From: Botryllus schlosseri
Taxonomy: Eukaryota
NCBI GenBank assembly: GCA_051294905.1
Contig: CM119371.1
Coordinates: 40,426,001-40,490,000 of the forward strand
Length of the DNA stretch: 64,000 nucleotides
Direction: 5' to 3'
Shown here: piece after piece, positions 1 through 64,000 of the stretch
Position numbering within the stretch: position 1 is the first letter of the stretch
Layout of the letters: each line of letters starts with the position of its first letter
Notes under the pieces: generated by a model
Database searches by the model: none
The model's input: only the letters and a program-made list of their open reading frames with translations
What the model was told of the DNA's origin: nothing
Position numbers and translations under genes: made by a program

Positions 1-456
1 AGCTTCAATACAATTTTCAATACAATTTTCAACCGCCTCCCCGACACGAATAATCGTCATTATGATCGAATATTATTTCGTCTACGGTCAGGTCATTGCC
101 GCCTTAATTCCCATTTATTCAAGATTGGGTGTGCCGACTCCCCCTTGTGTTCCTTATGCTGCGTCCCGGACACTGTTTCACATTTGCTAATGGAATGTCG
201 TAAATTTGAATTTCATCGCCGATTTTTGATTGCTCATTGTGCCAATGAAAACGTTGCTTTCTCTGTACAAAATCTATTGACCCTCCATTGCCTAACTATA
301 CCAGTTATAGAATTTATTCTCTCCAGCGAATTATTTCTCTGATCTCTTTGTTTTTCTCCGATTGCCTCATTGAATGTATACTGAGCGTGGCGCAAATAAC
401 CATCATCGGTTGAAAGCGCCACTTCTTTCCATATTAATAATAATAATAATAATAAT
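1..456 (+). mobile_element. 3' end of an I-group (Nimb/I-like) non-LTR retrotransposon: ORF2 C-terminus, 3' UTR and (TAA)n tail
   Basis: Frame 1 is open from base 1 to the stop at 342. It reads ...LFRLRSGHCRLNSHLFKIGCADSPLCSLCCVPDTVSHLLMEC..., the RLRxGH plus CxxC..H...C zinc-knuckle typical of I-group ORF2 C-termini. A GGCGC...GCGCC hairpin follows (about 389-420), then a (TAA)n tail at about 435-456. Confidence 0.85.
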
Positions 457-926
457 TTAACGAATACATGCATGAACTCTTCACAATAATAACATAAACT
501 ACCGCGATTTAATCAAAACAGCACTACAGGAACAACAGCTAATCTGATCGTCGAGTCGATTAATGCGCCGTTGAGCAGTGAAGTCACTGCATGCCAACCA
601 GATTTATGCTAGATAATAACATACTATGGCAGGCGACGTGTTTACCATAGAGCACATTTGGTTTCCAACCGACACGAATTTCTTTCCAAGATAGGTCAAA
701 GCATTCGACAAACATTCAAGTGGAAGCAAAAGACGACAACTCTGAAAAATACTCATGTGTAAGTATGGTTGTTGTAGCAGTAATAGGAGGGTTAAATACG
801 TTTAACAGGTAATCGGAGGTGGCTACTTTCATAACTGCTAGATATATTAGTGACCAATGCTAAACGAAATAGGACACGACTAAAAACACCTCCTTTCTTT
901 GAAAATGTATTCAGGTACCGCGTATA

Positions 927-1215
927 GTTGTTGTTGTTGTTCGTGGTATTTATGGTGTTTGTCGACAGCTATGGTCATGGTCATCTACACCGGGCCAATT
1001 TTCGTCATTTTTGTACCGTAGACGCCGATTTGTAGTACTGCGAACTTCTAGGCTTTTATACGACGCATCTTAAAATGATGAGATGGCAAGGAGGAGTCTA
1101 TAACCTCCAGCACTTAGGTGGGAATTCTGGAGTCGAACTAGGTCCGACCCTAACCAGCAACCCATTGATGTTGCAGCTGTTGATTTTACTACTACGCTAT
1201 CACGTCACCCATGTC
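927..1215 (-). mobile_element. tRNA-derived SINE, diverged copy of the 9417-9688 family
   Basis: The reverse complement aligns by eye with 9417-9688 (GATAGCGTAGT head, AAAGCCTAGAAGTT body, GACCATAG..GTCGACAAACACC end) and ends in (CAA)n. Confidence 0.6.
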
Positions 1216-1426
1216 ACCGATTTGCGGACAATAGGGTACTGTACGCAGTCGTCATGACACAAGCTGTCGTAAACGTGAGGGAAATATATTCTAAACCGCT
1301 TCCTACTGCACAAAAACAATGTCTCAAAAGAAAGTTGTGTTACTAGCTTACTACAAAAATATTAGTGGCATCCTTCACTCGGGGTTAGTCGTGAAGACGT
1401 GCCCTGGAAGTTAAAAAGTATCCTCC

Positions 1427-1742
1427 TGTTGTTGTTGTTGTCGTTGTTGATTATGTTTGTTTTACGATTACATTCGCCAAAATCCAAGATTCGTTTTAAT
1501 ACATTACAACGTTTAAACTCAATGTATGTTCAACATCTTCATTGCGTAAGTCAGCAAGTTCATTACGGTGGGAGCGATATTTTTCTTCCAACACGTGTTG
1601 TGTCTCTGATTGCGACATGTCAATAAATAATGGCTGACGCTCTCTACTTGGTTGAACAATTTGCTGAATCTGTTATTCCCAATTTGAACAGGTGAGCTGG
1701 TCTCGTCCGCAATGTCCGGTTTGTAGCCGGAACAAAATCGAT
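1427..1742 (-). mobile_element. Second, frameshifted 3' fragment of an I-group/Nimb-like LINE
   Basis: Minus-strand frames give LFRLQTGHCG / AHLFKLGITDSANCS / ESVSHYLLTC, the same motif series as 1-342. A (CAA)n tail lies at about 1427-1449. Confidence 0.65.
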
Positions 1743-3489
1743 TGATATTATTAATAATAATAATATTAATGGCACAGTGACGGTGGCGTTTATCGCCTTT
1801 TTCAGAGTTTGTGCACCACGACACGACTATTTGTAATGTTCCTATTTCTTTGCCTTGCGTAATCTTGAGGACAACTTTCGCTCTTTCTCTCATTCAGACG
1901 CCCGTCTCTCTCGCTCCCATGCGTCTCCATTGTGGTCTTTGCTGCCGACTCGTAGCACGACTAACTTTGCGTCTGGACATTTTAACGTACTATGCGGTAG
2001 TAGTGAGGTAGGCGATGAGGAGCCCAGAGAAACTTCCGGCAGAACCGTAACTCGAAACCACTTCCATTGGTGTCGTGAATGCAGTGAATAACCAACTGCG
2101 CCACTCGCTTCCCCAAAAATCGTTTCCCATCTTTTCGGCAGTCTATTCGTGTTTGCTCTGTGGTAAACGGTTGGAAAACATTTCCGACATTGTTGTATCC
2201 ACCTGGCTTTGACGATGTTTTGACCAAATTTTCTATTTTGAAGCTACTTCCATGAGTACGTTTGAAAGCTTTATTTTCTATTTCCACTTAAAGGGTATGT
2301 GTTGGGTATCGCTACTTCGACCTGTATTTTAGTGGAAATATACGTGGGAGCTTCGACTCCTACTTGAGTACCAATGAAGTCTACTTTAACCAGCCGTGGT
2401 TGGTCAGCAAGTATATGTTCTGCTTGAGTTATTCAAATTTACTTAAAGAATGTTATCAACAGGTTCTGTTCAATTACCACAATGCGATCTGAAACAGGTT
2501 GCATCTACTTATGGTAATATAGACATATACTTCGTCCTAAAACGCCTTAACGGGTACATAATAAAAGCTCGGAAAAAGTATGACACCATATACAAAACAC
2601 CCAGTTCCGCGAAAACAATATCTCGTGATGCAATCTCAAGAATCTGCGATCTTTTTTGCAAACAGTATAGACTCCGGAAACCTCCGATTTGAGATCATGA
2701 AAAATAACTCTCTTAATAAGGGGCGTGAAATCCCCGCCCATTTATACGAACAGCGATAAATCGTATATAACCCGAATATCTCCGGGCTCTGTGTAGATGA
2801 GAGTAGGCATAGCATGCCACGTATGAAGATAAGCGGATGTGCTTTGATTCAGAGGTGGTCAAAGTAGTCAGAATTTTTACACAAAACAGTAGTAGAATTC
2901 AGACTTGGACGATCACATAATTCTAGTTGTCTAATGGGACTAATCAAGGCGAAATGCCGGTTATATAATTCAAGTTTAATTCCTGAAATCTTTCAATGCT
3001 AACATTTTAACTATTTCGCGGTTTCCTAAAAATGCTACAGCAGAACTGTGCAGTGCAAAATGAACTAAGCTTGCTGCAAAGACGTACTCGTGCTCATAAA
3101 AATGGACTCTGATTGATATGAACTGAACTTATTGTTGTATTTCTCTCCAATCTTGGGTTGCGAATTCACAAGTTCGGATTCTAATCGAATTTGCTAAAGC
3201 TCAACATGCTAAAGCTGTTTAATTTCTGTGGAAATAAGGTCGTAACTTTACTATTCAAATGCAAGTAGAATTAGCTTGTAGACAAGACAAAGGTGCAAAG
3301 AGCGGAAGTAGGAAAGGAAATGTCCGAAAACTATTCAAAGAAGTAGGCCTAGTTTAAAAAATAGGTCTGGTCGAGAGATTGCATATTATTAGTTAGTTGC
3401 CCAGATGTGGCTATTCTCGAGATTACAGCATATATCTTCCGAACAAAAATAAATTCGCTGAGGACTCTTCAAATAGGCACGATCTTCAG

Positions 3490-4436
3490 CAGGGCCGTAA
3501 CAGCACTTCGTCAGTCCTCCCCCCCCCCCCAAATGTTGGTCTTGGGCCCCCCATATGGTTATAAACCGAACTTCTGGGGGCCTTGGTCCCCCATACCTCC
3601 CTCAAGCTGTTGACTGTTTACCGCTACTTGTCGTCTACATTGGGTGTCCGTTTAGTGAAACAGCTTTTATCGCCTAAACGCGAGAAAATTCTATAGTTCA
3701 TGACTGAATCGGTCAATATGATCGGGAATTGCATATATATCGCTATCAATTGTTATCCTCTCTTTGCTCACGTAATCTGATTTACCGGGAGAGTTGAGTG
3801 AGGTGTTTTTGATAAGGTAGGACCCCTCAATAAAACTTAAACATCTCCAGGTGTATACCCGTTGGCAGGAACGAAACAGCACTTCGTCAAGCCCCCCCCC
3901 CCCCCCCCAAGAAAAATAAAAAAATAAAAAATAAATTGAGTCTTGGGCTCCAATAGGGTGATAAACTGACTCCCCATCTCGTTGTTCGCTTTTGTCACGA
4001 AATTATAATTGTACTGTCTAGTGACCCAGCGCTAAGCTATACGTATTTAGTATTTATATAACGAAGTTTTCGGTCAGCATGAGGGCAGTCCTTGCCGGCC
4101 AAGGTTTTCTCGCTGCCGATCCGTCTGGCACACTTCTTGGAGTCGCAAGTTACATGGCCTAAAACTTTATGTGTTGGTGCGTCGTTACGCGGTAATGGCC
4201 AACGCCGACATGCCCATTTCTGAAAATCTTGCGTATTTTTTTGGGGGGGGGGAGGGTACCCAATAATCAATATAATTGACATCCCAAAATCGCGCGTAGA
4301 GCGAAAAAAATTGAAAAGGTTGCTTAAATTTTCAGAAAATACGCTATAATTTATGCTAATTCACGATATAGTTTTGGGCCCCTTGGAGCTCGCCCCTCCC
4401 AATTGGGGGGTTTAGGGTGCGGCTATAACGGCCCTA
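3490..4436. mobile_element. Non-autonomous hAT element, family A (CAGGGCCGTAAC termini)
   Basis: TIR CAGGGCCGT / ACGGCCCTA with a perfect 8-bp TSD ATCTTCAG (3482-3489, 4437-4444). Several related copies occur elsewhere in the window. Confidence 0.9.
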
Positions 4437-4836
4437 ATCTTCAGACATAAATGCGGTTACTGTATAAAACAGATATTTCGCGCGGTTCTGTCGATAATTT
4501 CACTCTCGAAAGTGATGGACGCATATCCGAAATAGACTTTAAACTTGTTAAAATTCTAATTGTAAAAAGTGAGCAGTAATGCCTATTTACTGTTCACGTC
4601 GAAGTGGGAGCAGTGTAATACACATAACCTCTTGAGTAAGTAGTGAGAGTAGTGCATTACACTCCGAAAAGCAAGAGGTTCTTAGTCACTTACTCACCTA
4701 GACCTTTAGTACTGCGTTACATTTGAAAAAAATAGCATTTTGACTGTTGTTTATGATTATGAGTTTCAGGTCAAATCAATTCTCTGCCATGTTTCAGATT
4801 TTTCACTGTATACTTCTGCACTCTGTACAGATCGAG

Positions 4837-4888
4837 ATGCGAAACCACGCGAGTTTGATTCTACTTTTAGTGGTAGTGTGCGATGTGG
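4837..4888 (+). CDS. C-type lectin gene, first coding exon (signal peptide)
   Basis: ATG at 4837 gives MRNHASLILLLVVVCDV, followed by a phase-1 donor G|GTGAGT. Confidence 0.7.
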
Positions 4889-4949
4889 GTGAGTGTGACG
4901 TATGAATTGGTCGCTGACGTGACCTACATCAATGTTTTTACAATTACAG

Positions 4950-4999
4950 TCGTGTGCAGAGCAAGTTCCGTTGAAGGGCAGCAAACGGGTCGTAGATTG
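4950..4999 (+). CDS. C-type lectin gene, second coding exon
   Basis: A 61-nt GT..AG intron (4889-4949) joins in frame to VVCRASSVEGQQTGRRL, ending at a phase-0 donor TTG|GTGAGT. Confidence 0.65.
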
Positions 5000-5595
5000 G
5001 TGAGTAAATTGCAGTCATTACGCATTTACCAACCGACATTAAATGCTCGTCCTTTCGTCGCCCGTGATACATTTCAGTACATCCCAAAATGCCATATACA
5101 CCGTACTAAACATGGGTCGTCAGATGTGAAGAAATGTTGTACTTGTTCGATGATATCAATTTGGTTTCGCACGTACTGAAGAATTTGATCAAGTGGTCAT
5201 GTTTCAGACAGCTTCCACTTCGGCTTGAGATAAGCAAAACTAGTAGAGTGGTTATGATTTAGACGACTTCGAAAATAGGCTACCCACTGATTAACTGCCA
5301 ACACTCTGCGAAACCGCGTTCAAATCTACTTCATGAAACAATACTTAGTTGAGGTGCTTTCGGGACGTCTTAGTAATCGCTACTTCTATATGTACTTGAG
5401 TAGATGTTCTCGACATTACTTGTAGTTCTACTCGAGTAGCAACTCAAGTAAAACTACTTCGTTCCTCTCTGGAAATTTACTGTTCGTTGAGCGGTTATAG
5501 CTAGAAATCAATGGTTATGATATTACTGACGTTATGACATTCGTGGTTTCCTGATTAATAATTATATAATTTCATGTTTTTCTTCATTACTCTAG

Positions 5596-5707
5596 TAAGT
5601 GGACTCAAAGTTGGTTAACAGCGGATACAGGGTGCGTACGCCTAATCGTCCACAGAGGTACTTCCAGACATCCTTGACAAATTACTGGATTTCTCTATGG
5701 CTCAGCA
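5596..5707 (+). CDS. C-type lectin gene, probable third exon (acceptor uncertain; the best acceptor puts TAA in frame)
   Basis: Polypyrimidine tract plus TAG acceptor at 5595 and donor CA|GTAAGT at 5708. Phases (0 in, 1 out) link the neighbouring exons. It reads (stop)VDSKLVNSGYRVRTPNRPQRYFQTSLTNYWISLWLS. Confidence 0.45.
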
Positions 5708-6673
5708 GTAAGTATGAACTGTATTATCAGAATATATCAGGGATCGGTAACCGATGACTGACACGCGTGTAATTTGCACAAGTGACCTGCGGGGGAATGT
5801 TGTTACATCCAAAATCAGTCACATTTTTCGAAACAGAAGTTTTCAAGTTACCGTTTTTGATGACCCAATACGCCAGTTTAGAGAATACCATAACTAATAT
5901 ATTCTACTTATGTTTTAATTTTATCGAAATTCCTGAAAGATAATCATGAGCGTGAAATCGGTGCGGTAAAACGCAACTGCGGTCCTCAGATTTCAGCTCA
6001 ATTGTTCGGATTTCTTGCCTGGTTCGAAAACTAGGAACGAAATCGAAATCTTGCATATACTACATACTACTGCATGCTGCGAATTAAGACTATTATACCC
6101 CTAATCCCTTTTTAAATCATGAAAACGTAACATCACTCTGTATAATGCAATCAATGTCACCACAAATATGCGCAATGTTTACAAGTGATTTAGATACCGT
6201 GTTACATGCAGGGACCATTTATCCTGTACTTTCTATGGCAATTTCTTCTATGAAGACGATACAATTTTGGGCTACCCCGAAATTGGTGTCTACTACGAAA
6301 ACGTTAGCAGTTTTGCCTGATAAACGGTATATTAGAGTAGGTGATACTATTGGAGATACAAAACTTCAATATGTAATTGAATAATATTATCGTATTGAAA
6401 AACAAACCGAATCTTTTTGGTTGAAACTCATTAGGGGTAACCGTCAGCAACAATCGGAGAATTGAATTGATAAGTGGAAGTGCAAGTAATCAAACCCTGT
6501 TGAGTAATGAGAAAATGTAAAGGCACGTTGTTAGCGACCAACCATATACAAATCCTTCGCACGCGCGAGTTGTTGATACTTAGATATTCAGCCAAAGTTT
6601 CCGACCCTTAGACTATAATTTCGGCATCGGACATCGGGATATATTCCAATATCCCTGAAATTATCCTTTTCAG

Positions 6674-6830
6674 ACCTATTGGAAAGCTCTTATGACTGGG
6701 TGGAGTACGAGGGTTGTCGCTATCGTGTCGGACCGAATGTAGCGACCGCAGAAGAAGCAATATCGGATTGTGCCAAAGTTAGCGATGGACACCTTGTTCA
6801 CATGAACATCAGAACTGCCGACGACCGCCT
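6674..6830 (+). CDS. C-type lectin domain, N-terminal half exon
   Basis: TTTTCAG acceptor and CT|GTGAGT donor. It encodes LLESSYDWVEYEGCRYRVGPNVATAEEAISDCAKVSDGHLVHM..., the CTLD W..Y.G.CY / A...C....GHL pattern, and is phase-compatible with the exon at 7941. Confidence 0.85.
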
Positions 6831-7940
6831 GTGAGTGTAATTAACTTCAAATTTCTAAAACAACAGAAGGCGTAAAGGTGTCAATGTCTACTGAGCTACA
6901 ACTAAAAGGACTGTACTTTCCAAGAGGTGTAAAAACTGCTTCAAGTTGACGTAGACTATGATAGGTCAGAAAAGTATTCGAGCAGGTCGTTTCAAAACCT
7001 ATATTCGGCCTGGGAACGACTCTCATTTTAGCAGTTAATCAGATTTGACTACATTCGAAATCGCAAGTGGCAATGTTTCGTGACTGCTGCATGAAGGATT
7101 GAAATATCATGGAGAACTATCCAAGCACATTCTGTGCCACTGTGTCCTCGGCAATACAAGTAACATGTGTGAGATAGTTGCTGCATGTCTTGAAATAGGT
7201 ACTTCGACTTATCGTTCAGAATCATCAATGATTATTATGACCAGCAGGTTAGTAACGACGTATTACTACTTTTGACAAGAACTCAAATTGTTTTCACCTT
7301 TGGTTTTCCTACTAAGGCTCCGCTTACCAGCAATACTCACTCCACCGGTCGTGCTTTACACTTCGTATACTTTTAATGTTTGAAATTGGGAAACAGTTTA
7401 AGGGTGATATTTGCATCAGTTTTTTCGCGTGAAATAGTCATGACGGTCGTCGAAATAGCCGGTAACTGAACTGACACGGTGACTAAATATATTCTTGAAA
7501 CTTGTATCTATTAGTAACTCCATCAGTTGTTCGGGTTGGTCGCGAAGTTGCACTTCGCAATTTCGTAAGAATATCCGCATCCGATTAACTGCTACTCGAC
7601 AACTGCTGACTTGAGTGCTTTTCAATCCTTTTTCAGCTCGAATTAGTTTTGACGTGTCTTGGAAATCGCCACCGCTACTTGTAATTGACTATAATTTACG
7701 ACGTTAGCTGTATACTTCCAGCTTAGTACAAAGTAGAAAGGCTGAATAGTTGTGAAGGCCAAGGCTCATGTGCTTGATGTCTGATTTCAACCACTACTTT
7801 TCTTATCTTTTCATTATATCACGAACTTGAAGTTATTTGGAAGGATGAAATTATTACCAATAAACGGAACTGAGCTGAACCCTTTCTGACAGTAACAGAT
7901 CACCATTCTTCCTTGTTTGAAATCGTTTTCGTGCTTTCAG

Positions 7941-8193
7941 TGTGCTTTTCCGTGATCTATTGGGTCTGTCTGAAAATGTTTGGATCGGATTAAAAGACAC
8001 CGACGGAATAGGGACCGCGAGTCCCGTTTGGCTCGACGAATCGCCTTACGTCACTGAAAGGATGACATTCGAGATCCCGCCGACAAGCAGGAAATTAAGC
8101 ATCGGCGCCGCCATTTCAATCTCGTACAGAAACATCATGTTTGCCCCGCCCGCATCGAGATACCACTACGTGTGTGAGGACTGCGCAGTTTGA
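7941..8193 (+). CDS. C-type lectin domain, last exon
   Basis: CTTTCAG acceptor. It contains the VWIGL motif, the W.D motif and terminal YVCE, with the stop at 8191-8193. Confidence 0.85.
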
Positions 8194-8617
8194 AAGCACA
8201 TAACATTGCAATTTGCGCATCTTTGACAATGTCGCATTATCGCATTTAAAACGTATTCCGACAATCCATGTCTTATTATATCAGTTGTATTATGCGGGCT
8301 CGCTCGAGTTTAACAATGACTCAGAAAGGCTATTGCTTTATCCAGTTTATGTTTTCCATTTACAGTACTGTGGCTGCTTTTTTGGCAGTCATGGTGTTAC
8401 GAACTGTAGTCATTTACACCGGGCTGATATTTCTGATTTTCATTACTGGTCCGTTGATTTGCAGCACACATACATGGACAACTAGATAATTATTAAGGTC
8501 CAGTTGGATTAATTAGAACAATATGCTGGTAATATAATCCTTATCTGATTTGGGAGGTGTATCTTTGCTTTGAATACCAATCACATTTCTGGTTTTACTG
8601 AAAATGTTACAGGATAA

Positions 8618-9132
8618 TAGGGCTGGGCAAAATCGAGTACCTGAGTGATTCGATTCAGAATCACGTATTATGCTTCGAGTCGAGTCGAGTATTCGAGTAT
8701 CACTCATTATGACGTCACAACATCATATAAGATGTTAAAATTCAAATATGTACCTTTTATGCCACCTCAAACAACATAACGCATGTTATCCATCACATTA
8801 AAGATACTTTGGTATTTTTCCAACCATAATGATTTCATTGCACTTCTTGACAATGTTGTGGATTGATCATGACTTCGGAGATGTGTTATTTCCAGTAACG
8901 TTCGTAGCTTTATACTATGACTCGTATGCTGCGACACGGCCAATCAAGGTTTTAATGCTTCCTCAGTGAAAATTAGTATCAAAACTATAACTCTCGTTAG
9001 TAAATTACCTTTCAGTTGCGAGGAGCGTATAACTTCAGTACTCGAAAAAATCATGTTTTTCTACTCGACTCGAATCATCAAAATTAATACTCGATTCAGA
9101 TTCGAGTACTCGAATCATTATGCCCAGCCCTA
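8618..9132. mobile_element. hAT MITE (TAGGGCTGGGCA termini)
   Basis: TIR TAGGGCTGGGCA / TGCCCAGCCCTA with a perfect 8-bp TSD CAGGATAA. An inverted sister copy lies at 60182-60645. Confidence 0.9.
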
Positions 9133-9416
9133 CAGGATAACTGTACAGCGCGAAATGAGTCAAGCTTTCTATACAGACGTTTGTTATTCTAATGCTTATG
9201 AGAGTGAACTCTGACTTCATTCAATGTCCAACTTTTCGTGAATTCAGTAATTCTAATTCAATACTTCACTTCTCGACTAATTTGAAACTGCGTAACTATA
9301 AATCTTATTCTGATCTAATTTGGAAAAGATTGAATTTTTTCTAGCTGCCCAAGTCTGCTATAGCAAGGCTCCATTTTCGTTTTAACGGTTTTTTGAGACA
9401 TTGCTTGTGCGCCATA

Positions 9417-9688
9417 GTGGCGAGATAGCGTAGTGGTATAATCCACAGCTGCAACACTAATAGATTGCGGATGTGAGTCCGACCACGGTCGATTCTAGAA
9501 CTCCTATCTAATTGCTGGAGGCTCAGCTAGGCTCCATCTCGCCATCTCATCCGTGTAAGCGGTGTCTTATGAAAGCCTAGAAGTTAACGGTGCTGCAATT
9601 CGTCAGCTACGGAATAAAAATCAAGATATCCCTGATGTAAACGACCATAGTAGTCGACAAACACCACGAATACCAAAACGAAAACACC
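9417..9688 (+). mobile_element. tRNA-derived SINE
   Basis: The 5' head has an A-box-like TAGCGTAGTGG and a degenerate B-box (GAGTCCGACC), followed by a body and an A/C-rich tail. A second copy lies at 927-1215 (-) and a possible fragment near 8380-8470. Confidence 0.6.
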
Positions 9689-12600
9689 GCTTTCACGGAT
9701 CACATTTATCACAGTAATTGACAGTACTTTTCTGTATTGTGTCTATCTCGGTCGTATGGACCGGGATTCTCACCACGAATCTTACAATAAAGGAAAGGCT
9801 TAGTCTGAAAGTAAAAGCAGTGCGGTACGTGTAGCATGGAGCCAGTTCTCGCGTTCTTCAGGGTTTGGGCAATTTGCCTTTGGTTAACTGCATTCCCGCC
9901 AGCAGTTGGTAAACAAAGGACGCCAACTGGCGGCACATGATATCCGTGCAAGTAAACATTTAAGTCACGATGCTCGAACATTCCACTGAATGAATACTGA
10001 TGTGCGTTCGAGATTATTGGATTGCCATCTGATATGTCCATTTAGCCTGCTGACACATTTCACTTCATTTCCATCCCTTGTACGTTTTGTGTTATTTTAT
10101 GTTTTTAGTTTTGATTCAGTGTACATTCCTCTTATATTATATACATGTTCCAGGCCAAGGTGGGTGTTTGATTGAAATACCATGGAATGACGTTTCGTCT
10201 TCTTCCTATCGATTCATTTATCGAAATCTCGTGGTATTTTGATACGGTTACGTTGTTACCAGGACGATTTTTGACATTTAAAAAAAAAGTCATAATTCCA
10301 TACTGCACAAGACTACGTGAGCATCGGTTCTTATATCGAGAAGCGCATGATGAAAAATGTGATGTACACAACATTGTTAGAACAAAGCAACACGGTTTGT
10401 CACCAGCAGCGTACTCACAACTTGAGTGTTGCCAGCTGACAACTGCTGCTGTTGAATGTTCTTTTTCCATTATCAGTTAGGACAGACACTTTCTACCCGA
10501 GAATGTCGGAAAGTATCTTACATTGTATTACTACAAATCTTAATTATTTCTACCATAATGCATGATGCAACTACTGGAATTATTCTTCATAGTTCCATAT
10601 TTTTTTAAATAAGGTTTTTTCATGCAAACATTTGTCAGTTTCTCGGTGAAAAAGTTTTTTTTTTCATGGCAAACTACTTCGTAAGAACAGCCAGTTCTAA
10701 CCAGAAATTAAGATAAGTAATACATTTATAACATTATGTGTAAAAACACCTACTGTACAAGTACTGTACATGCACGAGGGCAAAATGCTGTCAAAGTTAA
10801 GTTTTCCAAGGTAAAAAAGGTAAAAATTTAGATTTTATAGGTCAAAATCTTCCGTTCATAGGTCAAAATAATCGCCCTAAATATCACTAAACTGAACTGA
10901 CATATAGGCCTATACGAGTGTCCGATAGACTCGAAAAAAAACGATTCTAGTTTGACATATTAGCATATAAAGGCGTGATTCAGTTTTGACATTCTAATAA
11001 AGCTTTCGTGTTACCCTTGGAGAATGAAGATTTTTCGGCGTCGAAACTATAATGTACCTTCTCCGTCAGTCATGTATGTGCGATTTGGTCACGGTAGCGA
11101 CAAGGACTTTTTCTTTACGCACGTAACATTTATTTTGTCTAAAAACATGAATTGAACCCAACCAGACACGTGCGGCTTATGGGGTCTGACTGTACTGTAC
11201 ACATACATCTTTGTATATCTGTTAAACGATGATCGGCTCACGATGCGCTGATTGTGATAGGCGATTTCTGTCTCGTAGAATACATTTTGTAGTTAGATTT
11301 GAAGGCGCCAAAAGCTTCATAGATTTAGCTATCTCTTAGGCGAGTGTCGATTCACCACTTGTTATGTATCGCAATACGGTGATAAGATGGTGTCGGTTCC
11401 GTTGATACAATAGCTTCGGCCCGCTCGCCGAAGGTTTAAAATAGGCAGTGGGGAATATTACTGTAGGTAGTACGAACATAAGTCAAGATATGCAAATAAG
11501 TGTTGATGCTAGGAAAATTTTTATTTGCATAATACCGCGACATCAAGCAATATTTCCCTCATTCGAACGAATTCATCATAACCGATGTATAACAAAAGAT
11601 CCCAACCTTGAGCACAAACATTGCCGCGTTAGTATGCGTTGAAAGGCACATTAAGGAGAAATTACTCATTGGTAATAATATTTGTCCGATGTGATACGGA
11701 TAATCGGATCATCCGATATAAGATCCCGAGACTAATCACGGAGGTGCTCCAAGTGCAAGAAGCGATAAATCACTTCAAGTGCAGTAGAAAATGAAAAGTC
11801 GGAAAAGCACTCAAGATGCATATTCGCGATTAAACCTAAAGTGATAATGACCCTATCACTTCATTATAACATCTTTCTTTAAAATTTTTTGCATTTCAAC
11901 TGCGGGCCACTCTATGCATGGCGCTGGCCGTATAAAAAATCAACACTAAACGAGCATGCACCTTGACAATCTCAAAAAAAAGTCTTACTTGCTTTATTAC
12001 AAAAGTTTGCTCGAAATATCCAGCATACCGTTCTCAAATATTTAGTGACTCTCTGCTGTGAGCTTGACCCGCAATGACACAACATCACGAGCGAAATGCG
12101 TAGTCAGCGAATGATGCTTATCCATTTATCCAACTAATCAATGAGATTGATATCGTTTTCTGATGTAAAAAATACAGCAGGCGTACCGGGTCAATCTTGA
12201 CTTCATATTTTACTGTATCATTAAAGCCAAATCCGTGCCATTGAGGTGTTGGCTACTGTTGTATAACTTGTTAATGGGGTAATATTGGCAGCAAGTATAG
12301 AAACCCGTTTTACTCTCTGCTCAATCTCAATAGCAATACTCAGACGCTGAATACATTGTCCGGTCTGGCCTAGACCGTTAAGGATTAAGCTTATATTCCC
12401 TGGTAATTCCTCGTCGAAATTGTTGGCTAAGCGACGGAGGATATTGATTTTATGGGATTATTATATCCTTTGATTGCCTCAGTTGATACATTTAGCGACG
12501 TTTAAAACGCCAATATGTTCTTCAGCATTATGGCATAATGTGGCCCGAGTCATCGCTCGGTATCGTGTACAGTGTACACACTATGTCACATTAATATAGG

Positions 12601-13222
12601 CTATCACATCATTGAAAGATAGGATTGGAATCAGCAATATGACGTCACGTGACGTCATGAGGTTCACGTTCGCGTTCACACAGAACCTTTCAAAAAGGTT
12701 CGCGTTCACACGAACCTGAACCTTTAAGAGGTTCACACCATCCCTAAGAAGTAGGGAATACTTACTTCGGTACTCGTACCTCGTTACTGTCAATCTCCGG
12801 AGCTATACGTTACACATAATTGTAAACTAAAATAGATAAACCTGTAAATTTTAATTCGCAGTGTGAACTTTATTGCAACACCTTGTTTCTTATGTCGAGC
12901 ACATATGATTCTATTACAACAATCGATGGGTATGCTATTTATGGTGATTGGCGGACGTCTTGTGATAAACTCACAATGAGGTCATCCAGCCAGCAAAGAA
13001 TCAAATATCAGCTTACAAAATACTTGTAGCATCGCCTATAAAAGAAAGTCGTTCATTCTTGTACCATAATAATGTATAGTCAGTTCGTTATCGGATCAAG
13101 ACGGACGTGTCAAGCATCCAATAACGATTTGCATATGGCCTATGTATCTGGAAAAGACTTAACTTCAAACTATTTGCGACAATACTTGGGTCGGAAGTGA
13201 CTTCAGAAGTGATACGGATATT

Positions 13223-14089
13223 ATGAGCTTGTTTGAGGCATATTTATCGACTGTGCTGTCACTGGTGAACTTTGTGACGGATATCTGCTCGGTTTGGATA
13301 TACTGGATGCAGACGGACGATAGTTTAGACGGTTTCTACGTAGCGCTTATCTCTACACTGATCTTATTTATAAGTCCCATACCTATTACCATCGGTATAG
13401 CGTGTACCTTCACCAAAAGATCCACTAAAGTGGAAACAACTTTGCGCAAAGCAAAAACGCTAGAATTGACATTGACAGCTACACCTCAACTATGGATCAG
13501 TTTATACGCTTTATCAGTTGGCGCAAATATACTTTACGGGGAAACAGCAATGTTACTCGTGTCATCAGCTATGTCGTATTTATCAGTATGCGCGATCCTA
13601 CCACGTGCCGATAACAGAATCTTAAGTAAAACATTTCAAAACGATTGCATGACTGACTGCGACCGCTTCGTGGTTAGCTTCTCAAAATGTGCGATATTTC
13701 TGGCGCGAATGTCGTTGCTGGTTTACATGACCTCACAGATAGGATGGTTTACTGCTTTGTTCTTTGGGATGCACTGGATTATGCTATCTGCTTTGTGTTT
13801 TTGTGCTATTTCAAAGCGCTCTATCAATCCGTGTCGAAATGCTATTGACGCTATCGAATCAGGACTTTTGCATTTCTTCTCGTGGGTATGCCCAGTTAAG
13901 CGGACTTGGTCTCACTTCTTTATGACGGCGTATTTTATTTTGGAACACGTTCTAGTGTGGATCTTGTTGCTGTGTTTGCCTAACAACCAATCTACTTTTC
14001 TCATCGCCAATGTACTGGCATTTCATGTGTTGATGAATACTATCGCTACTTTATTCATGGTTGCGTATGTTATTAAGAAATGGCCGTGA
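13223..14089 (+). CDS. XK-related (XKR/CED-8 family) multi-pass membrane protein, short and divergent, 288 aa
   Basis: Uninterrupted ORF with about 8 hydrophobic segments. XK-family motifs appear in the expected order: TM1 NFVTD (DxxTD), ELTLTATPQLWISLY (ExxLExxPQLxLQLY), SYLS, ARMSLL, MHW and EH. Confidence 0.85.
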   Translation: MSLFEAYLSTVLSLVNFVTDICSVWIYWMQTDDSLDGFYVALISTLILFISPIPITIGIACTFTKRSTKVETTLRKAKTLELTLTATPQLWISLYALSVGANILYGETAMLLVSSAMSYLSVCAILPRADNRILSKTFQNDCMTDCDRFVVSFSKCAIFLARMSLLVYMTSQIGWFTALFFGMHWIMLSALCFCAISKRSINPCRNAIDAIESGLLHFFSWVCPVKRTWSHFFMTAYFILEHVLVWILLLCLPNNQSTFLIANVLAFHVLMNTIATLFMVAYVIKKWP

Positions 14090-14629
14090 GTTCGGATATA
14101 ACATATCCTGCTGCAATGAAGGGTTTACAATTACGCGGGGAGTAATGTAAAGTCAAGTATTGCATGGAGTCTCGTAGTTTTGCGCTTAGCGCATGACCTC
14201 ACTGTATAGGCCCTTGTGGTGCATGCAACATATTCCTGCTGTACGTCAACTTATATACCCGTTTCATTTAATTTCGCAAACAGATTTTTCATTTCGAAGT
14301 ATTCAAGGTGATTTATTTATTTTCATTGCCAATCTTGGTCTCTAGTAGGTTATTGGTGTTTACCGAATGCGTTAAAAAAATTCAAAAGTGCCGAAATTCA
14401 CAGTTACCAGACTGTTGTTCCATGTCAATGAACAACGAAAGCAATTACTTTAGTATCGACAAGCCATTGTAAAAGAGAGGAGTATTCATCACGGAGTGTG
14501 TAGCCGTCATACATAGAACTACTATAGCATACTCAATGTATATCCATTTTGGTGAATATTGGTTTGAAGAGCTTCTTGGAGGTACAGAATTTCAATATGC
14601 AATTGAATAGCATACTCATATTTAAATGA

Positions 14630-14663
14630 ACCCGAATATTTTCGGCTGACACTCGTCAGGGGT
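14630..14663 (-). ncRNA. Minimal type I hammerhead ribozyme motif, intact core
   Basis: The minus strand reads ACCC-CUGACGA-G(uguc agc)C-GAAA-auau-UC-GGGU. This gives stem I ACCC/GGGU, the CUGANGA and GAAA cores, a 1-bp stem II, palindromic AAUAUU stem III and a UUC cleavage triplet. Confidence 0.8.
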
Positions 14664-14817
14664 AACCGTCGGCAACTAGTAGAGAATTGGAAAGAACATT
14701 GTATATCAACAATCGTATCACAAAATATGACGTCACCAGCATGAAATTTCGGGAATGTACTATAGTAAATATATTTTTAGGTGGTACACGAACTCCTTTT
14801 GTTGACAGAGTTTTGAT

Positions 14818-15036
14818 GATGCTGATCGATCAAAGGCCATTAATTCTGCCATCGGCAAACATCTGTTAGATAATCCGATCTGTGCGAATAATTATCAAGA
14901 CCACCGATTTCGAATCGTTGGGCGCGGCCGTTCACAATTCCATTTGTGTGCCTTAGAGTCGACTTTTATCAAAATACACCAACCAAAACTCTGTCAACAA
15001 AAGGAGTTCGTGTACCACCTAAAAATAGTACATTGA
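14818..15036 (+). pseudogene. C-terminal fragment of a Penelope-type GIY-YIG endonuclease
   Basis: An open frame without ATG reads DADRSKAINSAIGKHLLDNPICANNYQDHRFRIVGRGRSQFHLCALESTFIKIHQPKLCQQKEFVYHLKIVH*. This matches the SAIxxHL..F.I..L..LE..I..P.LC.QKEFV pattern of PLE ORF ends. Confidence 0.85.
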
Positions 15037-15139
15037 ACGCTCTCTCATTCACGAAATTTCATGCTGGTGACGTAATATTTTGTGATACGATTGTTGATAT
15101 ACAATGTTCTTTCCAATTCTCTACTAGTTGCTGACGAAT

Positions 15140-15173
15140 ACCCCTGACAAGTGTCAGCCGAAAATATTCGGGT
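15140..15173 (+). ncRNA. Minimal hammerhead motif with a core substitution (CUGACAA, G8A), probably inactive
   Basis: ACCC-CTGACAA-GTGTCAGCC-GAAA-ATAT-TC-GGGT. It is identical to the 14630 copy except at the conserved G8. Confidence 0.7.
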
Positions 15174-15865
15174 TCATTTCAATATGAATATAATAATCAA
15201 TTGAATATTGGTTGTACTCGCAGCAAAAAGAAAACGTTGTATTCGGTGCGTACGTCTTCGTATCATTCGTATTTGTGTGACACAGTCACAGCTGCCAGCG
15301 CAATGCACATTTTTCCTAATGACATCGTGCCATTTGAAAAATATGACTTCCATTGCCCCAATGCTCGCATCAGAATAAAAATCAATTCAGAATTATTATT
15401 CATCAAAAGATCCGTGGAATAAACACGAATTGCTAAACAATCAAACATAAAGAATACGTCGAAACAACTTCTTCAACACACTCGATCAACTCCTACCTCG
15501 GCCTGCAGGCTCTAATGGGCCGGAAATCATCACAACATTAGGAAATTGCACATGATCTGCGCACTATGTGAGGCACGAGATGTCGGACAAACAGGACCAT
15601 TTACGCCTCTCTTTCGAATCACGTAAAACATAAAGTTTATCACACATGATAATCTCATAATCGGGGTGTCAAATTTGATTTTAAATAATTATACGTATTG
15701 TTAAGTGGTGGTAAGTATGTAAATAACTTTAACGGTATCGAAGTTGCAATATAAGTTTCTCAAAGCCCCTCGTAAATCACACAGGCTAGGGTTTTGGCTT
15801 TGGATCAATTCGAAATACAAATAAAATCGTTTCAATAATATATTCATGACAGAAATATATTATAC

Positions 15866-15898
15866 CCCGAAGCTTTTCGAGCTGACACTCTTCAGGGG
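15866..15898 (-). ncRNA. Minimal hammerhead motif, variant subfamily, intact core
   Basis: The minus strand reads CCC-CUGAAGA-G(ugucagcu)C-GAAA-agcu-UC-GGG. The stem-III palindrome is AAGCUU instead of AAUAUU. Confidence 0.75.
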
Positions 15899-16245
15899 CA
15901 ATCGTCACCGAATGGGGAATTTCAAAAACATATTTCTGTCATGAATATATTATTAAAATGTACAATAAAGTTCTGTACCCCGAACAGTCTATTCAAATAA
16001 AATCGTGGAACAAGCGTAATGTTCATATTTTGACAGATGGCCCACTGCATACGATAAGTAGCCAACCCTTGACCTACGGAATTATCGAAATATTGGACAA
16101 GCAATAAAAATCAAGATACCATTTTCAATACGAGGCACAATGGAAGTAATAGTGTCAGCCAAAAAATATACTAGCATTTGAATAGCTTCTTGGAGATACA
16201 GAACTTCAATATAACAATAATTAGCATATCGATATTGAAAGATTG

Positions 16246-16277
16246 CCCCTGACGAGTGTCAGCCGGAAATATTCGGG
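16246..16277 (+). ncRNA. Minimal hammerhead motif with GAAA changed to GGAA, probably inactive, in a PLE pseudo-LTR fragment pair (about 16180-16315)
   Basis: CCC-CTGACGA-GTGTCAGCC-GGAA-ATAT-TC-GGG, preceded by an inverted pseudo-LTR tail. Confidence 0.65.
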
Positions 16278-19200
16278 TCCATTTCAATATGATTATACTA
16301 TTCAATTGTATATATTATCTAGAATGTATTCCAGTTTCATACTCTTCTTTCTCCTTTCTGCGGATAATGTCATATATGAAGTGGCGGAAGAGCATTGTTT
16401 CAAGTCTATTGTTATAGCGTTGCTCTATTCGTTGCCTACAAACCCAGTATAAAAGTACGGTAATGTGACCGTGCCTTGCCTGTAATAATATATTGCGTTG
16501 TAGTCTACGATTCTCACGGCGTCATGTTTTCATCACTGGCCGCGTGATGTGATTGTGATATACTATTACTATCGTCTGTTCCAGGCGAATCACGTTGCAG
16601 ACCACCTGATCTGCGAAGGTGTGGGCGAGGCGTGACTTATTACTATGCGAATCCACTAAACCCGACATCAACTTCGGGCAGCAAAGCAAATCTGTTCACG
16701 AATCAATTTCGTGCATCATTGGAATATTGCCAGATCGCATATGTACCGGTTGGAATGTTTCCGTGCGGGCCGTTCCGATTTTTGATTGGGTAGAATCGCA
16801 TGCGTGTTTGGTTTGGAAATAGCATCGCGTAATTTGCGTAATATGTATAAGTCTGACGTATTGTAACTCAATGTGTGAACTCACCCCACTTGATTTCGAC
16901 AATATTGTCAGTAATACTTAGTAGAAAAGTCACCATTTCTGATTGAGCTAACTACTTCGTTACAGCTTAATAATTACTTACTTTAATTGGCGTAAATATT
17001 TGTTATGCTCCGTACAGTATACACATTTTTTGTGGTAGTTTTCGTTAGCATTTTACTCTTAGTAGCAATATCCCAATCTATGCTATATGTACATTGTATA
17101 TAATGCCGGTGACGTCATTGTTGGTCATACGATTGTTGATTTACAATGTTCTTTCCAATTCTCTACTAGTGTTTGACGATTACCCGAAACCTTCGGATTT
17201 GTTTCAATATGAATATATTATTCATTTACATATTGAATTTCTGTACCTCCAAGAAACTCTTCAAGTTGATATCATTTCTATATTATTACGTACGGATGCA
17301 GTAGCAGTAATTAGTCATCGGCCACCTCTACATATCTCGTAGATATATGACCATAGTGGATTGTACGATTTACAAATAGGACATTCCAGCAGACTGACCT
17401 GACAATACACTTCGCCTAACGCTGTACGAAATATGCGGTGTCCGGCCAATATATTCGTGTCTATCAGTCACACGCGGCATTCATAACATGCGTCAATCCC
17501 GTTCACAGCAACTGAAACGCCTACTTGCGATGCGAAAAGATGTCTTCAAATACAATATTGTTGTGTCATGACTAGCGTCTGCTGGTAATATTTCCTGGTT
17601 CAAACATACGGGATATCTCACTTCGAGTGCAGTTAAATTGCCGCATCACGTCGCTTTGAAATGGAAATGGATTCCTCGCAAATAGGTAATAAACCCGGAT
17701 AATTGAGATATCAATAAAACTCGATAACTTTGCAGTAAAATTAGTGCGCTGTAGCTTAAAGTTCCTCCGTCGAAAGAATCTGTTCCGTGTTCAGTTCAAT
17801 GCTAATATGACAGATAGCAAATGGACGAGGATTGAGAAACCTTTCGGCCTGATCATTTCAACGCCCGCAATTGATATCAACAGGTATAAGTAGCTACCAC
17901 CACAAGCTTTGGTAGCGCCGAAGTGTACGGGAACGGGTAATTTACCGTTATAATATTGATCAATCTGTTTGGGTGAGGTCGATGTGAATAGAAATCGGTA
18001 ATTTGATGAAGCAAGGTGCTGCATCAAGTCGACCGAAATTCTGGCAGCATACGTCAAATGATACCACTGCTGAATCTCTCTTCTCAAATGGAACCAACAA
18101 GTTTTGCCTTCCAAGTTATAAAGCTCGAATCTAGTTATCTCTATTGAAAGGATGGTAGCCTATGTTTACCAAGGTCATTGTATTTACGCCGTAGCGTAAC
18201 GATGACTTCTGATCGCGTACCGGGGAAATACCTCAAGTATAGTTCATAGGGAGGATAAAAAATGACGTAATCTATAGAACTGTCTAGGCAGGCCCACTGT
18301 ATTTCTCACAGTCGTTATTGTAAAATGATAACTATGGCTGACTTATAACAGCTGGTTCGCATTGAAGTAAGACGTTGTGAAGTTGCGTCATTGGAAGTCA
18401 TCAGATTACTTCGGATACACATCATGTGTTTATCGCAATAGTGGAGAAATTCGGTACCTTGACTCATGCGTGACTCTATATTGAATACGATCACTTATAC
18501 GGGGAAATATTCAGGTATCTTGCTCAAGCTATGGGTATGAATACTTGAGATCAAGCGATACAGACGCTTTCATCGTAATTATCATGTTTCGATTCCAGAT
18601 ACTTCAAGACTTGCAATACAGTTAATAAAAAGGAAGGAACAGAAACGACTAATTAATCAAACTCATTTCTTAGCCTACAAATATATAGTTAGCAATCGGA
18701 CAAAAAAACGTGATAAAGGAGGCATACACGCCATAGTCTAGTTTTAATGAGAAATATCATTCAGAATTCCAGGTAAACAATGAAGAGACATTTTACAGAA
18801 TAGTGTACAGGCGAAGTCGCTGTGTCAAGATCAATTCGACAATCTCAATACGCACCCTATATTAATCCGATAAAATGGACATGCATTTAGACTTCAAGGT
18901 GGTCATGGTCATGGTCATCGGTCATACTTTGAAAGCTCTGCTATCGAACCAAAGAGGGCTTGTACACATGTGCGTTAGATTTCATAGTACTGAAAGTGTC
19001 AAATTCAGCGGACAGATACACAGATTGAAAGAATGCATAAACTAGCAATTTCTAGCTACCTCGTTTCTTTATTATTCAAGGCTCGATTTGATCGAAAAGA
19101 ATCTCACAGAACTAACTTACATAATATTAGTCGTATAACTGAATTCGGTATACGTATTTACAGGTGATATAGTCACTTTCGTTTAATCGTGTTTTTGCGT

Positions 19201-19346
19201 TTGGTTGCTACTACTGCGCCAACATTGGGTTTGGCTGTGAATAGCTGGTGCTTTCGCGTGTGTCAGCATTCTCCTAGCGAACGTATTAGATCGTTATGCT
19301 ATTCACTCCCAGTTTTCTCTATTCAATTTATTGTGTGTTATGAACT

Positions 19347-19511
19347 TGGGGTGTACGATAGTCGATAGATAGATAGATGTCGTACGATAGATGTCGTACG
19401 ATAGGGGGTGTTCTTCAAGATAGATGTCTTCAAGATAGATGTCTTCAAGATAGATGTCTTCAAGATAGATGTCTTCAAGATAGATGTCGTACGATAGGGG
19501 GTGTTCTTCAA
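19347..19511. repeat. Minisatellite, 15-bp unit AGATAGATGTCTTCA with CGTACGATAG variants
   Basis: Direct tandem repeats visible in the sequence. Confidence 0.9.
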
Positions 19512-19754
19512 GGATTCTGCTGTAGACCCTACGTACACTGTACCGGAATCATACTTATTGGATTACATGAGCGTGAGCTTGAGCATCCTGTATAATGAAT
19601 AATTGTCCGATCGAATTTATATCAAACAGTGCAAGTTGCCTACATAAGAGGCCCTTGATTACAGGGGAAATGGCTATCCCATTTGCCTGAAAAATAACTG
19701 GACAGTTGATAGTTATACAGTTAGACAGTTCTGCAGGCGATAATGTGTTGATTA

Positions 19755-21782
19755 CAGACATGGGGTAATCGCGATAAGTAATCGTAATCGATTACGACGA
19801 TTACAGCATTTTCAAGTAATCGTAATCGCAATCGATTACATTCGAAAAAATTCCCAAGTAATCGTAATCGTAATCGACTACTTCGCATATTTAATCGATT
19901 TCTTTGTGAAAGAACGATTACTTTTTATTTGTGCGACGACTGTGACATAAACTGAACAATGAACATTCGTTAACAAGCAAGAGATATTATACGAGTTATT
20001 GAGTCACAAACGTCTGATTTTCAAATGCCATTGTTCATTATTACGTCAGAAGTAGCCTATTAGCTTTGCTAGTCTTTGCGTAAGAAGTATCCACATTCCA
20101 CACTTATAGTAAATAGATATTCGATGTACATTAGTGTGATTGTAAAACACCCACCGTTCAGTATATCGGGTTATCGATACATTTCAGACGCAAATATATA
20201 CCTCGCTGCAGGATAATTAATCACCTCTCTGCCTAGTTTAAAATCGCAACTTTTGTGTTGATGTTTGGTTATGCTTAGTTAAACGCAATTTGACCGTTGC
20301 TGCTTGGCGAGCAATAGGCCTATGTGCTGGTACGAACGTACACCAGACAAAGATTTGAAATTTTGTACTCGTCAAATAAAATACTACGGTTTCCACAACG
20401 AAGCATTAAAAATCAACAGCTGCTGATATATATCATAACGGCGCCGTTTTTGCCGTTTCTCGTAATGGACGCTTGCATTACATTATCTGTATTAAGTTGA
20501 AGGCAGAATTTTATTTTCACCTTCTCTTATTCTCATATTATTCTACTCAAAACGGGCGTCAATTGCTATTTCACAATTCTTTACTGAAGATTTGGACCTG
20601 CCGCCATACCATCGGCTTATATACCATGTTAGCGTGGGTTGTAGCTAGAATCAGGATCAAAACAGCAAAATCGTTCTCCACTCCAAACGTTGTTCTTGGG
20701 CCCCCAAAGGGTAGTCAATTTTTAATTTGAAGATTTAATTTCGTCAATTACATTGGTAATTTCATTATATTGCATTTTTAATCCTATCTCAGCTCCCGAT
20801 GGTCAGACTTACCAGAATAGCAGGGCGCTCGTAATCCATATTTATAACATCTGGCATCTCGCAATAATTAATGTAGTGCATGTTGTTAATTCGTGACCTC
20901 CGGTCTGTTATATAGTCAAAAGATATTGTAGTGGCCCAAACTTAGCAGACTAAAAGAAAAACATTCGTGAGACGCACACACAAATTGTCATGTCTAATGC
21001 TCTGTGGGTGCCTGCGTGGCATTTCCATCGTGGGCTCAGATTGGAAGGATCGGACTGTTAGTCTAGCCCACCCAGCGCGGCTATTGACAATGGACACACA
21101 CCCCAAATTTCGGCCAACGTCTTTCTTTGATAGCACACTTCGTAGAGTCGCATGTTGGCCGAAACTGCACATGTCTTTTGGTGTGTCGGGGCGCGGTATT
21201 GACTGGCACCTAAGTGCCTATTACTATGAGTTATGCGTCCTTTATTTCTTGAGGGGAGACATTTGCATTTCGAAATCAAGCTATCTAGAGACATTTAAAT
21301 GGCAAAGCTCAAAGAGAATTTTCAAGATAATGAAATCTGTCGAGAATACTCTATAATTTATGTTGGTTCACGAAATACTTTTTAGTCCCCTCCGAGCACG
21401 CCCCCCACCCTATTGGGGAATTTGGGGTGCAGCAGTTATGGACCTGGCAAGAATGCAAATCATTGGGTGCGATAAATCGTCCTTTATAAAATGGGCAATA
21501 TGTACATTATGACGTAACAAGCAAATGTCGCATCTGTTTTAAAGAAATATGTTATCTCATTAGGCCTTTTCAGCGCAATCCATGTATTGTCTTCCAATAT
21601 AACTACTAAGATGCAAAATAAATGTAATCGTGAGTAATCGTGATTACTTTTCCAATGTAATCGTAATCGTAATCGACTACTTCCTGATTTTGCTGTAATC
21701 GTAATCGTAATCGTAATCGCGTGATTCCGAAGTAATCGTAATCGCAATCGATTACATTCATGAAGTAATCACCCCATGTCTG
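19755..21782. mobile_element. Non-autonomous hAT element with GTAATC subterminal repeats, containing a decayed family-A copy (about 20690-21447)
   Basis: TIR CAGACATGGGGT / ACCCCATGTCTG with a perfect 8-bp TSD GTTGATTA (19747-19754, 21783-21790). Confidence 0.9.
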
Positions 21783-21895
21783 GTTGATTATAGGTTGCAA
21801 GGTCAATTTGATTTTGATGCTATATGGTGGTAGCAACAGGACATGTTATGTTCAGATAATACCACTTATACAAGTGTCTTTAATATTACGAACTG

Positions 21896-23530
21896 ATGAT
21901 GTCGGGGAAGCAGTCGGTTCCGGAGCTGCAAATTTTGCAGACAATAACAAAGCACCTTCAGAGATCACGTTTCAGTGGGAAGTACGCAGATTTCAAAATC
22001 ATAGTCGGCAGCAAAGTGTTCCCAGCTCACCGCTTTATTCTCGGAAACAAATCGGCGTTTTTCCGTGACGTGATTCATAATAACGCAAATAAAGACACCC
22101 CAGTATCGTGTGATCATTCGGAATACACAGCAGATGCTGTCAGCGTATGCTTGGAATACATTTACACAGATCGACTCGAGTTCGAGTCTCACAACGCGCC
22201 GGCTGTTTTGCGCGTGGCGCATCATTGGACTTTGCGTTATGTCGTCACCAAGTGCGAGCAATTGCTGAAGACTAGCATAACGTCGTCAAACTGTATCAAA
22301 ACAAGAGCGCTGGCTACGAAACTTGGCCTTGCGGACCTCGGGGAGTGCGCTAACAAGGCTATTCTTGGGCATTTTGAAATGGTGACTAAAGCTAAAGATC
22401 TAGTCATTTTATCAGTTGATGATATGAAGTCCATTAAAGAGACAGCTATGGAAAGAGCATCAGTACGCATTAAAGACTTATGGACTCTATTTTACACATG
22501 GCACAAACGAAAAAACAAGGCTGGATCTCACACCTTATGCGAATGCTTGCATATATTCCCGTTCGACCAGTTTACAGTCACCGGTTTCAAAGAGCAGATA
22601 TGGAAAAACGAACACGTGTCGAACTGTGACCAGTGTCAGGAAGTCGCGGTACGGGCGTTTCTGAGTACATTTGACGAGCCACGAAAAGGCGACGACATTT
22701 TATTCCTTAAAAAGCTCGCGAAGAAATACGATTTTCGTACGTTGAACGAAATTACGCGCAGACACATTGTAGAGAATCATTTATTTATATTCACAAATCA
22801 CGACATGGGCGAGCTCGATAACGATGATTTGATGGAGTGCATTAACGATATCGAGGACATGTGCACGCCCGGTGAGTTTACGGCGATCGTGAAATGGATG
22901 GTAAAATCGAAAAAGCGACAAGAAATTTTCCCGCAAATATTTAAATGCGTGGAGGATCCTACCTGCGCGCCACACAACGTGTTTCTGTCCAGTATTGGCA
23001 GATTTTTTGGTCTTTCCGAACCCACCGCGGCAGAAGTAGCATGTTCTATTTCACGTGAGCAATATTGGTGGCCGAAATACTGCCTTTTCCTCAAAAAGCT
23101 GGCGGGAAAATACGACTGTAGCGTTATAGAGAAATTCGTGGATCAATGCATAGCCGGGGGTTTTGCCGAGGTCTGTGAAGACGTCGGTTTTTTAGAACTA
23201 CGTGCTCCTGACTTGATAAATTATCTGTCGTCGAAGTCCACGTATAGCTGTCGTGAAAGCCAGATTTGGGGGGCGATCATGTGCTGGATTCGTCATCACG
23301 AGTCGAGACGGGAGTCGTTTCAAGCTATCTTCGATTCGCTAAAGCTAGAAGAATTTACGACCGGTTTCCTGAGGTCGAACATATTAATCAACGCGTTAGT
23401 GATGGAGTCCAAAGCCAGTGTTTTCTCCGTGATGAGGGAGATTCTGCGAAGATTAGAAATATTGGAAAGCGAACACGCGGAAATGAAGAAAAACCTTCGC
23501 AACAAAATCGATCGGAAACAGACAAAATGA
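21896..23530 (+). CDS. BTB/POZ protein with three tandem BACK-like repeats and a C-terminal coiled coil, no Kelch repeats (544 aa)
   Basis: BTB motifs ADFKIIVGSKVFPAHRFIL..KSAFFR and LEYIYT. The BACK pattern occurs three times (e.g. CLFLKKLAGKYDC..FAEVCEDVGFLEL..ESQIWGAIMCWIRH..RR). The ORF is uninterrupted, with a splice-acceptor-like TTCAG at about 21855 just upstream. Confidence 0.9.
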   Translation: MMSGKQSVPELQILQTITKHLQRSRFSGKYADFKIIVGSKVFPAHRFILGNKSAFFRDVIHNNANKDTPVSCDHSEYTADAVSVCLEYIYTDRLEFESHNAPAVLRVAHHWTLRYVVTKCEQLLKTSITSSNCIKTRALATKLGLADLGECANKAILGHFEMVTKAKDLVILSVDDMKSIKETAMERASVRIKDLWTLFYTWHKRKNKAGSHTLCECLHIFPFDQFTVTGFKEQIWKNEHVSNCDQCQEVAVRAFLSTFDEPRKGDDILFLKKLAKKYDFRTLNEITRRHIVENHLFIFTNHDMGELDNDDLMECINDIEDMCTPGEFTAIVKWMVKSKKRQEIFPQIFKCVEDPTCAPHNVFLSSIGRFFGLSEPTAAEVACSISREQYWWPKYCLFLKKLAGKYDCSVIEKFVDQCIAGGFAEVCEDVGFLELRAPDLINYLSSKSTYSCRESQIWGAIMCWIRHHESRRESFQAIFDSLKLEEFTTGFLRSNILINALVMESKASVFSVMREILRRLEILESEHAEMKKNLRNKIDRKQTK

Positions 23531-24642
23531 ACGACGTATGTCTTTATCCCGGAACGTATATAGATCTGCTCTGCTCGCTGAAACGCAGACATGTTTACCA
23601 AGCAAGGTTTGCTGGATGCAGTGTTGTTTTGTCAGGCTTAACCTGGTGCTAACTAGAGAATGGGTTCCCGACCATTTTTTGGCGTAACCCCGTATTTGAA
23701 TTTGAAAATTTATCAGTTATTCAGCCGCGCCGACGGCTTATATGTATCTGTACATGTATACTATTAACACATGAAACTACCGGTTCATTCGTAGATTTCC
23801 AGGAACGAGAAATTACAGTCCTATTGATTTCGATGCACTCGACACTTTAATACTCATAGCAGTGGCCGGATATCATTCTCACTTTATGCCAGGTGGGGCT
23901 TTAAAATGATGCTCCTACTTCGTTCTTTTCTATTAAGAAAAATGAATTCGGATTTTCAGAAATGGCCCGCCCATAAAATCCGTATCCCTATAGTTAACAT
24001 TCTCGTAATAGTCATTGGTATTTAATTTCCGTCCCCAGGCCATCCAGAGATAGATAAACGACCCAACGTTGAAAGCTTTCGAACTAAAGTCTCACTGGTA
24101 TCAAATTTTCTCAGCTTTCCTATGAAACCAATATTTGCGGATTGATAGTAAACGTTTCCATATTTAGTGGATTGCTGATTTGCATAAATTTATATACCTG
24201 TTGATCGCAGCACCGTGACTAGGTCTACATTCCTTTCTATCAGTGGATACCTCTTGAATCGAGGGACTGCTAAACATTTTGCAGACGTGTTCGAATGTTT
24301 CGGTGAAAATACTTATATTTCAATATTACTTTACTCAATATTATCCATTTTGCTATGCTCCCCGAATTTTATAAGTTTTTATATTGATTCGTATCTTTGA
24401 TGTGAATAAAATATCTATTATATCTTTGAACTATGTTCTATGCATCGCAATCTCATAATATTGGCAAATTTATATTGTGTTAGCACGGCAGTCGATCAAG
24501 TGTCGTTGCCGATCGATTTGCACGCTGCATTTTTAGTTCGATTTGACAGCACATGCCAACGATATGTTAGAGCCGTCGTGAATTATAAAAAGCCCGCCTT
24601 GGACACGAAAGAGAGCATATGGTGATGATTTCGCCCTAGCCA

Positions 24643-25159
24643 CAGTGAGGAGCATCGGAGCGGAGTCGGAGTGGATTCGGAGCGGAGTTTTGCCGATTTT
24701 GTGACAGTCGGAGCGGAGTCGGAGTTTACTACAGATATTTTTTCGGAGAATTTTGGAGTATTGTAACTTTTGTCTACGATATATTTATATAGCTCTGACC
24801 AAAATACCCTATTGATTATGATTACAAACCAAAATACAGACAGTTGACACCTTGTAAAGCTGTAATATGACGGGTAACATGCAAAAATGATTGCCAAGTG
24901 CATAAAAATTAGCCATCTGCACTGCAATTGGGGACTGGAAAGTAAACAATACAATAAGGGCAACTATATTATCACATGTACCATGTTGTACCATGTGTGC
25001 CATGTACCATGCTTGCCACTGTTTGGGATACATGACGAGATTCGTCGGAGTATCTCGGTGTCTGGGATTGAACTCTTCGGAGTCGGAGGGAGTTTTCCTC
25101 AGACACCAAAGTTGTCGGAGGGATTCGGAGTCTCGAAAAGCACTATCCGCTCATCACTG
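24643..25159. mobile_element. hAT MITE with CGGAG subterminal repeats
   Basis: TIR CAGTGAGGAGC / GCTCATCACTG with a perfect TSD CCTAGCCA. Confidence 0.9.
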
Positions 25160-25728
25160 CCTAGCCACCAGTACGTAACCAAAGGCTATAAGTTCTAATC
25201 TCTGCCCTAGCATGTTTCCGAGCTTCAAATTAACTGGACTCATCATCGACTTGCTATCACTATTATACGATCCATTTCCCGAATTATAACGACATGGTAC
25301 AGCAATCATGATTACTTTAATTTTACTTTTTTTTATCAATCATATTATCTCATCGAATACTCACCCTAGTTCGCCACGATGCAATTATTAGCATAAATAA
25401 TACTTGCGATGTATTATTGCAGTGGTTCTTAACCAGGGTGTCGATTGTATTGCTCAGAGGTGCAGCGAGGAAATGAGGTAAAAAAAACCGTTGACATATA
25501 ATGCAAATTCAGGACATCCAAATTCTGAATAGCATCTGGAAAGCTTATGACACTGCATGGCAATGAGGCAGTGACAGCAGTGTTATACTCGTCGGAGACT
25601 GGAACAAAGCGTCTCTCGCGCTTGATTGGCTGTGTTCGATTTATTATTGTAACACTATCGGCAGCCGGTATTGGAGTCCATTGATTTTGAGTGCTCATTA
25701 GGTGTTAACCTTGAAACTTGGCCTAGTG

Positions 25729-26432
25729 CAGTGGTTCCCAACCGGGGGGGGGGATTCCTTGGGTGGAATTTTGAAATTTTTAGGGGGAAATCTGGCTTAA
25801 TTTCTTTAGGAAAAATCTGGCTTTCGCATTTTATCGGAAGATACACTGGGTTCATGAGGTTTTTAGATTTTTATGGTACAGAACTGTTAAGTAGAAATTA
25901 GTTAGTTACAAGTGTATGTTTCTTTGGCGGCTTTCAGGCTATGTGTATGTTTCCCCAGACCCCCTGATAAAGTGAAGCTCACGAGACGATTTCGTTGAGT
26001 CTGCGACAGCCTCTCGACCAAATTGCTACGAAGCAGGAAAACGTCAAGCCGAATTCAGCACAAGGCCGCTAGTGAAATTGTTCAACTTTTCAGGCCAACA
26101 TATGAGCTAACGTGAAAAACATACCGTACAAAATTCATCGATTCAACTCAAGTCTATAGCAAGCGGACTTGGTGATTTATTTTTCGTCAGCAGCTACTCG
26201 ACCGGTCAAAACAGGTCAAATTTGACTGTACTTCACCAAAGTTTAGTGCGGTCCGCATTCGCCATAGTTCGGACAAATCTGAATATGTTTGGTCATTAAT
26301 TGTTCAGTCAAAAAATGGTTGCGCGTTAAAAACCACATTTTTTCAGTCGCAGGCAACTTTTTCATAGGGGGGAATTTTCGCTCAAGTATCGGCCAAGGGG
26401 ATGCACGAGACAAAAAAGGTTGGGAACCACTG
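25729..26432. mobile_element. hAT (Charlie-like) MITE
   Basis: TIR CAGTGGTTCCCAACC / GGTTGGGAACCACTG with a perfect TSD GCCTAGTG. Confidence 0.9.
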
Positions 26433-26569
26433 GCCTAGTGTTAGGCAATATCGTCGAGATATACCATACAAAATCTTGGCAGCCATCTCAGTAAGAAACA
26501 TCGTCAAAATCAACGCGCAACAATACCGACTTTCGCGTATTTTATGCGTAGGTTTAATGACAGAACAGC

Positions 26570-29500
26570 CAAAGGTGGCCTTAGGATTGGGGGGGCCCTG
26601 GGCGAAACTTCCAGGGGGGCCCCCATATATCTAGAAACGCAGCTTCTGGGGGGCTCCGCCCCCCAGACCCCCCTCTCAATACAACTATTACATATATTGC
26701 ATGGTAAAAATATACTCCATTAAAATTTATGGAATGTTTTTGCTGTATAAAACTATTTCAAGGAAACGATGACAGGATTGCAATGACTCGAGTCGTGATA
26801 TTTTGGTGACTCGACTTGGCTCAGATCAAAATATAAAAATAGGATTGACATTTGACTCAATTACAACCCTGAATAAGACCTAGAGCTAATCGATCACCAA
26901 GGTGACCAAACCATGAATTTGATAGAACACGCACATAGAATTGAAACTTCCAATGAATGAAGAAACTACTATGACCGGACAATTGAATTGATGCATTTAG
27001 TATTTCAAAAAAGCAGAAATCAAAATTATAATAGGAAATATGACACCAAAAGTAAAAAAGAACAACTATATGGAAACTATCATACGGGTACAAAATGATA
27101 TTGGCCTGGTGTAAACTTACCAAAGCAGTCGAGACAACATGATTCATGAATACTCAAAACAACAACAAACAACAATGACTTCCCTTCTATGACAAGATGA
27201 CTCTTACCAAGAGGAGTTTATGGTCATCAAGAATTATTACCGGATCACTCAACTCATGGACTATATTTCTACAGAGAAAGAAAAATTATTTATTCGTAAT
27301 AGCTAACACAGCAAAAGTACCTACAGAAATGAACAAATACCGGTATATTACAAATCACCATTTGTCCCAGAAGTGACCTAACCAAGACATAGTTTCATGT
27401 TTATGGTAAATTTTACATTGAATGCTTGCAATGGTACCGGTCATAAAACAGGTTAGCCAGACCACCTCGTCTAAATGTCTAAAGATAGAATAGAAGAAGC
27501 TCTTGAACCTGACAATTAAATGAGATGAGGGGTCAGAACCAGGCTCATAATAATTTTCAAAATCAAGTCATACACAGCGTCAAATTCAAATATTGTTGGT
27601 GCAACACTGTCCACACAAAGATTGCGAACGCCAGTTTCAAGAGGAACTAAACATTATCCAAAACTCCAACTTCTGCCAACAATTTAGGCTACATTGCTGT
27701 CACAACTTTGAAATTATATATTCAATTTATTCAGCAAATAGCTTCCATATCATCACTAGAGATGAAAATTTTTGATTTGACAGAAATATGAGGGATACTC
27801 CAATGATTTTCATTAGAAATGACTTCAAACTTGAGTGCCGTACACAAAAAAGCTAAATTGTAACTTGAATGATATATTAGATCAACTTCTACAAGATAGC
27901 TCTGTACAGACCTACCAAAAATTCTATCAATATTACGATTGAATGAGCCGGAAAAGCTTGTTTTTTATCATGCGCCAACTTGAAAAGCTGGATATTGAAC
28001 TTAAAAACTTGAAATTGTGATGTAGGCTACTCGGATATATTTCAAAATCACTTGTCAAATCTAAAAACTGAAATATACCATCAATTTGTTTTAGAGCTAC
28101 TGACATGGAGCCTATTACTGAAAATGAATGAGATGCATGCACCAGTCACTGAAAATATATACTTACTGTATGCACTGTAGTAGTTTTAATGTTATTGTAA
28201 TTTTATAGCACTGAGAAAAAGGTGTAGAATATTATTTAAAAATATCATGAACGTGATATCATTCACGACAAAATTCTACGTTAGCGGATGCGATCGCGTC
28301 TCTCGCACAAATCTCTCCTAAATAAAAATTAGAAGAAAAGGAGTAGCAGCCGGGTCTTCAAAATTATGTGAATACTTGGTGAGTGAATAGTGCGATACCA
28401 AAATCTGCAAGGATTCTGGGCGGGAGACTCAAAGCATGTTAATAAACCGGGTCGCCTTCAAGAGCATTTAGAAGATTTTCATCTAATTACAAAATGAATA
28501 GAGTGCGGTAGGCCTACCCAATACAAAGCATGCACTTCCAATCGGTGCAAATATTTGATCACCGGCCCCTCTTTACGACAACATATTCCACATTGGTGCA
28601 TGGATATCCATGGTTATTCGCAATATGATAACTATAAATTGCGTAAATGTAGGAGGGGGCCCCCCTCATAAAATCGAGGTAAGCTTGTACAACGCGTGCA
28701 GAATTTAATGATCGACAACTGTTTACAGTACCAAATTTTACATGGGTAGGTCTGCATATATTTTCAGTTATTTGCAAAATGATAACCAAAAATTGCGTAA
28801 ATGTAGGAGGGACCCCCTTATAAAATCGAGGTAAGCGCCCCCTTCATAAAATCAAAGTATGCTCTTTTACCGCGCACAGAAATTTGATGATCGACAACAG
28901 TTTACAGCATCATATTCTACATGGGTACATATATTTCCATGGTTATTCGTAAAATGATAACTATCAATTGCGTAAATCTAGGAGGGCCCCCCCCCCTCAT
29001 AAAATCGAGGTAAGCTCGTACAACGCGTGCAGAGTTTGATGATCGACAACTGTTTACAGGACCATATTCTACATGGGTACATATATTTTCAGGGTTATTC
29101 GCAAAATGATAACTAAAAATTGCATAAATGCAGTAGGGCCCCCCTCATAAATCGAAGTAAGCTCGTACAACGCGTGCAAGATTTAATGATCGACAACTGT
29201 TTACGGTACGGTACCATATTCTACATGGGTACATATATATTCACGGTTATTCGCAAAATGATAACCAAAAATTGCGTAAATGTAGGAGGGCCCCCCCTCA
29301 TAAATCGAAGTAAGCTCGTACAACGTGTGCAGAAATTTAATGATCGACAACTGTTTACAGTACCATATTCTATATGGGTAGGCCTGCATGTATTTTCAGT
29401 TATTTGCAAAATGATAACCAAAATCGCTTAAATGTAGGAGCCCCCGTCATAAAATCAAAGTATGCTCTTTTACCGCGCACAGAAATTAGATGATCGACAA

Positions 29501-29829
29501 CTGTTTACGATACCATATTCTACATGGGTGCATGGATTTTCACCGTTATTCGAAAAATGATAACTAAAAATATGATTATGATTGACCCCTTTTTACGGTA
29601 CTGTACCATATCCTTTATGGATACAAGGATTTCCAGTTATTCAGAAAATGGTAATAGTTGAAAAAAGCGCGTAAACCGGAGAAATAGTTGGAAAAAAAGC
29701 GCGTAAACCGGAGAAATAGTTGGAAAAAAGCGCGTAAACCGAGGAGGGGGGGACCCTCGAAAGCGCGTAAATCAACCAGGGGGGGCCCTGGGCGACCGCC
29801 CACCTCGCCCACCCCAAAAGCCACCACTG
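26570..29829. mobile_element. 3.3-kb internally decayed hAT element carrying tandem arrays
   Basis: Imperfect TIR CAAAGGTGGC / GCCACCACTG, GGGGGCCCTGGGCGA subterminal motifs and a perfect TSD AGAACAGC. A weak hAT dimerisation-like remnant SFSSWRMIKNKL lies on the minus strand near 27950-27990. Confidence 0.8.
28575..29570. repeat. About 150-bp tandem repeat, about 7 units, inside the hAT element
   Basis: The anchor CCATATTCTACATGG recurs at about 28581, 28731, 28910, 29062, 29214, 29363 and 29513. Confidence 0.9.
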
Positions 29830-29866
29830 AGAACAGCGCTCACCTATTCTATACAAGACGTTTGGT

Positions 29867-30307
29867 TAGGCTCACCATATTTTGGAAATGTAAAAAGAGG
29901 ACAATTTTTCAGAAATTCCAGACATGCAGAACTGGAGAAGAATTCTCTAAACCCGGTAAATTTTTCCCACTTCGTGATCGGTTGACTAAAAAAAAAGGTC
30001 ATCACTTCCGCTCAGTGCTCAAAATAACGTTTTTCTCTCCACATTGCGAGGAGGATGACTATAAAAAAAGGTCTTCTTTTCGCTCATAGCTAAAATCACC
30101 GCTTTTCCCTCCGAAATACCCGCCGGAGCTTCACTTCTGCGCTAATTTGCGGCATATCACTCGCAATTTCCTCTAAATCTGACCTAAATTTTCAAAAAAG
30201 AGGACAAAATCTCAAAAAAGAGGACAAAAGGGCGTCCTCCGAGGACACTTTCAAAAAAGTCAAAAAAGAGGACCAATCTTCTCAAAAGAGGACGTATGGT
30301 AAGCCTA
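29867..30307. mobile_element. hAT MITE family B (TAGGCTTACCATA termini, AAAGAGGAC repeats), uninterrupted reference copy
   Basis: TIR TAGGCTCACCATA / TATGGTAAGCCTA with a perfect TSD CGTTTGGT. Confidence 0.9.
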
Positions 30308-30939
30308 CGTTTGGTACAAATCAAAAATCATTACATTGGTTCATGCTTATGCATGTGCACAACATAACATTCATGGCATATTTTGCAGTGACGTCCACGC
30401 ACGGCAGACTGAGCTCAGCATGAAGCAGCGATTACTTTCCGTCGGCGCGTTATCTTTAATGTCATTTCCATGAACAGGTCATCCAGTGCCAGGACTGGAT
30501 TTGTAAAATCATATTATATTGTTTCTTCAAATATGAAATAATGATAGCTGGGATCGTAGAACGGAGAGTAGTTTTGGTAATACGGAAGCAACCAATTATC
30601 GAATGTGACTACAGTCGAATCTAATTATCAACTCAATGTGTTGTGGAACAGATTTAGCAACTTGAAAGACGAATAGCGCTCAAAATGAGCTGTGTTCTCG
30701 AAAAAGAATTGAAACTATTAAAGATTTTTGGCAGCAACCAGTTCTCTCAGCATGCAACTGTTTTCGTGCTACAGATGCAATATTGTATCATACGGTTGCT
30801 CCATTTTACCTCATCCATCTCTGTGATATCGAGGTCACTCATCATCACATGTCATCGCTTCTTAGCTCTTAGCAAAATGATTACCACGCGATCAATCAGT
30901 CAGGAATTTTCGATACATATCGGTCGACAATAGGAAATA

Positions 30940-32326
30940 GGGGAGACCGGGGACAAATGTAACTAGGGGCAAATGTAACAATCGACCTCACCGCTAGTAG
31001 GAAGGAGAAATCAGCTTGATATTTTAAGTGCGTATTCAGTAGTTATCTCTCCTATTATACCTGGAGTTACGTTGAGCTACGATGCGAAACCCCGGAATAA
31101 TTTGCATAAAAACGAAATTTTTGACCCTCGAGTAAAGATTTTCTGGTCTGGAATAATTTGTCTAGACGAATAGTACCTCAAGTAGTTACAACGTAATATG
31201 TGTAGATGGAACAATGTTACCATAGTCTACCGTGGTAATAGAAAGAATAGGACTTGCATCGCCGGGAAGGTATACCATACTGAGACACTAATCACGGTCG
31301 AGCGTGTCAGGGGCAATCGTAACACTCTGTTACTTTTGCCCCGTTACAATATGTTATCAATTCTGAATGTCTTTGTTCATATGTTGTTATTACCATTATT
31401 CTACTGCAGAATAATCTTGCAACAGCCAGAAGTTCACCAGAACAGATACAGCCTTGCGATACCAATTCTAACATGATCATTGATCATCTGTCGAAACGGC
31501 CATACAATAGTGGTGATGTGAATCTGACGGTTCGGTAATTTTCGTGATTCAACCACCTTTTCTCATGTTGATCGACTTTTGGTGTGTCGAACTTCAATAG
31601 TCATGGCTTAGTTCTCGTCCTCTGACTTTGATCATGGCCCACTTACATTTTGATATTTGATGTGAACAATTTATGTTAATTTTCTACAGCACAGAGAAAT
31701 GTCATTATAGCTTTGACGCCACACAATGTTGCGTCCTCGTTTTACTATACTATCATCGGCCCATTCAACCAAGATATGTTAGCCAGGTCGGTTTCGCACC
31801 TTTGCAGGTGACCGAATGACCAACCCATTATGCCCGCTGAACAACAGAACCTTGGTAGAAGAGGTCAAATATGTGCAGGGAGATGATGGAATGAATGTGT
31901 CTCTTGTACACTTTGAGCTTGAACAAGACACGAAGGGTGATATTGCATTCAGATGCCATAAATGCGATGGGGCGTAGCCTGGAAGCGTTCAAACGTCTCT
32001 TCCTTTAGTTTCATGCAATATTACAATTTGTGCTTCCGTTTTCGTTGTTCATTTAGTTTGTGTTTTAGTTATAAATACCACTGTTACAATTGCCCCGCAA
32101 GGGAGGTACAATTGCCCCTGGGTACGGGGCGATTGTAACATTTGAGCAGCGATTTTTGCGACCAAAAATTTCCATGATTGATTGTTGATTAAGTTCCAGT
32201 TTACTTTTCATATCAACTATCGAGTTTTTGGCTTCTTTATATAAAACTTTGGAAATGAAATTTCCACGAGAAAAACACGTAATGCTGGAAAATACGAAAA
32301 GTGTTACAATTGTCCCCGGTCTCCCC
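30940..32326. mobile_element. Tc1/mariner-pogo-type non-autonomous element
   Basis: TIR GGGGAGACCGGGGACAAATGTAAC / GTTACAATTGTCCCCGGTCTCCCC flanked by TA on both sides, with internal GGGGC..TGTAAC repeats. Confidence 0.8.
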
Positions 32327-32851
32327 TACGCCTATATGTGTACCACGAAACACGACGGTTTATATACTCACAGTTATGTTGCATTTAAAACTAAAATCAA
32401 TTTAAAACAAGACCCTTGTTTAAAACATGTTTTTATTGTGTTTTTGCTGTTGTTCAATCCATGACGTCACGAATATTCAATTGTGGCGTCATAGAGGATT
32501 GGCATCGGCAATTGAAGATGTTGGGTAAAATAGCTCCTAAAACGAAATATATACGTCTAATGAGCTATGTCGTTGGCAATTCGCAATATTCCAAATGCAC
32601 AAGTAGCGGCTCGTCCAGGGCAATTGGGGCATTGACCAACCTAAATGTTCAATGACAATGATTTGCTATTTATAGACGCTCGCAATCAATATATACTGAA
32701 ATCATGGCGGAAATAGCATTCTTTTTGTGCTTTCGCTTGTAAATGCCAATACATAGCGAACTCTCGACGAAAATCGAATGATCTTCTCTGTTTTCGCTTT
32801 GTAAACGCCTACTCGGGTCTTGCCTTGGTAGCGCTCATAACAAGCTTTCAC

Positions 32852-33540
32852 CATAGTGTCCTATATGGAGTCGACACAGTCAGATCTCACGCCTCAGTGA
32901 AATTGATTGACGTCACAATTTCCATTTGGCTACAGGCAATTTGACGGTCATTCTTGACCCGCTTGCCGAGCATTCAATTTCGTAAAACTGGTATCAATCG
33001 AAAGCTGACTCTGCACTGATTACGAAAATATAAATTTTATTCTGCTCGTGGCCCTGAAGCTCCCACAATCAGCCTCGAATTTTTTAATGTTACGGAGATT
33101 GGCATTGGGAAGCAACAATGCTGTCTGGTGAAACGAGAGAGTAGCTCAAGAGAAAAAGAGCCGATATCAAGGTGTCACCAATTTCATTAATATCTGTAGT
33201 GCAGAATATGGATTCGGCTATTTGACCGTACCTGTCCAGGGTTATTAAATGCAATATGGCTTCAAGTCAGCGTTGTAGCTGAACTTGGTTGATGTGTTCA
33301 TAATGTCGGACCACTTGTAAATACCGGCAAACCATGCAGAAGCTTCTATAGCCTCACCTCGCTCGCTGCAACGCTATTAGGCAGAAGCTGAGCAGCAAAA
33401 ATCTCCCGTATCTTTGCCAAGCTTTGCATACGAAAATGTGCATCCGTCAATTTGCAGCATCTCAATTCCGTCGGTTCAAACAGCCGTAAAATGCCGCCAT
33501 CGAATATATTTACCATCCTTGTTGAGAAGTTTTGTACCAC
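32852..33540 (-). mobile_element. Truncated P-element-superfamily transposon: one long TIR arm plus a transposase remnant
   Basis: The terminus CATAGTGTCCTATATGG is shared with the foldback element at 52950-53596. Adjacent minus-strand frames read CKLTDAHFRMQSLAKIREIFAAQLLPNSVAA (P/THAP9 KLTxxH..KMxVxLAAQxLSxSVA motif) and ASAWFAGIYKWSDIMN..KPY. Confidence 0.7.
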
Positions 33541-35021
33541 CAGTGCGGCTGGCGTAGAGGTTGTTGCGTATGGTTTTTAACAAATGGAGAGGGTCGAAAA
33601 TCAAAAATATCTCATGCTGGGGGTTGAATATATTTTTGCATTTGTAAGGATACCGTAATTTTCCAAGTATAGTACGCCCTCATGTATAGTACGCACCCTG
33701 TATTTCAGTACTGAATAGTCCCGATTTCGTATACGATGTCATTCTGTTTTGCGATGTCACTCTTGAACAATCATTACACAACTATCGCTAATCATTACGA
33801 TAGTAGATAGCAGCCGAAGCCTGCGAGGCCGGCGGCGAGTTAGTTTAGGCCAACGAAATGGCATCTTGCGCACGATGCCTATTACAGATGCGAATGCGCC
33901 TAGGCTAACGGTTACGTCATGCGCAACAGGTCTGTTGGAGATGCGACTGATTACGCAAGCGATATCTTGCGCACACGGCCTCTTATGTATGTATAAATTG
34001 CATATGCGATTGCTTGGGCCTGTCGTCGACGCGATGAATTGGCGAGAATTGCTGCTCACGACCAGGGCCGTAACAGCACCTCGTCAGCCCCCCCAAAAAA
34101 AACTTTGGTCTTGGGCACCCCATAGCATTATAGACCGAACTTCTGGGGGGCTTGGCCCCCCACGCACCCCTTCGGCGATACCCTGTTTACCGCTGTTTAT
34201 CATATTCGTTACTACTTTGTTTAGTGAATCAGCTTCTGTGCCTAAACGCGCGAAATTTCTAGAATTCATGATTGAATCGGTCAATATGATCGGGGATTGT
34301 ATTGTTATCAATTTTTGTCTTCTCTCTGCTCGCGTAATCGGATTTGCCGGCAGAGCTGAGTGAGGTGTGCTTGAAAAGGTAGGACCAAACCATAATAATT
34401 AAACATCTTCGGGCGTACATCCGTTGGCAAGAACGAAACAGCACTTCGCCAGGCCCCCCAAAACGTGGGTCATTGGCTCACACAGGGTAGGCTTACCATA
34501 TTTTGGAAATCTAAAAATAGAACACTTTTCAAGAAATTTGAGACTTTCAAAACCGGAGAAGAATTCTCATAAACCGGTGAATTTGTCCCACTTTGTGATC
34601 GGTTGACTAAAAAAAGTTCATCTTTCCGCTCAGAGTTCAAAATACCGTTTTTCTGCCAATATTGCTGGATGGATGACTAAAAAAAAGGTCAACTTTTCGC
34701 TCACAGCTAAAATCACAATTTTTCCCTCCGAAATACCCGCCGGAGCGTCACTTCTGTGCTAATTTACGGCATATCACTCGCAATTTGCTCTAAATCTGAC
34801 CTACACTGTAAAAAATAAACATGGATTTTATCATGGAAATGACATGACTTCCTCTTTCTCATGTTAATTCCATGAAAACACCGACATGGTTTTAAAATCT
34901 CATGTTGACATGACAAAAACTTCCATGATGGGACATGATGGGAGCCATGTCTGTGGTTATCAAGTAAGAGTATCACGTTGAGCTTTAGTGATATCATCAT
35001 AATTATCATCATCATCGTCAC

Positions 35022-35033
35022 TGAGAGAGAGGA

Positions 35034-35077
<44 letters not shown>

Positions 35078-35408
35078 GAGCGAGAGAGGGAGAGAGAAAG
35101 AGAGGAGGGAGAGAAGGAGAGAGAGAGAGAGGAGATAGAGATAGAGAATAGAGCAGAAAGAATAGTGGGGGAGAGAAAGAAGGGAATGAGAGCATATATA
35201 AAGGAGAGAGAGAAAGAGAGAGGGGAGGGAGAGGGGAGGGGAGGAGAGAGATAGGGCAGAGAGAGTGGGGGAGAGATAGAGAATAGAACAGAAAGAAGAA
35301 AGGGGGAGAAAGAAGGGAAAGGGAGCATAGAGAAAGGAGAGCGAGAGAGAGAGAGGGGGGGAGGGGGAGGGTAGGAGAGAGATAGGGGAGAGAGAGGGGG
35401 GAGAGAGA
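35022..35408. repeat. Degenerate (GA)n purine tract, apparently the expanded tail of the adjacent SINE
   Basis: About 390 bp made almost exclusively of A and G. Confidence 0.95.
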
Positions 35409-35610
35409 AATCAGACTTATTCTCGTTTTCCCCATTGAGATGGTTTGACGATTGAAATGCGATAACCATGCCATCCCTGAATGCTGAACGTTGAGCCGGA
35501 TAGCCACGGATACCAGTTTTTTAGTCTTTGGTCTGACATGGCCGGGAATTGATCATATGACCTACCGATCAAGAAGCAGGACGCTTTACCATTTCACTAT
35601 ATCGCTATTT
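35409..35610 (-). mobile_element. tRNA-derived SINE with a Meta-domain-like core (MetaSINE-like)
   Basis: The minus strand shows a tRNA-like head (TGGTAAAGCGTC..GATCAATTCCCGGCC), then GTCAGACCAAAGACTAAAAAACTGGTA..TTCAGCATTCAGGG, which resembles the Meta domain as I recall it, then a (TC)n tail. Confidence 0.65.
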
Positions 35611-36163
35611 CAGCTGAGTGACAAGTAAACATCGTTACATCCTCACAGGATATATTGCAATACACAAACATCGTGATTCGTACATAGCTACATCATCGCA
35701 CGCAAACATAGCCGTTCGGTTACGGAGCCATAATGACTCCGAATTATCTGGTCACAAAACCAGTCATGCGTACAGTATAGACGTAGCGCTCAATTCAAAA
35801 GGATTGCAAAAAAGAGGAAGTTTGATGGAGTCGGTCATTTCATAGGTTGTTTTGTGAAAGTTGCAAAGTTTATGGCTTGTTGCTGTATTAAGCCGTGGAT
35901 TGGATGGTAAGTATTGATGTATTTATTGTTCCTGTCTTCGTTGTAATATATCCGCCGAATCTGCAATGCGTCACTGGGTATAGTCGAACCTGAAGCAACT
36001 TAGTCGTATTCAGTCAGATACCGGCATATAGCGGGAACTGCCAAACGGCTGCAAATAGTGATCAAAGTTTACTGCGTATGCATTTGTATGTAGTTGTAGA
36101 TCATGTGGTAGTTGGTAATGCGTTAGTAGTCCTAGACGTTTCACAAGCTTCCTTGCTTTTATT

Positions 36164-36325
36164 TTGTACCGTACTGGCAATGTTAAAGTGAAGTATTTAT
36201 CCAACTGGAGGAATATTCATCCTGAGGTGATTGAAAAAACTTCAGCTTTAAAAAATATGGGATATCATGCTATACTCGAGCCTTTGATTCAAGATTTGAA
36301 AACCCTAGAAACACAAGAACCTGAT
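36164..36325 (+). pseudogene. EnSpm transposase remnant
   Basis: SNWRNIHPEVIEKTSALKNMGYHAILEPLIQDLKTLETQ resembles the NIxL...KxxGxxxILxPLxxDLKxLExxG block of animal EnSpm transposases. Confidence 0.65.
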
Positions 36326-37272
36326 GTAAATTTGTATTTTACAGATATACATACTGCAGTTGTTTGTAATGTTACTCCTGTGATATTTGTGACATTGAAA
36401 ATGAGGCTGCTGGAGATCATGAACGACTGAACGAGTGATTACAGTGGATCACAGATCTGAGATAGCTGAAACTGTGAGAACTGTATTTCGGAGTAATATC
36501 GGGGACAGTATATTCAACTTCTATATTACGACGAGGCATTTGCCTCGTATGATCTCTCGACAATTCAAGATAAAGGAGTAATACGACTAATCTTGACAGA
36601 CGCTGAAAGTAAGTAATTATTACCACACATAAATTGGTAGGCTACTATACTAGGATTACACTCTTAACGCATATTCGAAGAGTTGTTTCGGGGTTCCGAA
36701 CGACACTGATTCCAAATATGACCTTGGTGTTTTCAAATTGTCTCTGGTTTTGGTGATATCCCATGGGGTTATTTTGACGAAGGTCACATTTTCACTGTAT
36801 GGTCCAGATGAAAAAAAACGGCTAAGAAATTAAATCTACTTGTTATACTGAACACTGTATTAAATCAAAATGCAGTAAAATAATTATATTTAGGGCAATT
36901 GGATTTACCGTAATTTTCCAAGTATAGTACGCCCCCATGTATAATACGCACCCCTAAAATAGCATGTAAATTCTGGGAAAAAGCCTGTACCCATGTATAG
37001 TACGCACCCTGCATTTCAGTACATGAATAGTTCCGATTTCGTATACAATGTCATTCTGTTTTGCGATGTCACTCTTGAACAATCATTACACAGCGATCGC
37101 TAATCATTATACAATTAGCGGGATTGTCTTTGAACGATAGTAGATAGCAGCCAAAGCCTGCGAGGCGGGCGGCGCGATAGTTCAGGCTAGCGACACAGCA
37201 TCTTGAGCACGAGAAGACCTTTTACAGATGCGATTGCTAATCATTATAAAATTAACGGTATGGTGTCTAAAC

Positions 37273-39158
37273 CAGTGGTTCCCAGCCTTTTTTGGTGGCA
37301 GGGCCAAATTTAGAACTTAAGAGTACGGTCGGGGCCGCACGAATACCAGGGCAATGAAAGAAACCCAAAATAGTCATCAAAATATGAAAATTGCCACTGT
37401 TCCGATCATTCGCTTGATGCCATTGGCCATTGTGTTGCCGCGCTTCCGTTGTTCAGAACAATCAACTTCTGGTGGCTCTATCGAAGTAGTTTTATTGCCC
37501 TGGCGATATTTCAATTCGTTTTTTGGAATCAGTGCGACACTTGTTTCCGATAACCACCGACATATCAAATTATTCGGACGCTTGGGTCGCGAGCAATAGG
37601 ACTACCAATTATGCTGCTTTTTGTCGGCTAAGCAGTACGCATCTCGGCGTATTCAATCGTGAGTCACTTGCTGCACATCTATCCGTAAATTAGTTATCAA
37701 TACCCAGGGCCGTAATAGCACTTCGTCAGGACCCCTAAACGTTGCTCTTGCCCCCCCATAGGGTGATAAACCAAACTTCGAAGCCCCCCTCAGGTTATAG
37801 ACGGCTGTTTACCGCTATTTATCATCGAAATCGGGTGTCCGTTTCAGGCAGTTACTCTCGACTAATCGCGCGAGGCGCGAAAAATTTATCTAATTCATGA
37901 TTGAATCGGTCAATATAATCGGGAATTGCATACATATTGGTATCAATTTTTATCCTCTCTCCGCTCACGTAATCAGATTGACCGGTTAAGCCGAGTGAGT
38001 TGTGTTTAAAAAGGTAGGACCACTCGATAATAATTCTACATCGTCAGGCCCCCCAAAACACTTAGGTCTTAAGCTCCCATAGGGTAATAAACCGACCCCC
38101 CCCCCCATCCCGTTGTTCGATTCTGCCACGAAATCAGAATCACCGTTTAGTGAGCCAGCGTGAAATCTTCGATAATTCAAAATAAAATAGGTCAATAAGA
38201 TCGGGAATTGCATATATATTGCTATCAATTACTTGTCCTCTCTGCTCAGGTAATTAGATTTACCGGTAGAGCTGAGTGAGGCGTCTTGGAAACTGTAGGG
38301 CCCGTAAATTATAATAAACATATTCGGACGGGCAGACCCGTTGGTAGGACTTCGTTACATGATGTTATTTCGTGACCTCCAGTCTGCTATATAAAAAAAT
38401 ATAGAATCGCCCAAACGTACCAAACTAAAATTTGCACACGATTTGAAATTGGTAGTTCTTCACTGGCATATAATTCTTCCCTGTGGGATGGTAGCCTAAT
38501 TGTCTCGTGAGTTTCGGATTGCCAAGACAGGAACATTCGGTGCCATTAGGCGCCTATGGTCAATAATACCTTTATGTATTTTGTATATGCATAACGAAGT
38601 TTTCGGTCAGCGTAAGGGCAGTGCTTTTCGGCCAAGGTTTTCTCGCTGCCGATCGTTCGGGCACACTTCTTGGAGTTGCATGTTACATGGCCTAAAACTT
38701 TATATGTCTTTGTGCGTCGTGGCGCGGTAATGGCCAACGCCGATATGCCCACTTCGACAAATCTTGCGTATCTTATCTTGGTGGAAGAGTAGCCAATAAT
38801 TATGGTAGTTGGAAACTTGAAATCGCGTCCCGCGCGAAACATTTTTGAAAAAGTTGCATACGATTCCATAAAATACTCTATAATTTATGCTAATTCATTA
38901 AATAATTTTGAGCCCCCTTCGAGCTCGCCTCCCCCCAATTTGGGGGCTTGGGGTGCGGCAGTTACGGTCCTGTCAATACCTATCTGTATACCTACATTCC
39001 TACATCTACAACCCACAACTTTCCTGCAATCCTAATTGAAAACTCCAAGCCAAGCACGAGTATTTTATAAATATCTATATTTTTTCATAAATCGATTTCT
39101 CAATATTTTTGTGCGGGCCGCAAGAAGGCTAGCTGAGGGCCGCGGTTGGGAATCACTG
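37273..39158. mobile_element. Charlie-like hAT element nested in the pogo-like MITE
   Basis: TIR CAGTGGTTCCCA / TGGGAATCACTG with a perfect TSD GTCTAAAC. Confidence 0.9.
37705..38972. mobile_element. hAT family-A copy, innermost layer of the nest
   Basis: CAGGGCCGTAA ... TTACGGTCCTG with a perfect TSD TCAATACC. Confidence 0.9.
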
Positions 39159-41152
39159 GTCTAAACGATAGTAGATAGCAGCCAAAGCCTGCGACGCCGG
39201 CAGCGAGTTAGTTTAGGTCAACGGACCGACATCTTGCGCACGATGCCTATTATAGATGCGATTGCGCCTAGGCTAACGGTTATGTCATGCGCAACAGGTC
39301 TGTTGGAGATGCGACTGATTACGCAAGCGATTATATCTTGCGCACATGGCCTCTTGTGTATGTATAAATTGCGTATGCGATTGTTCGGGCCGGTCGTTGA
39401 CGCGATGAATTGGCGAGAATTGCCACGCACGAGTGCCTATTAGTGACCTAATTTTGCTCACGTACAAACGGCAAACCAACTCAGCAGGAGATCCCGTGCT
39501 TTTGCACACGACTCTCGTTAATTGGATACACGTATTACTACGCGCGATGGCTGAAAGTGATGCGCGATTGGAAACAAACATGAAGAATGAAGATAGGTGT
39601 GATTTCAAGTTTTTTATCGAGGGAGATTTTTTTCAAGCGCGTTGTTCCCATGTATAATACGCACCCCCCCGATTTTAGGGCAAAAACTCGTGAAAATTTT
39701 GCGCATTATACATGGAAAATTACGGTATCATAATTGGAGTTTTTTATAGATTATTTCTTCAAAGACCACATCATATTTAGAGTTGTGCCCCTTTAATTTC
39801 AACCTTGCAATCGATTTCTTACAAGCACGTTGCTATTTTTGCGCTGAAGAGATATTTCCATGACTAAGCCAAGTATTATCGTGACTCTTCTATACTTGTG
39901 CAGAGAAAGATGTTTGCAAAGTCAACACATCTACCCTTCCGAAGACGAACTTAGCGTCTACGAGCATCAAAAGGAAATAAGTCAGAGTGGAAATAGAGGG
40001 TGCCAGATGAAGATATGCTGCAAGATTGAATGAGAAGAACTTTTAAATCGGGCCGCGACAGTGTCGTAAATGGAACATCAGCAAGAATACTGATGGAGAA
40101 TGAAGATCAGTTTGGACCCATGCTCCCTTGGTAGGTACAATCTAACGCAGTGGTTTCAAACACAACATTGCCATGATCGAGTCAACCTGCGACTTTGCAA
40201 CAAACTCACAAAGTGTTCGTTTTACAGAATGCTATGATAGTACAAAACAAACTACATATATATATTCCTGAAATAATTTACGATAGTTGTGACATATCCT
40301 CGACCACAAGCCCGACCTGTGCTTAAATTGAGACTACTGATAGTACTAAAGGCTCCTGCAGACAAACTTAATTAATTAGCTATGATGTAAATCTGTCAAA
40401 TGTTCAGATTTTGGAAGAAGTGAAAATATGTTGCCTGAATCAAGCCTGTTTGGATGTTGACTTGACCTCAAAGATTTTGGAAAAGACTTGGAGCTCAGCA
40501 CTCAGTCTCCTGCAACCGCAAGAAATTCAAAAAGTTATGGGTAAGTAAGATACTTTCGCAAATTTAGGTAGTTGGCGGTCAATAACTGTCGAGTAGTTCT
40601 AGTCGCGGATTGTGAAAAATGATTAGTTCAAATTTTAGTTGCGGGTTTCGGGAAGTGAGTAATTCTTGTTCCAGCTTCGCAGTTGTGTAGGTGCTCAATA
40701 ACTGAAAAACACATGTCATCGCGAGGGTGGGTTGAAATCGAATAGCCTACCCGAGTGATTCCACAGATCTAGTTGGTTCAGGGATGGGCAATTATTTTTC
40801 TCTGCAGGCCACTTCAGTAATAGAAAGTAAGTTGGCGTGCCGAGCCAAACCAACATGTTCAGCTATATTCTCCAGTGTATTGATTTTATTTATAAATGGA
40901 AAGCAGTGAATTACATTTTTAATAAATACGTCTCCGTGGATGTGTTGATATTAGATAGCCTAATGAGAAAAGTACGGTTAATTAACGAAATGAAAATTTA
41001 TATTTATTTTCCCTCCTAATTCAAGATAATGTTAAACATGATACATTTTGAATTCTCTGTAATCCAGGTATTTATATCAATACATTAAAAGGTAAGCTAT
41101 ATCTTAACAGTGCGACTTGATGAAATTGACATATATATATATCGGTTTCGGC

Positions 41153-42103
41153 CAGTGTTGGGATGACTCGAGTCATGACTTGACTCGAGTCAGACTCGAG
41201 TCAACTTTTTCGAATGACTTGACTTGACTCGAGTCTCTTTGCTAAAATGACTTGACTTGACTTGACTCGGAGCATCAAAAATGTGCATTGACTCGTGACT
41301 CGGAGCAAAATTCACGAGTCAATTTCAAGTCATCAAGTAATCGATGTCGATAAAAATAATTGTATCTTAGATATGGTCGGATTGCTCGCGAAACGCTGGT
41401 GTAACCCGTGAGAGCTACTAATCATTCAAATGATCGTGCGTTTTACTGAGCCTCCATTGTTCTCTCACAAATATATTGACCGCAAACGAAGTGATCGAAG
41501 CTTATAGCTTACGATGTCGTAAGTAGCAAAATGTATATTTCTGTTCTCTGTTCTTACCTTAACCAAACCTCTTGTTTTATTGAAATTGAATTCGAATATA
41601 GTTTATAGTCATCAACCATTGGCGCAGGCTCGAATTGTATCATGTCAATTTGTAAGTGGGTAAATGTATTGCATCTTATCAATTCCTTTCTTTATTTTCG
41701 CTGGTAACTAAATAATGAGGCTGTACAATTACTTACGTAGTTTAGCAGTTCTACGTATAGCCTATGTGAGCGATACGGCGCCTTATTGCGTGTATATTTA
41801 ACTCTATATTCGTTCATTGGTTCAGAATCAATGATCACTCAATCTGTATTTCAGACAGCCAGCAAAGTGCAATGACGTAATCATGTCTCATACTTCGAAA
41901 AGGCAACTTGACTTGAATTTTGACTTGACTCGTGACTTGACTTGACTTGACTCGACTTGACTCGAGTCACCTCCAAAAATCGAGTGACTTGACTTGACTC
42001 GAGTCACCTTCGAAAATCGATTGACTTGACTTGACTCGAGTCAAAATGTGCAATGACTCGAAATGACTCGTGACTCGAAGGTTGTGACTTGATCCCAACA
42101 CTG
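41153..42103. mobile_element. hAT MITE with GACTCGAGTC/GACTT subterminal arrays
   Basis: TIR CAGTGTTGGGAT / ATCCCAACACTG with a perfect TSD GTTTCGGC. Confidence 0.92.
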
Positions 42104-44069
42104 GTTTCGGCCGACATGTGGCGGTACTTTTGGTCAAGATTTCCTCGCCGTTGAGCTTTTTTGCAGCACACTTCGCAGAGTCACATGTTAGCCGAAACGT
42201 CATTGTCAACGTCTTGGTGTGTCCTGACGCGCTAACGGCCGACGCCGAAATGCTGATCTCTATAAATTAGCTGTTCTTGCGGGTAGTGTGGTACCCATAT
42301 TATTATCAAAACATCTAGTCACTATATATCGCGCGAAGAAAATTTGAATTAAATTTCATAAATTATAGGATTTATGTCCATTTACGAAGTAATTTTTGGT
42401 GCTTCGAGCTCGGGCCCTCTCCATTTGAGGGGTCTGGGATGCGGCAGTTGCGGCTCTGTGTTTAGTGCTCCATACCTTCTTTGCATTTCAGCTTTCGACA
42501 TTCTTTTTATGATATGTCCATTCACCCTTTATGTATGATGAGGTCTCAGTCAAAACGCGCACTGACAATGGCAACAAAGAAGGTTTGAACCAAACTATAC
42601 GGAAGGAGTCACTTATTGTGACTTATTGTTACGACTTAGCTACATTGACTTGATTTTAAATCTGGATTACGCATACAAGCTTGGGAGGGACGTACGCTAT
42701 GTTATCGCGATACATTATTGAGCAGGTTTCAAAGTAAATCAATTTCCGTTCCAGCTCAGTTTATCCAGCTTATGGTTTTATTCAGCAATATTCAAAAGTA
42801 GGTTTTGTGTTTTTAATTCCAAAAAATGGCCACACGTGCTTCTCAAAATAGCGGGGCTCACTTTGCCCATGGCTGAGTTCGATGTATAATAGTTCGTTAG
42901 TTGCGGATTTATAAAGGTCATTACTTAATAGGATATTATAGAAATAGGGTATTTCAAGTTGCCGATATTAAAAACTGTCTGGTTCCTAAGGCAATGTTGA
43001 AATTTGCATATTTTTTGCCACGCCCATATTTGCAGTTCACACCACACAAACAGTAACTGCATTCATTTAATTTTTGTAACTGCATTTATTTAATTTTTAA
43101 ACCGTTTTTTTCTCGAATGTTCCACTTGAGCTGATCTCTCGCCTCTCATTCAGGTAATCAGAAATTGGACTGGGTGGTCGGCATACCCACCATTTTCAAT
43201 GAACGCTTCGACAGCTTCCTGATTATGGATAAGGTGAGTTGTTGATAATGGTTAAAACTGGTTTGCTCAATAATACTACAAGACAATACTACAATAATAA
43301 TAATAATAGTTAATTCAGATTCAAGTGCTCGAATCATTATGCCCAGCCCTACAAACAATGTGAGTTTAGTGTGCGCCATTGCCTCGCGGGAAAACCAGTC
43401 AAAAACCATTGATATTGTTAGTTGTGATTTAGTTCGTAAGCTCCTGATTTTAAAAGGTTGCTAGTACTAGTTCTAGTATCAAATTTTAAAAAGTTCTAGG
43501 TATAGTTGTAAGTTATAGTTATATTTGTGGATTTTGAAAATTGAGTAATTTTAGTTACAATTCTCGTTTTGAATTTTATAAGGTGATTGATTAGTCCTAG
43601 TTTTAGTTTTACTTGCGGATTTGAAAAAGCGAGTAGTTCTGTTTTCGGAATTCCCAGAAAAGACACAAACAACCTTTGGCCGGGTCGCAATCACCAAAGT
43701 TGAACTCCGTCACCAAAATACAAGTTTTCAAATCCTGGATTTACCGCCCATCCGTGCAATAATCCATCCATTTATTAATAATTGGATGATCGTAGGTCGT
43801 AGCATCAAATAGTATAGTGGTGCAGAGGTAAAGGATTGGAAGACTGTGCATGCGTGCATACTTGATATTGTCAAGTGAAAAGTAGATTTTGTACATAGCG
43901 AGACAATTCATAGACAAGGTCATTGTAATGAGGTGCTAATAGATTTTTGTCATCTTAACTGGCTGTGATTGATACAACTTTAAACCACCTTGGAAACTAT
44001 TCATATGTATTCTATCAACCCGTGTGCCTTGAATAGTGCATGCATGGTAATGACATTTATATTCATTAT

Positions 44070-44296
44070 AGGATCCGAAGAATGTCAACCCGACGATGAA
44101 GTGCGATACTCTTCAGAAAAAGTGGACAATCCATCTCGTTTGGGAATCTGTCGATGGACTAATGAGTTTCCATCATACAGTGGCGACATATTGCGTTTTC
44201 AACATGAAGTTTGCGCCAGCGTCAGCGAGTTCATTGAACTTTTCGCAGATTTTCTTGCAAACATTCCAGATGTCAAATACAGCTAAATACATCTAA
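44070..44296 (+). pseudogene. Remnant of the EnSpm second (accessory) ORF
   Basis: ATYCVFNMKFAPASASSLNFSQ resembles the xYYVFNxxYPxxxxxxLEFxQ motif of EnSpm-associated SAMD3-like proteins, and it lies just inside the right TIR. Confidence 0.45.
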
Positions 44297-46795
44297 CCAC
44301 AGGGTATGTGTACATTAATAGAGGTGAAAGGTCAATTTGAAGCATTATTAGGACATGGGTAGGGACATGGATGTCAACAGGTCTACATGGATGTCGACAA
44401 GTTATCATGGGCCTTTTCCATGTCAACATGACTCAGGTGGGACCAGGTCTAGACTATGGGTACACCCATGATTATTTTTTACAGTGTATAATTTCAAAAA
44501 AGAGGACAAAATCTCAAAAAAGAGGGCAAAAGGGCGTCCTCCGAGGACCCTTTCAAAAAAGTCAAAAAAGAGGACGAATCCTATTAAAAGAGGACGTATG
44601 GTAACCCTACCATAGGGTGATGAAACGACCCGTCCATCACGTTGTTCGCGTTTGTCACGAAATCATCTGTACTGTATTGTGAGCCAGCGCGAGGCGCGAA
44701 AATTTTCGATAATTTATGATACAATCGGTCAATCAGATCGGCGAATACATAATATATTATCAATTTATTTTCCTCTCTAGTCACGTAATTATTTACCGGT
44801 AGAGCTGAGTGACGTGTCTTGAAAACGGGAAGGCCCGTGAATAATAATTAAACATCTTCTGGCGGGCGGACCCGTTGATATGACTTCGTTACATGATGTT
44901 ATTTCGTGACTTCCAGTCTGCTATATCAAAAAATATAGAATCACTCAAACGTAGGCTTCTAAACTAAGAGACGCACACGATTTCAAATTGGTATTTCTTC
45001 ACTGGCATAAAATATCTCCCAGAGGGATGGTATTTGTCTTGTAAGGTTCAGATTGCAAAGACAGTAACATTCGGCGTCAGTCATTTAGGCGCCTATGGAC
45101 AATTAAACCTATTTGTATTTTATATATAGAACGCAGTCTTCGGTCAGCATAAGGGCATAGACCTTTTCGGCCAAGGTTTTCTCGCTGCCGATCGTTCTGG
45201 CACACTTCTTGGAGTCGCGTGTTCTACGGCCTAAAACTTGATTGTATGTCTTGGTGGGTCGTGGCGCGGTGATGGCCCAATACCAAATAATAAAGATAAA
45301 TGGCTAATTGAATTGGCGCACTACGCGAAAAAATGTTGAAAAATTGGCTCAAATTTTCAAAAAATACTTTATGATTTATGCTAATTCACGAAATAATTTT
45401 GGGCCCCCTTCGAGCTCGGGCCCCCCAATTGGGGAGTTTGGGGTGCGGCAGTTACGGTGCTGGATATAGCCTACATATATATTTATTTGTTCATAGGCGC
45501 CTAAATGGCTGGCGCCAAATGTTACTGTCCTGGCAATAAGAACCGCACAAAAAATCACATCTCGCAGATATACCTATCTGAAATCGTGTGCGTCTTTAAG
45601 TTTAGTACGTATGGGCGATTTGAATATCTTTTGACATAGCAGACAGGCCACGAAATGTCATTACGTAACGAAGTCATTATACCCACGGGTCCGCCCGAAT
45701 ATGTTCATTGTTCAATTATTATTTACGGGCCCTACATTTTCCAAGACACCTCACTCAGCTTTACCGGTAAATCTGAATACATAAGCAGAGAGAGAGGATA
45801 AAAAATTGACAGCAATATATACGCAATTCCCGATCATATTGACCGATTCAATCATGAATGATATAAATTTTTAGGGCTTCGCGCGGATTAAGCCGACTAA
45901 CCTAAGAGTCCAACAATTTGTGCTGAGAAGTAGCGGTAAAGAGGTATCGGGGTGAGGGTTTGGTCTGAGTGGTGCAGAAGTTTGCTTTGTCGCCCTATGG
46001 AGGGGGGGGGGGGGTCAAGACCAACGTATTGGGGGGGCTGACGCAGTGCTGTTACGGTCCTTTTGGAATCAAGTCGGAGAAATCACCTTTTTTGTTAGTC
46101 AACTCACCAAAATTTAGCTGGAAAAGTATACTTTAGAGGTCGACTCGAAAATTTGACCTATTATCTTAGTTAACTCGCCGGTGATTTCAGTCGGTATGCC
46201 CATTTTTCGGTTCCCAATATTTTGGGGGCAATGATCGGTGTGGAATTTGAAAAGGGAGCGATGAGTCGAAAAAGGTTGGGAACCACTGGATTATATCTTG
46301 CGCACATGGCCTCTTGTGCATGCAATTGTTAAGACCTGTCGTTGACACGATGAATCAGCAAGGATTCCGCGCACTCTTGTAGCAATCTGCGACCTAATTT
46401 CGCTCGCGTACAAACGGCAAACTAACTCAGCAAGAGAGCACGTATTGTGCAGAAGACTCTCGTTAATTGGCAATACGCTTCTCTATTTGGCAGCGCCGTA
46501 CACTCTATAATACGAATTACGGCGTACGGGGCATTGGAAACAAACATGAAGAAAGGTGCGATTTCAAGTTCTTGATGGAGGGAGATTTTTTTCAAGGCTT
46601 GCTGTACCCATGTATAATGCGCACAGCCTATTTTAGGGCAAAAAATCGGTAGAATTTTGCGCATTATACATGGAAAATTAAGGTATTCCCCACTAGAAAC
46701 CATTGAATTCCCCACCACTGGGAACCACTGGTCTATTATATCGCATTACGCTAACTGTTTATATGTATCCTCACATCTGCACTACGCTTACCTAC

Positions 46796-48308
46796 CAGTG
46801 ATGAGCGGACTGTGATATATTTCGGTCCAAGTCCAATCCTGAAAATTTTTAACTCACTCCTACTCCATCCTTTTCCAAAAATATTTTCAAAATTCACAGT
46901 CCAAGTCCGGTCCTGAAATCTTTCAACTCAGTCCTACTATATCCTGATCCAAAAATATTTTCAAAACTTACAGTCCAACTCCATCCTGATCCAAAAATAT
47001 TTTCAAAATCTAAAGTCCCAATCTATAAATAAAAAACAGAAGAACATGTTATAGAGAATAATTAGGCTATCTGAAATATTACTCTGGTCTGTGAAAAGAT
47101 GTATATTTCCAATGTTTGCCTTCACTCGAGCTGCAGTGGGCCTACATGACACAGCAACTTTAATTTTACATTTTAGCAACACGAATGTAAATATCTAGAC
47201 TGGCAAGATGGCTATCAATACCTAACCATCAAATCATGAGCAATGTGCATGTGCGTACATACAATGACATCAGGGTTGATCAATATAGTTTTTTTTATAA
47301 ATTTGACTGGCTAGTTGATAAAATTGTTAGGTCGGTTTGAACAAACGCTGCACATCAAATTCGATTCAATTCCAGCCTGTAGAAGCGAAGTTATTACAAC
47401 TGGAAAATTTTCAATATAATAAAAAGTATACACACTTTTTCGAATTATACTGGCTGCCCGTCCCTATAAAGTTTTGTAAGAAAATCGTGCATAACAAATT
47501 TGACTCAATTCCAACCCACACGGTATTTACTGTGGGATATTCTCTCATCAATAATTATAGATCTGAAACACTACTTTGAAGATTCATATTGAAATGAACC
47601 CGAATATTTTCGGCAGAAACTCGTCAGGGGTAATCGTCAGCAACTAATAGATAATTGAAAATAACATTGTATATCATCAATCGTATCACAAAATATGACA
47701 GCCGAAAATATCCGGGCTTATTCCAATATGAACATACTATGCAACACCATTTTTCTAACCCAAAATTTTCCACTTCAAAGAATTCACCTATACCGGTTGG
47801 AATTCAACCAGTAGCATCTTTAGCCAGTAAATTTCGAAAAAAAAGTTATATCTATCCAATCCTAATGTACCTACTATCCATACCAGACAAACAAATAATA
47901 TAGTCACGTTCCGGGTCAATACACAACAATTTTGCCATAGTAGTTTGTTCCGTGAGTACATAAAATATTTTAGACGAAAGAACCAGCCAAATCACAATAT
48001 ATAGGTGAGCAAATACCACATTAACGATCAACTTGAATCAACGTCCATTGGCAACACTGGGAACAATTCTTCTCTCCATCCGCCCGCACTGAGCTATATA
48101 AACAAACACTGAGCTATATTAAAATACCCCGCACTTCTGGTTGCGAAATCAGCGTGCCCGAGTCCGGATTTTGGCATGCGCAAAGTCCAAGTCCAACTAT
48201 ATTTTTGAAAATCACAATCCGAGTCCAAACTTTTTTCTCAAAATCACTATCCGGACCTAACGAAAATAACCCATAATCCTGATCCTGTCCAATCCAATGC
48301 TCATCCTG
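46796..48308. mobile_element. hAT element with GTCCAA/ATCCTG subterminal repeats, carrying a PLE pseudo-LTR insertion
   Basis: CAGTGATGAGC ... GCTCATCCTG with TSD TTACCTAC / CTACCTAC (7/8 match). Confidence 0.75.
47598..47631 (-). ncRNA. Minimal hammerhead motif, intact core, in a PLE pseudo-LTR (about 47580-47740)
   Basis: The minus strand reads ACCC-CUGACGA-G(uuucugc)C-GAAA-auau-UC-GGGU. Differences from the 14630 copy are confined to loop II. Confidence 0.8.
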
Positions 48309-51300
48309 CTACCTACCTCATCTTAGAAAAAGTTCTGGCGCATACAACGAACGTCTTGCATTTTCTGCCGATGGCTATGCAACTTCTTGCCCCCTTCTAC
48401 GCTTTCGCATGATAACATACGCTGATTAAGTCTCCTCACACCGCAACAATCCAACCAAATTTACTACAAGTTCAAATGACTAATTATTGTTTATTTCACA
48501 CTAATTCTACACATTACATAACATGAAAATGAGCTGCATGAACAAAATACAATCAGCGAAAATTCAGCTACTACACTCCTAGTCTAAGCTAATGTACTTA
48601 GTAGTCATTAACAATTTTCTCGGTTGTGGCTAATATTATTGTTGTTTCAATCACAACGGATAATGAGGAATATTTGTCAACAACAAAATGTTACAGAATG
48701 TCAAGCAGCGAAGCAAAATAATTTTGTAATAAGTGTTCAGTGAATAGTATTTGGATAGTATATTCCTATTGAAATGGCCCCGTCTATTTTCGGCTGACAA
48801 TCACTAGGTGTAATCGTCAGCAACTAGTGAGGAATTGGAAGGAAGGAATATACTATTCAATTGTATATTGCAGCTCTGTAACGCCAACAAGCTCTTTGAA
48901 TCACATTTATACGATTTCATAAATTCCGATTGTTATACATTTAAAAATTGCCTCTTTATCCGTTAACTTGAGTATATTAGACCATCAAGAATTAATCATT
49001 CACATATAATAATAAGCATGGTCACTAAGGGGAATGTGGCAATGATATTTCGATTTGGTCATTTGGAATCACCAAGCTAGCATAAAACGTGAACATCGAA
49101 ATTGAACCATGAAAATCATTGACTTGAAATACAGCGACCATCATTATGCAACAGCATAATATCAACCTTTTTGATGAGAGAGAGAGAGAGTCTTTATTTT
49201 GATCCAACCAATATGTCATGAAATAGCTAGCCAATGAAAGTTATAAAGTCTGTTAGATTAGTATTTTTTTTTCCGTGACGCCAACTGTACTCAAGACATA
49301 GAAAGTGATCACGTAATGGTGACGGAACATAGAAGATACTACATAATTGATATTACATTGGGATTCATGCACTACTAGAGACATCTATGTTCAACAACAT
49401 TTTTTTTTTCATTTTTTTTTAGTTATTCATTTTTTATTCTATTTTTTTATCATAATCAACCATTAAAAATGACAACACACTATACACGATACATGTGGGA
49501 TTAGTAACATTTTTTTTATTCATTTTCCGTGTTTTGTATTTTTTTTGTACATCATATTCAATTATTTAAAACCATAACACCTGATCACTAACACATATCG
49601 AGATTTTAGTCTTTATATACACATAACTACCTTCTACAATCATCGTGAAAGTTTGCATGAAAAGTATAGTGGCCTAGAAAAAGTAACATCACGAATATAC
49701 ATGATAATGTGTGTAACCGCTGGCCAAAAATATTGATTAGAGTTGGTTAACGATTGCTGATTTGACAAATAAATTTCAGCATAATTATTCTTTGACATTC
49801 TCCGACTTGATGATTTAGACAGAGAACATTGGTTGCCACGACGAAATATACAGTATGACAACAATTCATCATAGAAGACAGAAGATATGTATTTTGAAAT
49901 GATTCAATTCAATTGTAACTTGCGTATCAATCATGATAAAAGCTAAATATCCTGCATCATGACAGCTTCCAGTGTACTCTAGTCGAAGAACTTGTCTGTT
50001 CAAATCCATTACATCAGTAAATAACACCTTAAAACACGCATGTGATGAAAAGCGAGAAACGGAACGATATATGCGGATATGAATCTTGTTTTTGTTGTGT
50101 TTTTAAACTTGCGCAACTTTTTCCAGTTACCTAACTGTGAAATGCACGATATAAATCGCATCATTGCGTTGTAACGTGTCAATTGTATCAATCGAATGCG
50201 AAATCTTCAACTTGAATTCTGACATGCAACGCAGTCGTTCTGCTCGTGAATCTCAATTTTGTTGATGAGGAATTTTAGGCTCTTGTACACAATTACTGTC
50301 GTTTCATCGGTCGTCTTTTATTCCGCTCTCTGAAAAACAAGTGCTTCTGAATAAATCCATATCCTAGTTAATCAAACAAGTTTGCCTACTATTCGGATTA
50401 TCAGATGGAGATGCACCGTTCGCTTGTTTACGTCATTACAGCGTGCAAAATAGAATTAGACTTTTTGTAAACGACCTGGGCTCATCGTCGGATGCATTGT
50501 AGGGATTTCATCTACAGATGGACTATGGATTTCTATTTTTGCAAGACGATTCTCGAGCATCTTCGGCTCGCAGTCCAATATACGGCATCATATCAATTTA
50601 GTACACGCATTTCTTGTAAATAAACTTGCAGGCAACACATCGTATATCAGGGAGCTGCATTGACCGGGACGCTCCACTTCCTAGTGGACTTTGTTAACAC
50701 TTCACATTCCCATTACGTAAATTACAGTGCAGTGGAAAGATGTCGAGTGTCAATGACGCTTGGAAAGATAGCTCAACACTTGGTTTGATAGAAAGTGTCT
50801 TTTTAGTGCCACTAGGATCATCTGTATGAGTGGAAAGGTCACGAAAAATAGGGTCGTGCATTTTTGCATCAAGGTAACCTTAAACGGGTGTCGATAAGCG
50901 TACTGGTATCACACTTGGGTAATTGTATAATTCTAGTTGTCTAATTAGACTAAATAGAGTGAAATGCCGGTAATCTAATTTGCATCTGATTTGTGAAATA
51001 ATTCGTTGCTATCATTCTGATACTCACCTAATTTTTGGTTTTCCTGTAAATGTTACTGAGAGAACAGTATAGTGTGAAATGGGCCAAGCTTGCTGTACAG
51101 CCGTATTCTATTATCATGCTCATGAGCAGGAACCATTGTTTGAGATGACGGGACATGATGAAATGTCAAAGTTATCGCGAATGCAGTAATTCTAATTCTA
51201 ATCTAATTTGGAAAAAAGCTGAGTAGCTATCATTTCAATTTAATTCAATTTGGAAATAACTGTATAACTCTAGTTCTAATTCTACTGCAATTTGAAAAAG

Positions 51301-52949
51301 CTGGAAATGTTATACTTGTCCAAATCTGACTGTTATTAATCACGAAATTGCGTCTACTTGCGGATCAATTTTTGACAAGACGTTGATCCATACGATACGT
51401 ACGGAAAATTTGTAAGTTGTCACTTGCGATTACCTAATAAAAGTACGCGACAACCCGTCCAAATAATCATATTTTATATTCACATAGTTCAGTGATTTTC
51501 AACCTTCATTTACAAAACTTCTACTTGTACCCAAGAACAAAAATAGACGGGATCACTCCAACTTCTGAACGAGTCGAATCAATGACTCTTTCGATAGTTT
51601 CTACAAATGATGCGACCACATATTCCGACCATCCACTCTCTTTTTACTTCGAGCAGCAAGACAATGCGGACGGATTATTTTTATACTTTTGCCGTGTTAA
51701 TAATGCGAGCATCTCGTCAAATGTCAGTTTTTATTCTACAATATTTTTCGCAAGAAAATGAGATCTACGTCGGCCGAATGCAGCAAGTAACCATGCATTG
51801 AAGTGACGCATGTATGCTGACGTTAGTCTTCAGTGTCATACGTCGCCAGTCGGCAGAGGTTGTCAGTAACCAAGTACTTCTACTTTTCCAATTATAAAAG
51901 TAATTTGGCCCAATTTCACTACTTACTGGGATGCATGACATGGCTATTATATTATTGCAGAATATGAATGTATTTTTCCACGACGCTTCGTTTGATGCAC
52001 CTTGTGATATCGTTATGACGACACTATACGACACCACATTAATATTTAATCTAAAATTTTTTTTACTGTGTATGAGAATAGATCGAGCATGGAATGGAAG
52101 GATAAATCTCAACTCTCATTTTGAGAACGGTCAGACTTCGCGACATCGACTCACCTCTCATAAAATTCGGCGTCGAGTGGCCGCCAGGCATCTTTTTCTT
52201 GATACACTGAAATGAGAAAGAATTTAGAGAATATATAATACTTGTTATTAAATGATGTGTGCGTTGGTCAAAATCCAAATCCTGTTACTGATTAGAATTT
52301 CAAATCCAAATTCAAAATTAATTTTGTTTCGGGGGTCAGTAACGAACTATTACTACTTAATCAGGGTACTCAAGTAGTGTTGCCTACTTGCACCGCTCCA
52401 TCAGGTCGTTACAATTTTAAAATACTTCTATTTCTACTTGTTACAACAGTTGTCCGACAAAACTACTTACATCGTAAAATTTGGATTTTGACAAGTAGCG
52501 AGTAGTTCCGGGATGATTTTTCGTCATTTTTTTTCCGTGAAAGTGTCATAGGAGTCGCGTGAAATAGCCCATGTATCGCGGTAACTTGATATATGTTTTA
52601 CAATATTTCGCACACTTGCCGTGTATTTAGTCATTTTGCTTTAGTCGCGATGATATATCAAGATTGCAATTTGGAAAGTAAATATCTTCCGTTAACTTAG
52701 GGGCGGGCAACTTCTCCAGTCGGCGGGCCGGATATAGGAAAATCAAGTACTTGGCGGGCCGGATTGCTGAATCGATACATTATTCGCCCATTTATCCACA
52801 TATACAAGGAATAAATCGTATTTAACGATAGTATTTTAACGACAGCTATGTCCCTTCAAAGCCATTTCTCGCCAATAACGACGAGGATATAATTTGGATT
52901 TGGGAACTGCATTGTCATACAGACGCTGCCATCTCTGCTTCTCTTTGAT

Positions 52950-53596
52950 CATAGTGTCCTATATGGTGTGAACACAATCAAATCTGACGGCTCAATGAAA
53001 TTGCTCTACGTCACACTTTCCATTTGGTCAAAGGCAATTTGACGGTAGTTTTTGACCGACTTGCCGAGCATTAAATTTGATAAAACGGGTATGGATCGAA
53101 AGCTACCGCGGCGCTGGCTGCCAAAAAATATAAATTCTATTCTGCCCCCTCCAAAAATAAATCAGCCTGCAATGTTGCATTGTAACGGAGTTTGGTATTG
53201 TGACGCAGCCATGCCACATCTGAGCAGCTCAGGAGCAAGCGCGCACGAGAGTAAGAATGTGAATGCTCAATCGGTTGCGCAACAATGGTCAATATGCTTG
53301 CGGTTTACTCTGCTCCTCCCGTGCTCCCAGACGGTAGCGTCACAATACCAAACTCCATCACTGCAACATTCGAAGCTGATTTTGGGAGTTCCATGACCAC
53401 GAGCAGAATACAATTTATATTTTCGCAATCAGTACCGCGGTAGCTTTCGATTGATACCAGTTTTATCAATTTTAATGCTTGGCAAGCCGGTCAAAAATGA
53501 CCGTCAAATTGCCTTTGACCAAAGGAAAAGTGTGACGTAGACCAATTTCACTGAGCCGTGAGATTTGCTTGTGAAGACACCATATAGGACACTATG
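52950..53596. mobile_element. Foldback MITE of the P-element family, with inverted arms over most of its length
   Basis: CATAGTGTCCTATATGG ... CCATATAGGACACTATG with long inverted arms and a 7-bp near-TSD CTTTGAT / CTGTGAT. Confidence 0.75.
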
Positions 53597-55289
53597 CTGT
53601 GATCAATCAACTTACGGTGCAATCTCTAATTAATATTTCCAGGCGTTCGATAAGCCCGGCACCCCAAATTTACCAAGATATCAATTCATTAGGGCTGAGT
53701 AGGTGATGAGATAGCGTCGTTGTTTATCTGTGTGGCCTTATTTATCTCGATATTCAATTCATGCGGACCGCGGCATCTACGAAATTTGAAAATTGGCCCG
53801 TGAACCGTTTTGAGTTGGCGACCCCTGGCATAAGCGTTGCATTACAAAAGCCTACAAGTTGGCGGTTACGGAATCAAAAATTAGAAATATCGGTCTGGTG
53901 TGAATGACCATTGTAGTCTACAAACCCCATGATTACCACAAACGATATTGGGGTTGAGTACATCGCAAATGCCGATAATGCAAGTGTTCTCGCTTCGAAG
54001 AACTTAGGCGCAAGTTCCACTCGCACGCTGCGCTTACAAATAGCATATATTTACTAAAATTTGACGTAGTAGGCAAGTAGCGGGGTATTTCGGCAGGCTG
54101 CAGCCGCGGGCCACATTATCATATCAAACGGAAAACTGTCCGCGGGCCGGACAAAATCCCTTCGCGGGCCGGATCCGGCCCGCGGGCCGTATGTTGCCCA
54201 CCCCTGCGTTAACTGATAAAGTAAGCGATCCGTCAACTAAATCTACTTTAGAAGCAACTCCCTTGAATGCACATCCGGACATTCAGGAACTCGCGTTAGC
54301 AACTTTCAGAACCAAGGGGTGTCAGTGCGATCACCATATGTCGCAAAAGATCCATATAGAGCACTGTATGTTCTCCTATGATTACGAAAATATTCGAGTC
54401 CCAAAATTTTTTGACTCATCGCCCCCTCATTAAGCACTATGTATCTTTATCACAACCCCAAAAGCTAGGGTGTCATCAGCTGTGAAGTAATTCTACTTTT
54501 CCTAGTACTCAATTAGTTTATGGTGACTGGTGTACTTACTCAAGTAGTTTCAATTGAATACTATTTCTACATCGGTTTTTATAATGCTTGACAACTGAAC
54601 TTTGCATTCTTGATATTGTCAATTGAAAAGTAGTTTTTAGACGCGCTTCAACGACGTCTTACTTCAAAATTGACAAGAATTCATGAACAAGTTCACGATC
54701 AGCGACGTATGAGAAATCATGCGTAAAACAATGATTCGTATTAAATATCAAGTACAGGATATCGAATTACACTGCTATTCACTACTACCAAGCGTTATTA
54801 GATAACCGTGATAATGACGCTACGTCACACCATAGCATGTCATCACCACAAGATTTCAAGTTGCGTTAGTAACGCATCGGGCATGTTACGTGAAATGAGC
54901 ATTTCATGCAAAAAGATCGCAAAACTTATATATACACGTAATATAACACCTACACCAAATAATACACCGAACCAAACCACGACTCACATTCTAAAACTTC
55001 CAACTCCGCATCGATATCATTTGCAATCTTCTGCGCTTTTTTCAATTCGTCTCCTTTCAACATATCAGCTTTCCTGCAGTATATCAATGTTACTTTCTTC
55101 AAATGGGAGTTGTTGACGAGAGACGAAACGTCATTGACTGAAGCACGACATCCATAGTGGAATATGCATCTGATGCATTCGATCTGCGACGGGAGAATAT
55201 TACTATTAATATTGTGTATTATAATGATGCTTCTTCCTATTGCTAGTCTTTTCACCAGGGGCTATGATTTGCTACATGGCATTTTAGAT

Positions 55290-56954
55290 CAGGGGTGGCC
55301 AACCTTTTTGATGTTCACGGCTACATTTCGATTACTCATGTCGCCCACAGCCGCATTCCAGGCAGGGCCGTAACAGCACTTCGTCAGGCCCCCCCAAAAA
55401 CTTTGGTCTTGGGCCCCCCTATAGGGTTATAGACCGTCTGTACTGTACTGTGAGCCAGCGCGAAGCGCGAAAATTTTCGATAATTTATGATAAAATCGGT
55501 CAATCAGATCGGCGATTGCATATATATTATGCTATCAATTTATTGTCCTCTCTACTCACGCAATTAGATTTACCGGTAGAGCTGAATGAAGTGTCTTGAA
55601 AACGGGAAGGCCCGTAAATAATAATTAAACATCTTCAGGCGGGCGGACCCGTTGATATGACTTCGTTACATGATGTTATTTCGTGACTTCCAGTCTGCTC
55701 AAAAAATATAGAATCGCCCAAACGTAGGCTTCTAAACTAAGAGACGCACACGATTTCAAATTGGTATTTCTTCACTGGCATAAAATTGTTCCAAGCGGGA
55801 TGGTCTTTGTCTTGTGAGGTTCAGATTGCAAAGACAGGAACATTCGGAGCCAGTCATTTAGGCGCCTATATGGACAATTAAACCTATATGTATTTTGAAT
55901 AGCCTATATAACGAAGTCTTCGGTCTGCATAAGGGCATAGACCTTTTCGGCCAAGCTTTTCTCGCTGACGATCGTTCTGGCACATTTCTTGGAGTCGCAT
56001 GTTTTCTGGCCTAAAACTTGATTGTATGTCTTGGTGGGTCGTGGTGCGGTCACAATACCCAATAATATAGATAAATGGGCACTGAAATTCGCGCGCAGCG
56101 CGAAAAAATTTTGAAAAAGTTGCATATATTTTCAAAAAATACTCTATGATTTATGCTAATTCACGAAATAATTTTGGGCCCCCCATCGAGCTCGCCCCCC
56201 CCCAATTGGGGGGTTTGGGGTGCTGCAGTTACGGTGCTGATTCCAGGACATAGTCGTGATGAACTAACTGGATGCCAAATATCCATATTCAACTGCCCAT
56301 GTCCATTACCGGTGAACTCCGGACTAATCTATTCATACACATCGGCACACTCATTTCTGGAACCAATTGTGGTCGCACGAGCCGTGAAATTTTTTTCAGA
56401 TTCGGGAATGAATTTTGTCATTATTATTAGTAGTTTCACATATTACTGCCAGACATTCAATTTTTTCCTTTCACAGCCCATGCGATCAGATTCACCGGTT
56501 GAGTTCATGGAGGTGAGCGTTTCCGAAAATGTTGGGCAAATCATAATCGATGATTTATCTTCTGGTGGGCCGATTGTTAGTAGTCACTTTGTTGCATCCT
56601 AACTGTTGTTATTCCAACTCCCATGAGGATTGTCAGTATATAGTGGAAATATATTGAAATCCCCCAATAGTACCATAATCAATTTTCTTTCGTGAGGAGC
56701 ACACGATTCCAAATTGGTATTTGTGTATGGGGCCCTTCATTTTCATGTGCTGTTCATATCTGTACTGCGGTGCTCAGATTGCAAAAAACGCTCCCATATT
56801 AAAATCGCGCAAAAAAAAATTTCCATATTGATCACTATCGGGAGTCGATTTGTAATTTGAATATGCATGTTGAAGGCCACCAACAAATAATAATTGAATT
56901 TCGTGTCGAAGGCCGCACAAATTCCATTCTACGGCCTCAGGTTGGCTATCCCTG
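55290..56954. mobile_element. hAT element hosting a family-A copy and a LINE endonuclease scrap
   Basis: CAGGGGTGGCCAAC ... GTTGGCTATCCCTG with TSD TTTTAGAT / CTTTAGAT. Confidence 0.8.
55363..56239. mobile_element. hAT family-A copy
   Basis: CAGGGCCGTAAC ... GTTACGGTGCTG with a perfect TSD ATTCCAGG. Confidence 0.9.
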
Positions 56955-57899
56955 CTTTAGATAAACTTATTGATAAGAATTACGAACTCCGCAACTGCGG
57001 TGGATATCTAGGACAAGAAAAATAAGTTACTTCATGTGAAGGGGATTAGAGCTGAACGACAGGAATAAATAATAAACGTGCGTTGGTGGAATATGTACGT
57101 TGAATCTATGCGAATAACACCGGATCATAATTAATACCTTCTTTTGCTTGCAAGCTTTAACAATATTTCGAAATTCATATTCTTCCTCCAAGTAGAACAT
57201 TGCATGGATATTGCCAAAAGCGGAAATTTCTCTGGCACGGTTCAAATATCTGTTGTGATCCTCGATGGAAATCTGGCCATTCACAACAATTTCCAAGACC
57301 TCCATCTTGAATGCGAAAGACATAATTTGGTAAATCTTGGAACAAGATTCGGTAATTTGATTAAAGAGTGCTATTCCCGGAAGTTCAGATAGACGCCGAA
57401 AGAATGATCAATTCCGATATTCGAGATATGATTATAGGGAAATATAAATGCGTTTGAAAGCATTCTTAAAATCGAATGAGGAATCATACTTGATACTTTT
57501 TCCGAGACGTTTCAATTAGCGACCAATCGACATCTTCTTCCTCCGTGCAATCGAGCAAGATCTTGCTTATCTGAACACAATATTGGTTTCATGAGGTAAG
57601 ATGACATCATCGTGACGTGATCATGTATTGAAATCGATATTCATATTTTTACAGTATATTAGTGATTTGTTAAAATTATTTGCTTGTACGCAATACATAC
57701 ACTGCATGATTTTAGTCGCATTCCTGAGCATGATCTCTCGTTAAAATCTACTCATGAATATTCTTTGTATTGCATAAACATATTATATAAGTAGTGGTGG
57801 TCAAAGTAGTCGTCGTCGATACTCAAGTATTCAAGTACATTTCTACTCAAGTAGTATTAGCGATATACAAGTAAGTAAAAAAGTAAGTACTCCAAGCCA

Positions 57900-59065
57900 A
57901 AGAATTAAAACTAGAGTTATATATTTCCAAATGAGATTAGAATTAGAGCTGCAGTTTTTTTTCCAATAAAATTAGAATTAGAGCTACACAGTTTTTTCCA
58001 AATAAAATTATAATTAGAGCTACACATTTTTTTTTCCAAATTAGATTACGATTAGAATTAGAGCTACACAGTTTTTTTCCAAATAAAATTATAACTAGAA
58101 CTACACAGCTTTTTTCCAAATTAGATTCGGATTAGAATTAGAGCTACACAGTTTTTTTTCCAAATAAGATTAGGATTATAATTAGAGCTACACAGTTTTT
58201 TTTCCAAATTAGATTAGGGTTAGAATTAGAGCTACACAGTTTTTTTCCAAATTAAATTATAATTAGAGCTACACAGTTATTTTTTCCAAATTAGATTAGG
58301 GTTAGAATTAGAGCTACACAGTTTTTTTTTCAAATAAAATTATAATTAGAGCTACACAGTTGTTTTTTCCAAATTAGATTCGGATTAGAATTAGAGCTAC
58401 ACAGTTTTTTTCCAAATAAAATTATAACTAGAGCTACACAGTTTTTTTACAATAACATTGGAATTAGAGCTACACAGTTTTTTCCAAATAAAATTATAAT
58501 TAGAGCTACACAGTTTTTTTCCAAATAAAATTTTAACTAGAGCTACACAGTTTTTTCCAAATAAAATTATAATTAGAGCTACACAGTTTTTTTCCAAATT
58601 AGATTAGGATTAGAATTAGAGCTACACAGTTTTTTCCAAATACGATTAGGATTAGAGTTACATACATAGTTTTTTCCAAAAAAGATTAGGGTTAGAATTA
58701 GAGCTACACAGTTTATTTTCCAAATAAAATTATAATTAGAGCTACACAGTTTATTTTCATATAAGATTATAATTAGAGTTACATAGTTTTTTTTTCCAAA
58801 AAAGATTAGGATTAGAATAAGAGCTACAGTTTTTCCAAATAAAATTATAATTAGAGCTACACAGTTTTTCCCGAATTAGATTAGAATTGGAAATAGAGCT
58901 AAATAGTTTTTTCCAAATTAGATTGGAATTAGACTTATACAGTTTTCCAAATTTATGGTATATTAGAATCAGAATTAGAGCTAGTTTTTTTTCCGAATTA
59001 GATTAGAATTAAAATTTGAGCTACGTAGCTTTTTCCAAATTAGATTAGAATTAGAGCTACACAGT
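57900..59065. repeat. Satellite of about 36-46-bp units (ATTAGAGCTACACAGTTTTTTCCAAAT...)
   Basis: More than 25 tandem units in two alternating length classes. Confidence 0.95.
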
Positions 59066-60181
59066 AGGGGTGCCCAAAAATGACTTTTTTTCCAAATTCT
59101 ATTGGCTGTTAGATAAAATTGATAGGTTACCTAATTGAAGCCTGCACAGAAAGTTTGGTTCAATTCCAGCCAGTAGCCGCATTGCTACTGGAGGAGAACG
59201 TTTTTTCATTTATTATATAAAATAAAATAAAAAATTTAAAATAAATTCAAATTTTTCTGTTCATCCCATGAAATTGTTCGGTTTTCTATAGAAACGATGT
59301 TCACCAAATTTGGCTCAATTCCAACCAGCGGAAGCGGAGTTATTGAGTATAAGTATATGCCTTGACGTGCAATGGCTCAGACACTGACAAGACCGAGACG
59401 CTTAGGAAACGGCCTAGGGCGTCCTAGAGCGTTGTGAGGTATCGTGCGCAGCTCATATTGTTTAAAATAAAATGAAATTTATGATCATGATATTTCCAGT
59501 TGTATTTGTACTACTTCAATAAAATATTACTTTCGATGTGGTAACCATGCACATCGCCCATGTTAGTGAGCATATAGTTTTACTAACATAAAGTTTTAAT
59601 ACGTGGCTGCTAAACTGTGTGGCCTATTTTGTCTCGATATTGCATTCTTGCGGCCCGCGACCTCTACGAATTTTTGAAAAGTGGGCCGCGACCCGTTTTT
59701 TGAGTTGATGACTTCTGCACTACGCAGTTCTCCTGAATGACTGTGCGGTTCAAACAATGCGATGGCGACTTGGCTCCGGATCTCCCTGCAAAATGCCGTG
59801 TACAAATAAACATTTTTAGGAAAACAATAAACTAGATTAGAATTAGAGCATAGGAGCATTACACAAATTAGAGTAGAATTAGATTACTGGCATTTCATTC
59901 TAAATTAGTGAGATTAGACAACTAGAATTACCCAGTTGCCCAAGTCTGATGGTGAGTAACGATGTACTTCTACTTCTTAAAAGTACGAGGTTAATATCAC
60001 AATTTCACACATTAATTAATGATTGAACCTATTTGTGACGTCATTAATCATTTTGCGTTAGACGCAGACACGCATCTCGTAATTTAAAAGGTAGCCAGCA
60101 CCGATGAATTGCCAAATATTTGCGAACCGTCGACTAAAAATACTTTTGAAAACTATTTATTTCGAGTACCGTACTTATAAG

Positions 60182-60645
60182 TAGGGCTGGGCACAATGAT
60201 TCGAGAACTCAAATCTGCATCGAGCATCAATTTTAATGATTGGAGTCGAGTAGTAAAACACGATTTTTTCGAGCACTGGAATTATACGCTCCTCGCCACT
60301 GAAAGTGAATTTATCAACGAGAATTATAGTTTCGATTCTAATTTTCACTGTTGAAGATTGGTACAAGCCTTGAAATCTTGATTGGCCGGTTCGTAGCACA
60401 TCACCGAATTCATGATCATCCCACAACATGGTCACCATGTGCGGTAAAATCGAAAAAATACCAAAGTATCATTCATGTGATGGAGAACAGGCATTATGTT
60501 CTTTGCGGTCGCCTAAAAGGTACACATTTGAACTTTGACATGTTACATTCTGTCCTGATGTCATAGCGAGTGATACTCGATTACTCGAAGCACATTACAT
60601 GATTCAGAATGGAATCACTCAGGTACTCGATCTTGCCCAGGCCAA
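60182..60645. mobile_element. hAT MITE, inverted sister of 8618-9132
   Basis: TAGGGCTGGGCA terminus with a perfect TSD CTTATAAG. Confidence 0.85.
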
Positions 60646-60909
60646 CTTATAAGAACTTACATTTTCCACTTTCACTTGAAGTAGTTTTAATAGGTCTTTT
60701 AAAGAGACAGTTCTACTTGTAATCGCGTATAAATTCAACAAGTTGCTTCTACTTCTACTTGATTAGGAAGGCTGAGCACTTCGACCAGCTCTGCGTACAC
60801 TCGAGACTCGACTCGCAGTATTGAAGACTTGGAGTGTTCAAAAAAAACTTTTTTTTTCAAATTTCATCGGCTTCGTTGTCAAATCACCAGGTTACCTGAA
60901 AAAAACGTT

Positions 60910-62950
60910 GCAAACAAAATTTGACGCCATTCCAACCAGTAGATGTCGAGGTCACTCGAATTGAAATTTCGGTCATTTTTGAAATAATAGTATTTACGGT
61001 GACCAATTTCGTCACACAGACATGACCAAAAATCGTGTTCCAGGTATGCCTGAAGTTGCAGGATGTATTTTCCCCTTGTTTTGATCTTGACAAGGACCTA
61101 TGGCGGGGTTTGGACAGGGCTGTGATGACTTGAGTCATGACTCAACTCAAGTCACGATTTTTCTGATGACTGGAATCGACTCGAGTCATTTTGTCAAAAT
61201 ACGGAAATGACTCAACTAGACTCGAGTCAATTTGTGTATCAACTCGACTTTAACTTGAGGCATTGCGCATTACTCGAACCAAGTCATATGACTCGAGACG
61301 CAGACCGCCAAGACCGACATTTCATTGTAATTTCGAAGAATAGTAAAGTGACCACACTATTAGGATTTCGTCTATTGGTACTGGTACTTGGAAATATGAC
61401 CAGAAACTGCTAAAAGGGAGGAAAATTGGTATAAGATAAATGTGAACCAATAGATATCATCAAACAGTTTTATAAAATGTGGGTTTAACAAGATTTTATC
61501 AGGAAACTGAGCAGTCAACACAATGACTTGGACTCGACTCGAGTTATAATACTGTGACTCAGTGGTGGATTGAAAATGACTCGACTTGACTCAAGTCAAA
61601 ACTGTAAAAGTGAGATCGACTTGCGACTTGGGTACAGTCCTGGGTTTGGATGAAGACACCGCCAGTAAACGAAAAAAGAAATTACACGGATTACCTGAAA
61701 ACTGGTCCACCTCATTGAAATCGACATGTTGAAACGATGGTGAGATAATTTTCAAACAGATTACTTTACACACTGAAATTACGACCACGAAAAGGAAATG
61801 AACTGACAAGCAGGTAAAATACGTGTAAATATGTTTCTCAAGTGATAGTCGAGAAGTATTTTTTGTCGGACCAATTTAGATTTCACGAAATCGATCCCAG
61901 TTATGCAAGACATACCGATGTCTCTCTGCCTTGATTCAAAGTTTTTACTGATCGCAAAGTCGCTATTCCCAAAATCTCATCCCCAAAGACATCAGTTGCA
62001 TTACTCAATAGCTCCGTGTTCGAATGTTTCTCTGCTACTTGATATTGACTTATCCAGGGCGTTGAAAATGCTGCTGATTGCAATCCAGAATGGGCTATGC
62101 AATTGAATAGTATTTGTGAGTTGAAAAAACATTTCTGATACTTCACATAAGCTTTGATCCTGGAGCTTTTTGTGCTCGAAACTTTGCGAGATTCAAGGAA
62201 ACCGAATGGTAACCCAATGAGCTTATAAAGCACATTAGTCATTTTCTGGTCTTTCAATATCATCTGGGCCCCCTTGGCATGGAGTGATAAAAAGCATTGC
62301 TGTTTTACCACGATATATGGATACAATTAGATGGTAGTTACCGAATATGGAGGATGACATGAAGAGAGGACGACAACTTTTGATAGGAAGAAGATCTGTC
62401 ACGATGCCCATTAGTCTTATCGTTCACCTGTGATATTATAGAAGGCTACTATAGAAGTGCTGCAGAGCAAATAATAAAATATCATATAATATCAAATCGA
62501 ATAGTGAAGAAATGTACATTGGACTGACAAAGAATATAGATATTGACTATCACTTGAGAAATGTATTTACCCGTATTTTACGTGCTTATTGTCAGTTCAT
62601 GACCTTTTCGTGGCCGTTAATTTCAGTGTGTAAAGTACTCTATTTGAAGATTTTCTCACCATCGTTTTAAAGTCTCTATTTCAATGAAGTGAACCAATCT
62701 CCAGGTAATCCGTATCATATCTTTTTTTCGTTTACTGGCGATGCCTTCATTCAAACCCCACCATAGGCGCTTGTCAAGATCAACACAATTGGAAAATACA
62801 TCCCTGCCACTTCAGGAATACCCGGAACACGGTTTTTGGTCATGTCGGTGTGACGAGATTGGTCACCGTAAATACTATTATTTCAAAAATGACCGAAATT
62901 TCAATTTGAGTCACCTCGGCTTCTACTGGTTGGAATTGAGTCAAATTTGG
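60910..62950. mobile_element. Unclassified long-TIR DNA element (arms of about 400 bp) with a decayed coding-like core
   Basis: 60910-61114 plus 61651-61850 is the inverted complement of about 62545-62950. The true termini were not resolved. Confidence 0.7.
61115..61642. mobile_element. hAT MITE (GACTCGAGTC repeats) inserted in the left arm of the long-TIR element
   Basis: CAGGGCTGT ... ACAGTCCTG with a perfect TSD GGTTTGGA. Confidence 0.88.
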
Positions 62951-63386
62951 TGTGAGAGAGACGAGATGAGGAGGTATTGACAACACAATCTTTAATTGAA
63001 AAAACCGTCTTTATGAACTGTGCATGGTATATTTACTGAAAATATCAAATTAAATATTTTATATGTTTTTCCCAATAAAAATAGTAAAACTTGAGATTCC
63101 GAAACACCATATCAACTGTACTTGAATTGCAACAGAAAGTCATTCCGTGCGGATCTGAAAAGAAATAGCGGGTATGCACACGAAACACCTCGAATTATGC
63201 TTGATTTAGATGCACACAAGAAATCATTCTGTTCTTGATATCTGTTATATAGTTAGACCATGATTACTTGATTATCCACTTGTGGATAAAGTATGGATAA
63301 AAGTAGATTTAAATAGGATAAAAGAACTGATTAACCACAATGCAATGTTTGAGTTTTAAAGCAAACTTGAAACTGTATATTTATGA

Positions 63387-63420
63387 ACCCGAATATTTTC
63401 GGCTGACACTCGTCAGGGGT
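63387..63420 (-). ncRNA. Minimal hammerhead motif, intact core, in a PLE pseudo-LTR fragment (about 63384-63489)
   Basis: Identical to the motif at 14630-14663. Confidence 0.8.
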
Positions 63421-63489
63421 AATCGTCAGCAACTAGTAGAGAATTGGAAAGAACATTGTATATCAACAATCGTATCACAAAATATGACG

Positions 63490-64000
63490 GTCGGTTTCTT
63501 CCGGTTCAACATGTCCGACATTGTTCAATTGCACAGGAGTTTTATCAATAACTGGGCCGTAGGATACGGGTTCACTAGATTTGACATTACATTGCTTTAC
63601 TTCAGGATACACACGAGGGTTACTAATAACAAAGTTTTGTACCTTGTCTTCCGAATTCAATACGGGAACCTTACTCCGTATATCTGTATAACTTGGTTCT
63701 TCACGTACGACATCTTCATCGTCATCAAAACCAAAGAGGTTTTCCTCCCTTTCTCTTTCTATTTGCTCACAAGCCTTGATCACGGCTCGTTTTTCAGCAA
63801 GTTGACTCTTCAGGGCCAATTGCTACAACTTTGCTTCATCTTCAACTAGCTTCTTTTTCATTTCAGCTTCAAGTCTTTTCATCTCTGCTTCATCTTCAAC
63901 TAGCTTCTTTTTCATATCAGCTTCTTGCTCTGAATATTCCAGTTTTGCTTCCAAAGCGGCTGCTTCCCTTATGCTTGTATCACGTAGCTCTTTGTTGCTG
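63490..64000 (-). pseudogene. Coiled-coil coding remnant, probably the N-terminal gag region of a BEL/Pao LTR retrotransposon; runs off the window
   Basis: One frame with a single TAG reads ...IREAAALEAKLEYSEQEADMKKKLVEDEAEMKRLEAEMKKKLVEDEAKL*QLALKSQLAEKRAVIKA...KVQNFV... It is cut off by the PLE pseudo-LTR at about 63489. The family call rests on general resemblance only. Confidence 0.45.

What the first reader, a model, noticed from the sequence alone, without database searches (positions are those of the whole stretch)
14564..15210. Penelope-like element with hammerhead-bearing inverted pseudo-LTRs, invisible in the ORF track
Seen: a 650-bp foldback whose loop and right arm encode a GIY-YIG C-terminus, and whose arms each hold a 34-nt CUGANGA..GAAA..UH motif closed by stem I. 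Established: PLE pseudo-LTRs carry minimal type I hammerheads, and PLEs often integrate with an inverted pseudo-LTR. Inference: a fairly young, probably uncatalogued PLE family with self-cleaving RNA ends, inserted about 0.5 kb downstream of the XKR stop. Read-through there would give a long dsRNA hairpin.
Basis: partly seen in the sequence, partly recalled or inferred. Interest (0 to 1): 0.75.

Follow-up and report, generated by a model that had tools for sequence, protein, structure and literature searches.

The report
Head-to-head Penelope retroelement stub with hammerhead
This is a broken, head-to-head insertion of a very abundant Penelope-like jumping gene, in the layout already described for these elements; one of its two small self-cutting RNA motifs has lost a key base, and only the possibly knotted fold of that motif looks unusual.

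Summary
The foldback is real: arms 14593-14815 and 14984-15210 (89% alike), 168-nt loop, flanked by a 12-bp direct repeat. The 72-aa stub is 97% identical to the end of a protein that also carries Penelope-type RT motifs. The arms' outer ends encode the ORF's first codons, 14 nt after the hammerhead cut site, and only the left arm has the 29-nt 'tail'. This is the published PLE layout. Corrections: only the left arm has an intact CUGANGA core; the right has G8-to-A. The family is very abundant (8 sites in 64 kb). XKR is expressed, but its reads fade before the element and none lie beyond it, so a read-through hairpin is unsupported; it would also carry only the damaged ribozyme in sense. One unusual point: helix II is a single G-C pair whose loop can pair with a 7-nt segment 5' of helix I, with one compensatory change in distant relatives; a possible pseudoknotted PLE hammerhead. 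The scan noted a knotted stem II and a head-to-head PLE insertion before, elsewhere in this genome. Cleavage and 'uncatalogued' were not testable.

The parts
14553..14564 (+). Left copy of 12-bp direct repeat (likely target-site duplication)
   Evidence: chance 12 of 3000 random pairs, and 4 of 3000 with the real right end against random left flanks
14564..14815 (-). Left arm: inverted, 5'-truncated copy (44 nt of ORF end, pLTR, hammerhead, ORF start, tail); small internal rearrangement near 14758-14770
14564..14592 (-). 29-nt 'tail', present on this arm only; family 3' terminus at about +56 from the AUG
   Evidence: DNA contigs break into unrelated flanks at 14563 (154 contigs in X3, 190 in X16, agreement 0.39)
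14563..14619 (-). Start codon and first 19 codons of the PLE ORF, 14 nt after the predicted cut
   Evidence: 10 of 19 residues identical to the N-terminus of full-length relative P0003
14630..14663 (-). Type I hammerhead with intact core; helix I 4 bp, helix II one G-C pair, palindromic helix III; predicted cut 14634/14633
   Evidence: activity not tested
14667..14673 (-). Segment complementary to loop II (14645-14651), proposed pseudoknot strand; one pair is broken at 14671 in this copy
   Evidence: inference
14816..14816 (.). Head-to-head junction; one extra base between the two 5'-truncated copies
   Evidence: Native upstream sequence seen as loose ends before 14817 in DNA contigs
14818..15036 (+). 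[quoted passage not shown]
   Evidence: 97% to P0001 and P0027; alignment with RT-bearing relatives
14984..15210 (+). Right arm: ORF end, pLTR, damaged hammerhead, ORF start; ends at about +27 from the AUG, no tail
15140..15173 (+). Hammerhead with G8-to-A change at 15149; predicted inactive
   Evidence: a single change at G8 (G8C) abolished a PLE hammerhead in PMC11167929; G8A itself not tested
15202..15213 (+). Right copy of the 12-bp direct repeat; its first 9 nt resemble the element's own sequence at that point (8 of 9)
13163..14089 (+). Neighbouring XK-related open frame (host gene), expressed; not part of the element

Best explanation
A dead, 5'-truncated insertion of a high-copy, endonuclease-bearing Penelope-like retroelement, most likely of the Penelope/Poseidon type. 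Shown: the order ORF end, pLTR, hammerhead, AUG, first codons, so the template came from a tandem (head-to-tail) source copy; two copies joined 5'-to-5'; a flanking 12-bp repeat; one long and one short 3' end. Inferred (about 0.6): the RT-endonuclease cut both target strands 12 nt apart and primed reverse transcription from both ends, once at the downstream start site (about +56, giving the tail) and once at the upstream site (about +27); both cDNAs stopped early and were joined. Inferred: in active copies the hammerhead cuts 14 nt before the AUG, probably slowly, as a dimer through its palindromic helix III or with protein help, and may be braced by a pseudoknot (about 0.45). This copy does nothing as a ribozyme: the right core is damaged, and any RNA spanning both arms would bury both motifs in a long duplex.
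For: Stub 97% to P0001 and P0027; P0027 has RT motifs; 23 of 24 longer relatives carry RVT_1. Arm ends encode the ORF N-terminus. 3' ends of window copies cluster at +25 to +30 (4 of 13 arms) and +53 to +56 (5 of 13, the left arm included); 4 of 5 inverted pairs have one of each. A second insertion has a 13-bp flanking repeat. Both metagenome relatives (51-53% aa) have the same hammerhead followed by an AUG after the ORF. Same layout in print: PMC3846280 (pLTR holds the first 12 aa, 22 with the 31-bp tail, 8-10 bp TSD), PMC8557442, PMC11167929 (both strands cut and extended, two start sites).
Against: No full-length copy of this family was seen; the genome is not held and P0027 starts inside the RT. 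No empty site was among the 15 listed joints (of 1191). The left arm was the reference, so ends past +56 could not show there (one search supports that end separately). PMC11167929 reports priming without target homology, whereas the right end here has an 8-of-9 match. PMC3846280 favours self-priming for inverted junctions. No pile of read ends at the cut site. No tree with named clade members was built.
Confidence: 0.88

Rival explanations
1. Same element, but the inverted arm was made by fold-back: the growing cDNA or second strand switched template or self-primed and copied the pLTR again, rather than a second priming on the other target strand.
For: PMC3846280 reads palindromes at inverted junctions as self-priming. 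The inner 44 nt of the arms are identical.
Against: The arms differ at 12 of 165 positions in the outer part; the left arm holds 29 nt that the right arm lacks, so it was not copied from the right arm alone; the junction has no palindrome or clear microhomology.
Confidence: 0.3
2. The insertion works as a regulator of XKR: read-through makes a long double-stranded hairpin that is edited or diced.
For: Insert lies 475 nt after the stop; no AATAAA or ATTAAA between the stop and the element; the foldback is very stable, -351 kcal/mol; XKR is expressed.
Against: Sense depth falls from about 17 to about 3 (X24) and from 7.9 to 3.5 (X22) in the last unique bin before the element; zero depth at 15220-15824 in both runs; no A-to-G excess in RNA over DNA runs. 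Reads inside the element cannot be assigned to this locus.
Confidence: 0.12
3. The family's hammerhead is a conventional minimal PLE motif, and the complementarity to loop II is a by-product of a short duplication of the core sequence or serves an off-state fold, not a catalytic pseudoknot.
For: The upstream segment repeats the core CUGACG; the predicted monomer fold pairs the core itself with loop II, an inactive hairpin. Only 1 of 7 pairs shows a two-sided change, from one lineage (L001, L002); 11 of 70 cells do not pair.
Against: Helix II has only one pair without it; the upstream pairing is stronger than the core pairing in both lineages (-9.6 vs -6.8 and -8.1 vs -3.9 kcal/mol as duplexes); chance of such a match 61 of 20000 (a test chosen after seeing the match).
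Confidence: 0.5
4. A non-autonomous retrozyme-like or MITE-like element unrelated to an RT-coding PLE.
For: Most window copies are short pLTR-only pieces; summed contig depth over the hammerhead is about 4 times that over the endonuclease stub.
Against: This copy carries coding sequence from both ends of a PLE ORF; copies are not in tandem arrays; ends match PLE tail sites.
Confidence: 0.03

Closest known systems
Endonuclease-bearing PLE insertions with inverted pLTR, tail and TSD (Adineta Pen2/Pen2a, PMC3846280; general scheme, PMC8557442)
   Same: Head-to-head 5'-truncated copies, about 30-nt tail on one end only, pLTR plus tail encoding the ORF's first ~20 aa, short TSD, relatives with ~840-aa ORF
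   Different: TSD 12 bp rather than 8-10; host genome holds thousands of copies rather than few; only 72 codons of the ORF end are kept
Minimal type I hammerheads of metazoan PLEs (Cervera and De la Pena 2014, PMC4209133)
   Same: Type I, short helix I, palindromic helix III, G10.1-C11.1, in the pLTR; pairs on opposite strands 100-700 bp apart are reported there
   Different: Their consensus has an extra base after A9 and a multi-pair helix II (shortest I saw by eye among the 56 listed: 3 bp). Here there is no extra base and one pair only, with a loop complementary to a segment 5' of helix I
Poseidon element of Anolis, PAc (Frangieh et al. 2024, PMC11167929)
   Same: Two 3' ends about 30 nt apart inside the ORF start; hammerhead next to the start codon; no RNA-seq read ends at the cut
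   Different: PAc cut lies 26 nt after the AUG and RT starts 111-118 nt into the ORF; here the cut is 14 nt before the AUG and ends lie at about +27 and +56
Pseudoknot hammerheads (Perreault et al. 2011, PMC3088659; Zhan et al. 2024, PMC11300833)
   Same: One-pair helix II (G10.1-C11.1) whose loop forms a 6-7 bp pairing with sequence linked to helix I
   Different: No room for Zhan's helix IV plus A-rich linker (3 nt only); helix III here is too short for a monomer; structure and activity untested

Membership tests
EN+ Penelope-like element | RT followed by C-terminal GIY-YIG endonuclease in one ORF | tested here: met
   At family level: P0027 (97% to stub) has RT motifs and the endonuclease; P0003 hits RVT_1 (E 1.4e-8) and GIY-YIG (E 1.4e-4, 22.5 bits, cut-off 22.6). 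This copy lacks the RT.
EN+ Penelope-like element | [quoted passage not shown] | tested here: met
   CxC between the two motifs and two later histidines in P0001, P0027 and relatives; definition from PMC8557442. The stub keeps only the last histidine.
EN+ Penelope-like element | pLTR that overlaps the ORF start, with optional 30-40 nt tail | tested here: met
   tail 29 nt
EN+ Penelope-like element | Target-site duplication | tested here: inconclusive
   12-bp flanking repeat, unlikely by chance; no empty allele seen
EN+ Penelope-like element | RT groups with PLE RTs in a tree | not tested
   No named PLE reference proteins on hand; DKG motif present in full-length relatives
Penelope/Poseidon clade | No CX2-5CxxC zinc-finger linker between RT and endonuclease | tested here: met
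   No such motif in P0027 or P0003; a reduced Nematis-type linker cannot be excluded without a tree
Naiad/Chlamys PLEs | N-terminal endonuclease, no canonical hammerhead | tested here: not met
   Endonuclease is C-terminal and a hammerhead is present
Type I hammerhead ribozyme | Core CUGANGA, GAAA, UH with helices I-III (left arm) | tested here: met
   two-sided changes in helix I (1 pair) and the helix III palindrome (1 pair). No Rfam model matched it.
Type I hammerhead ribozyme | Core CUGANGA (right arm) | tested here: not met
   G8-to-A at 15149
Type I hammerhead ribozyme | Site-specific self-cleavage | not testable with these tools
   No pile of read ends at the site in 2 RNA runs; such libraries may not show it
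Minimal PLE hammerhead (Cervera consensus) | Extra base after A9 and multi-pair helix II | tested here: not met
   One G-C pair with a 7-nt loop against the listing
Pseudoknot hammerhead | Loop II pairs with sequence attached to helix I, shown by covariation or mutation | tested here: inconclusive
   7 possible pairs, 84% of cells paired, one two-sided change from one lineage
Non-LTR retrozyme | Non-coding tandem repeats with a hammerhead in each unit | tested here: not met
   Coding stubs present; copies dispersed or inverted

The most novel reading that the evidence does not exclude
A group of Penelope/Poseidon-like elements uses a pseudoknotted, dimer-dependent hammerhead: helix II is cut down to one pair, its loop pairs with a near-copy of the catalytic core lying just 5' of helix I, and this pairing both braces the active fold and pulls loop II off the real core, acting as an on-switch. 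The cut falls 3-21 nt before the AUG and would give unit-length, uncapped messenger RNA from tandem transcripts. Such a form was not in the PLE hammerhead survey I could read.
Probability: 0.3. Interest if true: 0.55.

Novelty: new member of a known kind. Interest (0 to 1): 0.3.

Why it matters
As an insertion it is ordinary and adds one more example. It does give a clean natural check of the two-start-site model for PLE integration, since 4 of 5 inverted pairs in one window have one long and one short end. If the pseudoknot is real, it offers a testable reason why some PLE hammerheads cleave poorly when cut out as minimal motifs, suggests that searches needing a longer helix II miss such families, and bears on the open question of what PLE hammerheads are for.

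Tried and rejected
Own genome: not held, so no genome-wide copy count, full-length copy or empty site. Rfam: 0 matches at gathering score in the window; 1 chance miRNA-hairpin match at E 0.056. Pfam on the stub alone: 0 families. More relatives with DNA: viral contigs gave none by protein and 13 pattern matches with no PLE protein nearby, left out; genome contigs gave none by protein and 2 bacterial pattern matches, not examined further and left out. So covariation rests on 8 window copies, several decayed, and 2 close metagenome loci. PDB: only weak RT matches. XKR homolog search: none, so the host group is not named. Run search: no listed holder on record as RNA. Alternative reading with the upstream CUGACGA as the catalytic core: rejected, helix III is poor and its helix I does not form in L001/L002. 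Monomer folding: no support for the active fold (z between -2.0 and +0.4). Lunse et al. 2017 on PLE hammerheads with short stem III is not held; I saw it only second-hand and it may already show this fold. Earlier scan notes by sequence: none.

Full report
Observation. A self-comparison finds one inverted repeat with arms 14593-14815 and 14984-15210, 227 columns, 89.4% identical, around a 168-nt loop. The inner 44 nt are identical, the left arm has a small rearrangement near 14758-14770, and the outer 165 nt differ at 12 positions. The left arm runs 29 nt further, to 14564. A 12-bp direct repeat flanks the whole unit (14553-14564 and 15202-15213); a match that long arose in 12 of 3000 random pairs, and in 4 of 3000 when the real right end was kept. 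The right arm's core has G8 changed to A at 15149, so the claim of a full motif in each arm is wrong. The pattern matched 5 times in the window and never in 100 shuffles; Rfam does not detect it.

Protein evidence. The frame at 14818-15033 has no Pfam match alone but is 97% identical to P0001. A member of that cluster, P0027 (374 aa), matches the stub at 70 of 72 residues and carries RT motifs upstream of the endonuclease. Of 24 longer relatives, 23 carry RVT_1 and several are 826-857 aa long. The alignment shows a C-terminal GIY-YIG domain with the CxC and histidines of the PLE CCHH motif, a DKG motif, and no zinc-finger linker. By the features in PMC8557442 (sections 3 and 6 and passages read) that fits Penelope/Poseidon; I built no tree. 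The RT link is on an outside contig, since this window's genome is not held.

Anatomy. The outer ends of the arms encode the start of the same ORF: an AUG 14 nt after the predicted cut, then 19 codons with 10 identities to the N-terminus of full-length P0003. Both metagenome relatives (51-53% identity) show a like hammerhead about 200 nt after the ORF, with an AUG 3 nt after the cut. The window holds 7 further family sites. Of 13 arms, the left arm included as reference, 4 end at +25 to +30 from the AUG and 5 at +53 to +56; the other 4 end at +2, +4, +44 and +47. Four of 5 inverted pairs have one short and one long end. DNA contigs from two public runs break into unrelated flanks at 14563, which supports the long end. 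A second insertion at 15831-15993 has a 13-bp flanking repeat. Summed contig depth over the hammerhead is about 10^4 times that of the flanks in both runs; the tool warns that this is no copy number, but with 8 sites in 64 kb it points to a very abundant family.

How it most likely arose. This is the layout reported for Adineta Penelope elements (inverted pLTR, 31-bp tail on one end, pLTR plus tail coding 22 aa, 8-10 bp TSD; PMC3846280, passages) and drawn as typical in PMC8557442. PMC11167929 (parts 1-2 of 4 read) showed that a Poseidon protein cuts and extends both strands and starts at two adjacent RNA sites whose gap is the tail. I infer two primings on opposite target strands, one at each site, with early stops and a head-to-head join. 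Against this, PMC3846280 prefers self-priming for inverted junctions, and the short end here shows an 8-of-9 match to the target although the in vitro work found no homology. No empty allele was seen among the 15 listed joints of 1191.

Age. Each arm is 96.5-97.2% identical to the copy at 63.4 kb and the flanking repeat is exact, so 'fairly young' is fair. Other copies in the window are far more decayed (71-91%), so the family itself has been active for long.

XKR read-through. The XK-related frame is transcribed: depth about 10-55 in bulk run X24 over the coding part. In the last unique bin before the element it falls to about 3 from about 17, and in single-cell run X22 to 3.5 from 7.9. Both runs have zero depth at 15220-15824 (6% and 3% of each run read). 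No strong poly(A) signal lies in the gap, so the end is not pinned down, reads inside the element come from the whole family, and these animals may lack the insert. A minor read-through is not excluded. If it happened, the RNA would fold into a -351 kcal/mol hairpin with only the damaged ribozyme in sense, so it would not self-cleave. Family-wide RNA in X22 is sense-biased (499 vs 95 at 14978-15098; 1451 vs 739 at 15099-15219). No pile of read ends lies at the cut site; PMC11167929 also found none.

The ribozyme fold. Helix III is a palindrome that changes on both sides between subfamilies, as expected for dimer cleavage, and helix I has one two-sided change. Helix II is a single G-C pair. In PMC4209133 (text parts 1-2 of 4, supplement parts 1-2 of 3) the consensus has an extra base after A9 and a longer helix II; the shortest I saw by eye among the 56 listed was 3 bp. 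Here the 7-nt loop is complementary to 7 nt lying 3 nt before helix I. Of 70 cells 59 pair, and one pair changes on both sides in L001 and L002, which are one lineage. A match this good arose in 61 of 20000 random placements, a test chosen after seeing it. The segment is a near-copy of the core, and monomer folding pairs the core itself with the loop, so it may be a brace, a decoy or an accident of duplication. Pseudoknot hammerheads with a one-pair stem II are known (PMC3088659, passages; PMC11300833, part 1 of 6 and passages). Searches and passages showed no description of one in a PLE, but Lunse et al. 2017 was not available and may cover it. I also read part 1 of 5 of bioRxiv 10.64898/2026.07.22.740005 for the retrozyme definition; its supplements were not seen.

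Earlier scan notes. Unchecked notes describe an ordinary head-to-head PLE insertion and a PLE hammerhead with a knotted second stem elsewhere in this genome, and similar small insertions in other genomes. I wrote down the pseudoknot idea before seeing them and do not count them as support.

Verdict. A new member of a known kind: a dead, inverted PLE stub. The only lead with some novelty is the possible pseudoknotted hammerhead. Interest 0.3.

Noticed in passing
window 15818-16006: Second inverted PLE insertion of a related subfamily: 13-bp flanking repeat (15818-15830, 15994-16006), intact hammerhead core on the minus strand (15866-15895) with a different helix III palindrome, one short and one long end.
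   Followed up: yes
window 16177-16313, 47584-47744, 48743-48896: Three more small head-to-head insertions of the family; two have one long and one short end. No clear flanking repeat was found for them.
   Followed up: partly
window 63377-63489 (minus): Cleanest hammerhead copy in the window: intact core and all 7 proposed pseudoknot pairs. Best natural sequence for a cleavage assay.
   Followed up: partly
window 6350-6464 and 17089-17264: Decayed single copies; the 17.1-kb copy has lost the hammerhead core by deletion.
   Followed up: partly
reads laid at window 15152 and 14751: A family copy from elsewhere with an altered core is abundant in RNA (267 reads in X22, 85 in X24); many DNA contigs carry a different sequence upstream of the pLTR, suggesting another subfamily.
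   Followed up: no
window 21884-23530 (+): 548-aa open frame with BTB and three BACK domain matches, without a break, like the XKR frame.
   Followed up: partly
window 57922-59091 and 28502-29595: Tandem arrays with units of about 36-44 nt and about 150 nt.
   Followed up: no
window 3679-4431, 37847-38967, 44666-45885, 55437-56234: Another dispersed repeat family of several hundred bases, with an inverted part near 45039-45885; class not determined.
   Followed up: no
window 60911-62954 and 52950-53596: Two further inverted-repeat elements (arms 152 and 181 nt); the 141-aa frame inside the first has no Pfam match.
   Followed up: partly
L001 5712-5772, L002 555-615: Distant PLE relatives with the same hammerhead layout; the AUG lies inside the 3' strand of helix I, 3 nt after the cut.
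   Followed up: yes
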